Positions 1 to 64,000 of a stretch of DNA of 64,000 bases are shown here, in pieces (the first letter of the stretch is position 1; every line of letters starts with the position of its first letter). A model generated the notes under the pieces. It was not told where the DNA came from and made no database searches. It saw only the letters and a program-made list of their open reading frames with translations. The position numbers were made by a program, and so were the translations under genes. Source of the DNA: a bacterium (lineage in GTDB: Bacteria; Bdellovibrionota_G; JALEGL01); contig JALEGL010000008.1 in NCBI GenBank assembly GCA_022763185.1, positions 67,012-131,011 on the forward strand. The letters run 5' to 3'.

Positions 1-1
1 T

Positions 2-244
2 TTTGCGACCAAACCGTATATATGCTCTTCAAATTACTGGTTAAAAATGAGCCATTATAAAAAAGGCGATTGGTGTGATATTGTTGACGGGCTTTATTGG
101 CGGTTTATTGCTAAACACAAAGATTACTTTTCTCAAAACCCAAGGTTGAGCATGATGACAAGAATACTGGATAAGATGAAGGTCGACAGAAAAGAAAAAA
201 TTTTTAATGAAGCTGAAAATTTTTTGGATAGGGTGACGCAATGA
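2..244 (+). CDS. 3'-terminal fragment of a cryptochrome/photolyase-related protein (COG3046-like), truncated by the window edge
   Basis: Frame 2 is open from nt 2 with no upstream stop, so the CDS continues off the window. The segment FATKPYICSSNYWLKMSHYKKGDWCD resembles the conserved C-terminal KPY(A/I)xSxNY(I/W)xxMSxYC motif block of photolyase-related/FeS-BCP proteins. Assignment is from memory of the family. Confidence 0.4.
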   Translation, partial: FATKPYICSSNYWLKMSHYKKGDWCDIVDGLYWRFIAKHKDYFSQNPRLSMMTRILDKMKVDRKEKIFNEAENFLDRVTQ

Positions 245-1002
245 AGAAAAATAATCGAGTTGTTTTGGTCTTAGGGGCAAACCGGGGAATAGGCTTAGGT
301 ATTGTTAAAAATTTAATTAAAGATAAAGCCAATTTCAGGATTTATGCCAGCTATAGATCTGAAGAAAGGTCAAAAGAACTCTTAACCTTAGCTCAACAAC
401 ACAGTAAACAGCTAAAGTGCATTGTTTTTGATGCAATACAGGAGAGTGATTATCGGCAATTATACGAGAATGTGGCATCAAATTCGGAGAGGATAGATCT
501 ATGTATCAACTGTATAGGAATCTTGGATGATGGCACGACTTTTCCAGAAAGAAAAATAGAAGATCTAAGTCAAGCCTCATTGATGCAGGCCTATCTTCAC
601 AATACCGTACCAACCTTACTCTTAGCAAAACACTTAAAGTCTCTACTCTTTAAAAGTGAACAGCCTAAACTTATTGCAGTTTCAGCAAAAGTGGGAAGCA
701 TATCCGATAACCGTTTAGGCGGATGGTATTCCTACAGGCTATCTAAAACAGCATTAAATATGGCCATAAAAAATATATCTATTGAGTTTAAAAGGCGACA
801 TCAAGACAGCATCGTTGTGGCCATTCATCCCGGTACTACCGAAACAGACCTATCAAAGCCCTTTATTAAAAATGCTGCAAAAAAGTATATCATTCACCAG
901 CCACAGCAGACAGGGGACCATATTTTAAAGATTATTGAGGGTTTGAGTCCAAATGAGACGGGGTCATTTTTTTCTTGGGATGGTTCTTTAATTCCCTGGT
1001 AG
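241..1002 (+). CDS. short-chain dehydrogenase/reductase (SDR) family oxidoreductase
   Basis: N-terminal Rossmann motif VLVLGANRGIGLGIV (TGxxxGIG) and catalytic YxxxK (YSYRLSK). Length 253 aa is typical for classical SDRs. Confidence 0.8.
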   Translation: MKKNNRVVLVLGANRGIGLGIVKNLIKDKANFRIYASYRSEERSKELLTLAQQHSKQLKCIVFDAIQESDYRQLYENVASNSERIDLCINCIGILDDGTTFPERKIEDLSQASLMQAYLHNTVPTLLLAKHLKSLLFKSEQPKLIAVSAKVGSISDNRLGGWYSYRLSKTALNMAIKNISIEFKRRHQDSIVVAIHPGTTETDLSKPFIKNAAKKYIIHQPQQTGDHILKIIEGLSPNETGSFFSWDGSLIPW

Positions 1003-1078
1003 GGTGGTTTTGAGATAAATATAATCCTTGCATAATGTTTGCAGCCAGTGTAAAGCGAATATTAGTTAGTTTTTATCA

Positions 1079-1100
1079 GCTCGGCCGTGAGCGTTCTTTT
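1079..1100 (+). terminator. weak candidate rho-independent terminator after the SDR gene
   Basis: Short hairpin gctc-ggccgt-gagc followed by gttctttt. The stem is only 4 bp, so this is weak. Confidence 0.25.
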
Positions 1101-1202
1101 ATTAGATTTCAGTCCATTATCAGATCATTCATCCAAGCTTAAAAAGCTAAGGTTAATTTAAATTGAAGACTTTTTTTAAAGTCACAGGAAAGTAGAAAAC
1201 AA

Positions 1203-1502
1203 ATGAGTAAAAAAATATTTGTGGGTAATTGTAGTTATAATGTTAATGAAGCTGAGCTACAATCTTTTATTGAATCTTTAGAAATCAGTGTGGTTTCAGC
1301 AAAAGTAATCACTGACAGGGAAACTGGCAGATCAAGAGGCTTTGCTTTTGTTGAAGTTGGTGAGAATGAAGATCTAACCCATGTAATCAACACCTTAAAT
1401 GGTAAAGAGTTGGATGGCAGAAATTTAACAGTCAATGAAGCCAAACAAGAGAATAAAAGAAGCGGCGGCGGTTTTAAAGGCGGTCGTGATCGTAGATACT
1501 GA
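1203..1502 (+). CDS. RRM-type (RNP-1) RNA-binding protein with Gly-rich tail
   Basis: RNP-2-like KIFVGN and RNP-1 RGFAFVEV motifs. C-terminal RSGGGFKGGRDRR glycine/arginine tail, 99 aa. Confidence 0.85.
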   Translation: MSKKIFVGNCSYNVNEAELQSFIESLEISVVSAKVITDRETGRSRGFAFVEVGENEDLTHVINTLNGKELDGRNLTVNEAKQENKRSGGGFKGGRDRRY

Positions 1503-1528
1503 TTTTAAACAAAAATCAAATGATCTAA

Positions 1529-1557
1529 AGGCCCCAAATGCAGGGGCCTTTTTTTTT
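1529..1557 (+). terminator. rho-independent terminator
   Basis: Perfect hairpin aggcccc-aaatgc-ggggcct followed by a 9-T run, immediately after the RRM gene stop. Confidence 0.85.
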
Positions 1558-1662
1558 GAATAATTATAGCGACTTAAAAAGAAAATCACCACAAAAGCAT
1601 AAACGAAACCTGTGGGAAATAATAAAAAGTAAAAAATAATTGAAAACTTTTGATATCAACGT

Positions 1663-3696
1663 ATGTTGTCACGTTTGATACCCATGCAGCGTTACCTAGA
1701 AAAACTAAATCCAGAGCAAGTTGAGGCAGTAAAACATAGTTATGGCCCATTGCTTATTTTGGCTGGAGCAGGGAGTGGTAAAACTACAGTTTTAGTGCAA
1801 CGTACACAGAGGCTAATTTTAGATGAAGTTGCTCGTGCAGAGGCTATTTTAGTCCTGACTTTTACCAACAAAGCGGCTAGAGAGTTAAAGTTTAGAGTTG
1901 CGCAGAAGCTAGATAAAAAACAAGCTCAAGCCATCTATGCCAGTACCTTTCATTCTTTTGGTTTAGACATCATCAAAAAACATCACAATGTTTTAGGATT
2001 ACCCAAGCGCTTTGGTGTCATTGATCAAAGTGATGCTCAGTCGGTTGTAAAAGAACTGTTAAAGACAACAGTTGATAGTGAAAAAAGTGATTTTGATCTG
2101 GATACATTATTGAATTGTATTCAAACACTTAGAGCTGGCAAAGAAATAGCCAATAACTTACAAGATTATCAAGATATGGCTGAAGCCTTATGCTCCAAAT
2201 ATATTGAAAGACTGAGGTCTTTGGGTGTTGTTGATTTTGAGGGCTTAATCCTGGGACCTATAGAAATCTTTGAAAAAAAACCTGATATTCTGAAGCAGTA
2301 TCAAGATCAATTCCAACAGATCATGGTGGATGAATTTCAAGACACCAATGACATACAGATGCAAATGCTAAAACTTTTAGCACAAAAGCATCAAAATTTA
2401 ACTGTGGTTGGAGATGATGATCAGTCTATTTATGGTTGGCGTGGAGCACAAATCCAACATATTTTAGATTTTCCAAAAAGATACAAAAATTGCAAAGTGG
2501 TGCGCTTGGAAAGAAACTATAGATCCAAAGCCAAAATTTTAGATTTAGCCAACCATATTATTGCAAAAAACAGTACCCGTCATGGCAAAAAACTATTGGC
2601 TTCAGGCTATGATGATGATGGCTATGAACCAGAAGTTTTTCTTTATCTCAATGAAGTTGATGAATCTGAAGGCATGGTTACTCAGATAGAGTACTTTAAA
2701 AGCAAAGGCTATAAAAACGAAGATATTGCTTTATTGTACCGATCTAACAGTCAAGGAGGGATGATTGAAGCAGCTTTAAGAAAGCAGCAAATACCTTATG
2801 TTTTAACCGGTGGAACGGGCTTTTTTAGCCGCAAAGAAATCAAAGATATTTTAGCTTATTTAAAGTGTATGTTTAGGCCAGATGAAATCAGTGTAAGAAG
2901 AGCAATGCATACCCCAAGTAAAGGTATTGGTGAAAAAAGTATTCAAACCATCTTTGAATATGCACAAACACATAATATAAGTTTCTTCAAAGCCAGCCAA
3001 AAAAGTTTAGAGGGGTTAAATGAAAAGTCGCAGCAAGCCGTAAATCAATTTCATCAGCAACTCAAAGAGTACAAAGATATTTTGCTTAACGGCAAAGAAA
3101 AATGTGAAGACCTTTTAGTAAAAATCTTAGAAAAAATAGGCTATAAACGCATGGTCATCAGTTCCTTTAAAGATATTCATACTGCTCAAAAACGTTGGGA
3201 TTTAGTTTTAACATTTTGTAGAGTCTTAGGTGCATACATTCAAAAAAGTGGAAAAAATGCGCAGTCATTTTTAAAATTTATTGAAAATATGGATTTAGGT
3301 GATGTTGAAGAAGATCAAAAAGATGGTGCTTCTGTTCAGCTCATGACTCTTCATGCATGTAAGGGACTAGAATTTCCTGTTGTTATTATTAGCGGCGTTG
3401 AAGAAGGAATTTTACCCCACCAACGTTTAGGTCAAGATATTAGTGAGGAGCGACGCTTGTTTTATGTAGGGATCACGCGTGCCAAAGAGCATTTGGTTTT
3501 AACCCGTGCCAAAGAAAGAAAAAAGCATGGTAAACTAAAGCCCAGTGCCACCTCAAGGTTTTTAGCTGAAGTTGATGAACCGTTAATTAAAAACTACCAA
3601 AGTGCATTTAGACCCCAGGGAGAGAATGAAAGAAAAGCTATGGTAGCCGCACTGTTTGCTAAAATAGATCAAAAAACGGAAAAGCTGAAAGGATAA
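1663..3696 (+). CDS. uvrD: ATP-dependent DNA helicase, UvrD/PcrA/Rep (SF1) family
   Basis: Walker A AGAGSGKTTVL, motif II VDEFQDTN, and the conserved LNPEQ...AV start region. The true start is probably the internal Met at 1684 (MQRYLEKLNPEQ). Confidence 0.9.
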   Translation: MLSRLIPMQRYLEKLNPEQVEAVKHSYGPLLILAGAGSGKTTVLVQRTQRLILDEVARAEAILVLTFTNKAARELKFRVAQKLDKKQAQAIYASTFHSFGLDIIKKHHNVLGLPKRFGVIDQSDAQSVVKELLKTTVDSEKSDFDLDTLLNCIQTLRAGKEIANNLQDYQDMAEALCSKYIERLRSLGVVDFEGLILGPIEIFEKKPDILKQYQDQFQQIMVDEFQDTNDIQMQMLKLLAQKHQNLTVVGDDDQSIYGWRGAQIQHILDFPKRYKNCKVVRLERNYRSKAKILDLANHIIAKNSTRHGKKLLASGYDDDGYEPEVFLYLNEVDESEGMVTQIEYFKSKGYKNEDIALLYRSNSQGGMIEAALRKQQIPYVLTGGTGFFSRKEIKDILAYLKCMFRPDEISVRRAMHTPSKGIGEKSIQTIFEYAQTHNISFFKASQKSLEGLNEKSQQAVNQFHQQLKEYKDILLNGKEKCEDLLVKILEKIGYKRMVISSFKDIHTAQKRWDLVLTFCRVLGAYIQKSGKNAQSFLKFIENMDLGDVEEDQKDGASVQLMTLHACKGLEFPVVIISGVEEGILPHQRLGQDISEERRLFYVGITRAKEHLVLTRAKERKKHGKLKPSATSRFLAEVDEPLIKNYQSAFRPQGENERKAMVAALFAKIDQKTEKLKG

Positions 3697-3763
3697 AGTT
3701 TATTGCTAGTCAATAGCGATAAATTTGGTTATCCAGTAGAGAATACTTTTTTTAAAGCTTATT

Positions 3764-5155
3764 ATGGATAGTACAAATATAAATATTGTTATTGCCGGTG
3801 CCAGTGGTTACATAGGCCAAGCCATTATTCCGCAAATCCTTGAGCGTTTTCAATCAGCAACTGTTTTTGCTTTATCAAGAAGTAAAATGAGTACGCTTCA
3901 TCCAAGGCTTACCTGGCGAGAGTGTGATTTGTTTTCTCTAAAATCAATAGAAGAGGCTTTGCCAGAAAAAGTAGACTGTGCAATTTACTTGGTTCACTCT
4001 ATGGTCCCTACCGCAGCTTTAGATCAGGGCTCTTTTGCAGACTATGACCTGATTTTAGCGGATAATTTTGCCAGGGTTCTAAAACTAAGAAACAATAAGC
4101 ATATTATCTACCTTGGAGGCCTAATCCCTGAGCAAGAAGATTTATCGTTGCATTTGCAAAGTAGATTGGAAGTAGAGCAAGTCTTTAAAGAGCATAACTT
4201 ACCACTAACTATTTTTAGAGCAGGTCTAATTGTTGGTACACAAGGCTCGTCATTTCAAATCATGTTGAAATTGGTTCAGCGCTTGCCTGTTATGGTTTGT
4301 CCTAAATGGACACAAAACTTAACATCTCCGGTTGATTTAAAAACAGTGGTACAGTCTATTACACGCATAATCTTAAAAAAAGAACATGTTGGAAAAACCT
4401 ATGATCTGGCAGCTTGTGAGCCATTGAGCTATTTAGAGATGATGCAGCAAACAGCTTCACACATGAACAAAAGAAAGCTCTTTATTCGCTTTCCCTACTT
4501 AACACCTAGGCTGTCTAGCTTGTGGGTAAGTCTTGTTACTCAAAGTTCTAAAAATTTGGTTTATCCACTGATAGAATCTTTAAAGTACTCTATGGTTACT
4601 CGCCCAGATAAAGAGTTAAAAGGACTTACAAAACAGAGATATTTGGATATTTTAAAAAATCTAGATTTAAGTTTAAAAAAATCAAAGTCATTCTTTAGAT
4701 TTAAGCCACAACGAAAAACAGTTCGTTCAGTGCAAAGATTGCCATTGCCAAAAAACAAAGACGCATATTGGATTAAAAAACGTTACTTTTTATGGTTAAA
4801 GCATGTTTTGAAACCACTGGTGGATATTGTTTATATCTCTCAGCAATCTATATTTAAATTTAAACTGTTTAAGCTCACGATATTAACATTAAAGTTAAAT
4901 AAACATCGGAGTCACAAAGATCGACAGTTGCTGTATATCAACAAGGGTATATTGGTTGCAGAGAAAAATAGAGGTAGGCTTGAATTTAGAACTGTTCTTA
5001 ATAATCGATATGTTCTGGCAGCCATTCATGATTATAAACCATCTTTACCTTGGTTTATTTATACATTAACTCAGGCAAAAGTTCATGCTCTGGTCATGAA
5101 GTGTTTTGCAAATCATTTAAGAAAAAAGTTAAACACTAAAATGAAGTCGCACTAA
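3764..5155 (+). CDS. NAD(P)-binding (atypical SDR/NmrA-like) protein with C-terminal DUF2867-like extension
   Basis: N-terminal IVIAGASGYIGQAI Rossmann motif. The roughly 150-aa C-terminal extension follows a Lys-rich linker. The domain call is from memory of this architecture. Confidence 0.5.
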   Translation: MDSTNINIVIAGASGYIGQAIIPQILERFQSATVFALSRSKMSTLHPRLTWRECDLFSLKSIEEALPEKVDCAIYLVHSMVPTAALDQGSFADYDLILADNFARVLKLRNNKHIIYLGGLIPEQEDLSLHLQSRLEVEQVFKEHNLPLTIFRAGLIVGTQGSSFQIMLKLVQRLPVMVCPKWTQNLTSPVDLKTVVQSITRIILKKEHVGKTYDLAACEPLSYLEMMQQTASHMNKRKLFIRFPYLTPRLSSLWVSLVTQSSKNLVYPLIESLKYSMVTRPDKELKGLTKQRYLDILKNLDLSLKKSKSFFRFKPQRKTVRSVQRLPLPKNKDAYWIKKRYFLWLKHVLKPLVDIVYISQQSIFKFKLFKLTILTLKLNKHRSHKDRQLLYINKGILVAEKNRGRLEFRTVLNNRYVLAAIHDYKPSLPWFIYTLTQAKVHALVMKCFANHLRKKLNTKMKSH

Positions 5156-5176
5156 GGGTTTAATTTAGGCTGAGTA

Positions 5177-5758
5177 TTAAAGTTTAAGAAGACCTTCGTG
5201 AATGAGTAAAGAAACATAAGCATCACAAGCGGCATAATGTATTTGTTTGTCTTTTAAGGTCTTTGCTGCCCAATTAGAAAGTTTAGCACTTTTTTTTAAG
5301 CGATGACCGGTAAAAATGACACTTAAGGCATTGAGCCCAAAGTTCTGTAAGCCTTTTTCTTCTGCTAAATCAGCCAACTCTATAAAGCCTTGAGCTTGAA
5401 AGTCTCTAAGTTTTTGTAAAGCAATGATATCGTCTCTAACGGCTACACCCAGTTTAAGAATTTTAGCTGAGCTTAAGATGTTTGATAAATCTGGACTTAG
5501 GGCTTGTTGTTTCAGCTGAAATAAATAAGCATCGGTTTTTGTTGCCAGTTGTAGAAGTGCCACAGGATTGTTTTGTCCTTTTCTAAAGTTAGGCCGTGTT
5601 TCTGTATCAAAGCCTAAAATTTCTTCTTTGTTTAAATGTTGGCAAACTTCAATTTGCTGTTCATAGTCTTGAACAATATGAATGGTACCGGGATACTGTA
5701 AAAATGGAAATTCATTTATTTCTTGTTTGCTCAGTTTTTTGCGACCGTCAATGAACAC
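5177..5758 (-). CDS. 3'-5' exonuclease (RNase D/DEDDy family)
   Basis: Exo I motif GFDTET and C-terminal YAACDAY (Y-x3-D) motif, 193 aa. Confidence 0.75.
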   Translation of the reverse strand: MFIDGRKKLSKQEINEFPFLQYPGTIHIVQDYEQQIEVCQHLNKEEILGFDTETRPNFRKGQNNPVALLQLATKTDAYLFQLKQQALSPDLSNILSSAKILKLGVAVRDDIIALQKLRDFQAQGFIELADLAEEKGLQNFGLNALSVIFTGHRLKKSAKLSNWAAKTLKDKQIHYAACDAYVSLLIHEGLLKL

Positions 5759-5854
5759 AGTACTTTGCCTTAGACCATGCTCAAAACAATTTGTAAAGAA
5801 TCTGTAAGGCTATTTCTTGTTTAACGGTTAAAAAATAGATATGGCCTATGTCAT

Positions 5855-6700
5855 ATGCCGGAACTTCCAGAAGTTGAAACTGTGTGTCAAGGGCTTTCTC
5901 AATTGATCGAGAAAGAAGCTGAGGTCAACCATATTCAAGTCTATACAAAAAAATTACGTTTTGACCTGCCAGAAAACATTGACCAGACCCTATTTGGTCA
6001 AAAGCTTCAGTATTTTTCAAGGAGAGCCAAGTATATTTTATGGCACTTTGATCAACATATCATGATCAGTCACTTGGGGATGACGGGATCATGGAGAGAG
6101 TTTAAAGCCAAGGATATAAGAAAGCATGATCACTTTGTTATAGGATTTAAAGGTGATCAAACCTTGGTTTACAATGACCCAAGACGGTTTGGGTTTATAG
6201 ATATATCTAAGCAAAAAAATATTTCAGAGCATAAATTTTTAAAGCATTTAGGTCCTGAGCCATTATCCGATCAATTCAATCATAACTATTTACAAAACTA
6301 CTGCAAGAATAAAACGGCGGCCATTAAATCTGTGATTATGGATCAACGCTGTGTTGTAGGTGTGGGAAATATTTATGCCTGTGAAGCCTTGTTCCAAAGT
6401 AAGCTTCATCCTTTGACACCTGCCAAAGATATTAGTGAGTTTAATCTTAAACAATTGGTTAAAAGTATTAAAAGTGTTTTATCTCTGGCCATTGAAGCAG
6501 GTGGATCTACCATCAAAGATTTTAAGCAAGCCGGTGGTGAGAAGGGCTATTTTCAACATCAGTTTTTAGTCTATGGTAAAGCCAACGAGACCTGTCCAAG
6601 CTGTAAACAGTATACAATTAAAAATTTAAGAGTAGGGGGCAGAAGCAGCTTTTTTTGTCCACAGTGTCAGCCAGAAATATCCGTACGGTATGGCAAATAA
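5855..6700 (+). CDS. mutM: formamidopyrimidine-DNA glycosylase
   Basis: Canonical N-terminus MPELPEVE (catalytic Pro2/Glu3), H2TH region, and C-terminal zinc finger CPSC...CPQC. Confidence 0.92.
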   Translation: MPELPEVETVCQGLSQLIEKEAEVNHIQVYTKKLRFDLPENIDQTLFGQKLQYFSRRAKYILWHFDQHIMISHLGMTGSWREFKAKDIRKHDHFVIGFKGDQTLVYNDPRRFGFIDISKQKNISEHKFLKHLGPEPLSDQFNHNYLQNYCKNKTAAIKSVIMDQRCVVGVGNIYACEALFQSKLHPLTPAKDISEFNLKQLVKSIKSVLSLAIEAGGSTIKDFKQAGGEKGYFQHQFLVYGKANETCPSCKQYTIKNLRVGGRSSFFCPQCQPEISVRYGK

Positions 6701-6718
6701 TGGTTTAATAGACATTAA

Positions 6719-6762
6719 AGTAGCCAAAGGTAGCCGCGGTACCTTTGGCTACTTTGTTTTGA
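6719..6762. terminator. bidirectional rho-independent terminator between convergent mutM and folA
   Basis: Perfect 14-bp inverted repeat agtagccaaaggta / tacctttggctact with a palindromic gccgcgg loop, followed by ttgttttga on the + strand. The folA stop codon lies inside the 3' arm. Confidence 0.7.
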
Positions 6763-7255
6763 TACGCGCAAACTTTTTAAATACCCAAGCGGGTTGTGTT
6801 TCACTGATAGCCGGATGTTGTTTTTCTTCAACAATATCCCATTGTGTTTGATCAAAGTCTGGAAAAAAGGCATCGCCATTTGGAATATTGAAATCAATTT
6901 CGGACAAGTACAAGTAATCACAAAACTCTAAGCATTGTTCATAAATTTGTGCGCCCCCACAAATAAACAGCTCTGTTTCTCCCGCATTTTTTGCATGTGT
7001 TATAGCGGATTCAATACTTTTAAACCACAAGACACTGGGATGGGTCATGCTTGGCTCTTGTCTAGAAACAACCAAATGCGTGCGTTTGGGTAATACCCCG
7101 GGCAGGGCTTCTAAAGATTTGCGACCCATTAAAATATGGTGATTGAGGGTTGTGCGTTTAAAGTGAGCAAACTCTTGCGGAATATGCCAAGGCATATCGT
7201 TATTTTTACCAATGACTTTGTTTTTGCTGTGCGCAGCAATGGCAGAGATCAGCAT
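6749..7255 (-). CDS. folA: dihydrofolate reductase
   Basis: MLISAIAAHSKNKVIGKNNDMPWH N-terminal signature and LMGRKS motif, 168 aa. Its start is coupled to the thyA stop (TAAATG). Confidence 0.9.
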   Translation of the reverse strand: MLISAIAAHSKNKVIGKNNDMPWHIPQEFAHFKRTTLNHHILMGRKSLEALPGVLPKRTHLVVSRQEPSMTHPSVLWFKSIESAITHAKNAGETELFICGGAQIYEQCLEFCDYLYLSEIDFNIPNGDAFFPDFDQTQWDIVEEKQHPAISETQPAWVFKKFARIKTK

Positions 7256-8062
7256 TTAGACAGCAACCTCAGCTTTAATTGCAGGATGACATTGATAGTT
7301 GATCAGTTCAAAGTCATCGTAGTGATATGAAAAAATGTCTTTAGGTTTGCGCTTGATCAACATCGTAGGCTTAGGAAAAGTTTCCCGACTTAATTGGGTT
7401 TGCACTTGTTCAAAGTGATTTTGGTACAGATGCACATCACCAAAACTGTGGACAAAGTCACCGTAGTCATAATCTAAGACATTGGCAATCATCATGGTGA
7501 GTAAAGCATAGCTGGCAATATTAAAAGGTACGCCCAAAAAGTAATCCGCAGAGCGTTGGTAAAGCTGACAGGACAAACGGGGTTTTTCTTTATTAAGAGA
7601 GACATAAAACTGAAACATTGTATGACAAGGGGGAAGCGCCATTTTTTCTACATCAGCTACATTCCAGGCAGAAACAATATGCCGCCGAGAGTGCGGATTG
7701 TTTTTTAAGCCACGCATTAAATTTTGAATTTGGTCAATACTTTCATTGTTAGGCGTTTGCCAACTGCGCCATTGTTTGCCATACACCGGACCTAAGTCAC
7801 CCTTTTCATCCGCCCATTCATCCCATATGCGGACTTTATTTTCTTTGAGGTAGGCAATGTTGGTGTCGCCTTGTAAAAACCATAGCAGCTCATGAATAAT
7901 AGATTTAAGATGACATTTCTTGGTGGTGACCAAAGGAAAACCTTCTTGTAAATTAAAGCGCAACTGCGCGCCAAACAATGATCGAGTACCTACACCAGTT
8001 CTATCTGTGCGGTCTTCACCCTTTTCCATAATGTGTTGCATAAGTTGAAGATAATTGCGCAT
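7256..8062 (-). CDS. thyA: thymidylate synthase
   Basis: [31 protein letters not shown] signature and active-site LPPCH, 268 aa. Confidence 0.95.
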
Positions 8063-8187
8063 AAAAACTTAATATCGTTCATCAAGCCAATCATCAAGAA
8101 AAAATAGATACTGGGTTTTTGAAGGTAAATATGAGTCACATTGCTCAAGAATTTGATCAAATGCAGATTATGCGAGATATATGAAAT

Positions 8188-8724
8188 GTGAATGCATTGA
8201 AATTTTTTATAAGTGTAATCATTCTTGTGTTGAGTAGTAGTGTTCAGGCCCAACTCCCTCAGTTGAATCCTGAGCAAGAAAAACGAGCCCAAGCCATAGA
8301 TAAACGATTAATGGCCCCTTGTTGTTGGGCTAAAACTGTTGCTGAAGATAATTCAGGCATGGCTTTTGGCGTTAGGGAGCAAGTTAGGACTTTAATTTTA
8401 GCTGGAAAAAGTAATGCAGAGGTTTTAGCTTATTTTGAGGCTGAGTATGGAGAAAAAATTTTAAGTAGTCCAAAAAAAGAAAACTTTAACCTCTTACTGT
8501 GGATTCTACCTTTTATTCTTATGCCGCTGTTAATGTTTGGGGTGTATAAAATTATTTTATCATGGAGGAAGCCTGTGTCTTCTGATGGGAAAAAATCAGC
8601 TGCACAACTGCCTTTTATCAAAGAAGATGTGGTTTCTGAGCACGACAAGTCCAAAAACAAATCAGAAGACTATGCTAAGTATGCCAAGCAATTGGATCAA
8701 GAGCTTTATGGAGACGACACTTAA
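8188..8724 (+). CDS. CcmH/CycL/NrfF-like cytochrome c biogenesis protein with non-canonical redox motif
   Basis: Signal peptide and a C-terminal TM helix. The block LMAPCCWAKTVAEDNSGMAFGVREQV...EYGEKIL aligns with E. coli CcmH LRCPKCQNNSIADSNSMIATDLRQKV...ARYGNFV, but the LRCxxC motif is replaced by APCCW. Confidence 0.5.
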   Translation: MNALKFFISVIILVLSSSVQAQLPQLNPEQEKRAQAIDKRLMAPCCWAKTVAEDNSGMAFGVREQVRTLILAGKSNAEVLAYFEAEYGEKILSSPKKENFNLLLWILPFILMPLLMFGVYKIILSWRKPVSSDGKKSAAQLPFIKEDVVSEHDKSKNKSEDYAKYAKQLDQELYGDDT

Positions 8725-9323
8725 AAAGAACTTCCAGGTTGTTTAAGAAATTCAATTTCTTCTGGGCTGCTGGTGCGGTTTAAAATTTTATTTCTATGAG
8801 GAAAACGTCCAAACTGGGCAATAATATCGTAATGTTTAACAGCATAAATATAGTGTTCAGTGAAGGTTTTGTCTTTGTCCATCAGTTGTTTGAACATTTT
8901 AAGACTTAATCGTTGCATGTTTAAGTTCTCACTATGCTCAAGGGGCAAGTAAAAAAACACTTTTTCTAAGGGGTGCAAGGCTTGGTCTATATTTTTCTTT
9001 AAGCCTTCTAAAGCTAAGTTGAGAGCCGCATGGTCATAGGCATACATTTGATCACTGTCTCTGAAGATATTTCTGGAAAATTGATCCAGTAAAACAATCA
9101 GCGAAACATAGCTTTGTGGGTTGGATTTCCATTCAGAAAACCGTCTGCCTGCAGAAAAGTCTTTCAATAAGGGTAAAAATTGTTCACGCATATAGCGGTC
9201 TACCTCAGGATTTTTTCCAAACCAGAGCTGTCCTCGCTCCTTAAGGTATGTTTTATCTAGAGATAGATCTTTAAACCAATATTCATGAATATTCTGCCAA
9301 TTAGAATGATGGTGTAGCTGCAT
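8721..9323 (-). CDS. DUF924 family protein
   Basis: Motif block LIVLLDQFSRNIFR and FYLPLEHSE matches DUF924 conserved regions, from memory of the family. Its stop overlaps the stop of the convergent 8188-8724 gene by 3 nt. Confidence 0.6.
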   Translation of the reverse strand: MQLHHHSNWQNIHEYWFKDLSLDKTYLKERGQLWFGKNPEVDRYMREQFLPLLKDFSAGRRFSEWKSNPQSYVSLIVLLDQFSRNIFRDSDQMYAYDHAALNLALEGLKKNIDQALHPLEKVFFYLPLEHSENLNMQRLSLKMFKQLMDKDKTFTEHYIYAVKHYDIIAQFGRFPHRNKILNRTSSPEEIEFLKQPGSSF

Positions 9324-9441
9324 GGTAAATATTTACATCAAAAAGATAAAAAAAGTAAGGTATTTAAACCTAAACTAGGTTAGTTAACATAAAGATCTCT
9401 CACATTAGAAATTTATTGTGTTAACAGGTGGTTCTATATAC

Positions 9442-10038
9442 TTAGCTGCTGGCTAACTGACAGTTTGAATCCTCTAAGGTATCTACCAGCCTCTGTATAG
9501 CTCTGAAAAAGCGATTATAATTTTCAATCGCGTAACTAGATGTTGAGAAAACTTTATCATCATACAGCACCTCCCAATTTTGCAGCGTTTTAACAATTGT
9601 TTGTTGATATTCAGGTGCACAAGAAACAATGATTTTACTGTCTGAAAACACGGGCATGTACTTGTTTATATAAGCATACTGCTTTGGATCTTCATAGTAC
9701 ATAAGAACATCATCGACTTTCTCATAAATTATACCATCCTCTAGTATATAATTAGACTCATAGTTATTGATATAAACAGATAAATGATGGTGATGTTGTT
9801 CATGTTCAAATACTTTGTTACCCATCGAAAAAGTTAACTGATAATTAACAACAACCAAAAACTCTTTGCCTGTATGCATATCCAATTCAAATTGCATTTC
9901 AGGATTGCTCTCAATAAGAACATAACGATTATTTTGTAACGCTTGATAAATCTTATCAAAAAACTCCAACCCTTGTGCATGAGCAAAAGTAGTGTGTGCA
10001 AAAAGCAATAGTAATATAAAATGTTTCCCCCGATACAT
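9442..10038 (-). CDS. secreted hypothetical protein with His-rich segment
   Basis: N-terminal signal peptide MYRGKHFILLLLFAHTTFAHAQ and a HEQHHHHL run. No recognisable catalytic motif. Confidence 0.4.
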   Translation of the reverse strand: MYRGKHFILLLLFAHTTFAHAQGLEFFDKIYQALQNNRYVLIESNPEMQFELDMHTGKEFLVVVNYQLTFSMGNKVFEHEQHHHHLSVYINNYESNYILEDGIIYEKVDDVLMYYEDPKQYAYINKYMPVFSDSKIIVSCAPEYQQTIVKTLQNWEVLYDDKVFSTSSYAIENYNRFFRAIQRLVDTLEDSNCQLASS

Positions 10039-10083
10039 TCCTTATCTATAGCGGATATGAAGGTGGAAATGCAAGCATAATAT

Positions 10084-11670
10084 TCAGGGTGAAGTTTCTA
10101 AAACTTCAACCAACTCTTTACCAAACTGTCTAATTTTATAGCTGCCTAAACCATGTACAGCTTTTAAATCTGTTTTGGATTGTGGGTTTTTCATGGCCAA
10201 GTCATGCAAGGTTTTATTGCTAAAAACCATAAAAGCTGGAATATCTTTTTGCTTGGCGTAATCATAGCGCCATTGTTTGAGATGTTTCATGCGCAAAAGT
10301 TCAGTATTGTCCAAGGGGCGGTTGTCTACTGGGATGACTTTTTTTTTGCTGGATGCTTTTTTCTTTTTTGCTTTTGCGCCAGTTGGAGTTGCTTTTTTCC
10401 GGAGTTTGGTTTTTGGCATTGTTGGTGACAACACAACTTTACGATTAGAATCGGGTGAACAGCTGTCACAATGGCCACAGTTTTCAATTCTCTGAGTATC
10501 TTTGAAATAGGTTAAAATTTCACTGTGACGGCATTCAGCACCTTCAGCATAATTGATCATGGCATCGAGGGCATTCCATTTGTTTTGGATGATTTTTTGG
10601 TTGGCTTTGCTTTGGCGGATGAAAAAGCTTTGTAAGCCATAGTCTTTTTTAGAATACAAGAGTATGCAGGTAGCATTTTGACCATCTCTGCCGGCTCTAC
10701 CTATTTCTTGGTAATAAGATTCAATATTGGCAGGCATTTGATAGTGAATGATTTTTCTAACATTGGGCGTATCGACACCCATACCAAAAGCATTGGTGGC
10801 AATGAGCACTCTGATTTGTCCAGATTCATAGCGGTTTTGAACATCATCTCTTTGATCTGCACTTAAACCCGCATGGTAGTAAGCAATTTTGCTAAACTGA
10901 CTAAAAAAGTGATCAAATAAACTTTCACATTGCTTGCGTGTTCCAGCGTATATGATGATTCGATGATCAGGGTCTTTACTTAAAGCTTGATGAATAAAGT
11001 CATACTTTAAATTTTCATTGCTGCAGTATTCAACTTGATAGAATAAATTAGGTCGATAAAAACCATAAATGTGTTTTTGAGGTTTTTTTAGTCTAAGCTG
11101 CTCTGAAATATCATCAAGAACCATGGGAGTCGCGGTTGCGGTGGTGGCTAAAACAGGAACATTTGGGTGAACTGTTCTTAAGTCATGCAAACGAGCATAA
11201 TCTTCTCTAAAATCATGTCCCCACTGTGATACGCAGTGGGCTTCATCAACAGCAAAAAGCTTGGGATCTTGCTCTTGCAACCAATTCATAAAGTTTTCAT
11301 TTTGTATACGCTCTGGAGAAACATAGAGAAGATAGCTTTCATTACGTGCGGTATGATAGGCAATATTCTGAAAAATCATTCGTCGTTGAGCAGCTGTTTG
11401 AGCAGAGTGAAAAAAGCCAGCGGGAATATTTTTTGAGTTTAAAAATGAAACTTGGTCACGCATGAGGGAAATCAGCGGCGAAATCACTAAAGTTAAGCCC
11501 TTAAATTGCAAGGCTGGAACTTGATAACAAATAGACTTACCTCCACCAGTGGGCATAACCGCCAAGGTATCTTGGCCAGATAAAATTGAGTCTATGATGG
11601 CTTCTTGACCTTTTCTAAAATCATCAAAACCAAATTGAGTATTTAAAATGTTTTGTGCATCATCCAGCAT
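10084..11670 (-). CDS. recQ: ATP-dependent DNA helicase RecQ
   Basis: Helicase motifs (VMPTGGGKS, DEAHCVSQWGHDFR), RecQ Zn-binding cysteine cluster (CRHSE...CGHCDSC), Lys-rich linker and a C-terminal HRDC-like region. Confidence 0.9.
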   Translation of the reverse strand: MLDDAQNILNTQFGFDDFRKGQEAIIDSILSGQDTLAVMPTGGGKSICYQVPALQFKGLTLVISPLISLMRDQVSFLNSKNIPAGFFHSAQTAAQRRMIFQNIAYHTARNESYLLYVSPERIQNENFMNWLQEQDPKLFAVDEAHCVSQWGHDFREDYARLHDLRTVHPNVPVLATTATATPMVLDDISEQLRLKKPQKHIYGFYRPNLFYQVEYCSNENLKYDFIHQALSKDPDHRIIIYAGTRKQCESLFDHFFSQFSKIAYYHAGLSADQRDDVQNRYESGQIRVLIATNAFGMGVDTPNVRKIIHYQMPANIESYYQEIGRAGRDGQNATCILLYSKKDYGLQSFFIRQSKANQKIIQNKWNALDAMINYAEGAECRHSEILTYFKDTQRIENCGHCDSCSPDSNRKVVLSPTMPKTKLRKKATPTGAKAKKKKASSKKKVIPVDNRPLDNTELLRMKHLKQWRYDYAKQKDIPAFMVFSNKTLHDLAMKNPQSKTDLKAVHGLGSYKIRQFGKELVEVLETSP

Positions 11671-11751
11671 GAAGACTCATGATATACCTATAAACTTGAT
11701 TTTTGCACACAAATTGTTGTGCTTTAGATAATTATTGCGTAAGTTGAGTGT

Positions 11752-12078
11752 ATGAATGATTTAAATATTGAAACATTAAAAGAGGGCACAGGTGCAGAAG
11801 TTGAATCTGGTGCTAGGGTTAAAGTACATTATACCGGTTGGTTAACCGATGGCACAAAGTTTGATTCGTCTGTGGACCGTGGAGAGCCATTTGAGTTTGC
11901 TTTAGGTGCGGGTCAAGTTATTGAAGGCTGGGATAGAGGTGTTATGGGCATGAAGCAAGGAGAAAAACGTAAGTTAACCATTGCTTCAAGTATGGCCTAT
12001 GGTGAGCACGGTGCTGGTGGCGTTATTCCTCCCAATGCTACCTTGGTTTTTGAGGTAGAGCTTCTAGACTTTAAATAA
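11752..12078 (+). CDS. FKBP-type peptidyl-prolyl cis-trans isomerase
   Basis: [18 protein letters not shown]...[13 protein letters not shown]...[23 protein letters not shown] is a classic FKBP12-like domain, 108 aa. Confidence 0.9.
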
Positions 12079-12116
12079 CTGTACAATCTTTAAGTTTAAG
12101 AATTGTGCCAGCTGTT

Positions 12117-12190
12117 CCGATTATTTTTATGAGAAGTGAAGGCCTTGAGGGCGCTAGCCCGATCAGCCGAACCTTCATAAAAATAATCTG
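12117..12190. repeat. 74-bp imperfect palindrome with GC-rich core
   Basis: Arms ccgattatttttatgagaagtgaagg and ccttcataaaaataatctg flank a GC-rich core gggcgctagccc that is itself a mini-hairpin. It sits in the fkbp-yheU intergenic region. Confidence 0.4.
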
Positions 12191-12224
12191 CAGTAACTTG
12201 AGGTCAATAGATATTTGATAAGTA

Positions 12225-12512
12225 ATGGAAAACAATAATATTCATGTTGAGCTGGATGAGGATAGCCCCAAACCAGTTTTAATCCCTAAAGACAAAATTC
12301 CTAAAGATACTTTGATGGCTTTAATTGAAGCCTTTGTCCTGCGTGAAGGTACAGATTATGGAACAATTGAGTATTCTTTAGAAGAAAAACAAAAACATGT
12401 TCTAAAGCTAATTGAATCGGGAGATGTTGTTGTAACGTTTGATTTTGTTACTGAAAGCCCAAGTTTGATGACATTTTCAACGTATAAAGAGCTCACACAA
12501 GTTAGACAGTGA
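12225..12512 (+). CDS. YheU-family (UPF0270) protein
   Basis: LIEAFVLREGTDYG matches the E. coli YheU core LIESFVLREGTDYG. Size 95 aa versus 72 aa for YheU. Confidence 0.7.
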   Translation: MENNNIHVELDEDSPKPVLIPKDKIPKDTLMALIEAFVLREGTDYGTIEYSLEEKQKHVLKLIESGDVVVTFDFVTESPSLMTFSTYKELTQVRQ

Positions 12513-12654
12513 AATATATCAAGATGGTGAGTAAAGCTAACTGAATAAGCTTATCCAACATCTATTTACAATAGGAGTATATTCTTTCTCTTTTTATTTT
12601 ATAAGAAAGTCTAAGTGCTTAAAAGACTCTACTGTATTGCAAAAAAAATAAGCC

Positions 12655-12855
12655 TTACGACGAACTAAGAATTTGTTGCTTTAATTCTTCAACTTCTTTG
12701 GGAGCACAGGCTTCGCAGATGGTTCTTCCGTCATCGGTTTTAAATTTGTTGAGTCCGCCGCAAGTGCCTTTGATGGCTTTGCCTTGCAGTAAGCCCAGGG
12801 ACATCAGCACAAAAAACAAAGCAAAAAAAGCAATACTGATTAAAACGTAAGTCAT
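12655..12855 (-). CDS. nqrM: Na+-NQR maturation factor NqrM (DUF539)
   Basis: 66 aa with an N-terminal TM helix and a conserved Cys pattern KGTCGGL...CEAC. It lies directly downstream of apbE and nqrF, as in Vibrio. Confidence 0.65.
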   Translation of the reverse strand: MTYVLISIAFFALFFVLMSLGLLQGKAIKGTCGGLNKFKTDDGRTICEACAPKEVEELKQQILSSS

Positions 12856-12866
12856 GTTGTGTTCTC

Positions 12867-13916
12867 TTATCTAGTTTTCTTTTCTAATTCCAGTAAATAA
12901 TTGCTGGTATAAGCCATAAGTTGTCCAGAATCCTTTTCTACAATAAATAAGGCAGCCAAGCCCAGGTTGTTAGCCAGTTTAAAGGCTTGTGGATGCCCCA
13001 TTGCCAGTAAGCCTGTAGCGTAGGCATCAGCATCCATACAGTTTTTGTGTAAAACCGTGACTGAACGAGTTTTGTGTTGGCTGGGGTATCCCGTACTTGG
13101 AATCAAGGTATGGTTGTATTTTTTACCCTGATGCATAAAAAAATTGCGATAGTCGCCTGATGTTGCCATGGCCATGTCTGTTAAATTTAAAGTTTTAAAA
13201 ATGGTTCTTTTACTGGTTTCCTTCATTTGAGGCTTTTCAATGGCCACTTTCCAAGCTTGTTTTTTTGCATCTCTAAAGCCTTTTACGCTTAACTCTCCAC
13301 CTATTTCAACATAATGGTGCTGATGTCCCATAGACAGCAATAATGAACTGATTTCATCAACCGCGTAACCTTTGGCGATGGCTGAGTAGTCTAGCTGAAT
13401 AGAGCTTGATTTTTTCTTGATTTGATAAACAATGTTTTGCGCAAGCTCTATTTTATCCATGCCTATATAAGGCAAGAGCACATCAATTTCACTTTGTTTT
13501 GGGACCCCAACACTTTCAGTATAGCCAAATCCCCACAGATTAATAAGAGGACCAAGTGTAGGGTCAAAATAATAATCCGTTAAAATGGCCACTTCTTGAG
13601 CTTTTTGGCTCACTAAAAACATGTCTTTGCTGATATTCATCCAGGTGTTGGCTTTAAAATTGTTAAATCGAGAGATTTCAGAATCTTTAATATAGGTAGA
13701 TAAACTTTGGTTGATAGCGTTTAATTTTTGATCTATTGCACTTTGAATTTTTGAGGGATCGATTTTGATATTTTCTTGTTTAGGAAGAGTGATGGTGTAA
13801 GTTGTGCCCATGGTTTTCCCATTGATTTTGATGTGCACAATTTTTTTTTCGCAGGAGGAGAGGGTAAGGAGAAATGAAAAAACAAAAAGTAATTTGAGTA
13901 AGCTGTGATTTTTCAT
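12867..13916 (-). CDS. apbE: FAD:protein FMN transferase (ApbE family) lipoprotein
   Basis: Lipobox LSSC, ApbE motifs MGTTYTI, AIAKGYAVD, ATSGDYRNF, DADAYATGLLAMG. It is immediately downstream of nqrF. Confidence 0.85.
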   Translation of the reverse strand: MKNHSLLKLLFVFSFLLTLSSCEKKIVHIKINGKTMGTTYTITLPKQENIKIDPSKIQSAIDQKLNAINQSLSTYIKDSEISRFNNFKANTWMNISKDMFLVSQKAQEVAILTDYYFDPTLGPLINLWGFGYTESVGVPKQSEIDVLLPYIGMDKIELAQNIVYQIKKKSSSIQLDYSAIAKGYAVDEISSLLLSMGHQHHYVEIGGELSVKGFRDAKKQAWKVAIEKPQMKETSKRTIFKTLNLTDMAMATSGDYRNFFMHQGKKYNHTLIPSTGYPSQHKTRSVTVLHKNCMDADAYATGLLAMGHPQAFKLANNLGLAALFIVEKDSGQLMAYTSNYLLELEKKTR

Positions 13917-13997
13917 AGGATTGTCTCGTCGTTTTTATGTATTCAGTAAGTATTGTCCTCACTTAACAAAAAAGGAGCGTATAAAGCTCCTTTTTTA

Positions 13998-15224
13998 TTA
14001 ACCGCCAAAGTCGTCAAATAGAATGTTTTCTGGTTCAACGCCTAGGTCTTCAAGTAATTTAAAGACAGCCGCATTCATCATAGGCGGACCACAAATGTAA
14101 TACTCACAATCTTCTGGAGCTTCGTGATCTTTTAGATAGTTTTCATACAAGACATTGTGGATGAAGCCTGTATAACCAGTCCAGTTATCTTCTGGTAAAG
14201 GCTCAGACAGAGCAACATTCCAGGTAAAATTATCATTGTCTTTAGCAATACTGTCAAAGTCTTCTACATAAAACATTTCACGTTTGCTTCTTGCACCATA
14301 CCAAAAACTTACTTTTCTATCTGTATGAATACGTCTAAATTGATCAAAGATATGAGAGCGCATCGGGGCCATACCTGCCCCACCACCAATAAAAATCATT
14401 TCGGCTTTGGTATCTTTGGCAAAGAATTCACCGTAAGGTCCAGAAATAGTCACTTCATCACCAGGTTTTAGATTGAATATGTATGAGGATGCAATACCAG
14501 GAGGTGCGTCAGGCGCTTGTCTTGGAGGCGTTGCTATTCTCACGTTGAGCATAATAATGCCTTTTTCTTCAGGGTAATTGGCCATAGAATAAGCTCTCAC
14601 CACTTCTTCTGAGGGGTTTGAGCGATATTGCCATAGATTAAATTTATCCCAATCTTCTTTGTATTCATCTTCAACAATGAAACTATCAAATTTAATATCA
14701 TGTTCTGGGATATCAATTTGAATATAGCCACCCGCTTTAAAATTGACATCTTCACCCTCTGGCAACTCTAAAACCAGTTCTTTGATGAATGTAGCAACGT
14801 TATGATTGGATCTAACTTTACATTTCCACTTTTTAACGGAGAAAATTTCATCTGGGACTTCAATTTTCATGTCCTGTTTTACTGCAACTTGGCAAGAGAG
14901 CCTGACACCTTCAGCAGCTTCTGATCTATTAATTTGGGTACGCTCAGTAGGTAAGATATCTCCACCACCTTCTAAAACCTTGACCGTACACTGACCACAG
15001 GTGCCGCCGCCACCGCAAGCAGAAGAAACAAATAATTTTTTGTCCGCAAGTACGTTAAGGAGTTTGCCTCCTGCATTGGCTTGAATTGGGTTGTCTGTAT
15101 CACCATTGACAATAATATTGACTTTGCCTGAACTGACCAGTTTTGCTCGTGCAGCCAATATACCTGCAACTAAAACTAGAACAATAAGGGTAAAAAATAG
15201 TACACCTAAGATAATTTCTAACAT
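13998..15224 (-). CDS. nqrF: Na+-translocating NADH-quinone reductase subunit F
   Basis: N-terminal TM helix, 2Fe-2S ferredoxin cysteines ([10 protein letters not shown]), FAD motif RAYSMAN, NADH motif [11 protein letters not shown]. Confidence 0.95.
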
Positions 15225-15243
15225 TGTTTATTGCCTCTTATCT

Positions 15244-15852
15244 TTATAGTTGAATTCCACCAAAAGCCATAAATGCCAATGACATTAAGCCTACGGTAAT
15301 AAATGTTATGCCTAATCCTTTAAGTCCATCAGGGACATCGCTGTATCTGAGTTTTTCACGAATTCCTGCCAAAGCCACAATAGCTAAGCCCCAACCAATG
15401 CCTGAACCTAAACCATAGGTTATACTTTCAGCAAAGTTGTAGTCTCGTTCAACCATGAACAAAGAGCCGCCCAAAATAGCGCAGTTTACAGTAATCAAAG
15501 GCAAGAAAATACCCAAAGCATTGTACAAAGCAGGAAAGAACTTATCCAAAGTCATTTCTAAAACCTGAACGACGGCAGCAATAACTCCAATGTAAGTGAT
15601 TAAACCTAAAAAGCTTAGGTTAACGCCCTCAATACCAAAGCGTTCCAAAGCACCTTCTTTGATAATGAATTGATATAAGACATTGTTGATTGGAACGGTT
15701 AAAGTCTGAACAATAACCACCGCAATCCCTAAACCAAAAGCTGTATCTACTTTTTTAGAAACCGCCAAAAAAGTACACATGCCCAAGAAAAAGGCAAGCG
15801 CCAGGTTTTCTACGAAAATGGCTTTAAACAGTAAACTTAAATAATGTTCCAT
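15244..15852 (-). CDS. nqrE: Na+-NQR subunit E
   Basis: Polytopic 202-aa membrane protein with a typical NqrE/RnfA-like sequence, in operon position. Confidence 0.92.
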
Positions 15853-15854
15853 GA

Positions 15855-16487
15855 TTATTCATCCCTTTCAACTTGTTCGGTTTTAAAAGTTCTTAAAACC
15901 CAAATAAAAATACCAATAATAAAAAATGCACTTGGAGAGAGTAACATCAAGCCATTGGTCTGATACCATCCGCCTTCAGAAGCTAGAGGTAACACTTTAT
16001 AGCCCAATATAGCACCTGAACCGAGCAGTTCTCTGAAGAACCCTACAAAAAGTAATACAATGCTGTAACCCAAGCCGTTACCAATACCATCTAAAAAGCT
16101 TGGAAGCACAGGGTTCTTCATAGCAAATGCTTCAGCTCTACCCATCACAATACAGTTGGTGATGATTAATCCAACAAAGACTGACATCTGTTTGCTTACT
16201 TCATAAGCATAAGCTTTTAAAAACTGATCCACCAAAATCACAAAGGATGCAATAATGGTCATCTGAACAATAATACGAATATTGCTCGGGATATGGTTTC
16301 TAATTAAACTGACACTGGCATTGGAAAAGGCAACAACAAAAGTCACAGCCAAACACATGGTGATGGTTGTAGAAAGCTTGGTTGTAACCGCTAGAGCAGA
16401 GCATATCCCCAGAATTTGCAGTGCAATAGGATTGTTATTAAAGAGTGGGTCTAGAACTATTTTTTTAACATTTGTCTTAGTTGACAT
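15855..16487 (-). CDS. nqrD: Na+-NQR subunit D
   Basis: Polytopic 210-aa membrane protein, NqrD/RnfE-like, in operon position. Confidence 0.92.
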
Positions 16488-17313
16488 CTGTTGCTCCTTG
16501 CTCTGAAGTTGTTTTGTTGTTTTGACTTAATGATGGGTTATTAAATTTTTTCAGGTCTAAGTTTTTTAATAATGGGCCGTAAGCTTCTTCACCGAACCAA
16601 TACTTTAACATATTGCTTACACCTCTGGATGTTATTGTTGCTCCAGACAGTCCATCCACTTTATAGTCAGCATTGCTCGTACTGCTTTCAACCTGGCCTT
16701 TTATAACTTCAATAGCAGGTTTGCCGTTTTCATTATAAATCACTTTACCTTGCCACTTGGCTTGCCATTGAGGGTTATCTACCTCACCACCTAAACCAGG
16801 TGTTTCTTGATGTTCATAAAATGAAATACCTTTAACGGTGTTAAGATCTGTATCCAATGAGATAAAACCATAAAGGGTAGACCATAGTCCTTTACCATGA
16901 ATAGGTAAAATGATTTGTTTTATGGCTCCTTCCTGTTTGACAAAATAAATTAAACCTTTATTCGCTCTGGTTTTAATGTTGGCGTAATCTTGTTCAATTT
17001 TAGTTGAACGCTCAGGGTCTTTGGCGGCTTTTCTTTGATCGTAAGCTTCAGGAATCTCTGTATTTAACTTTTGATCTTCAAAGTTATACAGCAAAGGCTC
17101 TATTGAATTATCAAAAACAGAGTTAATGATTTCGGCATTTGCCGATTTATCGATAAGACCAGCAGTGACCAAAATATTTTTCTTTTTGTCCAGTGCTTTG
17201 TTGCGTTCTTGCTTATCTCTTAACAAAACCGCAGCACCGGACACTAAAATAGAACAAACAATACACAACGTTAATGAAACAATAAGTGTTTTTTTGATTG
17301 AATCGTTATTCAT
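16477..17313 (-). CDS. nqrC: Na+-NQR subunit C
   Basis: FMN-attachment motif [10 protein letters not shown]. The track start at 17352 would overlap nqrB by 43 nt. The internal Met (MNNDSIKK) at 17313 is preceded by AGGAG at good spacing and abuts the nqrB stop, so I place the start there. Confidence 0.85.
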
Positions 17314-18563
17314 GCGGCACTCCTTTTTGAGTTTGCTTCCAGTGCACCCCAAAGTTTTTGCGTTCTTTTTTTGCGTAATTTAATGTTTTTAGAAATCACA
17401 ATATAGTCCATCACTGGAGCAAAAACATTGGCAAATAAAATAGCCAACATCACACCTTCTGGAAATGCTGGGTTAATGACTCTTATAAGAATGGTCATAA
17501 AACCAATGAGAAAACCATAAGCCCATTTGGCAGATTTATTCATGGGCGCAGACACAGGATCTGTTGTCATGAATACGGTTGCAAATGCAAAGCCGCCAAT
17601 AACCAAATGCCAGTGAGGAGGTACAGAAAACATAGGGTTGCTTTCACTTCCTATGCCATACAGCAAAGCAGAAAAACTCAGTAAACCAATGACGGTTGAT
17701 AACATGATGCGCCAAGAGCCAACACCCGTAAAAATAAGAACCGCGGCACCAAATAAGACGGCAACAACAGATGTTTCTCCCATGGAACCTTGGATAAGTC
17801 CTAAAAATGAATTCATCCAGCTGACGCTTTCATGAATAGCATCAAAGCCGCCAATTGCGCCTAAGCCTAAAGCAGTGGCTCCAGAAAAACCGTCAACAGC
17901 AGTCCATACTGCATCACCACTGATTTGAGCAGGATAAGCAAAGTATAAAAAAGCTCTACCGGTTAATGCAGGGTTTAAAAAATTCTTACCTGTACCACCA
18001 AAAACTTCTTTACCTATGATAACAGCAAAGATAATCCCTACTGCAGCTTGCCAAAGGGGGATGGTAGCTGGAAGCGTTAAAGGGTATAGCAGTCCGGTAA
18101 CCAAAAAGCCCTCATTGATCTCATGTTTTCTAACAATAGAAAAAGCTGCTTCACATAAACCACCGGCCAAGTTGCTCACTAAAAATATGGGTGCAAAATA
18201 CAGTAAACCATGCACAAAACAATGAACAATATTTGCCGGATCATAGCCTAAACCCAAAAATGAAAGAACAGAGCCGCGCCAATCACTTTTTACTGCCAGA
18301 CCCATGGCTTCCATGGCCAAGTTGGCCTGTAAGCCAGTGTTATAACAAGCAAACAATATACAAGGCATTAAGGCTAAGCCAACAGTCCCCATAACTCGCT
18401 TAAGGTCCATGGCATCTCTGACTTGTACGCTGCCTTGTGTCGTTTCTCCAGGAGTATACAAGAAAGTGTCAATGGCTTCATAAAGAGGGTAAAGTTTTTC
18501 TAATTTCCCGCCTTTATGAAAGTGGGTACCAATTTTATCTAAACTGTTGCGTAAAAGTTTCAT
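17310..18563 (-). CDS. nqrB: Na+-NQR subunit B
   Basis: 417-aa polytopic protein with NqrB-like sequence, including an FMN-attachment-like SGATALG region. It follows nqrA. Confidence 0.9.
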
Positions 18564-19924
18564 TATAAACCTTTCTCCAAATCTGTAAGAATGTTTCTTA
18601 ACATTGGGCCGTAATCTTTTTTACCAGAACAGGCAAAAGTGCATAAGGCAAGGTCTTCTTCATCTAGCTCAATGCAACCTAGCTGCTCTGCATTTTCTAT
18701 ATCATGCATGCACAAAGCTTTTAACAATGGTACGGGTAAAATATGAAGAGGAAATACACTTTCAAATGCACCGGTAGGAACAATGGCGCGTGGGCTACCA
18801 TGTGTAGAATTGCTAAAAGGAAGTTTAATGAAAGGAATCATTTTTGATAAAAACAAGTTTTTAACTGAGAACTTGTCAAAACCTGGGCCTTGCCAACCCA
18901 AAAGTTCTCTTTCGGTATCATCTTTTAAGGCAGTGATTTGTAAGTGAAAACGTCCCAAGTAATTAAAAATTTCATCCTGATTTCTTCCAGAAAAAACCGA
19001 GCCTGAACGAACACTTGCTTCTGAAATGTCTTTTATACTGCCATCTATGGTTTGAAGAATATTAGCACCCAAGCTTACCAAAGCCAACTTAGGCACTTTA
19101 AATTCAGAGCCGGCAATGCTAATCACTCTTTGTGTCCATAGTTTTCCTGTTGCAAGCAGTTTGCCTAAAGCAATAAGGTCTTGGTAGCCAATATGCCAAA
19201 CTTCATGGTTTTTATCGGCAGGAGCCAAAAAGTGAATATGCGTGCCTACAAGCCCAGATGGGTGAGGGCCTTCAAAACAAACGGTTTCGCAATTGTCTGG
19301 TATGTTGTTGTATTGAACATGTTGATTGGATACACAGAAAAAGGTTTTAGGAGCTAAAAGGCTAATAGCTTTTAAACCCAAGTCAAAATCTTTTTGAAAC
19401 TTGGCAATGATTTTATTGGGGTAAGGCGCAAAGGGATTTGTGTCTGTGGCTGTGATGAATAAAGCTTTGGGTTTTGCGTTAACTTGAGGTGTTTTGGAGT
19501 AAGGTCTTGTTCGCAAAGCTGTCCAAAGTCCGGACTCTTGCATTAATTTTTGAACATCGTTTTTTGAAAAATCACCGTTTGCAAAGTTATTGTTATAAGT
19601 ACTAAAATCTACGTGATTTTGCTCTGAACTTTTTTCAATAACCATAGATTGGAATACACGTTTGTCTCCACGATTAATAGATTTAACAGTGCCCGCAACT
19701 GGACTGGTAAACACAACACCAGGATTTTTTTTGTCTTCAAAAACGGCCTGGCCAATGTTAACGGTATCACCTACTTTGGTAAGAATTGTAGGCTTCATGC
19801 CATTGTAGTCAGGGCCCAAAATAGCAACGTCTTTTGCCTGAGCGCTAAGGTCGTGGATTTCATTTGAAACAACTTCACCAGTAATGGGAAGTGTAATACC
19901 TTTTGAGATCTTGATTGTTTTCAC
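18563..19924 (-). CDS. nqrA: Na+-NQR subunit A
   Basis: 453-aa soluble subunit, first gene of the nqrABCDEF order. Its sequence is NqrA-like throughout. Confidence 0.9.
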
Positions 19925-20174
19925 TGTGTATACCTACCTCGTAGTGTTAAGAGTTCTATCATGCACTCTTTTACATAATCTTGATGTAATTTCAGCGGTA
20001 AAAAACAACACTGGTCACCAAGTTATAATTCTGAGTCCCTTCTAATGGATTTATTTATTTTTTCAATATTATTTTAGTCATTTTAGGGTTTTTATTGTCG
20101 CAACACAGGAGGCCTAAGAGGGGCTTTAACTCTAGTAAAGATCAAGTTTATTGTTTAACCTCGAGATTTCTTTA
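19925..20174 (-). promoter_or_regulatory. about 250-bp leader/promoter region upstream of the nqr operon
   Basis: Long non-coding AT-rich stretch between the upstream symporter gene and nqrA. I could not pick out specific -10/-35 elements with confidence. Confidence 0.3.
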
Positions 20175-21542
20175 TCAAGAACGATTTTTTGCAAATAAAA
20201 GCCCCAAAGCAAAAGCTAGCGTTGAGGATAAAACAATAGTCCATGACCAAGCCAAAGCCGGTTTGATGTAAAAATTGGCAAATACAGTGCTAAAAAAACC
20301 ACCCAACAAAGCTGAGATAATCATGCTGGTGTTAACCGGACGTTTTAGAAAAACAAATAAACTTAAAATACCTATGAGGCCACCATTAATATAGTTCATA
20401 GATCCCATAGCTAAGCTTAAAAAATCTTTGGCGTGTTGATTGATTTGAATAAACAGTAGAGCAAAGCCCAACAAGCAAAGCAAAGATAAAAATGACCAGT
20501 ATTGGCCTGAGCGTTCACTGCTAAAGATAGATTTCCAAATGGCGCCTGTTGAATTGATGGCAGAATCTAAAGTGGACATGGCCGCAGCAAAAACCAAAAC
20601 TGTAAAAGAACCAAGAAACAGTGGGTTGTTGATGGTCATCATATAACTGACCAAAGGTGACTTTGCATCTAAGCCATGTAAGTTGGATTGTTTGAGTAAA
20701 ATACCCACCGTCAAATAAAGAACAATAACCAAAGTGGCGCCCACACCAGATAACACCATGGCTTTTTGTGCTTCAGGCAGGCTTTTTACGGCCAGGACGC
20801 GTTGATTTAGGTCTTGATCAGCACCATGACTGCCAATGGGAATGAATATTCCACCAATCAGTAAAGAGATAAAGTATAGAGCATTGTGGTGATTGGCTTG
20901 GGTATTAATCCAAGAGCTTTGAGCAAACCAATCTTCAACAGTGTAATGTTGAGTAAAGTGAATGCAGAGGAAAAACCCCATCAAAAGAATGATGTACGCT
21001 TGGATTTGATCGGTAAAAATAACAGCTTGTAGTCCACCCAACAAACTATAGAGACCCACAATGAAAGTGATCATAATTAAGCATGTTCCGATGGGTATAT
21101 TCAACAACTGGTTAAGAGCATAGCCAGCCATAAAAAAGCGAACACCGCTGGAGATGAATTTTGCTAACAAATATGCAGCACTGAGAACTTTTTTAGCATT
21201 TGCATTGTTACCACAGATGGTCTGATAAATAGAAAGTTTGTGGGGTTCATAAAGTTTTTGCAGGTAAAAGTAAGCGACCAACCAACGGCCAATAATATAG
21301 CCCATGCCTAACCAAGCCAGTTGATAACTCGAACTCATCCCCACAGCTGGAAAAATTAAAATGGTAGCAACCGAGGTTTCAGTGGCTACAACAGACAACA
21401 CTGAAGGAACAAGGCCAATGTTTCTATTGGCGAGAAAGTAACTTTTATCTGTTGTCTGTTTGGTTTTTTTTATGAAAAAAAAACCAGAAAACAATATCAA
21501 AAAGTAAACAACAAGAGGCGTAAAAAATAATACTTGTCCCAT
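20175..21542 (-). CDS. sodium:solute symporter family (SSF) transporter
   Basis: 455-aa polytopic protein. The N-terminal region (FLANRNIGLVPSVLSVVATETSVATIL) resembles the SSF (PutP/PanF-like) signature. Confidence 0.6.
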   Translation of the reverse strand: MGQVLFFTPLVVYFLILFSGFFFIKKTKQTTDKSYFLANRNIGLVPSVLSVVATETSVATILIFPAVGMSSSYQLAWLGMGYIIGRWLVAYFYLQKLYEPHKLSIYQTICGNNANAKKVLSAAYLLAKFISSGVRFFMAGYALNQLLNIPIGTCLIMITFIVGLYSLLGGLQAVIFTDQIQAYIILLMGFFLCIHFTQHYTVEDWFAQSSWINTQANHHNALYFISLLIGGIFIPIGSHGADQDLNQRVLAVKSLPEAQKAMVLSGVGATLVIVLYLTVGILLKQSNLHGLDAKSPLVSYMMTINNPLFLGSFTVLVFAAAMSTLDSAINSTGAIWKSIFSSERSGQYWSFLSLLCLLGFALLFIQINQHAKDFLSLAMGSMNYINGGLIGILSLFVFLKRPVNTSMIISALLGGFFSTVFANFYIKPALAWSWTIVLSSTLAFALGLLFAKNRS

Positions 21543-21583
21543 TAAACTTAAAAATACTGAATTACTTGGTTGTTTTTATCGCT

Positions 21584-22222
21584 TTAGTTTGTAGGCTTGT
21601 ATTTCACAGAGCAGCCAATGGCTCTGGTGCTAGCGATTTCACTCTCAATGGTTTTACCTTTAAAAATACGATTGAATAAAACATCTTTTAAGTACTTATG
21701 CTCAGCGCTTTTAATAGAAGAAGCTTTAAGTGAATTAGCATTTTTGCCACCATCAACACCTCCTTGATAAATTAGCTTACCCTCTGGATCAATAATAAAT
21801 ATATGGGGGGTAGCACTGGCACCGAAGGCTTTGCCTATTTCGCCTGATTCATCAATGATAAACGCATCGGCATTGGAGTCAAAATCAGACATGATTTTTT
21901 TTGCTTCATCGTTACTAAAGTAAGCGGGGTGTTTTTTGTACGAAGAACTTATACTGAGCCAGACAAGCGGGTGTTTTTTATCAGACTTGGCTTCTTTTTG
22001 AATATTGGGCAAATTTTTGCTGTTATAATGTTTTTTAACATAGGGGCAGCTAGGGTTAAACCATTCTAAAACAATGTATTTACCTTTTAAGTTCTCTAGA
22101 CTGTAGGTTTTACCATCGTGACCTATGGCAGAAAAAGCTGGCGCTTTCTGGCCAATATTGGCAGCAAAACTCAATGAACATAAAGCAATGACAGTAAAAA
22201 GTATATTCTTGATTGTAGACAT
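21584..22222 (-). CDS. secreted thioredoxin-fold (redoxin/AhpC-TSA-like) protein, monothiol NxxC variant
   Basis: Signal peptide. WFNPSCPYVKKH aligns with the ICNHCPYVKH motif of the paralogue at 42792-43373, and the C-terminal IGCSVKYK matches IGCNIKWK. Confidence 0.55.
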   Translation of the reverse strand: MSTIKNILFTVIALCSLSFAANIGQKAPAFSAIGHDGKTYSLENLKGKYIVLEWFNPSCPYVKKHYNSKNLPNIQKEAKSDKKHPLVWLSISSSYKKHPAYFSNDEAKKIMSDFDSNADAFIIDESGEIGKAFGASATPHIFIIDPEGKLIYQGGVDGGKNANSLKASSIKSAEHKYLKDVLFNRIFKGKTIESEIASTRAIGCSVKYKPTN

Positions 22223-22259
22223 GATTCTAATCCTCCCAAAAGTTTTGTTCAGTTGTATC

Positions 22260-24368
22260 TTATTTTGTCAGTCTGTCCATAAAAACTTTGGGTGTAAGAA
22301 TCTCTGGTAAAACAATAGGATTTTGCCCTTGATGGTAATAAATATACAAAGGAACACTGGCCCGGTTAAAACGCTTTAAAAAATCTGTAATGCTTGCGTC
22401 ATAGTGAGTCCAGTCAGCTTTAATCATCACAATATTGTTGGTTTCAACAAAGTCTAAAACATTTTTATTATTGAAGGTGATGCTCTCATTGACTTTACAC
22501 GTTACACACCAATCGGCTGTGAAATCAATGAATACATGATGTTTTTGTTCAAGATGATTTTGTAGAGTTTGCGGAGAAAAATCAAGCCATAAACCAGAAT
22601 ACTTTTGCGATGCACTTGTTTTATCAACGACTGTATCAGGCAAACATTTGTTTAAAGCAAAGATGCCAATGCTTAAATTAAATATAAGAATAAAATATAG
22701 AAAAACTTTTGATAAAGTGCGCTTAAATTTTAAGATAAATATAACACTGGCAAAAAATAAAAGTGAAAACAGAAGCCAGAACATATGATTGATCGATTGC
22801 AGCTGGCCATAAAGCCAGGAAAGCCAAAGTAGAGTAGCCAACATGGGGAAAAATAAAATATGTTTAAATGTATTCAACCAGGGTCCGCTTTTGGGAAGGC
22901 TAGGGATGTGTTTTGGAAAAAAGAAGATGTAGAGATAGGGTAGGGTAAATCCAAGACCCAAAAATAGAAAAATAACTAAAATATAAACCATAGTTTGAGT
23001 GAGAGCATAGCCCAAAGAGACGCCCATAAATGGAGCTGAACAAGGTGAAGCCAAGAGAACTGCAAGAAAACCTGTAAAAAAAGATTGTGACTTCTTAACC
23101 CCACTGAGTTGTTGATTGAGCTTTGATAAACCTGGAAGTTCAATATGAATTAAATCAACAAAGCTCAAGGCTAAGATTAAAAATACAAAAGAGAGTGTTA
23201 AAATAAACCATGGAGATTGAAGTTGAAACCCCCAGCCAAGAGAAAGCCCCATTTGTTTTAAGGCAACAATGCATAAAGCTATGCTTTGAAAACAAGTAAT
23301 ACAGCCAACAATAAACAGTCCGGCATCTTTACGAATGTCTTTATACGAGTTTTTCTGATGATGAACCAATGAAATAAGTTTTAAGGAAATAATGGGAAAT
23401 ACACAGGGCATTAGGTTTAAAATGGCACCTCCTATAAAAGCAAAAATAATCATCAACCATAAAGAAGGAGCGTCTTTATTCGACTGAGATTCTGATAAAA
23501 TTTGAGTCGTTTGAAGTGCTGGCTCTGACCCTTCAGTATTAACCAAAAAATAGTGGTGAGTGTTTTCGGTGTGAATTAAGAGCAGCCCTTTGATGCTATC
23601 AACATCAAGGGCTTGAGTTTTTTCAAACTCAAGGCTTAAGTTTTGTTGTTCAGCCGTAACTTTAGGTTTTTTGTAAGAAAGAATAGAAGGTTCTTCAACT
23701 AAAAAATCATAATCTTTAATATTCAGCTTTGAAGTGGATTTTGGAAGAACCAAGTTAAGCTGAGTGCTTTGTTTTTGATCTTTTAAAGTATAGTTTTGAA
23801 TCGGTGTATTTGCTTGCTGCGTGTTAAAACGATTAAACGTGTTTTGAATATCCTGGTTGACCGTCAGTGAAGAAGCATCAACAATATCAAGCTTAAGCTC
23901 AAACTGTCCAAACTCAGGAACACATTCTTCTTTACAAACCAGCCATTGAGCATCTAGCGTAATATCAAGAGGTGATTTAGCGTTATGTTCTGGGAGAAGC
24001 CTAATCGGAACAAGTAAAATAAGTTCATCTTTATAGGCAAAAGACGTCAGAGGAGGTGTGTCTATTCTTACTGGGGTAGGCCATTGAGTTTCATAAAACT
24101 CAAGCCCTTTTGCAGTAAACGTTAACGTTGCAGGAGCGCCGGAGTCTCCTGGGTTTTTCCAGTAAGTATGCCAGCCTTCATTGAGTTTTATCTGAAAAGC
24201 AAGGTGTGTTGATGGGGAATGATCAGAGATGGCTATATTATTATGTTGTGCGATGAGCCGAGCTTGACTGTGTGAAAAAGTTTTGAATTTTGATTGATTG
24301 GGGGCTTGAGCAAAACCATAGGTATGAAAAAAGAACAATCCCAAACAGGCAAATAAAAAATTTTTCAT
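22260..24368 (-). CDS. dsbD: thiol:disulfide interchange protein DsbD (protein-disulfide reductase)
   Basis: Three-domain architecture. The N-terminal periplasmic domain has GWHTYWKNPGDSG. The central TM domain carries Cys in LMPCVFPII and LASPCSAPF. The C-terminal thioredoxin domain has WCVTC. Confidence 0.88.
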   Translation of the reverse strand: MKNFLFACLGLFFFHTYGFAQAPNQSKFKTFSHSQARLIAQHNNIAISDHSPSTHLAFQIKLNEGWHTYWKNPGDSGAPATLTFTAKGLEFYETQWPTPVRIDTPPLTSFAYKDELILLVPIRLLPEHNAKSPLDITLDAQWLVCKEECVPEFGQFELKLDIVDASSLTVNQDIQNTFNRFNTQQANTPIQNYTLKDQKQSTQLNLVLPKSTSKLNIKDYDFLVEEPSILSYKKPKVTAEQQNLSLEFEKTQALDVDSIKGLLLIHTENTHHYFLVNTEGSEPALQTTQILSESQSNKDAPSLWLMIIFAFIGGAILNLMPCVFPIISLKLISLVHHQKNSYKDIRKDAGLFIVGCITCFQSIALCIVALKQMGLSLGWGFQLQSPWFILTLSFVFLILALSFVDLIHIELPGLSKLNQQLSGVKKSQSFFTGFLAVLLASPCSAPFMGVSLGYALTQTMVYILVIFLFLGLGFTLPYLYIFFFPKHIPSLPKSGPWLNTFKHILFFPMLATLLWLSWLYGQLQSINHMFWLLFSLLFFASVIFILKFKRTLSKVFLYFILIFNLSIGIFALNKCLPDTVVDKTSASQKYSGLWLDFSPQTLQNHLEQKHHVFIDFTADWCVTCKVNESITFNNKNVLDFVETNNIVMIKADWTHYDASITDFLKRFNRASVPLYIYYHQGQNPIVLPEILTPKVFMDRLTK

Positions 24369-24507
24369 GCTCTGTTTTTATACAAAGCCAGCATAATGTC
24401 AAAAATCTTGTAATCATTTTCAATGGATAGTTGATTTTTTTATATTTCACCGTTATGGAAGCAAAATTACTGATATCACTTTAGTTCAATGTAAGGAGTT
24501 ATAAAAA

Positions 24508-26571
24508 ATGGATATGGAAACTTTGAAATTGGCAACCCCAGTTGCGGGTATTGCAGGTTTGGTGGTTGCATTTTTGATATATTTAAATATCAAAAGTAGA
24601 GCAACTGGTACAGATAGAATGAAAGAAATTGCTTTAGCCATTGAAGATGGTGCCATGGCATTTTTAAAACGTGAATATCAAATTTTAACTGGTTTTGTCA
24701 TCATTGTTGCGGCATTGATGGCTTGGAAACTGGATGTTAATACAGCCATAGCTTTTATATTTGGTGCCTTATGTTCTGTATTTGCAGGTTTCTTTGGGAT
24801 GAAATCTGCCACCAAATCCAATGTCAGAACAACAGCTGCAGCAAAAGATCAAGGTCAAGCAGCAGCTTTGAGTGTAGCCTTCTTAGGCGGCTCAGTGATG
24901 GGCCTATCCGTGGCTTCTTTAGGCTTGTTAGGTGTGGGTATTTTATTTTGGATGTACGGCAGTCCTGAAACTGCGCAAGTGATCAATGGTTTTTCCATGG
25001 GCGCCAGCTCCATTGCTCTTTTTGCACGTGTAGGTGGCGGTATTTATACCAAAGCTGCAGATGTTGGAGCTGACCTTGTAGGTAAAGTTGAAGCGGGTAT
25101 TCCTGAAGATGATCCAAGAAACCCTGGCGTTATTGCTGATAATGTTGGTGATAATGTTGGCGATGTAGCCGGTATGGGTGCTGATATTTTTGAATCCTAT
25201 GTTGGATCTATCATTGCTACAATAGCTTTGGGTGCCACTGTTGTTGGTACGGCATTGGTAAGCTTGGGTGATGGCAGTGGTGTTGAAGAAAGTGTTTTAA
25301 GGTCTGCATTGATGGGCTTACCACTTATGTTAGCTTTAGCTGGCCTGGGTGCTTCACTGGTAGGAATTGCTTCTATTAAAGTGTTAAAAGATTCTGATCC
25401 AGCCAAAGCTTTACGTTATTCAACTTTTATTGCGGCGGGTTTATTTTTATTGGCCAGTTACTTTATTGTTAACTGCCTTCCAATCAGCAACGGTTTGTTT
25501 TACGCCATTTTGGTGGGAACCATTGCCGGAACCTGCATTGGTTTGGTTACTGAATATTATACTAGTGCTGCACCAGTACGTAGAATTGCTAAAGCTTCTC
25601 AAACAGGAGCAGCTACAAATATTATTGCAGGTCTTGCCGTTGGTTTAGAAAGCTGTGTGATGCCCATCATTATGATTGCCATTGCCATCTTTTTTGCCAA
25701 TAGTTTGGGCGGTTTGTACGGAATTGCTCTAGCAGCTGTCGGTATGCTAGCAACCGTGGGTGTAACCATGTCTGTGGATGCCTATGGTCCTATTGCCGAT
25801 AACGCAGGAGGAATTTCTGAAATGAGCGGTTTGGGTGAAGACGTCAGAAAAATCACAGATGGTTTGGATGCTTTGGGCAACACAACAGCTGCTGTAGGTA
25901 AAGGTTTTGCCATTGGTTCTGCTGCTTTGACTGCCTTAGCTTTGTTTGCAGCTTATACACAAGGGATAGATTATGTCAGAGCCATGCGAGGAGACAGTGC
26001 CATTGTGATTGCCATCACTGATGCTAAAGTTGTGATTGGTTTATTGCTGGGTGGTGTTTTACCTTTCTTTGTTGGTGCTTATACCATGACCAGTGTGGGT
26101 AGAGCTGCCGGATATATGGTAGATGAAATCAGACGCCAGTTTAGAGAAATCCCTGGATTGCTTGAAGGTAAAGAAGGCGTTAAACCTGATTCAGCCCGCT
26201 GTGTGGAAATTTCAACCAGTGCTGCATTAAAAGAAATGGTTGTCCCTGGTCTTGTGGCCGTTGTATCTCCTGTTGTCATTGGTTTTGGTTTAGGTGCAGA
26301 GGCTTTAGGTGGAACTTTGGCGGGTGCAACTGTAACCGGTGTATTGATGGCTTTGTTTATGTCCAATGGCGGTGGTGCTTGGGATAATGCCAAAAAAGCC
26401 ATTGAAAATGGTGAAATAGAAGGCGAGAGCAAAGGCTCTGAAGCTCATAAAGCAACTGTAGTTGGTGACACAGTGGGTGATCCATTCAAAGATACCAGCG
26501 GACCATCAATGAACATCTTGATTAAATTGATGTCTATTGTGTCTTTGGTGATTGCTCCGATGATCGCATAG
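24508..26571 (+). CDS. hppA: membrane-bound pyrophosphate-energized cation pump (K+-dependent type)
   Basis: Signature [27 protein letters not shown], 687 aa with about 16 TM helices. GNTTAA (Ala, not Lys) at 25876-25893 indicates the K+-dependent subfamily. Confidence 0.95.
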
Positions 26572-26604
26572 TATTTATTTCTGGGTATCGATATACAGCT
26601 CAAA

Positions 26605-26640
26605 AAGAGCGGTAGTCTTTTGGACACCGCTCTTTTTTAT
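26605..26640 (+). terminator. rho-independent terminator after hppA
   Basis: Hairpin agagcggt-(12 nt)-accgctct followed by tttttatttt. Confidence 0.7.
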
Positions 26641-26810
26641 TTTGTAAGACTGTTTAAAATCAAAAAATAATCCTACTGTTTAGAAAAAAATTTAATTTTT
26701 GCAGCTTTATCATTGGGGTAGATTTCTAAAATTTAAGCCTTGAATCTGCCAATAATTCTATGCTATGTAAAATCAATTCTAGATTTGTTCATCTTTGTTT
26801 TGGGGGAAAC

Positions 26811-27806
26811 ATGAGAAATATTTTATATTGTTTGGTTATATTATTTTCACCGTATTTATTTGCGCAAAAAATCATAATAAATTTGTATCCAGAGTTACAT
26901 GGTGTTGGAAAATGTCCAGAGCAAACTGAAAAGTTAAAAACACTTACTATTTTAAGTGATAATTTTTATTTAGGTTTAGAAAATCAGCTTGCTTATGATG
27001 GACAAAGCTTAAATCCTTTTGGACTTGAGTCACCAAGAATTTATGCACCCGGGCATTATTTTTTACAGATGGTTAGAGCCTATTTACATCAAGCCAATAT
27101 GCTTTATTATGCTAAAGGAAATCCAGTTCCAAACTTTAATCAAAAAGTTTATGTTAGTCTAAGAAATGCTTTAGGCAGCATGCTAAGCATGTTTTTCACT
27201 ATGGAAAATTACAACAGATATATTCCAGAGGTTGATGAAATAGTGATAAATGATAATGAAATGCTTCATGATTTGGAACAAGTAAAAACTGTTCACTCTC
27301 AAGTTGATACTGCATTAAAAAACAATAATTTAACGGTTGTAGCTAATTTGAACCCAATCAATACTGCTATGACCAATTATTTGAATTATTTCTATCAAGA
27401 TAAAAAAGCCGCCGTAATGGCCATTGTTGATGATCCAGGGCTTGCACAAGCAAAAAAAGAATACAGTATCGCCAGCAATGAAGAGATAAAAGCACAGCGA
27501 GATAGCTTAATTAATTTTAAAGGTAATCAAATCGATTACATTGACCGTATACATCCTCAACTGATTGAAGAATACATTGAATACAGCCTAATCAACAAAA
27601 ACTACATGTTTCTTGATAATATCTATGACTACATACAAGAAAATAGTATTGAAACTTCTGATACACTTTCTGTAATTGTGGGTAAAAACCATGTTTTTGG
27701 CATGCAGCGCTTGGTGCAGCTTATTCCTAGGTTTAATGAAGCTTTCGAACTCGAAGTGCAAGAGGACTGTGCCAGCATTGAAGACTTTGATCCGTTTAAA
27801 CGATAA
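26811..27806 (+). CDS. secreted hypothetical protein
   Basis: The ORF is open from 26760, but a signal peptide (MRNILYCLVILFSPYLFAQ) begins at the internal Met at 26811. There are no recognisable motifs. Confidence 0.4.
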   Translation: MRNILYCLVILFSPYLFAQKIIINLYPELHGVGKCPEQTEKLKTLTILSDNFYLGLENQLAYDGQSLNPFGLESPRIYAPGHYFLQMVRAYLHQANMLYYAKGNPVPNFNQKVYVSLRNALGSMLSMFFTMENYNRYIPEVDEIVINDNEMLHDLEQVKTVHSQVDTALKNNNLTVVANLNPINTAMTNYLNYFYQDKKAAVMAIVDDPGLAQAKKEYSIASNEEIKAQRDSLINFKGNQIDYIDRIHPQLIEEYIEYSLINKNYMFLDNIYDYIQENSIETSDTLSVIVGKNHVFGMQRLVQLIPRFNEAFELEVQEDCASIEDFDPFKR

Positions 27807-27843
27807 GTTCTCCATTGAAGGTTTTGCAATGTTTATTAAAATG

Positions 27844-27932
27844 AACAAGGCTTGTGTTTTGTGTGTGCAAGCCTTGTTATAGTATGTTCAGTCCAGCCAA
27901 ACTTAAGCTAAGCATGGCCCTTAGCTTGGCTG
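27844..27932. terminator. two hairpins between convergent genes (hypothetical / sufE)
   Basis: Hairpin 1 is aacaaggcttg-(13 nt)-caagccttgtt. Hairpin 2 is an imperfect cagccaa..agctaag / cttagcttggctg followed by attttg, overlapping the sufE stop. Confidence 0.35.
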
Positions 27933-28340
27933 ATTTTGCGCATAAGATTGAATGGTTTTAACCATAGAATAAAAGCCATTGCGTCGTATGGGGCTGAGGT
28001 GACTTTCTAAACCAAGCTTTTTGAAAATGTTTTCAATATCGGTTTGAGCTATATCCTGTGGAGACTGACTATTGTATATGGCCATGAGTAAGGCAACTAA
28101 ACCTTTCACGATAATTGCGTCGCTGTCTGCATGGAAATATATAGCATCAGGTGTGGTTTTATCTTCATCAATGGCAAGCCAGACATTGCTCATGCAGCCT
28201 TCAACTTTGTATTGATCGGTTTTGTATTGGTCATCAATAGCAGGCATTTTTTTGGCGAGTTCAATGATATAAGTGTACTTGTCTTCCCAGTCACTCATAA
28301 ATTCAAAGTCTTCTAAAATATTTTTTATTTCTGCTTTCAT
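27921..28340 (-). CDS. sufE: cysteine desulfuration protein SufE family
   Basis: Conserved active-site region VEGCMSNVWL and the downstream GLESHLSPIRRNG block, 139 aa. Confidence 0.8.
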   Translation of the reverse strand: MKAEIKNILEDFEFMSDWEDKYTYIIELAKKMPAIDDQYKTDQYKVEGCMSNVWLAIDEDKTTPDAIYFHADSDAIIVKGLVALLMAIYNSQSPQDIAQTDIENIFKKLGLESHLSPIRRNGFYSMVKTIQSYAQNQPS

Positions 28341-28355
28341 CGGGTTTACCTCTCA

Positions 28356-31133
28356 GTGAAAATGGTATACTCGGAACTTATGAAAATGTACACCTTTGCC
28401 GATATTGAAAAGAAATGGCAGCAGCACTGGCAAGAAAACAAGACCTTTAAAGCCCTTAATCCTGGGGATGCCGGCTTTGATGCCAATAAGCCTAAGTATT
28501 ATGTCTTAGATATGTTTCCGTACCCTTCTGGCAAAGGTTTACACGTTGGTCATCCTTTAGGTTACATTGCAACCGATATTGTTGCGCGTTACAAACGCAT
28601 GCAAGGCTTTAATGTTTTGCATCCCATGGGCTTTGATGCTTTTGGTTTGCCTGCGGAACAATATGCCATTGAAACAGGAACACATCCAGAGGTCACCACT
28701 CAAAAAAATATTGATAACATGCGCAGACAGCTTAAAGACTGTGCTTTAAGCTATGATTGGGATAGAGAGATCTCTACAACAGACCCAGAGTATTACAAGT
28801 GGACGCAATGGATTTTTTTACAATTGTTCAACAGCTACTTTGATGAGCAAGAGCAAAAAGCCAAACCTATAGAACATTTGATTGAAAATTTAAAGAAAGA
28901 CCCAAAGGTCAATTGGGATAGTTTAAATGAAGTTGAGCAAGAAAGCATTTTATCTCAATACCGCTTGGCCTATCAAGCAGAAGTGCCTGTCAATTGGTGC
29001 CCTGAGTTGGGTACTGTTTTAGCCAACGAAGAGGTCACCAATGAAGGCCGTTCTGAACGGGGCAATTATCCGGTTTACAAACGTCCACTCAAACAATGGA
29101 CCTTAAGAATCACCAAGTATGCCGATCGTCTGATTGATGATTTAGAGGCAGTTGATTGGCCCCTTGCCGTTAAAGAAATGCAAAAGAATTGGATTGGTAA
29201 AAGCACCGGTGCCCAAGTTAAGTTTTCCATAAATGATTTGGATGAAAGCATAGATGTGTTTACCACGCGGCCAGACACTCTGATGGGCTGTACATTTATG
29301 GTTTTGGCAGCTCAGCATCCTTTACTTAAAGAATTGGTTCCAAATGAAAAACAAGACCAGCTCAACAATTTTATTGAAGAGTGCGAAACTTTACAAGCCA
29401 ATACCGGCTATGATGAAGAAGATAAAAAAATAGGGATGTTTACTGGAGCCTACGCTATACATCCCATAACTGGAGATAATATTCCCATTTGGACCGCCAA
29501 TTATGTCTTAATGGATTATGGTACAGGTGCTGTTATGGCGGTGCCCGCACATGATGAAAGAGATTTTGCTTTTGCTAAACAATATGACATTGAAATTAAA
29601 CCTGTGGTTGAGCCAGATCAAGCATGGTTAAAAAAACATAAGCTTGCAAGTATTAAAGAGTATGAACAACAATGTTCTAAATTGGATGAATGCTACAGTG
29701 ATTATCATAAAGCGTTAAACTCAGCCTCAGAGCAATTGGATATCAATGGTTTAAGTTCACAAGATGCAAAAAATAAGATCATTGATTTTTTACACAACCA
29801 AGGCAAGGGCTTTAAAAAAATTCAATACAAATTAAGAGACTGGTTGTTTAGCAGACAACGTTATTGGGGTGAACCTTTCCCAGTCCTACACAAAGACAAT
29901 GACGTGAGTGTGGGGGTAGAAGAAAAAAATCTACCTGTAGTTTTACCCCCTTTAGAAGACTTTAGGCCAACCGGCGGTTTATCAGCAGATGAGGAACCAC
30001 AACCTTCATTGTCACGGGCAGAAAAAGCTTGGAAAGAAGTTGAAAAAAATGGAGTCCATTATCAACGTGAACTCAATACCATGCCTCAATGGGCAGGTTC
30101 TTGTTGGTACTATCTTCGCTTTTTAGACCCAAAAAATACAGAGCAGTTTGCAAGTGAAGAAGCTCAAAACTATTGGATGGGAGACAATGGCGTTGATTTA
30201 TATGTGGGTGGGGTAGAGCATGCCGTCTTACACTTATTGTATGCTCGCTTTTGGCATAAAGTGTTGTATGATTTAGGCCATGTCAAAACTAAAGAGCCAT
30301 TTGGTAAGCTGTTCAACCAAGGTTATATTCAGGCTTACTCTTATCAAGATGAACGCGGTATTTACGTCAATGCCCATGAAGTCAAAGAAGTGTCGAAAGA
30401 TCAGTTTGAGTATGAAGGCAATAGCGTCAAGCGTAACTTGGGTAAAATGGGTAAGTCGCTTAAAAACTCCATCAGTCCCGATGAGATGATAGAAAAATAT
30501 GGCTGCGATACCTTTAGATTGTATGAAATGTACTTGGGACCTTTGGATCAGTCGAAAGTCTGGGATACCGAAGCCATTGTTGGTGTGCATCGCTTTTTAC
30601 AAAAACTATGGCGCAATTTGGTCAATGAAGAAACCGGTGAATTAAAAATTGTACAAGAAGAGGCCAGTAAAGAGCTCAATATGCAATTGCATCAGTGCAT
30701 TAAAACCGTAACTGAATACATGGAAAACATGCGCTACAATGCAGCTATTGCCCAGATTATTCAGTTAAACAACAGTTTATCTTCACTGAGTACTGTGCCA
30801 CACAATATTGCCAAAGCCATGTTGCAAATGCTTGCCCCTATGGCCCCTCATATTTGTGAAGAGTTGTGGAGCATGATGGGCAATACAACAGAGTTAAGTC
30901 AAGAATCCTGGCCAAGCTACGATGAAGCTTTGATTGCATCACAAGCCATTGAGATTGTCATTCAGGTCAATGGTAAAAAGAAAAGCAGTATTATGGTAGA
31001 AAAAGATACCGATGCTGAAGTGATAAAAGAAAAAGCCCAAGCGGATGATAAGATTATTAAAAACTTACAAGGCAAAACCATTCGAAAAGTGATTTATGTT
31101 CCAGGACGTTTGGTGAATATTGTAGCCAATTGA
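28356..31133 (+). CDS. leuS: leucyl-tRNA synthetase
   Basis: HIGH motif (HVGHPLGY), KMSKS motif (KMGKS), CP1 editing domain, 925 aa. The true start may be an internal Met (28380 or 28386, MYTFADIEKKWQ). Confidence 0.95.
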   Translation: MKMVYSELMKMYTFADIEKKWQQHWQENKTFKALNPGDAGFDANKPKYYVLDMFPYPSGKGLHVGHPLGYIATDIVARYKRMQGFNVLHPMGFDAFGLPAEQYAIETGTHPEVTTQKNIDNMRRQLKDCALSYDWDREISTTDPEYYKWTQWIFLQLFNSYFDEQEQKAKPIEHLIENLKKDPKVNWDSLNEVEQESILSQYRLAYQAEVPVNWCPELGTVLANEEVTNEGRSERGNYPVYKRPLKQWTLRITKYADRLIDDLEAVDWPLAVKEMQKNWIGKSTGAQVKFSINDLDESIDVFTTRPDTLMGCTFMVLAAQHPLLKELVPNEKQDQLNNFIEECETLQANTGYDEEDKKIGMFTGAYAIHPITGDNIPIWTANYVLMDYGTGAVMAVPAHDERDFAFAKQYDIEIKPVVEPDQAWLKKHKLASIKEYEQQCSKLDECYSDYHKALNSASEQLDINGLSSQDAKNKIIDFLHNQGKGFKKIQYKLRDWLFSRQRYWGEPFPVLHKDNDVSVGVEEKNLPVVLPPLEDFRPTGGLSADEEPQPSLSRAEKAWKEVEKNGVHYQRELNTMPQWAGSCWYYLRFLDPKNTEQFASEEAQNYWMGDNGVDLYVGGVEHAVLHLLYARFWHKVLYDLGHVKTKEPFGKLFNQGYIQAYSYQDERGIYVNAHEVKEVSKDQFEYEGNSVKRNLGKMGKSLKNSISPDEMIEKYGCDTFRLYEMYLGPLDQSKVWDTEAIVGVHRFLQKLWRNLVNEETGELKIVQEEASKELNMQLHQCIKTVTEYMENMRYNAAIAQIIQLNNSLSSLSTVPHNIAKAMLQMLAPMAPHICEELWSMMGNTTELSQESWPSYDEALIASQAIEIVIQVNGKKKSSIMVEKDTDAEVIKEKAQADDKIIKNLQGKTIRKVIYVPGRLVNIVAN

Positions 31134-31496
31134 TCAATATATTTTTGCTTTATCTTGCCAGATTTTTATGGCCTCCTGCCAGCTAGGAATAGTTTCAGAT
31201 TCATAGCCGTGGGTTTTGCCTGTGGCAATGTTGTTAAATTGCTTGATTGCTTGCATGTGTACACCAGAATAAAGAAAACGCTGCATATCTTCTTTGCTTT
31301 CCCAAGCGGTAAGGGTGTGCGCATAACCGTTAACATTTTTTGTTTGGCAATAGACGTTACCAGATGCATTCCTTGCTTGATTAAAGCAAGGAATGGCGTA
31401 GCGATAAAACTTTAACCTTGCTATAAAATTTTTAGGTTTTAGGCCTGTGATAGAAATATACATCGCTTGTGGGATATATACGATAATAGATATCAA
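31134..31496 (-). CDS. DUF3291-like (dimeric alpha/beta-barrel) hypothetical protein
   Basis: NFIARLKFY...LTAWESKEDMQRFLYSGVHMQ resembles the DUF3291 pattern, from memory. The start may be an internal Met. Confidence 0.4.
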   Translation of the reverse strand: MISIIVYIPQAMYISITGLKPKNFIARLKFYRYAIPCFNQARNASGNVYCQTKNVNGYAHTLTAWESKEDMQRFLYSGVHMQAIKQFNNIATGKTHGYESETIPSWQEAIKIWQDKAKIY

Positions 31497-31554
31497 ACAA
31501 ATTTTTAACCGTGATTTAAAAAGTATTTTTAAAATTTAGGCCTAAAATTTAGTT

Positions 31555-31630
31555 TGGAGCCTCCCGCCAGAATCGAACTGGCGACCTACTCATTACGAAT
31601 GAGTTGCTCTACCAACTGAGCTAGGGAGGC
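31555..31630 (-). tRNA. tRNA-Thr (anticodon CGT)
   Basis: 76-nt cloverleaf on the minus strand: acceptor stem GCCTCCC/GGGAGGC, anticodon arm ACTCA-TTCGTAA-TGAGT with CGT at loop positions 34-36, T-arm GTTCGATTC, and an encoded 3' CCA. Confidence 0.9.
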
Positions 31631-31679
31631 TAAAAACCTTACCATTTTTTTGATCTTTTTATTTCATTCAGAACGTATA

Positions 31680-34202
31680 CTATTCTAATATTTTTACAGC
31701 AATCTCCATGGTGACGTCTTCGGCTTTTTGATCTTCAGGGAGCTTAAAGTTTTTGCTGCCATGTTTGATGTAGGGACCGTACTTACCTTCCATGACCACC
31801 ACTTTTTTATTGGTTTCTGGATGTTTGCCCAAGTCTTTGATGGTTTTGGATCCACGGCGGCCCACACGTTCTTCCGCTAAAATTTCAACTGCACGTTCTA
31901 AAGTTAGAGTATAGATATCATCATCTTTTTTGACTGAGCGGGTTTCGTCGTTGTGGGATAAGTATGGACCAAAGCGGCCTTTGTTGGCAATGATAGGTAA
32001 ACCGGTTTCTGGGTGCTTGCCCACCTCATAAGGTAAAACTAAAAGTTTAACCGCATCCTCTAAGCTTAAGTTTCTGTAATCGTATTCACGCGTTACGCTG
32101 GCACGTTTGGGTTTGGGGTTGTCATCGGTTACTTCACCCAATTGAACATAAGGGCCATATCGTCCAATCAGTACATAAATATCTTCGCCTGTATCAGGGT
32201 GTTTGCCAATGGATTCAGGGCCTTTTTCTGAAGCTTCAATAATATCTTTGACCATTTCCTGGCTTAAATCAGCAGGGGCAACGTCTTCAGGGATGGAGGC
32301 ACGCACGTCTTCAACACCAGCATTTTTATCGCCCGGTTTCACCAAGAAAGGCCCAAAACGGCCAACGCGTATCTGGGCATCAAAGTCCTGATTAAGATAA
32401 ACCTGCCTGGATTCATCGGCGTTAATCTCTTCTTCTTTTCTTTCTGCTTGTTTGAGTAAGCCATTTTTTCCCAAGTAAAAGCTTTTTAAATATGGAAGAG
32501 ATTCTTGTTTGCCAACAGCAATTTCATCCAAGGTTTCTTCCATTTTTGAAGTAAAGCCGTAGTCGACCAAATCAGCAAAATGTTTTTCTAAAAGTTGCAT
32601 CACCACGAAGCCAGTGAAGCTAGGAATCAAGGCTGTTCCTTGTTTGCGCGCGTAGTTGCGATCAAGAATAGTGCTGATGATAGAGGCATAGGTAGACGGT
32701 CGACCAATGTCTTCTTTTTCCAAACGTTGTACCAAAGATGCTTCAGTGAAGCGTGCAACAGGTTTGGTTTTATGACCATCCACCAAAAGCTCAGATAGTT
32801 TAACGCTATCGTTTTCTTTTAAGTCGGGCAATAGGTTTTCTTTATCATCCAAAGCAGCATCTGGATCATCTTTTCCTTCAACGTAGGCTCTTAAAAAACC
32901 AGGAAATACAATGGTCATACCGCTGGCCTGAAACACTGAATCTTCTGCCTCAAGTTTTACAATCATCGAGCGTTTTTTGGCTTCTGCCATTTGGCAGGCC
33001 AAGGTACGTTTCCAAATTAAGTCATACAAAGCCAATTCTTGTCCAGATACACCGGTATCTTTGGGGTGAACAAACTCATTGCCAGCAGGACGGATGGCTT
33101 CATGCGCCTCTTGCGCACCTTTTTTACCACTGTATTGTCTTACTGTGGATGACAAGTACTCCTTGCCATACAGTTTTTCTACACTTTTACGGGCGCCTTC
33201 AATGGCTTGCTTGGATAGCGTAGGAGAGTCTGTTCTCATATATGTGATCAAACCTTGTTCATACAATGCCTGAGCTGTACGCATGGTTTGCCGGGCCGAC
33301 ATACCTAATTTACGGTTGGATTCTTGTTGCAAGGTTGAGGTGATAAAGGGTTTTGCAGGGTTGGAGGTAAAGTCTTTAAATTCTACGCTTTGCACGGTCC
33401 AACTTGCTTTATCTAGCTTATCTTTAATCTTTGTGACTTGATCTTCATTAAAAACCACATAATCTTGTGGTTTAAAAAGCTTACCTGTTTCTGGGTTAAA
33501 GTCTTTACCTGTTGCAAGACGTTTACCCTCATGACTGATAAATTTGGCTTCAAAATCAATTTTATCTTTATTCAAGGTGGCTTTTAGATCCCAGTATTCT
33601 GCCTGAACAAACTTCATGCGTTCACGCTCACGCTCAACCAGTAAGCGTAAGCCAGCTGACTGCACGCGACCAGCAGATAAGCCATAGGCTATTTTTTTCC
33701 AGATTAAGGGAGATAATGTAAAACCAACCAATCTATCTAAAATACGACGGGTTTCCTGTGAAGAGACCAGGCGTTGATCAACATCTCTGCAATCTTGCAG
33801 TGCTTGAGTAATGGCAGCTTTGGTGATTTCATGAAAGACCATGCGTTTGACGGGGACTTTGGGTTTGAGCAATTGGAGCAAATGCCAAGAAATACTTTCT
33901 CCCTCTCTATCTTCATCTGTTGCCAGATACAGTTCATCGGCTTCTTTAAGCAGTTTGCGCAGTTGGGTAATGATTTTACCCTTACCCCTTTGGGTGACAT
34001 ACAAAGGTTCAAAGTCATTTTCAACATTGATGCCTAGACGTGCCCAAGGTTCTTTTTTGTATTTTGCTGGGACATCGGCTGCAGTTTGTGGAAGGTCTCG
34101 GACATGTCCAAAGCTGGCTTCTACACTAAAGCCTTTGGGAAGAAATTTTTTAATGGTTTTGGCTTTGGTTGGGGACTCAACAATTACAAGTTTTTTGGCC
34201 AT
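31680..34202 (-). CDS. topA: DNA topoisomerase I
   Basis: N-terminal Toprim (MAKKLVIVESPTKAKTI), a catalytic Tyr domain, and a C-terminal region with four G(R/K)(F/Y)GP(Y/F) repeats rather than zinc ribbons. Confidence 0.95.
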   Translation of the reverse strand: MAKKLVIVESPTKAKTIKKFLPKGFSVEASFGHVRDLPQTAADVPAKYKKEPWARLGINVENDFEPLYVTQRGKGKIITQLRKLLKEADELYLATDEDREGESISWHLLQLLKPKVPVKRMVFHEITKAAITQALQDCRDVDQRLVSSQETRRILDRLVGFTLSPLIWKKIAYGLSAGRVQSAGLRLLVERERERMKFVQAEYWDLKATLNKDKIDFEAKFISHEGKRLATGKDFNPETGKLFKPQDYVVFNEDQVTKIKDKLDKASWTVQSVEFKDFTSNPAKPFITSTLQQESNRKLGMSARQTMRTAQALYEQGLITYMRTDSPTLSKQAIEGARKSVEKLYGKEYLSSTVRQYSGKKGAQEAHEAIRPAGNEFVHPKDTGVSGQELALYDLIWKRTLACQMAEAKKRSMIVKLEAEDSVFQASGMTIVFPGFLRAYVEGKDDPDAALDDKENLLPDLKENDSVKLSELLVDGHKTKPVARFTEASLVQRLEKEDIGRPSTYASIISTILDRNYARKQGTALIPSFTGFVVMQLLEKHFADLVDYGFTSKMEETLDEIAVGKQESLPYLKSFYLGKNGLLKQAERKEEEINADESRQVYLNQDFDAQIRVGRFGPFLVKPGDKNAGVEDVRASIPEDVAPADLSQEMVKDIIEASEKGPESIGKHPDTGEDIYVLIGRYGPYVQLGEVTDDNPKPKRASVTREYDYRNLSLEDAVKLLVLPYEVGKHPETGLPIIANKGRFGPYLSHNDETRSVKKDDDIYTLTLERAVEILAEERVGRRGSKTIKDLGKHPETNKKVVVMEGKYGPYIKHGSKNFKLPEDQKAEDVTMEIAVKILE

Positions 34203-34415
34203 AAGACGGTTCCTTTACTTTTGTGCGTGTACTTAAATATTGCGTAACACGTCGGGTTTTGTGCAATTTTGTCATAAAATAATAAAAAGCACAGCTTTTA
34301 TGGCCGATTTTTGCCATAAATGTCAAATTTCAATATAGCAATTGTGGAAGATATGATTATTTTTCCGTCAAGTGAGCCGATTTGATGGGAAAACTTAGAA
34401 AATTAAGGGAAAAAC

Positions 34416-35405
34416 ATGGAAAAAACACTTTCACCGGAATGCATTAGAATCACTGAGGACGCAGCCATTGCCTGTGCCCGTTTGATGGGAAAAGGTGATA
34501 GAAATGAAGCAGATCAGCTGGCCACGCAAGCCATGCGCAAGACCATGGATGATATTGATATGTGTGGCACCATTGTGATTGGTGAAGGCGAGCGAGATGA
34601 AGCACCCATGCTGTATATAGGTGAAAAAGTGGGCCGTTATAAAAATGGCAATGAGAGTCAGTATTTGCCAGAAATTGATATTGCGGTTGACCCACTTGAA
34701 GGGACCAATTTGGTGGCCACTGGTCAAGCCAATGCCATTACCGTACTGGCGGCATCAGAAAAAGGTGGTTTGATGCATGCTCCAGATACCTATCTCAATA
34801 AGTTGTGTGTGGGACCAACGTCTGCTGGACAAGTGGATATTAACCTTGAACCCAAAGAAAATCTAAATAGAATAGCCAAAGCTTTAAAACGTGAAGTCAG
34901 TGATTTAACCGTGGTTATTTTGGATAGACCGCGGCATAAAGAGCTGATTGAGCAAGTGCGTAAAGCTGGCGCAAGAATCAAATTGATTGGTGATGGAGAT
35001 TTGTCTGCCGCCATCAGTTGTGCCATTCGTGGAACCAATATCCATGCAGTGATGGGGATTGGAGGAGCACCTGAGGGTGTATTGGCTGCAGCGGCTCTTA
35101 AATGTTTGGGGGGAGAAATTCAGGCTAAGTTTTGCTTTAGAAACGATGAAGAAAAACAACGTGCTAAAAAAATGGGCCATGATAATTTAGATAAGGTGCT
35201 TCACACCAATGATCTTGCACCAGGAGAGAATATTGTTTTTGCATGTACCGGTGTAACCAGTGGAGATTTGTTGACAGGGATTCGTTATTTTGGTGGCGGA
35301 GCCAGAACCCACTCATTGGTTATGTCTTACCAAAGCCGTATTTTTAGACTGGTGGATACAGTTCACATGTTTGATAAAGACAAAAACGCGCCTATTATTT
35401 TGTAA
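34416..35405 (+). CDS. glpX: fructose-1,6-bisphosphatase class II (GlpX)
   Basis: GlpX signature throughout (ITEDAAIA..., DPLEGT, GGAPEG), 329 aa. Confidence 0.9.
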   Translation: MEKTLSPECIRITEDAAIACARLMGKGDRNEADQLATQAMRKTMDDIDMCGTIVIGEGERDEAPMLYIGEKVGRYKNGNESQYLPEIDIAVDPLEGTNLVATGQANAITVLAASEKGGLMHAPDTYLNKLCVGPTSAGQVDINLEPKENLNRIAKALKREVSDLTVVILDRPRHKELIEQVRKAGARIKLIGDGDLSAAISCAIRGTNIHAVMGIGGAPEGVLAAAALKCLGGEIQAKFCFRNDEEKQRAKKMGHDNLDKVLHTNDLAPGENIVFACTGVTSGDLLTGIRYFGGGARTHSLVMSYQSRIFRLVDTVHMFDKDKNAPIIL

Positions 35406-35704
35406 GTAGTGTGTAGGGCTAAGTGTTAAAAATAAAACAGTAATTCAATTGATTTTTAGCACGGGAGCGTTGTTTTTTTGTTTGTAGCTATGGTTATGTT
35501 TTTACAGCTCCAAGTTGTACTTCAGAGTTTGAAGGATGTTATTATAGAGTTGACCCGATTATTCTGCAGCAAGCCTTAAAGTGTCAAGTCTATCATATGC
35601 TAGAGAGATTGTTTAGTTTAGCTTTGGTGGCTTTACAGATTGAAATAATAGAAAAGTTTTCTAAAAAGCAGCAAAGATAAAAACTCTGTTGTAGTTTAAT
35701 AAAC

Positions 35705-36757
35705 TCAATACCAGATATAAGGACCTAAACCTATACTGGTGCTTATTTTTTTTTGTAAGTGAGGATCCATAGAAGGAAGATCTTCATTGTATTGTTCGCG
35801 GTCAAACCAAAGTTTTATAAAGGGTAGGTCACAAGTGTTTGCCTCCCCGTCACATAGTTCCTGATTCATAGACGTGGTGCGCAAGTATTTTTTTTGACCA
35901 ATTAAACAATCTTTAGAATTAAAGTAACAGTAAAGTTTTGATGCAATATTAATGACACGAACTTTATCTCCCAAGGTTACTTTTTCATTGCTTGAAAACT
36001 CAGTTTTTTCTATACCGTCTCCAACAACATAGGGTGCTTCAGTTATATCAGCATCTGCGGTTAAATAACGATAAGACAGTCTTTGGTACCATGGTCTATC
36101 TAAACGATTGGAAGCTTGATTCATCAGATCATTTATTTTTTCAATCAATAAAAAGCTTAAAACTTCAGTTGTTCCTGCGGCAAGTACGGTCGCACCTATG
36201 GTTACGGCATTTGACCCTAAAGTAACCCCACCGGCGACTTGAAAGCCATACCGACTGCCCATAAAGACAAGTCTACCAACATATGTTCCAGGTATCATAC
36301 TTACAGCGATTTGACTTGTAAGGCTAAGAGCTCCATGCGCTTGATCTTGAGAGAAAACCGGGTAAGCGCTAGGGTCAATTAAGACCCAGCCATCATCAAT
36401 AATATGAATACAATCTATGCCTTTAGCATCAACGGTATGCAGGTGCCCGTTTTTGTCATAATAGCTGCGTGTTCTATGGTTATAAATGTCCATATTATTG
36501 AATAAATAATACGTGTCTTCAGCTTCCTCAAGCTTAATGTAAGGGCACAGTAGATAAAGCTGATATTCAGGGTAGTCTCGGTGCGGTTCACGATGAATAT
36601 AGTAGGGTTCTTGCTGATCTTGTCCAGAATACATGCCTGATTGAGAAAATTGAAATTCTTGAATGAACTCTGGAGGCAAAGATTCAGCGTCATGGTTTTG
36701 CGCATAGGCATGGCCTAATAAACAATACACTTGAAATATGAACAGTAGCCATCTCAT
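35705..36757 (-). CDS. secreted hypothetical protein (Cys-containing, Gly-zipper-like hydrophobic segment)
   Basis: Signal peptide MRWLLFIFQVYCLLGHAYAQ. The internal segment GGVTLGSNAVTIGATVLAAG is hydrophobic. No family recognised. Confidence 0.4.
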   Translation of the reverse strand: MRWLLFIFQVYCLLGHAYAQNHDAESLPPEFIQEFQFSQSGMYSGQDQQEPYYIHREPHRDYPEYQLYLLCPYIKLEEAEDTYYLFNNMDIYNHRTRSYYDKNGHLHTVDAKGIDCIHIIDDGWVLIDPSAYPVFSQDQAHGALSLTSQIAVSMIPGTYVGRLVFMGSRYGFQVAGGVTLGSNAVTIGATVLAAGTTEVLSFLLIEKINDLMNQASNRLDRPWYQRLSYRYLTADADITEAPYVVGDGIEKTEFSSNEKVTLGDKVRVINIASKLYCYFNSKDCLIGQKKYLRTTSMNQELCDGEANTCDLPFIKLWFDREQYNEDLPSMDPHLQKKISTSIGLGPYIWY

Positions 36758-36849
36758 TGTATAAAATACATACCATAATTATGCGATGCATTAAAGTGTT
36801 TTTTATGTCTTGACAAGGTGCTTGTTGAAGCGATAAACAATGTCGCAAT

Positions 36850-38016
36850 ATGTTACTTAGACAAATTGTAGGGATTGTTTTTTTACTTTTTTGCTCAACA
36901 AAAACGGTCTTTGCGCAAAATCAAGAACAGCTCAATCGTAAAAAGCTAGAGTTGCTAAATTATGTCAAAGAAAAAGTTCATCCTCAGCTTGAGCAAGCCA
37001 TAATAGAGTCCGAAGAAAGTGCTGATTCACGTTGGAAAATATTTGGTGCTGGTTCTCTTAGCGTTGGTGGTTTTATTGTTTTACGCCATCAAATGGTTTT
37101 GAAATCTTTAAATAGTAAAATGAATAGTTTATTGCAAGACCAACAGCGTTTAGATCTGCAAATTGCACAACAAAGAAGAAATGCTGCCAGTACAATCAAT
37201 GAAATGCGGGTGGCAAGAGCACAAGCCAGATCAGGTGTTGTTTTAAACGGGGTTTTTAATTCAGAGGGAGTAACGGTTCCTCCGCATCAACAGTTGGATG
37301 GGCTGACACGGCAACTGTCAAATGTTGATGAAGCTGGTTTGAATAACTGGTGGGGTTTGTTGCGGGAGCAAAGAGCGCTTGAAACACGGGTAGATGTTAT
37401 GTCCAGAGCTGGACAAACGGTATCAACGGCAGAGCTTGATGACGTTATTGAAAAAATTACAAAGCTCGAGAATGAATTGTTTGCAAACGGTCAGCGTAAT
37501 GTTGCCATAGAAGTTCAAAAAATTAGAGCCGACTCGCAAAGACTCCAACAATTATTAAACGATGCAAAAGCAAATCTCAATGAAGCCAATTTAAGAGCCT
37601 CTGCTATTTCAGATGAGGTGGGTCACTTAAGAACTAGCATTAAAGCTCATAATTTACGGTACATCCGTATTGGCGCTATTGCTATGGGTGCTTTGACAGC
37701 TTTGGGCTATGCCGGCAATATGTATTGGATCTACGAGCGATACAAAGATTATTTTGGTCAAACGCTCAGTGCCCAGAAGCTTTCATCGTCTTCCAGTTAC
37801 ACACAGAAACAAAACACCCTTTATCTTATGGCTAAAAACCATATTATAGGTAGTAGCTACCAAGATTGCCCAGAACAAGATTATGCTTGGGTGCATGAAA
37901 ACTTGCGAGATGAAGAGGAAGTAGAGCATGTGCAAGATTGGATCGATGCCATGTATGCAGTGTGTTTACAGCTAAGTCTGATGGATGAAACAGCCTGTAA
38001 AACCTCAGGCTCTTGA
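36850..38016 (+). CDS. secreted/membrane coiled-coil hypothetical protein
   Basis: Signal peptide, a long coiled-coil-like central region (QQ/LN-rich heptads), a TM segment IRIGAIAMGALTALGYAGNMYWIY and a Cys-containing C-terminus. It is divergent from the 35705-36757 gene. Confidence 0.4.
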   Translation: MLLRQIVGIVFLLFCSTKTVFAQNQEQLNRKKLELLNYVKEKVHPQLEQAIIESEESADSRWKIFGAGSLSVGGFIVLRHQMVLKSLNSKMNSLLQDQQRLDLQIAQQRRNAASTINEMRVARAQARSGVVLNGVFNSEGVTVPPHQQLDGLTRQLSNVDEAGLNNWWGLLREQRALETRVDVMSRAGQTVSTAELDDVIEKITKLENELFANGQRNVAIEVQKIRADSQRLQQLLNDAKANLNEANLRASAISDEVGHLRTSIKAHNLRYIRIGAIAMGALTALGYAGNMYWIYERYKDYFGQTLSAQKLSSSSSYTQKQNTLYLMAKNHIIGSSYQDCPEQDYAWVHENLRDEEEVEHVQDWIDAMYAVCLQLSLMDETACKTSGS

Positions 38017-38031
38017 TCTTACTCTATAAAA

Positions 38032-39021
38032 TTAAAGTTGTTTTGCTATATCCTGAGCAGCGTAAGTAAGAATGCCACTGCAGCCAGCTCTTTTTAAGGC
38101 AATGAGGCTTTCTAACATACAGGCCTGGTCATCCAAATAGCCTTTTTCTGCCGCAGCTTTGAGCATGCTATACTCCCCGCTGACATGATAGGCAAAGGTT
38201 GGTACTTTAAATGTCGTTTGTACTCTATGAATAATATCCAAGTATGGAAGACCGGGTTTAACCATAACCATATCTGCGCCTTCTTTTAAATCTTGTTCCA
38301 CTTCATCTAGAGCTTCTAGGGCATTGGCTGGATTTTGTTGGTAAGTGCGTTTATCGGTTTTTAAATTGGACTTTGAACCCACCGCATCTCTAAAAGGGCC
38401 ATAAAAAGCAGAAGCATATTTTGCAGCATAAGACATGATCAGCGTGTTATGAAACTGAGCATGTTCAAGGGTATTGCGAATAGCCTTGATACGGCCATCC
38501 ATCATGTCCGAGGGACCTAAAATATCACAACCTGCTTGCGCTTGCACCAAGGCTTGTTGGCTTAAAATTTCAACCGTTTCATCGTTATCAATATTGCCTT
38601 GAGCATCCAAGATTCCATCATGACCGTGCGTGGTGTAGGGATCTAAAGCCACATCGCACATGATGCCTAAATTAGGGCAAGTAACCTTAACAGCCGCAAC
38701 CGCTCTGCAAATTAAATTGTTGGGATTTGTGGCTTCAATGCCGTCATCGGTTTTTAAACTTGGATCGATTTTGGGAAACAAGGCAATGCAGGGAATGCCC
38801 AGGTCTTGGGCCTCTTTGGCTTTTTTAACCAAGAGATCAATGCTGTACCTAAAAACACCGGGCATGCTGTTGATGGCTTCTTGTTTGTTTGTGCCATCAA
38901 TAACAAAGCATGGCCAAATAAAGTCTTGGGCGGATAAGGATGTTTCAGCCACCAAGTCACGTAGCCATGAGCTTTTTCTGAGTCTGCGCATGCGATTAAG
39001 AGGAAAATCTGCTTTGTACAT
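38032..39021 (-). CDS. hemB: porphobilinogen synthase (delta-aminolevulinic acid dehydratase), Mg2+-type
   Basis: HemB N-terminal RMRRLR...LVAETSL...FIWPCFV and active-site Lys regions. The metal site is DVALDPYTTHGHDG (Asp-rich), not the Cys-rich Zn type. Confidence 0.93.
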   Translation of the reverse strand: MYKADFPLNRMRRLRKSSWLRDLVAETSLSAQDFIWPCFVIDGTNKQEAINSMPGVFRYSIDLLVKKAKEAQDLGIPCIALFPKIDPSLKTDDGIEATNPNNLICRAVAAVKVTCPNLGIMCDVALDPYTTHGHDGILDAQGNIDNDETVEILSQQALVQAQAGCDILGPSDMMDGRIKAIRNTLEHAQFHNTLIMSYAAKYASAFYGPFRDAVGSKSNLKTDKRTYQQNPANALEALDEVEQDLKEGADMVMVKPGLPYLDIIHRVQTTFKVPTFAYHVSGEYSMLKAAAEKGYLDDQACMLESLIALKRAGCSGILTYAAQDIAKQL

Positions 39022-39033
39022 ACTTAAGGTCTC

Positions 39034-39411
39034 CTAAGCAAAGTTACCAGAGAGTTGTTCGCCCCCAAGAATATGAAAGTGTAGATGAGGGACACTTTGT
39101 CCACCATGTTGTCCAATGTTGTTGACCACTCTGTATCCTGTTTCAGATAGCCCCAAATCGGAAGCTATTTTAGGGATTTGTAACATCATGTGGGCAATTA
39201 AATTTTGATGATCTTGGGTTAAGTCATTGAGTGAAGGAATGGCTAACTTGGGGATGAGTAGGGCATGCACTTTTGCCTGCGGTGCAACATCTTTGATGCA
39301 GATACAGCGTTCATCTTCATAAAGAACGGTGGATGGAAGTTCTTTGGCTATAATTTTTTCAAACAAAGTCATGACTTGAAAATAGCATGATTTCACTGAT
39401 CCCCAAAACAT
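39034..39411 (-). CDS. HIT-family (histidine triad) protein
   Basis: C-terminal HLHFHILGG histidine triad, 125 aa. Confidence 0.85.
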   Translation of the reverse strand: MFWGSVKSCYFQVMTLFEKIIAKELPSTVLYEDERCICIKDVAPQAKVHALLIPKLAIPSLNDLTQDHQNLIAHMMLQIPKIASDLGLSETGYRVVNNIGQHGGQSVPHLHFHILGGEQLSGNFA

Positions 39412-39478
39412 TGCCGCATTCAGAATAAAAAACTAGGATTGCGTTGAGTCATGGAGATGAAAATGTTATGCATACGCT

Positions 39479-40435
39479 ATGAGTGAAAAGCAATACTGCA
39501 AGCCGAGTCAAGAAACATTAAAAGAAACTTTAGATTCTGAAAGTTATCAAGTCACACAAAACAATGGCACAGAAAGAGCCTTTGCCAATCAATATTGGGA
39601 TCACAAAGAGCCTGGTATTTATGTCGATGTTGTTTCTGGAGAGCCCTTGTTTTCATCCTTGGATAAATACGATTCAGGCTCGGGTTGGCCAAGTTTTACG
39701 CGTCCTGTGGAAAAAAACAACATCGTTGAAAAAGAAGACAGAAAATTATTCATGAAGCGTACAGAAGTTCGCTCAAAACATGCTGATTCGCATTTAGGGC
39801 ATGTTTTTCCAGATGGACCGGCACCCACGGGCATGCGTTATTGTATTAATTCAGCAGCGTTGAGATTTGTGCCAGTCAAGGATTTAGAAAAAGAAGGTTA
39901 CGCAGAGTTTAAGTCTTTATTTGAGGGGGAGCATACAATGAAAAAGGTTCAAAAAGATACAGCAATTTTAGCAGGAGGCTGTTTTTGGGGTGTTGAACAG
40001 TTAATTAGACAATTAGAGGGTGTTTTAAGCACAGAAGTTGGCTATACGGGTGGAGATCTAGAAAACCCAAAATATGAGCAAGTAAAAACGGGTAATACAG
40101 GGCATGCCGAAGCTATAAAAATTGAGTTTGACCCGAGTAAAATTAGTTTTGAACAGATTTTAGAGTTCTTTTTTAAAATGCATGATCCTACTACCCTCAA
40201 TCAGCAAGGCAATGATGTGGGAAGTCAGTATCGATCCGCAATATTTTATCAAAATGAAGAGCAACGAAAAACTGCGCAAGATGTGATTGCTAAAGTTGAA
40301 GAATCTGGTTTTTGGTCCAAACCTATTGTGACCGAAGTTGTTGAACAAAGGCCGTTTTATTCAGCTGAGGATTATCATCAAGATTATTTGCAAAAAAATC
40401 CTGGTGGCTATACCTGTCACTTTGTAAGACAATAA
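39479..40435 (+). CDS. msrAB: bifunctional peptide methionine sulfoxide reductase MsrB-MsrA fusion
   Basis: N-terminal MsrB (GWPSF, HLGHVF, catalytic RYCINS) lacking the two CxxC zinc-site motifs. The C-terminal MsrA has the GCFWG active site. Confidence 0.9.
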
Positions 40436-40522
40436 AGCCTGCGTCTATAGAGTCCAGTGGTATTTTTTTGCTCACTCTAATTATGATGTAACTGTTTAAA
40501 ATTATTGATTTAAAATGCTCTA

Positions 40523-40981
40523 TTGTTTGGCATAACCTATGCAATATTTAGTGGCATGAGAAAAATTAAGGAAGTTTGCCGTAACGACAATAAAAAACTA
40601 ACAAGAAAATTAAGAATACTGAGTGTGGTGTTATGTTTAATTTTTGCTTTAAACAATTCGGTTAAAGCCAAAACATTAGCGGTCAGTGAAGATTTTAAAG
40701 TATCCATTGACTCTATTACGGATGGAAATATTGACCAAGCCTTAATGCGCTTTGTGGGGTCGGAACAGTGTTCTACTGAAGTGTTAAAAGTAAGACATGA
40801 GCTCGATCAAGAGCAAATAGCTCTTGCAGTAGATGCAGCAGAAAACGGACCTCTTTTAGATGAGAATGCTGAAACACTCAATCTTGAGAGCAAAACCATA
40901 CATGCCTTAAAACAGTGTGCTGAAAATTTAAACATTTCCTTAGCCGCCGTATTGGAAATGTATGTCTTGGCCAATGGCTAG
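40523..40981 (+). CDS. small secreted hypothetical protein
   Basis: Predicted signal peptide LRILSVVLCLIFALNNSVKA. The start is probably at an internal Met (MRKIKEV, about 40556). No motifs recognised. Confidence 0.35.
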   Translation: MFGITYAIFSGMRKIKEVCRNDNKKLTRKLRILSVVLCLIFALNNSVKAKTLAVSEDFKVSIDSITDGNIDQALMRFVGSEQCSTEVLKVRHELDQEQIALAVDAAENGPLLDENAETLNLESKTIHALKQCAENLNISLAAVLEMYVLANG

Positions 40982-40983
40982 TT

Positions 40984-42621
40984 TTATACAGCACTGATCT
41001 TATCTAAAAACTTTCCGGCAATACAAATAACACTAGGCTTTGGCTTGCTGTTGCCGCCATCAGGCCAATGACTTGTTGGCTTATCAAGCTCTTGTGTCAT
41101 TTCACCGGGATGTTGTACAGAAAGGAATAAGGTCTTTCCATCAGGGCTGAATTTTGGACCGGTAAACTCAGCATCTATTGGCGCTGAAGCAACTTGAATG
41201 GGCATCCCTGCTTGCGGACCTTCTTTTAAAACCACAAACAAGCCATTGTTACCAAAGGCTTTATAATCACCTTTACCTACTTTATGGCCCGAAATATCGG
41301 TCGTAAACCAAAGGTTGCCTTTGGGATCAAACTCAATATTATCTGGACAAGCAAAACCTGTTTTTTCTCCACCTGCAATAAACGTTTCATGTTTAAAGCT
41401 TAAGGAAAGGGGGTCATTATTGTCCTCTGTCATTTTTAGAATGGAACCGTGGGGGTTGTTGGTCTGACCATTTTTTGTCAGTGCAATATAAATATTACCG
41501 TCTTGATCTAACTCAACATCTTCTGGTCTATCTTGTGGGGTGGCACCAATCATTCTGGCAGCCTCTCGAGCATGAATTAAAATATCCAATTGGCTTTTGT
41601 AGCTTTGTTTTAGTTTGGTATTATTTAAGGTTAAAGGGAGCCATTGATTGTTATTGGTATCTGCAACATACAAGGTTCCTGTTTCAAGACTGTTGGTTTT
41701 GTCAGCAATAAACTTATAGATAAATTCATTTTCTTTATCGTCACCCATATAAACCACTGGACGACCATCTTTGGCTTGAGTGACAGTAGCGCTTTCGTGG
41801 GCAAATCGACCTAAACTGGTTAGCTTTTTGCCTGGATCTGAGCTCAAAGGGTCAATTTCAACCACCCAGCCATAATGTTCAGGGGGATAAGCATAGATGT
41901 CTTCCCATTGTGATGCATAGTAAGGGTTGTCTTTATTGATTTTTCCTGTTTTTGGATCTCGCTCACCATAATAATCTTGATAGTTTTCCTCACAGCTTAA
42001 AAAAGTATTCCATGGAGTTTTTCCACCGGCGCAGTTGCCTAAAGTACCAACTGCATGCGTACGATTAAGAATGGCTTGACCACCCGCAAAAGGAATTTTA
42101 GTTTGTGCATCTATACGACGGTTGTATGGGTATGACGTGTCCACTTTCCATTGTCCGTGTTTGACTTGATCTGCTTTAAATAAAGAGCAGCCTACACTTT
42201 GTTGTTCTTTATCTGCTTGCGTTTTTGTTTTTTTACCTTGTAAGTAACCGCTGACATATTTGTCATTGGGGTACTCATTGTTAACCATAAAAAACAGACT
42301 TTTATTGTTTTTACTTAAGGGTACATAGTTGATGTAATCACAGTTAAAACCAAAACTATGGGTTTTTGAAATGGGATCTCCCCATGAGACCAGGACAGAA
42401 TAACGTAAGTCTTCAACAAGTCTAACGTCATCTTTTAAGCTTGGGGCTAAATTTTTAATAGGGGCAGCAACTTTGGGAGACTTCATGCATGATGCTGGCA
42501 AAACACTAAAACCTGATAGTAATGCAGAGTTTTTGCCTATAAATTGTAAAAACTGTCTTCTGTTCCATTCTTTATGCAAGTTCATGTCTAACGTATTATC
42601 GTACTGAGACCAAGAGATCAA
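40984..42621 (-). CDS. phoX: Tat-secreted PhoX-family (DUF839) phosphatase
   Basis: Twin-arginine signal NRRQFLQF. The beta-propeller-like sequence with PDNIEFDPKGNLWFTTD is typical of PhoX/COG3211, from memory of the family. Confidence 0.65.
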   Translation of the reverse strand: MISWSQYDNTLDMNLHKEWNRRQFLQFIGKNSALLSGFSVLPASCMKSPKVAAPIKNLAPSLKDDVRLVEDLRYSVLVSWGDPISKTHSFGFNCDYINYVPLSKNNKSLFFMVNNEYPNDKYVSGYLQGKKTKTQADKEQQSVGCSLFKADQVKHGQWKVDTSYPYNRRIDAQTKIPFAGGQAILNRTHAVGTLGNCAGGKTPWNTFLSCEENYQDYYGERDPKTGKINKDNPYYASQWEDIYAYPPEHYGWVVEIDPLSSDPGKKLTSLGRFAHESATVTQAKDGRPVVYMGDDKENEFIYKFIADKTNSLETGTLYVADTNNNQWLPLTLNNTKLKQSYKSQLDILIHAREAARMIGATPQDRPEDVELDQDGNIYIALTKNGQTNNPHGSILKMTEDNNDPLSLSFKHETFIAGGEKTGFACPDNIEFDPKGNLWFTTDISGHKVGKGDYKAFGNNGLFVVLKEGPQAGMPIQVASAPIDAEFTGPKFSPDGKTLFLSVQHPGEMTQELDKPTSHWPDGGNSKPKPSVICIAGKFLDKISAV

Positions 42622-42791
42622 AATAACTTACATTTCACGGTTTGATTTTAAGGGCTTTAGAAAAGCTTAGTGACAGCTATCAGGGCATTGATCATAAAGT
42701 AGAATCAATAAACTAAAGTTTAAAAAAAAATTGAATATGATAAGACAGCGTAAGGTTTAAGCTTGTATTCATTTTTATAGAAAAAAGAGAG

Positions 42792-43373
42792 TTGTTTATG
42801 GCATTGACAGAATCACAAATGATAGGTTTAGGACAACATCTTCCTGAGTTTAGCTTATTGAACGTGGTGTCCAATAAGTATCTAACTAAGAGTGATGTGA
42901 AAGATAGGCCTGTGCTGATTATGTTTATTTGTAATCACTGCCCCTATGTTAAGCATGTCTGGCATGAATTTTCTCGCTTGGAAAAAGACTATCAAGACAA
43001 AGGTTTAGTGATACTCGCGGTTAACGCAAATGATATTGAAAACTATCCTCAAGATGGACCAGAAAATATGCAGCAATTGCATCGTGATATGCAATGGTCT
43101 TTCCCATTTTTATTGGATGAGGAGCAAAGTTTTGCAAAAGCTTTGCATGCTGCATGTACACCTGACTTTTATGTTTTTGATGCAAAGCATGCATTACAGT
43201 ATCGAGGACAATTAGATGATAGCAGGCCAGGGAATCCAACTAAAGTTAGTGGTCAAGATATACGAAAAGCATTAGATCGTATTTTGCAGGGTAAACCTGT
43301 AGATTGGGAACAAAAGCCCAGTATTGGATGCAACATCAAATGGAAAAAAGGCAATGAACCAGAGTATTTTTAA
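42792..43373 (+). CDS. thioredoxin-family protein (CxxC redoxin)
   Basis: CNHCPYVKH CxxC motif within a thioredoxin-like fold, 193 aa. It is a paralogue of 21584-22222. Confidence 0.7.
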   Translation: MFMALTESQMIGLGQHLPEFSLLNVVSNKYLTKSDVKDRPVLIMFICNHCPYVKHVWHEFSRLEKDYQDKGLVILAVNANDIENYPQDGPENMQQLHRDMQWSFPFLLDEEQSFAKALHAACTPDFYVFDAKHALQYRGQLDDSRPGNPTKVSGQDIRKALDRILQGKPVDWEQKPSIGCNIKWKKGNEPEYF

Positions 43374-43398
43374 TGGTTGATCCTTTGAGGAATAAAAC

Positions 43399-45807
43399 AT
43401 GAAAAAAAATAAATTAACAAAGATTCTATTGGGTGTGATTGGCTTTTTTGTACTGCTGTATGCCATCATTTTGATTTTACCTAAAAAGAGTTTAATTAGT
43501 AAAATAGAGCAACAGGTTTATCAAGCTAGCAATTTAAAACTTTCCATAGGTAATATAAGTCCGGCCTTATTTGGCATTTCTCTGGATAATGTGTCCTTAC
43601 AAGCGGAAGACAAAGACAAACTTTATATAAGTCTTGAGCATGCAAAATTTAAAATAAAGCTTTTGCCTTTATTTTCCAAAAAAGTGGTGTTTTCAAAAAT
43701 TCTACTGGACTCACCCCAGGTAAACTATGATCTAAGCTATAAATATCAATCTCCGGATGAAGATAGCAAAGACACCACTGCAGCGATAGAAAAAGAGGGT
43801 GCTATTAACTTTGAGTTAAGTCAATTGCTAATCAATAATATGAAAATTAAAGTGCATGAAGAAAATTCATTGTTGTTTACAACACATTTGGCCAAGCAAA
43901 GTTATGTCATAAAGACTCAAGGTTTGGATGTTTTTGCAATATCAGGTCATGCAGACTTTGATGAGTTGCTTTACCAAACTGCCTACGGATATTTTGGACG
44001 CGGTTTAGAGCCTAAACTGGATATAGATCTGATATACGACAATAAAAATCAGAACGCTACACTAAAGCAGTTGATGCTTGAGAGTGAGTCGATCAAAGCT
44101 GAAATGCAGGGAACATTTGAAATGCAAAATGAACCACGCTACAAGTTTAATTTGAATGCCAAGAGTGGAGAGTTAAAGCAAATTTTAGCATTTTTGCCGT
44201 CAAAAATATTTAGCGATCAGTCCATGAAATCCAGTGACGGTCAATTAATACTTGAGGCATCCTATGACGGTGGGAGCGACTACAGCAATGCTGACTTTAT
44301 GGCTAAGCTTAAATTGACTGATGGTGTTGCACGCTATAAAAAAGATATTAAAGATATTGTTCTTGATCTGGATATCGACAGTCAATCTATCACACTCAAC
44401 GCACTCAAAGCCAAAACCGATAAAAGTATGATTGATATGAAAGCAAAAATTAGCAATTATCTTAATGGTATTGAAAAAAGCCCAGTGGCTGTTTCAGCTC
44501 AATACAACTTAGACTTTGATGAGTTAAAGCAAATAGAGATGTACCCACCTGAGCATGCTTTGTCAGGAAAAGCCAAAGGTCAGATCAACATAGCTCAAAA
44601 CATAACTTCACCTCTTATGACAGGCAGACATCAATTGACGGATGTTGCGTATTCGTCAACCTCACCGGACATGAAAAACTATAAAATTAAAAGCCTGTAT
44701 GCCACCCTTGGTTTAGAAAAAAATCAAATCAACCTTGATGTCGATCGCATGCAAATAAATAATGACGAGCTTTCCATGAAGGGAAGTGTTCGAAATGTTT
44801 TAGCGTATGCCTTAGCGGATGGCTCTTTAGATTATGATATTAATGTTAATGCAAAATCTTTGGATTTGGATAAGCTTTTGCCAGAGGACCAAGAAGAAAA
44901 AAGTTCAGAAGCAGTAGATTTTAGTCCAATTAAAAAAATTAATGGGACCAGTCGATTACAGTGCAATGTTTTGCATTACAGTGACTTGGACTTAAAAAAT
45001 GTCAAAGCTGAGTTGGTTACACAAAATGGAAAAATTGACTTAAAGAACCTAAGTGCCAATGCCTTTTCAGGCTTGTTCAAAACTAACTTTAAGCTTGATG
45101 TAACAGATGAAGATAGGTTTCCTTATCAAGCCAATGTGAATGTTGATAATGTCAAATTAGATGAGTTTATAGACTATGCAAAAGTTTTTTTCCCGATAAA
45201 AATTGATAAAGTCACAAAGGTCGGGGGGCAACTTTTTAGTCAAATACAATCATCAGGAACAATTAATACAAACACACTTTTGCCTGAAATAGACTCCATA
45301 TCTTTTGAGGGGCCCATAAAAATTGTTGAAGGTTACCTTAAACAATCCGCAATACAAAAGCGCTTGGCTCAATTCATCAAGAAAGACTCATTGAAGAGTG
45401 TTGATTTTAAATCATGGAGCCAATACATTCAATTTAACAAAGGTATGTTTGAAGTTAATAAACTAGACTTTAACAGTAAAGGTATAAATCTTTCTGGTAA
45501 AGGTACTCAATCACTGACTGGGAAGGTTGATTATGATTTTAAAGTAAAACTTCCAAAAAAAGATGTTGAAGAAACATTCCCTGCTTTGGCTAAACTTAAC
45601 CCTAATGCAGAGAATATAGACATTCCTATTCAATTAACGGGATCACTCAATGAGTTAAAGGTTTCTGTGATTGAAGGCAACATCAAGCAAGTCGTGAGTG
45701 AAAAAGTAGAGAAAAAAATAGAAAAGAAAGTTGAAAAGAAAAAAGAAGAAATTAAAAATAAAACAAAAGAGGCGGTCAAGGATAAGCTCAAAGGCTTTGG
45801 TTTTTAA
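43399..45807 (+). CDS. AsmA-family protein
   Basis: N-terminal TM anchor followed by a large periplasmic region. The N-terminal approximately 110 aa align in pattern with E. coli AsmA. The C-terminus is a Lys/Glu-rich tail (VEKKIEKKVEKKKEEIKNK). Confidence 0.5.
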   Translation: MKKNKLTKILLGVIGFFVLLYAIILILPKKSLISKIEQQVYQASNLKLSIGNISPALFGISLDNVSLQAEDKDKLYISLEHAKFKIKLLPLFSKKVVFSKILLDSPQVNYDLSYKYQSPDEDSKDTTAAIEKEGAINFELSQLLINNMKIKVHEENSLLFTTHLAKQSYVIKTQGLDVFAISGHADFDELLYQTAYGYFGRGLEPKLDIDLIYDNKNQNATLKQLMLESESIKAEMQGTFEMQNEPRYKFNLNAKSGELKQILAFLPSKIFSDQSMKSSDGQLILEASYDGGSDYSNADFMAKLKLTDGVARYKKDIKDIVLDLDIDSQSITLNALKAKTDKSMIDMKAKISNYLNGIEKSPVAVSAQYNLDFDELKQIEMYPPEHALSGKAKGQINIAQNITSPLMTGRHQLTDVAYSSTSPDMKNYKIKSLYATLGLEKNQINLDVDRMQINNDELSMKGSVRNVLAYALADGSLDYDINVNAKSLDLDKLLPEDQEEKSSEAVDFSPIKKINGTSRLQCNVLHYSDLDLKNVKAELVTQNGKIDLKNLSANAFSGLFKTNFKLDVTDEDRFPYQANVNVDNVKLDEFIDYAKVFFPIKIDKVTKVGGQLFSQIQSSGTINTNTLLPEIDSISFEGPIKIVEGYLKQSAIQKRLAQFIKKDSLKSVDFKSWSQYIQFNKGMFEVNKLDFNSKGINLSGKGTQSLTGKVDYDFKVKLPKKDVEETFPALAKLNPNAENIDIPIQLTGSLNELKVSVIEGNIKQVVSEKVEKKIEKKVEKKKEEIKNKTKEAVKDKLKGFGF

Positions 45808-45813
45808 AGCTCA

Positions 45814-46413
45814 TTATCTATTAGAATGCTGTTTTAAATAAAAAGACTCTATTGCATCAATGTTTTTTTGTTGGCTTTTATCATAGTGCCCCTTGATTTT
45901 TTTTTGCCGGACAGCTTCATATACACTGATGGCACAAGCAACAGAGATGTTTAAGCTTTGCACCATACCCATCTGTGGTATATGAAAATGATGTGTACTT
46001 TGCTGTAAAGCTTCAGGTGTTAGCCCAACATGTTCATTGCCAAACATTAAAATGCTAGGCTCTGAAGAGAAGTCAATATCGTAAACTTCTAAAGACTGAT
46101 CATTTAAGTTTGAAGCATATAGCTTTGTATAGTTTTTTTTAATTGAATCAAAGCATTGTTCAAGGTCAGTATAAAAGTGTATCTTGAGCCATTTTCTGGC
46201 GCCAGAAGAGGCTTTTTCATCAAAACCTTCAAGGGTTTTGGGTAAACGGTAGTCCGTATTTAAAATATAGACATTAAAAATACCTGCAGCATCACAGGTC
46301 CTCAAAACAGCACCAATATTATGGGGATCGTGAACATTTTCTAATAAAACAGCAAGATCTGTTTGCCGTTGGGCTGCCAGCTGTTTTATTTTATTTAAAC
46401 GCTCATTGGTCAT
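45814..46413 (-). CDS. SpoU/TrmH-family RNA 2'-O-methyltransferase
   Basis: SpoU motifs LENVHDPHNIGAVLRTCDAAG and C-terminal SLNISVA, 199 aa. Confidence 0.8.
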   Translation of the reverse strand: MTNERLNKIKQLAAQRQTDLAVLLENVHDPHNIGAVLRTCDAAGIFNVYILNTDYRLPKTLEGFDEKASSGARKWLKIHFYTDLEQCFDSIKKNYTKLYASNLNDQSLEVYDIDFSSEPSILMFGNEHVGLTPEALQQSTHHFHIPQMGMVQSLNISVACAISVYEAVRQKKIKGHYDKSQQKNIDAIESFYLKQHSNR

Positions 46414-46416
46414 GAC

Positions 46417-47931
46417 TTAGTCGATTGCAAATAATTTAAACAGTTGATCATGTTTAATAAAAAACACAGGCTTTTTAAGTTGGCGTAGAGCATGAAAATC
46501 ACCTAAACTTTGCGCGAGCTTTATTTTTTCAAGCTGTGCTTGTTCTTCTGAAACGTCAGGATTGTCACCGTAGACAATAATAAAGCTAACATCAAGGTGA
46601 CCGCCTTTAAAATATTGACCAACAGAGTGTAAATATTGAGGCCCAGGGTAAGGAATGCACGGTTGGCAGTAAGTTTTTGATAGGTGCTGACACAGTTTTT
46701 CAAGTTTGTTTTTGTAACCAAAGCCAAAAAATAAAACAGCTATCATTTGATTTTTATGGCATAGCTTGTCCAGTTCTTCAAAAAAAACTTTGGGCGTTGT
46801 TGCTGTTGGGTCTTCAGGTTTTAAGTTCACTTGTTTTAGGTAATCATGGGCGAGTGATTTGGATAGAGCAACATTTGGTTCATCAAAAGGGTTAAGCTTA
46901 AGAAAATAGCCTAAGATTGCTGTGATTTGCATCCAAATATAGCTTTGAAGAAGAAGATTGTTTTGCTTAGCCGTCAAAGGAAATGTAAGCATATGGCTAA
47001 AAGTGTTTGATAAGGCTAGATTTGTATCTGTATTGATATGAATATAATCTTTTCGATCATTATCAATGTATTGTGAAGGTAGGGGAATAAAACCACAGTT
47101 GTTTTTTCCAGTACTTTCTGCAATCAGCTGCTCCACCCAATGGGTAAAATAAGAAAGTTGGTCAGGTAAATGTAAAATGAGCTTATTGCTGCCATAGTTT
47201 TGATATAGTTGAAAAACTTTAGCTGTAAACTGTTCAATCTGCTTTTGTAAATTTTGACCTTTTGCGTACTTTAAAAAACAATCTATATTCTCATTCAAGG
47301 CTGTAAAATTAATTAATGCAAAAGGTAAAAGGCCAAAGTACGAAATAGATGAAAACCTTCCACCTATGTCATCAGGAGTGATAAATTGATCATAGAAATT
47401 ATGTTGACTTAAAGCAAAGTGCTGACTTAATGATGTGTTGGCATCAGATACACTTACAAAATGATGATCAGGGATATTAAGTTTTTGAAGATACTTGAAA
47501 ACGGACATGGTTTCCAGAGTGCTGCCAGATTTAGAGGCAATAAAGAATAAGGTGTTAGGAAGGTCAACCCTAGATAAACAATCATGGATATGCTGGGTGT
47601 CAGTACTGTCTATGATATGAAAATGTTCAGCTTCATAAACATGAACCAAGGTTTTGGCAAATAAACTGGAGCCCCCCATGCCAACCCAAACAAAATCTAG
47701 ATAGTTTGATTTTTTAATTTTTTCATAGAAGGCACTAACTTTTTCCTTAGAGTTGTTAATCACTTGATCAGACTCAACCCAGCCTAAACGGTTTGAAATA
47801 GCGTGTTGCTTTGTCAATTCAGATGACCAAAGAGTGGGGTCTTTTTGCTGAAGTCTATTAAAAATATTGTTAGATTTGAGCTCTTCAAGCAAGAGTTCAT
47901 AATCGTTGGTTGACTTGTCCTCTAGATGCAT
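46417..47931 (-). CDS. pgi: glucose-6-phosphate isomerase (SIS-domain PGI family)
   Basis: DPTLWSS...ISNRLGWV N-terminal block, FVWVGMGGSSL and FIASKSGSTLET SIS motifs, 504 aa. Confidence 0.6.
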   Translation of the reverse strand: MHLEDKSTNDYELLLEELKSNNIFNRLQQKDPTLWSSELTKQHAISNRLGWVESDQVINNSKEKVSAFYEKIKKSNYLDFVWVGMGGSSLFAKTLVHVYEAEHFHIIDSTDTQHIHDCLSRVDLPNTLFFIASKSGSTLETMSVFKYLQKLNIPDHHFVSVSDANTSLSQHFALSQHNFYDQFITPDDIGGRFSSISYFGLLPFALINFTALNENIDCFLKYAKGQNLQKQIEQFTAKVFQLYQNYGSNKLILHLPDQLSYFTHWVEQLIAESTGKNNCGFIPLPSQYIDNDRKDYIHINTDTNLALSNTFSHMLTFPLTAKQNNLLLQSYIWMQITAILGYFLKLNPFDEPNVALSKSLAHDYLKQVNLKPEDPTATTPKVFFEELDKLCHKNQMIAVLFFGFGYKNKLEKLCQHLSKTYCQPCIPYPGPQYLHSVGQYFKGGHLDVSFIIVYGDNPDVSEEQAQLEKIKLAQSLGDFHALRQLKKPVFFIKHDQLFKLFAID

Positions 47932-48155
47932 TGTTTTAGTCTATTATTGAATAATAGGAGTATTGTCGAGATAAATGCAGCTTTATCAATGTAAACTTAA
48001 ACGCTAGAGATACACATTGTTGTTTAGAATCGTGTATAAAAATAATAGTTTAAAAGACAAATGCTTTTTGCTTATGGTTTATTTACGATATAATATTAAC
48101 AAGATATGAGTTTTTCGAGCGAAAATAATGGGTTTATGCCGAATGGGGGCTTTTT

Positions 48156-49553
48156 TTGGCAAAAATAAGTAAAATTTCTCCTGTTGTTGCAGACCGTAAA
48201 GCCGTTTTTTTGCGTTTGTACAATCAAGGAAAATTTATTGAAACCTTCCAATTGAAAAAAGGGTCTACTTTGGTGGGTAGAGACCCTTCAAATCAAATTG
48301 TGATTAAAAGTACGTTTGTATCTAGGCACCATTTTGTTATTGAAGTTTTAGATAGCGGCGTTGTTTATATACAAGATTTAAAAAGTAGAAATGGCACCTA
48401 CGTTAACCGCGAAAGAATATCAAAAATAAAACTCTCTCATAAAGATAGAGTTATTTGCGGTCCATTTGAATTTATTTTTAATCAACCCCACTTTGATAAA
48501 GAAGAAGATAGTTCAGACTCCTTAACAGATTTAGAACTTACGGATAAAAGCACGACCACAAAAAGTAAAAGCAAAAGAAAAGCAAAGAAAATGCCTTCTT
48601 TGGATCAACAAGATTCAGGTGTTTCTTTATCCATTGAATACTTAGACCATAACGATCTTGATGTACCTACGATCATTACTGGTTTAGAGTCCACAAAAGG
48701 AAGCAATGCCACAAGAGAAGCTGATATGTCAGTTTTTCCAGATAGAGTGGTGCCTTTACAAAAAACATCAAAAACGAAAGTAATTATGATGGCTTTGGCC
48801 ATGGTCGGGTTTTCTGCTGTTTTAGCTTATGGGATGTTTCTATTTCTACAAAAAAATGCACAAAAATCTCAGTTGGTCATGCAAGAAACAATGGAAGGTA
48901 CAAGTCAAGAGGACAGCACTAGTGCACAATCAATAAAACCAGTATCTAAGGTTAAGAGCAAGAATGGTGTTTCTAAAGCAAAAAAAATGACGGGTTCAAA
49001 AACCAATAAAAGAGCATCATCTAAGAAAAACTTTAAAGTCAGTGATATCTTGGGCAATATTGGCGATGAAGAAATAGATTTCTCAGGTCTGAGTAATTTA
49101 TCTAAGAGCACCAGTCAAAGAAGAAAAAATATTGCTAAAGCAATCAGTAAAGCTACGCTTTCAGTGGATGTTGAGCCACCAAAACATCAAGGCTCTTTTT
49201 TCTCATTCAATAAAGGCAAGGAAAAGAAAGTTAGTGTGGATAGTGCAAAAGAAGCGCTTAATTACCAGCGTTCAATAAAAAATCAGCTGGGTTTTGTGCA
49301 AAACTGCTTTGTTAGTTACGCTAAAAACCCTGAAAAGCCGGGTGTCATCTCATTAGAAATCAGTTTAGACAATGCAGGAAAAGTAAATCGAGAAAGAATT
49401 GACTCTGATCATTTTAAAACCAGCAGGCTAGACCAATGTTTAAAAAAAGGCGCTCAAGATATTGTAGCCGACTCAAAGCCTCCTTGGGAGGGTTTTACCG
49501 CAAGCTACAAATTTAAATTTGCCGGTGTTAAAAAGAAAAGTTTTGATTCCTAA
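48156..49553 (+). CDS. FHA-domain inner-membrane protein with AgmX/PglI-type (TonB-C-like) C-terminal domain; GltG/PglI-like
   Basis: N-terminal FHA domain (GSTLVGRDPSNQIVIKSTFVSRHHFVI...NGTYVN), one TM helix (VIMMALAMVGFSAVLAYGMFLFL), an S/K-rich linker, and a C-terminal about 100 aa (QLGFVQNCFVSY...DQCLKKG...PPWEGFTASYKFKF). That C-terminus shares its pattern with the C-terminus of the 50562-52001 product. Confidence 0.6.
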   Translation: MAKISKISPVVADRKAVFLRLYNQGKFIETFQLKKGSTLVGRDPSNQIVIKSTFVSRHHFVIEVLDSGVVYIQDLKSRNGTYVNRERISKIKLSHKDRVICGPFEFIFNQPHFDKEEDSSDSLTDLELTDKSTTTKSKSKRKAKKMPSLDQQDSGVSLSIEYLDHNDLDVPTIITGLESTKGSNATREADMSVFPDRVVPLQKTSKTKVIMMALAMVGFSAVLAYGMFLFLQKNAQKSQLVMQETMEGTSQEDSTSAQSIKPVSKVKSKNGVSKAKKMTGSKTNKRASSKKNFKVSDILGNIGDEEIDFSGLSNLSKSTSQRRKNIAKAISKATLSVDVEPPKHQGSFFSFNKGKEKKVSVDSAKEALNYQRSIKNQLGFVQNCFVSYAKNPEKPGVISLEISLDNAGKVNRERIDSDHFKTSRLDQCLKKGAQDIVADSKPPWEGFTASYKFKFAGVKKKSFDS

Positions 49554-49963
49554 AAGTTAATTTAAATACTATCGTTGTATATAAAGGTTTTATTCTAATC
49601 CTAACCTTAAGTTACGCATGCTGACGGTAATGTTTTAATTGAAAGGGTTAAAGAAACGTATATATAAAATTAGGCTGACCGGCTTTATATTTACATAGGG
49701 TGCTTTAAATTGAAGCCAATAATCAATAAATAGAGAAAAAATAATTTATATAGGCTCAAAGGATTGTTTGGCATAGCCCAATGAGAACTCGCTGCATGAA
49801 ATCTATTTTGTTCTCATAATTTGTCACGATATAAACTTGAAGTACTTCAGGCTTGGGTATTTCACAATCTTTTTTTTGCGCTAAAATCGAAACCAATCAA
49901 AATAAATAAGATAAGCTCAAGCAGTGATATCAATCAAGCCAGAGCAGTCATCACTTTCTATTA

Positions 49964-50548
49964 TTAGAAGGTATATTTGATACCAAAGGTAGGAGATATC
50001 ATGTTGACGGGTAAATCAAACTGGAAATAGCTGACTTTAAAGTACAGAGAGTAATGTCTTAATAAGGTGTAATACTCAATACCAGCAGAACCTGCTATAC
50101 TCATTTTATATTTTTCACCATCAACAAATGCCGGCCCAGTAGAAACAACACCACCACCAGCCGCTACAAAGGGGTTCCATCTCCCAATTGGTTTTTGTAG
50201 TTTTAAAAGTAGATTTCCAGAAAAGAAATTAACGCCACCTTCAAGTTGGGGGTCTTCAGGAGCGGCTTCATGAATGGCAAAGCCAAACAAGCTTTCAATG
50301 CTGATATTTTTTGAAATGTCGTATCCCATGTTGAATGATAGTGCTGTTCCAGGATTGGTTGTTGTTTCCCCCGGTAGCGTTCCATCAATGGCACCGTTGA
50401 CGATTGAGATACCTATATCAGCACCAATATAAAAGCCTTTTTCTATGTCATCGGGTAAACGTCTAAATTCTCCAAATAAGTTTTCAGCATGCAACAAAGA
50501 CGTTGTCATGAATACAGCGATAAGGCTTATTACTTTTATTTTTTTCAT
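49964..50548 (-). CDS. small outer-membrane beta-barrel protein (OmpA/OmpW-like 8-strand class)
   Basis: Signal peptide MKKIKVISLIAVFMTTSLLHA, alternating hydrophobic beta-strand pattern, and C-terminal GIKYTF ending in Phe. Confidence 0.5.
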   Translation of the reverse strand: MKKIKVISLIAVFMTTSLLHAENLFGEFRRLPDDIEKGFYIGADIGISIVNGAIDGTLPGETTTNPGTALSFNMGYDISKNISIESLFGFAIHEAAPEDPQLEGGVNFFSGNLLLKLQKPIGRWNPFVAAGGGVVSTGPAFVDGEKYKMSIAGSAGIEYYTLLRHYSLYFKVSYFQFDLPVNMISPTFGIKYTF

Positions 50549-50561
50549 AATCTCTTCTTTC

Positions 50562-52001
50562 TTAAGTTGCTAAATTAAAGGTAAATGGGTAGACCACTTC
50601 TACGACACCGCCACCAGGCTTTGGAAAGGGCATTCTTCTAACCACACGTTGAATGCAACCCTCAACAGCAGCGTTATTCATGCCCGTTTCAGCAATACTG
50701 GTGCTTGTAACTCGACCCTGTAAACCAATAACAAATCTAACAACAATTTTACCTCTTAACTTAGGTTGTCGAATAACTTGTCTTTCATAGCAAGATCGAA
50801 TTTGTCCTAGGTGGTTTCTAATAATTCTTGCAATGACATCTTTGGGAATATTACCTTGGATATAAACTTCTTCATCATCGATACTAGCAGACACGGCAAC
50901 ATTTTTTTTACCTGTTCCAAAATCAGAAAGGCCTCCCATATTTTTATTTCCGCCACCTTTACCTTTAGTTCCTAAACCTTGGCCAATTGAGGCTGTATTA
51001 TTTCCTCCACCAGACGCTGATCCTCGTATACCTTTACCTTCTCTTACAGTTGTTTCACCCGGTAAACCATGTCTTGCGTTTTTGCTGCCTAGCTTATCAA
51101 TGGACTCAGTAATATTGGAGCCAGAGCCAATTAAATCATTTAAAACAGAGTTATTATTTTTACTAAAGAAACTTAAAACACCTGTTTTGTTAACATCTAC
51201 ACGGTTGGTCTTTTTGCCGGTTCTACCTTTAACTCCACGGCCTCTGCGGCCTTCTTTGCCGCCAGCCTTTGCACCGCTACCTTCTTTGCCAACATTGCCG
51301 CGCAGCTTTTTTGAACGCACTATGGCAGGTTGGTATTTTTTCATTTCTTTGTTTTGAACAACAATTTTTTTGTATTGTTTACGTATTTTTTCAGTCTTGT
51401 CTTCCAGATCAGGTTTTGGCATGACATAAGCTAAAATAAATAATGCTAAGTGAATAGCTGCTGAGACTGCAAACCATCGAACAAAATAGGGGTCCTTAAT
51501 TTGTTGTCTCCAGGAAAAAGGTATGGCCGTTTCATCTTGCGAGACGGTTTCAAAATAAATAATGACCGTATCATAAACAAGAAAGCCTTTACTTCCAATG
51601 GGAAGTGTTGATTCTTTGTAGTTTTTTTTATCTATTCCAACTTGATCTTCAACTGCAGTCAGTTGATCGCCGTATTCTAAATAACCACTGGCATCAGGCG
51701 TGATCTTTAAGGTAATGGTTCCGTCGGTGTTGAGTTTTAAGAGATCTAGTTTTTTACTGATATAGTCAGATGGTAGTTTTACAGCAGCTTTTTTATGCGC
51801 ACCAAAATACAGAAGCTCATTTTTTTGCAGCAAGGAGTCATCAACAATCTGATTAAACGCTAAAACAGTTACGCGTAAGCGAAGTTTGTCAGAATTGTGT
51901 ATGGGCACACGTTCATTTTTATCCACCTTAAAACTAATTTTTAAGGTTTCGTCATCAAATAAGATGCTTTGATTTTTACTTCTAGGTTTTAATGGCTTCA
52001 T
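50562..52001 (-). CDS. inner-membrane protein with Gly/Lys-rich linker and AgmX/PglI-type TonB-C-like domain; GltJ/GltG-like
   Basis: About 170-aa cytoplasmic N-domain, a TM helix (FVRWFAVSAAIHLALFILAYV), and about 150 aa of G/K/R-rich low complexity. The C-terminus is IRSCYERQVIRQPKLRGKIVVRFVIG...GCIQRVVRRMPFPKPGGGVVEVVYPFTF. Its start overlaps the upstream stop (TAATG). Confidence 0.55.
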   Translation of the reverse strand: MKPLKPRSKNQSILFDDETLKISFKVDKNERVPIHNSDKLRLRVTVLAFNQIVDDSLLQKNELLYFGAHKKAAVKLPSDYISKKLDLLKLNTDGTITLKITPDASGYLEYGDQLTAVEDQVGIDKKNYKESTLPIGSKGFLVYDTVIIYFETVSQDETAIPFSWRQQIKDPYFVRWFAVSAAIHLALFILAYVMPKPDLEDKTEKIRKQYKKIVVQNKEMKKYQPAIVRSKKLRGNVGKEGSGAKAGGKEGRRGRGVKGRTGKKTNRVDVNKTGVLSFFSKNNNSVLNDLIGSGSNITESIDKLGSKNARHGLPGETTVREGKGIRGSASGGGNNTASIGQGLGTKGKGGGNKNMGGLSDFGTGKKNVAVSASIDDEEVYIQGNIPKDVIARIIRNHLGQIRSCYERQVIRQPKLRGKIVVRFVIGLQGRVTSTSIAETGMNNAAVEGCIQRVVRRMPFPKPGGGVVEVVYPFTFNLAT

Positions 52002-52267
52002 TAAAAGTCCTCAACGGATCTTATAATATTGGGAATAAAGGATTCGTCAAGATTCAATAAACGTTTAAAGTAAGTTTCAGGTCTTTCTTTGACAGTTACA
52101 CCATCAGGTTTCTTAACATTTCCTAAAATATCGACTTCATCAAAGTTATAAACCGTAACTTTGGGGTTCTTTTTTGCGCCAGTACTTTGTGCAAAAACAG
52201 TTGTTACGTTGGAACAAGCAAGAACAACTATTATTGAATAAAACAATGGGCTGAGTTTTTTTTTCAT
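52001..52267 (-). CDS. small secreted protein (88 aa), operon member
   Basis: Signal peptide. It is translationally coupled on both sides by TAATG junctions at 52267 and 52001. A GltF-like role is possible only from position. Confidence 0.35.
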   Translation of the reverse strand: MKKKLSPLFYSIIVVLACSNVTTVFAQSTGAKKNPKVTVYNFDEVDILGNVKKPDGVTVKERPETYFKRLLNLDESFIPNIIRSVEDF

Positions 52268-55200
52268 TACTTTTCTCCTCCTAAAACTTTTGGTTTAGGT
52301 TGTTTCATGGATTGTGCCTGCCTAAGCATATTATACACTGGATGCGTTTTTGGGATAGTTTTTCCTTTTAAATTAATAAAACGCTTATAGTTTCTTATGG
52401 CAGCCTGTTTGTTTTTAAGCTTTAAATGATTAATTAAACCTAAATTAAAAGCATTTTCTGCAAAATTGGGGTTAACCATGCTGATTTCTGTAAAATGTTT
52501 GTTGGCTTCCTCAATTTGGTTTTTTGCAATTAAAGCAACACCAAGATTAAGTTTAGCACTTTGATTTAAAGCCTCAATTTTCAGTGCCTTTTGATACATT
52601 TTTATAGCATCATCAAAGTTTGCATGCTCAAGGTAAATATTGCCAAGATTAATCACGGGCTCAATTAAATTTTTATCCAAATTAATGGCTGAGTTAAACT
52701 CTTTAATAGCACTGTTATAAAACCCCATCTTTAAATAAACCATACCTAGGTTATTGAATGTTTCAGCATTTTTAGGGTTGTATTTTTTTGCTTTTTGAAA
52801 GGTTAGTTCAGCAAGCTCACTTTTCCCAGTCTCATAGTAGAGTAAGCCTAAGTTATTGATGGCATAAACATTGGTTTTATTCTTTGACATAATGCCTTGA
52901 ATGTTAACCAAAGCTTTATCCTTGTTGCCAAGCTTTCTTTGAGCAGTAATGAGGTTGTTGGCTATGGTCCAGTTGTTTTTATTTTTACGCGCAACTTCAG
53001 CAAACAGACGTAAAGCATTTTTATCATTGCTGGCCAGGGATGAATAAGCCAAGTTCAACAAAATTGATCTATCTGAAGGACGAATCAAAGAAGCATTCTC
53101 ATATGCTTGTTTTGCTTTTCTGTGCAAGTCAAGTAAGCGGTATATATCAGCTAAGCGTGTGTATGCAGACACTGCTCTTGGGTTTGCATTGATGGCGGCT
53201 TCACTTTTTCTGATCTGAGAAGATAAAGATTCTGCTGAAGAAGTTTTTGCTTGGTCAGGGACCAGAAACTCAGATCGATCAGTCACAACACTTTTTGTTT
53301 CTGGCTTCAATAGCCCCGCTTTTGAATTAAAGGCAATAAGCGGTTCATTGATAAACCATTGGATATAAGATTCACCTTGACGCTGAGGATATTTATCCGG
53401 TTTGTATTGCGTTAGGTTATCATATGCTTTAACAGTCCAGTCATTGTAAACATTAAGCTCAAAGGCTTTAGTTATTGCTTTTTCATAGGCTTCAATTGCC
53501 TTTTGCTCAATAGGTAAGGCTCTATTCTGTAGTTCCTCTTGATACATTTGCTCTTGTTCCATGCTCAATCCATTAGGAATTGGGGCGTTGAACAAGGCCA
53601 AACTGAAGTTTTGGTAAATAAGACCAACATGGTATAGAGATTTTACACCAACTTCAGCATCTCCAAGATCAATGATAGAAAAGTAATCATCTTTAAGTTC
53701 TTTTAAAAGCTTAGCTTTTCTTTCAATCGAAGAAGCAAGAGCTCTTTGAGGCATTCTAAACTTTATGGCATTGAAGGCATCAAATTTATCCTGAGTAAGC
53801 TCAAATTGCGCCTTGGCTGCGTAAGATACACCCGATTTATAGCGCTTTGCGTGCTTGACAGCTTCATTGTATGAGGCGTTTCTAGCATTGAGGTTACCAA
53901 GGTTTTTCTGGGCAAAGCCACGTCTATAAGAGGCTTCGGCAAACTTTTCTTTGTGTTTTGGGTATCGTTTCGGAAAATTATAAAAAACAGCGCTGGCTTT
54001 TTTCCAGTCTTTCATTTTTTCATAAATGAGTCCAGTTGCAAAGTAGGCATCATGAACGTCATCAGATTTTGGATAGCGACTGATGTACATCTTGTAATTT
54101 TTTAAGGACTGATCGTATTGCTTTAAGTGTTCTCTGTACAATGCAGCATTGTACAAAGCTGCTGAAGCAAGTTCAGATTTTGGAAAGCGTGTGGCCAAGA
54201 TTTCAAACTGTTCTGAAGCATTTTGATAGTCCAGTTTATTGTCAAAGTGGGTTGCCAAGGCCAAAATCATTTTAGGCACCAAGGGAGACTTTGAATAGTC
54301 TTTTAAAAAACGTCTGGATGTCTTAAGGGCAGCATTAGAATCATTACCGTTCAAATAATCAATTGCTGCGTTGTACAAGGCTTTGTCAGCAAATTTTGAT
54401 TCAGGGTATTTGTTGGCTAAGCTTTCATATTTTCTTGCGGCTTCAATAAATTTGCTTTTTTCTTCCAAGCCTTTGGCTTTTTGGAAAATAGACCCTTGAA
54501 TTAGCTCAAGCATGAGCTTTTTATTTTCTGGGGTGGCAAAGCTTTTTACACGCAGATAACTTGAAGCATATTTTTCAAGGTTGTCCCAGTCTTTTTGAAT
54601 ATTGTAAATATCTAAAATCAGGTGTCTTGAGGCATTGGCAGCGGGAGAGTTTGGATAACGCCTAATGACATCAAAGAATATTTTTTGAGCTGTATCAAAT
54701 TGATTATAGTTGTAATAAAGTTGGGCAATTTGAAAATAGACTTTTGAAGCTCGTTCATCTTTGGGATAACGTTTTTGATAAGCCGAATCAGCAGCAATTA
54801 GCCTTTTTGCATAGTTTGAAAGCGGTGTACTAGCATAGGTATCACTTTTTTTATTTTTGATTGTTTTTTCAACCGTCGCATAATAGGCTTCTTCTAGACG
54901 GCTTAGTGAATCGATTAAACCAATCAAGGCAAGTTGGTTTTTTGCACCATCTTTTTGTGCTTTAAGCATAGCCGCGTACTGCTCAGCGGACTTGTCATAA
55001 ATTTTATTTTTAAATAAGAGATTTGCGTATAAAAAACGCATTTCATAGCCATTTTTATGGTTAGCAAACCATTTTACATAATTGGCATAAAACTTCAGAG
55101 CAAGTTGCGTATAGTTTTTTGCTTTGACCTTATTAGTGGTCTCACTTTTTTGTGCCATTTCATGATGATGCTTTGATAAGAACCGTGCATAAACTTCAGA

Positions 55201-56361
55201 GCGGTTATAGGCATAGTCTAAAGAATCGCTGCGACCTTTGTTTTGTCTATGCCAGGCAGATCCAGGCAAATATCTTGGCATGAAGATTTGCATTTCACGC
55301 ATGGCGCGCTGGAGCTGCTCACTTTTTTCATAAGATTCAATAATTTTTGAGTGATGTCTGGGGGCATCAGGGTGATAAGGGTCTAAAGAAATGAGTTTCT
55401 TTAAGGCATTAACCGCTTTGTTGTACTCAGATTTTTCAAAGTAGATATTGGCTAATTTTTCAATAACCAAACGAGCATACTCAGGTTCACCGATGGATAC
55501 AAAATAGCGTCGGGCCGGTTCAATCAGACCCAGATCTGAGTAAAAGAGTATAAGATCTTTAAGCGCCTCTCTACGTAAGTTGATCTCACTTTCTTTGTCT
55601 TTAGAAATTTTAACTACTTTCTGCATGACTTTAAGGGCGCCATTAACGTTGCTTTTATTGTAGTAGCACCAAGATATCTTATACAGAGCACTGGTTTTAA
55701 ATTGATTTTCTGATTTTAAAACAACACCGTAAGCATTGATGGCTTTATTAAATGACCGGTTATTGAAATAATAATCGCCAAGAGTCATATAAGCACCGGT
55801 AGCATATTTACTTTTTGGAAAGCGCTTAATTAACAGTTTAAGGTACTTGACCGCGTCTTTTGAGTTGATTTCACTGGCATGAAAACCTGCCAAAAACAGA
55901 ACTTCATCTAAGCGGTCATAGTTTGGCGCAATTTTAACAATTTTTTTATAAAGGTTAAACGATCGTTCACCAGAAAACTTCGGCTCAACAGGTTCCTTGG
56001 CAATTTTCTTTTTTAAATAGAGATCATATCTTCGCTCAAACTCATCCATTTTTTTAAAGTATTCTGAGCGTTCATACAACCAATACAAATCAGCCATTCT
56101 AAAATAGACTTCAGCTGTCTGATTGGCTGGTTGCTTACGTTTTGCAAGTCTATTTAATAGGCGCAACTCTTCACGAATTTTTGCTGCCAATGCGGCGTCA
56201 ACCTTATAGTCTGGAATATTAAATGCCTTAAAAATAGGGTTGGATATTTGTCCAGTTCTTTGTTCAGCTTTTTTTTCAACTGCAAAAGACGGTTGAACTG
56301 GGCTGATTAAATTAAGGACTAGGCAAAGAACGAGTATTTTTTTTAAATCTGTTAAGCTCAA
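52267..56361 (-). CDS. giant TPR-repeat protein (1364 aa) with signal peptide; GltD/AgmU-like
   Basis: N-terminal signal peptide, then TPR-like repeats across the whole length (recurrent AxxxY/F...G.Y.A patterns). It is comparable in size to the myxobacterial AgmU/GltD TPR protein. Confidence 0.55.
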   Translation of the reverse strand: MSLTDLKKILVLCLVLNLISPVQPSFAVEKKAEQRTGQISNPIFKAFNIPDYKVDAALAAKIREELRLLNRLAKRKQPANQTAEVYFRMADLYWLYERSEYFKKMDEFERRYDLYLKKKIAKEPVEPKFSGERSFNLYKKIVKIAPNYDRLDEVLFLAGFHASEINSKDAVKYLKLLIKRFPKSKYATGAYMTLGDYYFNNRSFNKAINAYGVVLKSENQFKTSALYKISWCYYNKSNVNGALKVMQKVVKISKDKESEINLRREALKDLILFYSDLGLIEPARRYFVSIGEPEYARLVIEKLANIYFEKSEYNKAVNALKKLISLDPYHPDAPRHHSKIIESYEKSEQLQRAMREMQIFMPRYLPGSAWHRQNKGRSDSLDYAYNRSEVYARFLSKHHHEMAQKSETTNKVKAKNYTQLALKFYANYVKWFANHKNGYEMRFLYANLLFKNKIYDKSAEQYAAMLKAQKDGAKNQLALIGLIDSLSRLEEAYYATVEKTIKNKKSDTYASTPLSNYAKRLIAADSAYQKRYPKDERASKVYFQIAQLYYNYNQFDTAQKIFFDVIRRYPNSPAANASRHLILDIYNIQKDWDNLEKYASSYLRVKSFATPENKKLMLELIQGSIFQKAKGLEEKSKFIEAARKYESLANKYPESKFADKALYNAAIDYLNGNDSNAALKTSRRFLKDYSKSPLVPKMILALATHFDNKLDYQNASEQFEILATRFPKSELASAALYNAALYREHLKQYDQSLKNYKMYISRYPKSDDVHDAYFATGLIYEKMKDWKKASAVFYNFPKRYPKHKEKFAEASYRRGFAQKNLGNLNARNASYNEAVKHAKRYKSGVSYAAKAQFELTQDKFDAFNAIKFRMPQRALASSIERKAKLLKELKDDYFSIIDLGDAEVGVKSLYHVGLIYQNFSLALFNAPIPNGLSMEQEQMYQEELQNRALPIEQKAIEAYEKAITKAFELNVYNDWTVKAYDNLTQYKPDKYPQRQGESYIQWFINEPLIAFNSKAGLLKPETKSVVTDRSEFLVPDQAKTSSAESLSSQIRKSEAAINANPRAVSAYTRLADIYRLLDLHRKAKQAYENASLIRPSDRSILLNLAYSSLASNDKNALRLFAEVARKNKNNWTIANNLITAQRKLGNKDKALVNIQGIMSKNKTNVYAINNLGLLYYETGKSELAELTFQKAKKYNPKNAETFNNLGMVYLKMGFYNSAIKEFNSAINLDKNLIEPVINLGNIYLEHANFDDAIKMYQKALKIEALNQSAKLNLGVALIAKNQIEEANKHFTEISMVNPNFAENAFNLGLINHLKLKNKQAAIRNYKRFINLKGKTIPKTHPVYNMLRQAQSMKQPKPKVLGGEK

Positions 56362-56391
56362 GTATGTTCTCCAAACTACAAAGTAGCGCTA

Positions 56392-58065
56392 CTACTTTTT
56401 CTCTGAGGTTTTGTCCTTACATATAGACTTAAGATTATACAGGTAATAGCCGGTTTCGTCAGCCCAATATTCACCGGTGTAATCCCACCAAACCATAGAC
56501 TCTTTCAAACTGTCTGTGAACTCGGGTTTTATAAGGTTGGCATTGATATCCACTGGAGGTGCAAGGCGTAATGAGCGTGTTTGTAGAATTTTTCTTTCTG
56601 TGCTGACAATCTCATATCTTAAAAAGTCTTTTAAGGTAAAAAAGTCTTCTATTAATTGTCGGGTTTGTTTCAGCTTTTGCCCGGCTAACCAGCTGGCTTT
56701 TTGAGTCAACTCACGTTCTTTTTGTGTGATCAGGTTAATGATTAGTTTAGCGTTGTTTTGATCAAGTTTTCCTAAAAGCTCGCGTTCTTTTTGTAAAGAT
56801 TCTATATACTGGTGAATTCCCCAGAAGTCTCTATTGGCACTGGCAAGATTGAACAGGTTTCTATAGCGATAGACTAACTTTCCAGATCTTTCTCTTTGTT
56901 TGCCTGTCAAAGCGTTATAATAACGCTTGGGAGACCGGTTCTTTTTAGCAAAGTCATCAATTTGACGAGCAATTCCTTTAAACTCACCTTCAACCCCGCT
57001 AAGCGCGGTTAAAGCATCATCATACAAACATAACTCCAAAAATATAGCGCCTTTGAGTAAGTACGATTTTAAAAAGTAAACCTGTTCGTAAAAAGGAGAG
57101 TTAACTGAGTGCAAAACAGATAAAGAGGCATTAAACTGACGCATCTTAAACAAAGCCCAACTTGATTCATACAGACCTTGTGGGTAATAATTATTGTCTT
57201 TTTCAACTTTTTTGTAATAGACAATAGCCAACGGATAGTTGCGTTGCTCATAGTATATCCGGCCCAAAGCAAGATTGGCAAGCTGTTTGAGGCGAACTTC
57301 TTCATAGTAGACTTTGTTTTTGCGTTCGTTAGAGATGCTTTTATAAAACTCTATGGCTTTTGAATAACTTTCGTTTTTTATGGCAATTGCCCCTAATAAA
57401 TAGCGAGAAGCCAAATACAGGCGATTGTTTTTTGATATTGAATATAAAAGTTTAATAGCTCTTCGGTAATTTTTTTTATGATACAAGTCTTTTGCAACAA
57501 AGTAACGAAACTCTTCTTTTAATGACTTAGGAACTTTGTTGTCACTGATGGTTGATGCCAAGTATAAGATGAGTTCATCATCTTTTAAATGTTGAGCAAT
57601 GGCAATAGATTGCCGTAAGGACTCATGCGTATAAACTCGGAGCTTGTCATTTTCAACAATGTCCACATAATACAAAAGAGAGGCATAATAGGCTCCCATT
57701 TGACTTAAGCTTTTTGCAATGTAGTATTTTGAATAGCCATACTCGGGAAAAGACTTGAAACGTGAAGTATTGAGGATTTTACTGAAGATTATAAAAGACC
57801 TTTCATAGTTTTGCTTTTTATATTCTATACGACCTTCATTAAGTGTGTCGACCAGTCGGGTATACAAAGGGTTGTTCCGTACCAAACGAGATCGTTTTTC
57901 CAGTTCACGATCAATTCTTCTTTCAACCAAGTTAGACTTTTTTTGGTTTTGGCCAATCTGCTCAATGTTTTGTTTTGAGCGAGCGCAGCCTGATAAGGCA
58001 AGGCTGGCGCACAGCAGTGAAAAACCTATAAGTGAGAAGCTGGATTTGGTTTTTTTAAAAAGCAT
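56392..58065 (-). CDS. TPR-repeat lipoprotein (557 aa); GltE/AglT-like
   Basis: Lipobox LALSGC and TPR-like repeats (YYIAKSL..., AIEFYK..., LAIVYYKK...). Confidence 0.5.
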   Translation of the reverse strand: MLFKKTKSSFSLIGFSLLCASLALSGCARSKQNIEQIGQNQKKSNLVERRIDRELEKRSRLVRNNPLYTRLVDTLNEGRIEYKKQNYERSFIIFSKILNTSRFKSFPEYGYSKYYIAKSLSQMGAYYASLLYYVDIVENDKLRVYTHESLRQSIAIAQHLKDDELILYLASTISDNKVPKSLKEEFRYFVAKDLYHKKNYRRAIKLLYSISKNNRLYLASRYLLGAIAIKNESYSKAIEFYKSISNERKNKVYYEEVRLKQLANLALGRIYYEQRNYPLAIVYYKKVEKDNNYYPQGLYESSWALFKMRQFNASLSVLHSVNSPFYEQVYFLKSYLLKGAIFLELCLYDDALTALSGVEGEFKGIARQIDDFAKKNRSPKRYYNALTGKQRERSGKLVYRYRNLFNLASANRDFWGIHQYIESLQKERELLGKLDQNNAKLIINLITQKERELTQKASWLAGQKLKQTRQLIEDFFTLKDFLRYEIVSTERKILQTRSLRLAPPVDINANLIKPEFTDSLKESMVWWDYTGEYWADETGYYLYNLKSICKDKTSEKK

Positions 58066-58071
58066 TATATA

Positions 58072-58806
58072 TTAGTCCTTTGGGGTTGAAGGTAAAAAGA
58101 ATGACAAACCAATGGAATAAACTCTGTTATTTGCGATCTGATTGAATGGCGCTCCTTCACGTACTGTGAAGTTTCTAAAATCAAGCTTTAAAGCTGTAGA
58201 TTGGTTTAAAAATATTTTTAAACCCGTACCCACATTGATTCCGAAGCGTTGAGATCGCTCATTGTCAAACATACCGGCACCGGCAAGAAAGTACCAGTCA
58301 AAATGGTAGATTTTTTTTGAGAATATAGCGAACTTACCATAAATTGGAGAAAAAATAAGGTTAGCAAAATAAATGTTTTTGGCTGGATCGGGAGCAGGGT
58401 CAAGATCAACACCGCAGGTTGATACGGGGTTCATCATCAAGTCAGTGACGATCAAGTTTGGAGGGCAGGGGACATTTTGTAAGTCATCAATAATGGCACG
58501 TTCTTGGTGAAAAACTCTTGAATAAGATGCTTCAATGGCAAAACCTTCTTTAATATGGAAAGTAGGTCTGATTTGCACAAACTCGTAGAACAAAAATTGG
58601 TTGTCAGCATTGATACCAAGGTCAAAACCTATTTCTGCGCGTCCTTTTTTTCTAAAAACACGTCTTTGAACAACATCGATACCTTCTTTTCTGTAAGAAC
58701 CTATGGAAGTATTGGTGTTTTTATTTTTAGTTTGTGAAACAGCGAGATTTGGTGCTGCAAAAAGTGCTGCAAGCAAAATACCAGTGAACGTTACTTTTAT
58801 ATTCAT
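58072..58806 (-). CDS. outer-membrane beta-barrel protein, first gene of the TPR operon
   Basis: Signal peptide begins at the internal Met (MNIKVTFTGILLAALFAAPNLAVSQ; the ORF is open to 58884). The alternating amphipathic beta-strand pattern runs to the C-terminus. Confidence 0.45.
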   Translation of the reverse strand: MNIKVTFTGILLAALFAAPNLAVSQTKNKNTNTSIGSYRKEGIDVVQRRVFRKKGRAEIGFDLGINADNQFLFYEFVQIRPTFHIKEGFAIEASYSRVFHQERAIIDDLQNVPCPPNLIVTDLMMNPVSTCGVDLDPAPDPAKNIYFANLIFSPIYGKFAIFSKKIYHFDWYFLAGAGMFDNERSQRFGINVGTGLKIFLNQSTALKLDFRNFTVREGAPFNQIANNRVYSIGLSFFLPSTPKD

Positions 58807-59045
58807 TATGCCCTCATGATTGATGTTTTTAGAAATATAACTTGTGGACCAATTTTTACCATGGTTCTTTGTTAAGAGTAACAAAAGCTAAAATCTTTTT
58901 CAATTTTATTGAATAAATTCAACACAATAATTGTTAAGCCCTAGAGCAAATTAAAGACCTAAAAAAGTAGACTTTTTGTAAAGTTAGCTTGAGTCAAGTC
59001 TGTTGTGCAGATAAAAGAATGGTGAGGTAAGTTTAAAAAAACTGT

Positions 59046-60044
59046 ATGCTTAATAAAACAAAACACAATACTGTAAAGCGTTCAACGGCGCACTCACAGC
59101 TTTTTCGTCAAACCAAAGCGTTTTTAAAGACGCATAAAATTTTAAATAAAAGTAAGGTTGTTGCTATTTCTGGTGGTGTAGATTCAGTCGTCTTATTTTT
59201 TATGATGGCTGAAATATCAAAGCAAGAAGACTTAGGTCTACCGCTACCTGTGTATATATCCCATCAACAAAGAGATAAAAAGGAAGAAAGTAAAGATATA
59301 GAAGTCATAGAAAAATTACTCGCACGCTATGAACTTGAACTTTGTATCAAGCCTTTAAAAGTGAAGAAGAGCATACTGTCTGAAGAGCAGTTAAGATACT
59401 TGCGTTATGATGCACTGCTTGAGTATGCGCAAGAAAAAAAATGTGAGTGTATAGTTAGTGGCCACCATGAAGATGATCAAATTGAAAATTTTTTTATTCG
59501 ACTTTTTTCTGGGGCACATTTTCAAGGTTTGTCAGGGATGGCTGAAAAGTCTAGAGAATACTTCTATAAACCTTTTTTAAATGTACCAAAAAAAACTTTG
59601 CTTAGTGTGGCAAAAGATAATGACTTGTTGTTTAATCTTGACTCTAGTAATGATGATACAGGTTTTACAAGAAATCACATCAGAAATATTTTGCTCCCAT
59701 TCTTAAGTTCACACTATGGCAACCAATACAAAACCAATATTTTAAGGTTTGCTCAAGATGCAAAGGATATTGTAAATCACCTAAAGTCAGATGTTGATGA
59801 CATGCTTCGAGTTAGTAAAATAGAAGAGGGATGTTTTTTAAGAAAACCTTTGTTGGTTTTTTCAGATTTGCAATTAAAGTTTTTTTTTAGATTTATCTTT
59901 GATGAAAAAAGCGATCAACTTAATGCTGATCAACTCAGCGCAATGGTTCACTTGTTACGTAAAGGTGAGGGCTATTACAGCTTGACCAACAAAGCTATCT
60001 ATAAAGTCCAAGAAGATAAAATATCAGTTCAATACAGAACTTGA
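59046..60044 (+). CDS. tilS: tRNA(Ile)-lysidine synthetase
   Basis: PP-loop SGGVDS motif near the N-terminus, 332 aa, directly upstream of ftsH (conserved neighbourhood). Confidence 0.8.
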   Translation: MLNKTKHNTVKRSTAHSQLFRQTKAFLKTHKILNKSKVVAISGGVDSVVLFFMMAEISKQEDLGLPLPVYISHQQRDKKEESKDIEVIEKLLARYELELCIKPLKVKKSILSEEQLRYLRYDALLEYAQEKKCECIVSGHHEDDQIENFFIRLFSGAHFQGLSGMAEKSREYFYKPFLNVPKKTLLSVAKDNDLLFNLDSSNDDTGFTRNHIRNILLPFLSSHYGNQYKTNILRFAQDAKDIVNHLKSDVDDMLRVSKIEEGCFLRKPLLVFSDLQLKFFFRFIFDEKSDQLNADQLSAMVHLLRKGEGYYSLTNKAIYKVQEDKISVQYRT

Positions 60045-60215
60045 TTAATTGTTTGTATGAGCTCAGACTTATCTAAAAAAATATGGGTAAAATTGAAAAT
60101 ACAAAAGCAACAAAAAAAATAAACGGTTAAAGAACTTAATACTGTATTTTATAATCGTAATGTTAGATAAAGTAGAACACAGTTTAGTTTTAAACATTCT
60201 TATGAGAGGTATGTT

Positions 60216-62057
60216 TTGAAGTCAAATCGAGTTTTTTTATGGTTATTGTTGGCAGTATTGTTTTTTTTGGTTTTTCAATCTTTTGAAAACTTTTCGCAGG
60301 AAAAACCTTTGGAGTTGTCATACAGTGACTTTAGAAAAAGTGTTAGAGCGGGACATGTTAAAAGTATTGAAGTTGGTCAGGAAAGATTAAAAGGTCAGTT
60401 TTTTTCTAAAAAAGAAAATGAGAGTATCTCTTCTGAAATAGATGAAAAAATATTTACAAGCAACTGGTTTGGTGAGGCAGATGAGCTGGTACAGTTTCTT
60501 GAAGAAAATGCTGTTGAAGATATAAAATTAGAATCTTTTAGCAGGCAGGGGTTTTTAAGGAATATTCTGCTCTGGACAGTGCCCTTTATTTTTGGATTTA
60601 TTTTATTGTTGTTTTTATTGCGGCAAGTTCAGTCTGGTAATGGCAAAGCCATGAGCTTTGGTAAATCTAAGATAAGAATTGCTGACCCTAAAAAAACGAG
60701 AGTGACCTTTGCAGATGTTGCTGGGGTTGAAGAAGCAAAAGAAGAACTTGAAGAGGTTATCGACTTTTTAAAATCACCTAAAAAATATACGGTGCTTGGC
60801 GCTAAAATACCAAAAGGGGTCATGTTGGTAGGAGCCCCAGGAACAGGTAAAACACTGTTGGCTAAAGCAGTTGCGGGTGAGGCGCATGTTCCTTTTTTAA
60901 CAATATCTGGTTCTGATTTTGTGGAGATGTTTGTTGGTGTTGGTGCTTCTCGCGTACGTGACTTATTTGAACAAGCCAAAAAATCAGCACCGTGTATTGT
61001 GTTTGTTGATGAAATCGATGCTGTAGGAAGAAAACGAGGAGCTGGTTTAGGTGGCGGTCATGATGAGAGAGAGCAAACTTTAAATCAACTGTTAGTGGAA
61101 ATGGATGGTTTTGAAGACAACAATGGCATAATCATGATGGCGGCAACCAACCGTCCAGATGTATTAGACTCTGCCTTGTTAAGACCAGGGCGTTTTGATC
61201 GACAAGTTATTGTATCTAGACCTGACTTGAAGGGTAGAGAGGGAATATTAAGAGTTCATACCAAAAACACACCTTTAAATGAAGACGTTGATCTTAACAC
61301 CTTAGCAAGAGCAACATCAGGTTTTACAGGTGCAGACATACATAATCTTGTAAATGAAGCGGCTTTGATGGCCGCTAAACAAGGCTTGAAAACAATTACT
61401 ATGGATTGTTTTGAAGAAGCCAAAGATAAAGTTATTTTGGGCAAGGAAAGAAAAACAACAATCATGAATGAACATGATAAAAAACTGACTTCATACCATG
61501 AAGCTGGGCATGCTTTGGTCGCTAAGCTTTTGCCAGACACAGACCCCGTTCATAAAGTGACCATTATTCCCAGGGGTATGGCTCTAGGGGTAACCCATCA
61601 AATGCCAACTGAAGATCGCTATACTTTAAGTCAAAATCAAGCTGAGTCTAGTATAGCCATATTAATGGGAGGACGTTTGGCAGAAGAGATTGTTTTTAAA
61701 ATGAAGTGTAACGGCGCATCCAATGACATTGAAAAAGCAACCGAACTAGCAAGAAGAATGGTTTGTGAATGGGGAATGAGCAGCATTTTAGGACCCATTG
61801 CTTTTGGTCAAAATGATCAAGAAATTTTTCTAGCCAAAGAAGTTGGGCATCAATCCAACTACAGTGAGAAAACGGCTCAGCAAGTTGATGCTGAAATTAA
61901 AAAAATCATTGATAGAAACTATAAAAAAGCAAAAGATTTGCTGCAAAAAAACAGAAAAACTTTAGATAAAATTGCTTTGACTTTACTTGAAAAAGAAACT
62001 TTATCAGGAAAAGATTTGGATGTTTTGATGGCAGGACAGGAACTGTCTAAGGCTTAA
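60216..62057 (+). CDS. ftsH: ATP-dependent zinc metalloprotease FtsH
   Basis: Two N-terminal TM helices, AAA Walker [17 protein letters not shown] region, and Zn-binding HEAGHALV. Confidence 0.95.
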
Positions 62058-62220
62058 CCAATAGTAAAGGGCATCAATAACCAAATAATTTGAGAATATT
62101 TTATGTCTGAGTAATCTTCATTAAGAAATATATGTAATTTATTTGCTGGAGAGCGTTTGCTTCTGATAGACTATAAAATACAGTGTCAATGCAATCTATA
62201 GATAGTTTAAAAGAATCCTG

Positions 62221-63006
62221 ATGATAGAAATGCTGCAATCCATTGTAGATTATTTTACCTCTCATTCAATTATTGATTTAATCGATATCATTGCCGTATC
62301 GCTGATTGTTTTTGCTTTTTTACGTTTTATTAAAGGAACAAGAGCAATATACATGCTGATAGGCTTAAGCTTTGCCTTATTGGTTTTTTGGTTGTCTTTG
62401 GTGTTTAATTTGCAGACCCTGAATTGGATTTTATCGCATTTACTCAGTAGCTTAGTGTTTATATTGATTATATTATTTCAAGCCGAAATTAGAAGAATGC
62501 TAACACGCGTGGGTAGAGCCCCAGTGTTTTCATTTCTTGATACAGCCAATGAATCAAGAGCCATTGAAGAGTTGGTTAAAGCGTGTACATCTTTGGCCAA
62601 TAGAAAGATAGGTGCATTGATTGTTATTCAAAAAGAAGCAGATGTCATGGAGTATATTGATGTGGGAGTCAAGCTCGATGCACTGGTTTCAAAAGAGTTA
62701 ATCTCAAGTATCTTTTTACCCTCATCGCCTATTCATGATGGAGCAATCGTTGTTAAGCAAGATCAAATTTTAGCTGCCGGGTGTTTTTTACCCTTATTGA
62801 TGTCAAGCAAGATCAACAAGAATCTTGGTACACGTCATAGAGCTGCTGTTGGTATTACAGAAGAAACCGATGCATTGGTGATTGTTGTTTCTGAAGAGAA
62901 AGGGTGGATTTCAATAGCTAAAGAAGGCCAACTCTTAAGTGGTATAGAAGCAACTAAACTAAAAGAGCTCTTAGCTCAGAATATGCTTTTTGGAGCAAAA
63001 GCATGA
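62221..63006 (+). CDS. cdaA: diadenylate cyclase CdaA (DacA)
   Basis: Three N-terminal TM helices followed by a DAC domain with DGA (HDGAIVV) and GTRHRAA motifs. Confidence 0.9.
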   Translation: MIEMLQSIVDYFTSHSIIDLIDIIAVSLIVFAFLRFIKGTRAIYMLIGLSFALLVFWLSLVFNLQTLNWILSHLLSSLVFILIILFQAEIRRMLTRVGRAPVFSFLDTANESRAIEELVKACTSLANRKIGALIVIQKEADVMEYIDVGVKLDALVSKELISSIFLPSSPIHDGAIVVKQDQILAAGCFLPLLMSSKINKNLGTRHRAAVGITEETDALVIVVSEEKGWISIAKEGQLLSGIEATKLKELLAQNMLFGAKA

Positions 63007-63938
63007 AGAAGAATAGTAGGTTTTTAATGCAGTTGATGGCCTCTAAAGCGGACCTTGCACTTAAGCTGCTCTCCGTTTTTATTGCTTTGGTGTTGTGGAC
63101 TTACGTTAAAAGTGAGCAAAAACAACAGCGTAGTTTAGATGTTGAGCTTGAGCTGGTCAATGTGCCAGAACATCTTATGTTGGAAAGAGAGATCGATGCC
63201 CAAATCAAAGTTAGGGTTTTGGGACCAAAAAGTAGAGTAGAGAATATGAATCAAGAGTACTTAGGTACCTTGCCTCTTGATCTCAGTCAGAGCCATATTG
63301 GGTTGAATACTTTTTGGATACAAGAAGATGATTTTAAGCTGCCCTATGGGATAAAAATAGATCGTATCATGCCTCAAATTATTCGTATTGACTTAGACAA
63401 GGCCATCACTAAAACCCTTCCGGTTTTACCTAAATTTGTTGGTAAATTACCTGAAGGCTTTGAAATGACTTCATATGATCTTGATCCAGAAGCGGTAACC
63501 GTTAAAGGAACCCAAAGGAGCATGCAGTCTCTAAAAAAACTATATACTACGGATATCGACTTGAATAGCATGCGTTCTTATTATGAACAAGAAGTTCCCA
63601 TAGATACCAGTACGCTTAATGTTAAATTGCAAGCTGACTCAGCTTTGCTGCGGGTAAATATTAAAGAGAACATGGTCAGCAAAGTGTTGAAGAAAGTTGT
63701 TGTTCAGCATGATCGTGAGCAGTATCGGGTTAATCCCAAGTATGTCAATATTACCGTAGAGGGTATGGCCGGAGATATGCTGTCACTCGATCAAAAAAAC
63801 ATTAATGTAGAAATAGAAGCCTTACCCAATTTGTTTAAACCTGCCGTTAACCTTGTACCCACTGTAACTGGGTTACCTAAAAATGTTGCGTATACAATTT
63901 CTCCGGATAAAGTCAGAGTGCAAAAAATTAAGAAGTAG
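63003..63938 (+). CDS. cdaR: YbbR-like domain protein, likely CdaA regulator CdaR
   Basis: N-terminal TM anchor and repeated YbbR-like modules. It overlaps the cdaA stop by 4 nt (ATGA). Confidence 0.6.
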   Translation: MKKNSRFLMQLMASKADLALKLLSVFIALVLWTYVKSEQKQQRSLDVELELVNVPEHLMLEREIDAQIKVRVLGPKSRVENMNQEYLGTLPLDLSQSHIGLNTFWIQEDDFKLPYGIKIDRIMPQIIRIDLDKAITKTLPVLPKFVGKLPEGFEMTSYDLDPEAVTVKGTQRSMQSLKKLYTTDIDLNSMRSYYEQEVPIDTSTLNVKLQADSALLRVNIKENMVSKVLKKVVVQHDREQYRVNPKYVNITVEGMAGDMLSLDQKNINVEIEALPNLFKPAVNLVPTVTGLPKNVAYTISPDKVRVQKIKK

Positions 63939-64000
63939 TGGATCAATGAATCTTTAATAAATTAAATATATAGAAGAAAATATAATTTGGAGTTAAGAAA

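Follow-up and report, generated by a model that had tools for sequence, protein, structure and literature searches.

A conserved operon for a Glt/Nfs-type envelope-spanning complex in an uncultured Bdellovibrionota bacterium

The analyzed window is a 64-kb stretch of DNA from an uncultured Bdellovibrionota/Oligoflexia bacterium. It contains a six-gene operon on the minus strand and a seventh gene on the plus strand. HMM, synteny and fold evidence assign the operon genes, in order, to a gltA/B-like barrel, gltC, a gltD::gltE fusion, gltF, gltG and gltH, and bear out the general call of a Glt/Agl-like envelope complex in the original prediction. All seven predicted ORFs are present with their positions and lengths, and re-reading confirms the intra-operon gaps of 6, 30, -1, -1 and 13 nt. 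At each of the two -1 junctions, the genes overlap in TAATG, with an SD-like motif on the 5' side (AGGAGG for gltF and GAGGA for gltG). Pfam and NCBIfam also agree with the predicted inventory of FHA, TonB-C/AgmX-PglI C-terminal domains, TPR, outer membrane (OM) beta-barrels and a small secreted protein. However, the seventh gene, which had been described as divergent from the operon, is convergent with it. The gene ends at 49553, the 3' end of the operon lies at 49964, and the AT-rich sequence between these tail-to-tail genes (49554..49963, 410 nt) contains no terminator-like hairpin in a simple scan and no Rfam match. The divergent partner of the operon is instead tilS (59046-60044, plus strand), and the region upstream of both (58807..59045) is the putative promoter region. 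Promoter-like matches over the whole locus occur at chance level (32 found vs 33.6 expected), so that no promoter is assigned. The flank tilS-ftsH-cdaA-ybbR is kept in relatives, as is the operon.

The first operon gene encodes a single-copy OM beta-barrel of the GltA/GltB family (58072..58806, minus strand; TIGR04565 OMP_myx_plus, 90 bits vs a cut-off of 60). The mechanical ORF reaches a TTG at 58884 (270 aa), which was the predicted start, but translation probably begins at the ATG at 58806 (244 aa) because GAGGG lies 5-9 nt 5' of this codon, the signal peptide begins at this position and NCBI calls the gene of a close relative (locus L084) at 244 aa. The barrel is 44-94% identical in relatives, where it occupies the same position. 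A tandem A/B barrel pair is found in 45 of 69 more distant loci, and the window lineage has one copy. The second gene encodes a 557-aa GltC-like TPR lipoprotein (56392..58065, minus strand) with the lipobox LSGC at residues 24-27. NCBIfam gliding_GltC matches it with 179 bits (E 1.6e-52; model 122-622 of 622), below the equivalog cut-off of 450. The lipobox Cys is kept in five of six relatives, and gltC invariably lies between the barrel and gltD genes in the compared loci.

The third gene (52267-56361, minus strand) has a TTG start and encodes a 1364-aa protein with a type I signal peptide. It had been taken for a single TPR protein; by sequence comparison, it is a GltD::GltE fusion that is specific to the lineage, in the window's subclade, and has lost the GltE lipobox. 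Its GltD-like part (residues 19-1014; 53320..56307) shares 50% identity with the separate 1020-aa GltD of the related locus L002 and 26% (E 6e-87) with GltD of the verified Pyxidicoccus G1 cluster. This part matches generic YbgF/BamD-type TPR models and no NCBIfam GltD model, and its assignment thus rests on homology and synteny. The GltE-like TPR part (residues 1057-1348; 52318..53193) is recognized by gliding_GltE (88.7 bits, E 3.8e-25 to 5e-24, below the cut-off of 225) and is 41% identical to residues 71-363 of L002 GltE and 23% identical to Pyxidicoccus GltE (E 7e-21). Between the two parts, a Cys-free linker of ~42 aa (residues 1015-1056; 53194..53319) takes the place of the signal peptide and lipobox that free-standing GltE carries. 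The free GltE proteins of L002, L005 and L007 begin with the lipoboxes VSGC, FSAC and LQAC, whereas the fused GltE of the window, L001, L003 and L004 has none. The fusion is seen in independent assemblies, and it agrees with the contact predicted between the GltD C-terminus and GltE (PMC11761067). The next gene (52001..52267, minus strand), which has a 1-nt overlap with both neighbors, encodes an 88-aa GltF/CglF-like secreted protein. It matches gliding_CglF over residues 25-87 of 88 (E 4.2e-9, 36 bits, cut-off 90) and Pyxidicoccus GltF in BLASTP (2e-6), and the place of gltF between E and G is conserved.

The 479-aa protein (50562..52001, minus strand) consists of a cryptic FHA-like beta domain (residues 12-154), a TM helix (residues 171-193) with invariant W176, S180 and H184, a Gly-rich disordered linker (residues 210-378) and an AgmX/PglI TonB-like C-terminal domain (residues 380-477). 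The original prediction had labeled this protein GltJ-like and the plus-strand product GltG-like, but the scores identify the former as the GltG orthologue rather than as GltJ (164.6 bits against NCBIfam GltG, model 197-648 of 650, and 35.5 against GltJ), while the plus-strand product matches the GltG model only via its FHA domain. The order of its domains matches that of Myxococcus GltG residues 190-640 (PMC11761067). In Foldseek searches with the AF2 model, the N-terminal domain retrieves FHA folds and the C-terminus retrieves TonB, HasB, FusB and TolA C-terminal domains. The protein is a GltG that lacks the N-terminal FHA, and no Pfam FHA match is found in 23 full-length homologues. The C-terminal domain scores 103 bits against myxo_SS_tail (AgmX/PglI; cut-off 40) and 31.4 against tonB_Cterm (cut-off 27.1). 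The S180-x3-H184 motif of the TM helix is invariant in 23/23 homologues, corresponds to the S/H half of SHLS, the motor-binding motif of TonB/TolA (PMC12204202), and is absent from Pyxidicoccus GltG. An identical protein is named 'TonB family protein' by NCBI. The last operon gene (49964..50548, minus strand) encodes a 194-aa GltH/CglE-like small OM beta-barrel with a signal peptide and a C-terminal KYTF. It scores 71.5 bits against gliding_CglE (cut-off 70), CglE being GltH (PMC9946355), and is 44-88% identical to its counterparts in L001, L002, L005 and L007. Pyxidicoccus G1 and the Myxococcales locus L077 likewise have gltH after gltG.

The plus-strand gene (48156..49553) encodes a lineage-restricted 465-aa protein with a canonical FHA domain (residues 17-109; Pfam E 1.6e-19), a TM helix (~209-231) and an alpha-beta-beta-alpha-beta C-terminal domain of the AgmX/PglI type (361-455). 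AF2/Foldseek recovers the FHA fold (E 3e-7), and the pThr-binding motifs G41-R42, S56-R57-H58-H59 and N79-G80-T81 are invariant.

The motor and several Glt components are missing from this inventory. Pfam scans of all larger ORFs detect no MotA/ExbB or ExbD gene in the window, and the Bdellovibrionaceae AglR/ExbD trio finds no tblastn match there, as predicted. In relatives, no motor gene is found closer to the cluster than 10 kb. Likewise, GltI, GltJ, GltK and a CglB-like VWA adhesin, all of which are essential for Myxococcus gliding, are not found in the 64-kb window.

The block is not a chance assembly because the same operon recurs in at least eight related loci (35-94% protein identity) and an A/B-C-D-E-(F)-G backbone recurs in ~70 more distant loci of Myxococcota and Bdellovibrionota. 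Every window protein matches its expected partner in the Pyxidicoccus G1 cluster, and the neighborhood of the TPR proteins is conserved as far as this bona fide G1 cluster, in line with the original prediction. In that reference, the scores of GltE, CglF, GltG and CglE exceed the respective NCBIfam equivalog cut-offs. Most of the window scores are far below such cut-offs (GltC 179/450, GltG 165/650, GltE 89/225 and CglF 36/90), and the proteins concerned are family-level relatives and not orthologues of proven function. The GltD::GltE fusion, single A/B barrel, GltH/CglE-like barrel, unlinked motor and S-x3-H of the GltG TM helix form a lineage-specific set.

The locus combines features of several known systems. 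Nfs of Myxococcus xanthus (nfsA-H), the sporulation paralogue of Glt, is also a single cluster in the order A/B-C-D-E-F-G-H that is devoid of GltI, GltJ and GltK counterparts and has its motor encoded elsewhere (PMC3858216). Unlike Nfs, the window has one A/B barrel rather than two, a fused D::E, a GltG without the N-terminal FHA and an additional gene for an FHA-TM-C-terminal-domain protein. Because the locus comes from another phylum and Glt and Nfs arose by a duplication confined to Myxococcales, it is not an Nfs orthologue. The gene set and single-operon layout resemble non-motility Nfs as much as Glt (PMC3858216). The Agl-Glt system of Myxococcus and Pyxidicoccus is distributed over G1 (gltD-J), G2 (gltK-B-A-C) and M1 (aglRQS). 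The window shares homologues of GltA/B, C, D, E, F, G and H, an unlinked motor and a GltG composed of FHA-like domain, TM helix, disordered linker and TonB-like C-terminal domain. Although the gene order had been considered different from that of Myxococcus, D-E-F-G-H is colinear with G1, and the operon in its entirety follows the order of nfsA-H. From the predicted gltD-J set, D to H are represented, whereas GltI and GltJ (ZnR/GYF) are absent, as are GltK and CglB, and the GltA/B barrel and GltC are of G2-cluster types. G1-type and G2-type genes reside in one operon, identities are only 23-45% over the aligned parts, and S-x3-H distinguishes the window GltG from that of Pyxidicoccus.

The Bdellovibrio-type 'expanded core complex' (e.g. 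Bd0828-0838; locus L071) belongs to the same phylum and shares the barrel-GltC-GltD-GltE-(F)-GltG backbone. However, the GltG of Bdellovibrionaceae-type loci retains the N-terminal FHA and is directly followed by MotA/ExbB and two ExbD genes, whereas the window lineage has an unlinked motor and carries the FHA on a separate protein, with D and E fused in the window's subclade. Luciano et al. reported no GltH there (PMC3169522), whereas the window lineage has a GltH/CglE-like barrel after gltG. TonB/TolA force transducers share the TM helix, long linker, alpha/beta C-terminal domain and the S-x3-H part of SHLS with the window GltG (PMC12204202). They differ from it in that GltG has an FHA-like cytoplasmic domain N-terminal to the TM helix, a Gly-rich rather than Pro-rich or helical linker, a two-Cys AgmX/PglI subtype of C-terminal domain and Glt proteins as partners instead of adjacent ExbBD/TolQR.

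The Glt/Nfs machine family drives gliding (Agl-Glt) and spore-coat assembly (Agl-Nfs) in Myxococcus. We propose, with a probability of roughly 0.6, that the six-gene operon provides the OM, periplasmic and inner-membrane parts of a Glt/Nfs trans-envelope force transducer that most likely serves gliding. Gene content, homology, domain folds, synteny, the fusion and the lack of a motor in the window are direct observations. By homology with the Myxococcus model, from which we infer the protein contacts, energy source and motility output, the GltG TM helix and adjacent FHA-like cytoplasmic domain would dock onto a motor of the TolQR/ExbBD/AglRQS type, powered by protons and encoded at another genomic site. 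The Gly-rich periplasmic linker and TonB-like C-terminal domain of GltG would then bind the large TPR scaffold GltD, fused to GltE, and GltF and the lipoprotein GltC would bridge this scaffold to an OM platform of one GltA/B-type and one GltH-type barrel. The 465-aa protein would be a second inner-membrane subunit that supplies the pThr-binding FHA missing from the GltG of this lineage, and would probably connect the periplasmic scaffold to Ser/Thr-kinase signaling or to a partner in the cytoplasm, a role similar to that of GltJ or of the N-terminal FHA in Myxococcus GltG.

Could the 465-aa protein instead be a mere neighbor of a functional unit that consists of the operon alone? Its gene lies on the opposite strand beyond the 410-nt spacer and does not adjoin the cluster at the equivalent position in L007, its C-terminal domain scores 30 bits (E 3.8e-7) against myxo_SS_tail, below the curated cut-off of 40, and only ~10 full-length homologues were found. 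Such a bystander role is nevertheless unlikely. The C-terminal domain is homologous to that of the GltG family (hhalign 93.3% probability, E 2.7e-7), the L002 orthologue exceeds the cut-off with 44.5 bits, as the original prediction of two AgmX/PglI-type domains would have it, and both families keep two invariant Cys. Moreover, the gene adjoins the operon in five of six relatives with a readable downstream flank; it remains the convergent neighbor of gltH in L002/L006, L005 and L083/L084 despite 25-40% identity and differing outer flanks, and the protein brings exactly the FHA domain that the lineage's GltG lacks. Far less probable still is the reading that the public names 'TonB family protein' (479-aa) and 'tetratricopeptide repeat protein' suggest, namely an ordinary system of the TonB/Tol-Pal type for uptake or envelope integrity. 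The tonB_Cterm score, the YbgF/CpoB and BamD TPR matches of the GltD part and the TM helix with S-x3-H are consistent with it, but window Pfam scans reveal no adjacent ExbBD/TolQR, TolB, Pal or TonB-dependent receptor. Furthermore, five proteins match Glt/Cgl models best and most specifically, synteny points to the Myxococcus G1 cluster rather than tol/ton loci, and the FHA-like domain, Gly-rich linker and two-Cys domain are not TonB/TolA features.

The same machine may alternatively have a non-gliding output, such as moving or organizing a surface polymer or other envelope cargo in the way that Agl-Nfs handles the Myxococcus spore coat, or a core-complex role as in non-gliding Gammaproteobacteria, which we consider a less likely but substantial alternative. 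A single operon colinear with nfsA-H and without GltI/J/K is the exact Nfs organization (PMC3858216), core complexes occur in non-gliders and are insufficient alone for motility according to Luciano et al. (PMC3169522), and the window holds neither a VWA/CglB adhesin nor GltK. However, Glt and Nfs were split by duplication inside Myxococcales (PMC3169522, PMC3858216), and the Nfs-like content may therefore represent the ancestral layout. The locus also carries an A/B barrel, GltF and GltH, the 'Group A' additions that Luciano et al. tied to conversion of the core into a motility machine (PMC3169522), and the sole Bdellovibrionota species tested glides (PMC3169522, PMC13104615).

A gliding output is preferred. 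Bdellovibrio glides and has expanded Glt core sets (PMC3169522), although its gliding machinery is still experimentally unidentified according to a 2026 review (PMC13104615). The operon described here encodes a real, conserved Glt/Nfs-type envelope-spanning complex, a new recognizable member of a family known since 2011, and its output would most likely be surface gliding, as in Bdellovibrio and Myxococcus.

The six minus-strand genes at 49964-58884 constitute an operon that, judged from NCBIfam matches and from each protein's expected partner in a Pyxidicoccus cluster (locus L076), is gltA/B–gltC–gltD::gltE–gltF–gltG–gltH. Five of the six genes have specific NCBIfam matches, and the remaining one has a family-level barrel match. 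The product of the first gene (58072-58884, minus strand, 270 aa in the ORF table) is the barrel, which reaches 90 bits with OMP_myx_plus (TIGR04565; cut-off 60). A GltC-type TPR protein is indicated by the second gene (56392-58065, minus strand, 557 aa), which scores 179 bits with the GltC model (E = 1.6e-52; below the NCBIfam equivalog cut-off of 450) and occupies a site upstream of gltD that is conserved among related loci. The gene of the 1364-aa GltD::GltE fusion (52267-56361, minus strand) is followed by a GltF-like gene (52001-52267, minus strand), whose 88-aa product matches the NCBIfam model of CglF, an old name of GltF (E = 4.2e-9; 36 bits, below the cut-off of 90), and Pyxidicoccus GltF (BLASTP, 2e-6); its size and its site between gltE and gltG also fit. 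The operon ends with the GltG orthologue gene (50562-52001, minus strand, 479 aa) and a gene (49964-50548, minus strand, 194 aa) that encodes a small outer-membrane barrel of the type of GltH, formerly CglE (PMC9946355). This last protein reaches 71.5 bits with the CglE equivalog model of NCBIfam (cut-off 70), and its gene holds the same site after gltG as in L076 and in the Myxococcales locus L077. L076 was among the related loci that were fetched to anchor the large TPR protein, and it is a verified G1 cluster, with GltE, CglF, GltG and CglE at 750, 143, 1072 and 180 bits, all above the equivalog cut-offs. The 88-, 479- and 194-aa proteins of the window match its GltF, GltG and GltH, respectively. 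The operon unites genes of the Myxococcus G2 type (barrel, GltC) with genes of the G1 type (D-H).

The seven ORFs of the original prediction, consisting of the operon and the gene of a 465-aa FHA protein (48156-49553, plus strand), are reproduced exactly in coordinates and lengths by our ORF table. The barrel start at 58884 (270 aa) is to be revised, because GAGGG precedes ATG 58806, the signal peptide opens there and the NCBI call in a close relative is 244 aa; ATG 58806, giving 244 aa, is most likely the true start. The FHA gene had also been placed divergently from the operon. Instead, it ends at 49553 and the last gene of the operon ends at 49964, so that the two converge across a 410-nt spacer, and the gene divergent from the operon is tilS at 59046. 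The gaps inside the operon are 6, 30, -1, -1 and 13 nt, and TAATG is found at both 1-nt overlaps, with the Shine-Dalgarno-like sequences AGGAGG and GAGGA upstream. Promoter and terminator scans yielded counts at the shuffle level, and neither element was therefore assigned. Rfam and tRNA scans returned no match within the locus; over all 64 kb, tRNA-Thr(CGT) at 31555-31630 on the minus strand was the one RNA gene detected.

The 1364-aa protein joins two TPR components. Residues 54-992 align with Pyxidicoccus GltD (26% identity, E = 6e-87), and this part also aligns with the Myxococcus loci L080-L082 (E about 1e-82), pointing to a large periplasmic TPR scaffold of the GltD type. We made this assignment by BLAST and synteny because no NCBIfam GltD model matched. 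Residues 1082-1352 align with Pyxidicoccus GltE (E = 7e-21). The GltE part, which comprises the C-terminal 290 aa, is 41% identical to GltE of the related locus L002 and scores 88.7 bits with the NCBIfam GltE model (E = 3.8e-25 to 5e-24; below the equivalog cut-off of 225). The matches indicate a GltE-type TPR part that is joined to GltD; its lipid anchor is lost. In the relatives L002, L005 and L007, GltD and GltE are separate genes and GltE begins with a lipobox. The window, L001, L003, L004 and L083/L084 have a single D::E ORF, and in the fused forms some 40 aa of Cys-free linker stand in place of the GltE signal peptide and lipobox. A frameshift artefact was ruled out, given that the fusion occurs in independent assemblies. 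A search of 1.84 billion cluster representatives with fusion residues 700-1364 gave 175,954 matches, mostly generic TPR proteins; among the best 150, only one representative (P0003, of a 50%-identity cluster) gave an alignment that runs unbroken through the D/E junction. The fusion fits the contact that AlphaFold predicts between the GltD C-terminus and GltE (PMC11761067) and, if our reading is true, would lend it independent support of the Rosetta-stone type.

The 479-aa protein is an orthologue of GltG and not of GltJ. With the GltG model it scores 164.6 bits, short of the 650 bits required for an equivalog, in an alignment that spans positions 197-648 of the 650-position model; with the GltJ model it scores 35.5 bits, a match that is confined to the shared C-terminal domain. 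The latter domain is of the AgmX/PglI (TonB-like) type expected of a GltG-type inner-membrane protein, with 103 bits for myxo_SS_tail (cut-off 40); TIGR01352 gives 31.4 against 27.1 and Pfam TonB_C 19.4 against 24.6. When modelled by AlphaFold with 23 homologues, the protein divides into an all-beta domain (12-154), a TM helix (171-193), a Gly-rich linker that is disordered (210-378) and an alpha/beta C-terminal domain (380-477). Foldseek relates the all-beta domain to FHA domains and the C-terminal domain to those of TonB, HasB, FusB and TolA. This layout is the one reported for residues 190-640 of Myxococcus GltG, whose "central FHA" and TM helix are predicted to bind the AglR pentamer and whose extra N-terminal FHA binds GltI (PMC11761067). 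The extra domain is missing here: the GltG-model alignment begins at position 197, Pfam FHA finds no match in the 479-aa protein, and the N-terminal FHA is missing in all 23 full-length homologues. In the FHA-like domain, L42-R43-V44, D55, G67, G106, G139 and F150 are invariant, and none of them forms a phosphothreonine-binding motif.

In the TM helix, W176-x3-S180-x3-H184 is invariant (23/23 sequences). S180-x3-H184 resembles the Ser/His half of SHLS, the motor-binding motif of TonB and TolA (PMC12204202), with the L and S positions unconserved. No motor adjoins the window GltG. The W-x3-S-x3-H motif was not found in Pyxidicoccus GltG, Bdellovibrionaceae GltG or the 465-aa protein. The linker (residues about 230-370) is Gly-rich rather than Pro-rich, with more than 30 invariant Gly across the 23 sequences and motifs such as EGxGxxAxGxEGRRG and GKGxxGxxxGGG in a stretch that AlphaFold predicts as disordered. 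The conservation of Gly despite the predicted disorder suggests a binding segment, possibly a stretch that wraps around GltD.

What is the role of the separate 465-aa protein? Its FHA domain is supported by Pfam (E = 1.6e-19) and by a fold match (E = 3e-7). The canonical phosphothreonine-binding loop residues G41-R42, S56-R57-H58-H59 and N79-G80-T81 are conserved, being invariant in all 10 sequences, and the family is small (about 10 full-length sequences). The model of the protein contains a TM helix and an alpha-beta-beta-alpha-beta C-terminal domain. This domain scores 30 bits with the AgmX/PglI model (E = 3.8e-7; cut-off 40), and the L002 orthologue scores 44.5 bits. BLASTP between the C-terminal domains of the 465- and 479-aa proteins was only marginal (E = 0.002), and a profile comparison was therefore needed; hhalign aligned the C-terminal domains of the two families at 93.3% probability (E = 2.7e-7). 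Since Foldseek with the full model returned nothing beyond FHA matches, the C-terminal fold is assigned from secondary-structure order, the HMM and hhalign. Two invariant cysteines are kept in each of the two families. After gltH, L002/L006, L005 and L083/L084 all have the FHA gene in convergent orientation, with differing outer neighbours, and it is missing from that site in L007. We take the 465-aa protein, with moderate confidence, to be probably an accessory subunit. Downstream of gltH, L007 has a 163-aa ORF (17384-17875, plus strand) that begins like a signal peptide and contains a Cys-rich heptad, "GEANSCK", repeated in tandem.

The general class, a Glt-type envelope complex, had been recognised correctly, as had the lack of AglRQS genes in the window, which our scans of the 64 kb bear out. 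The proposed gltD-J inventory needs correction, since the set is A/B, C, D::E, F, G and H, without GltI or GltJ, and the gene order does not depart from that of Myxococcus but is colinear with gltD-H. No giant cytoplasmic TPR ORF of the GltI type is present in the window, whose only large TPR proteins are the GltD::E and GltC matches, both with signal peptides. GltJ combines ZnR and GYF domains with a TM helix and a TonB-like C-terminal domain (PMC11761067); the 465-aa protein is not matched by the GltJ model, and neither a ZnR nor a GYF domain was detected. None of the Pfam-scanned window ORFs has the VWA domain of a GltK/CglB module, which could be encoded elsewhere in the genome. A TolQ/TolR-like AglRQS motor is lacking in the 10-kb flanks of the relatives as well. 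The window and L001-L008 each carry a single A/B barrel gene, compared with two copies in 45 of the 69 other loci. In contrast to Myxococcus GltG, which carries an N-terminal FHA, the window lineage has this domain on the separate 465-aa protein.

The Bdellovibrionaceae-type cluster is a second, clearly different Glt architecture in the same phylum. In L047, L058, L060, L071 and L073-L075, a MotA/ExbB gene and two ExbD genes directly follow the FHA-bearing gltG; these clusters have a linked motor, whereas any motor of the window lineage would be unlinked. In the same seven loci, LptC/LptA-like and LptB-like ABC genes come after ExbD (14126-17982, plus strand, in L071).

The nearest named relative, the Oligoflexia MAG GCA_035326705.1, has the same locus with the same flanks, and the other relatives are Bdellovibrionota or Bdellovibrionales MAGs with a GltD::GltE identity of at most 51%. 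The tilS–ftsH–cdaA–ybbR(cdaR) block (59046-63938, plus strand) flanks the operon here and in L002 (45-50% identity). Retention of this block in relatives of such low identity suggests vertical inheritance of the glt cluster at one constant place in the chromosome. On the other side, an 802-aa protein of the AsmA family, an envelope lipid-transport family, is encoded at 43399-45807 (plus strand), roughly 2.3 kb ahead of the start of the FHA gene (48156), a site kept in L083/L084. The GC content is about 34-39%, and the remainder of the window carries housekeeping genes (nqr, thyA/folA, leuS, topA, ftsH, cdaA). It includes an NqrA-F-type Na+-translocating NADH:quinone oxidoreductase operon followed by ApbE (12867-19924, minus strand; NqrA domains, NQR2/RnfD, FMN_bind, two Rnf-Nqr subunits and a Fer2/FAD/NAD subunit) and an H+-pyrophosphatase (24508-26571). 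At the thresholds used, Pfam found no match for five window ORFs of 152-388 aa (9442-10038 and 35705-36757, minus strand; 26760-27806, 36850-38016 and 40523-40981, plus strand).

We infer all contacts and the energy source of the proposed machine from the Agl-Glt/Nfs model. The drive would come from a TolQR-like proton motor that is encoded elsewhere and acts on GltG at its FHA-like domain and TM helix. GltG in turn would grip the GltD::E scaffold by means of its linker and C-terminal domain, and this scaffold would be tied to the outer-membrane barrels by GltF and the lipoprotein GltC. Through the FHA protein, which would bind GltD via its own C-terminal domain, the machine would also receive a phospho-dependent input from the cytoplasm. 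Gliding is most likely the output, given that the model organism of the phylum glides and that the locus has the "Group A" additions (PMC3169522). A serious rival is Nfs-like surface transport: the operon shares its gene set and layout with Nfs, being colinear with nfsA-H, a single cluster that has no I, J or K either (PMC3858216), and an adhesin is missing nearby. We tentatively propose, at a probability of roughly one in four, that this lineage has a stripped-down Glt machine wired unlike that of Myxococcus, with a rewired GltG, an FHA protein in a GltJ-like role and a fusion-backed contact. GltG, having shed the GltI-binding N-terminal FHA, may plug into a generic TolQR/ExbBD-type motor instead of a linked dedicated AglRQS, as the TonB/TolA-type S-x3-H in its TM helix suggests. 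The stand-alone FHA–TM–AgmX/PglI protein may take the GltJ-like role and relay a phosphothreonine signal from the cytoplasm to the GltD scaffold.

To our knowledge, the Agl-Glt/Nfs family is the sole bacterial machine for focal-adhesion-type motility and surface transport. Its Bdellovibrionota version is still experimentally unidentified, according to a 2026 review (PMC13104615). The present locus belongs to this family, known since 2011, and is not a new kind of system; its architecture varies informatively and leaves the general picture of how such machines work unchanged. The public annotation of identical proteins at NCBI ("TonB family protein" and "FHA domain-containing protein") can be improved. 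GltH was reported absent from Bdellovibrio by Luciano et al. (PMC3169522), whereas the window lineage has a GltH/CglE-like barrel, which corrects the view that the phylum is without such barrels. The locus is a compact, well-conserved Glt/Nfs variant from an uncultured lineage in which the FHA function is split onto a separate TonB-like protein, and its details help the comparative reconstruction of the machine and the choice of minimal systems for study.
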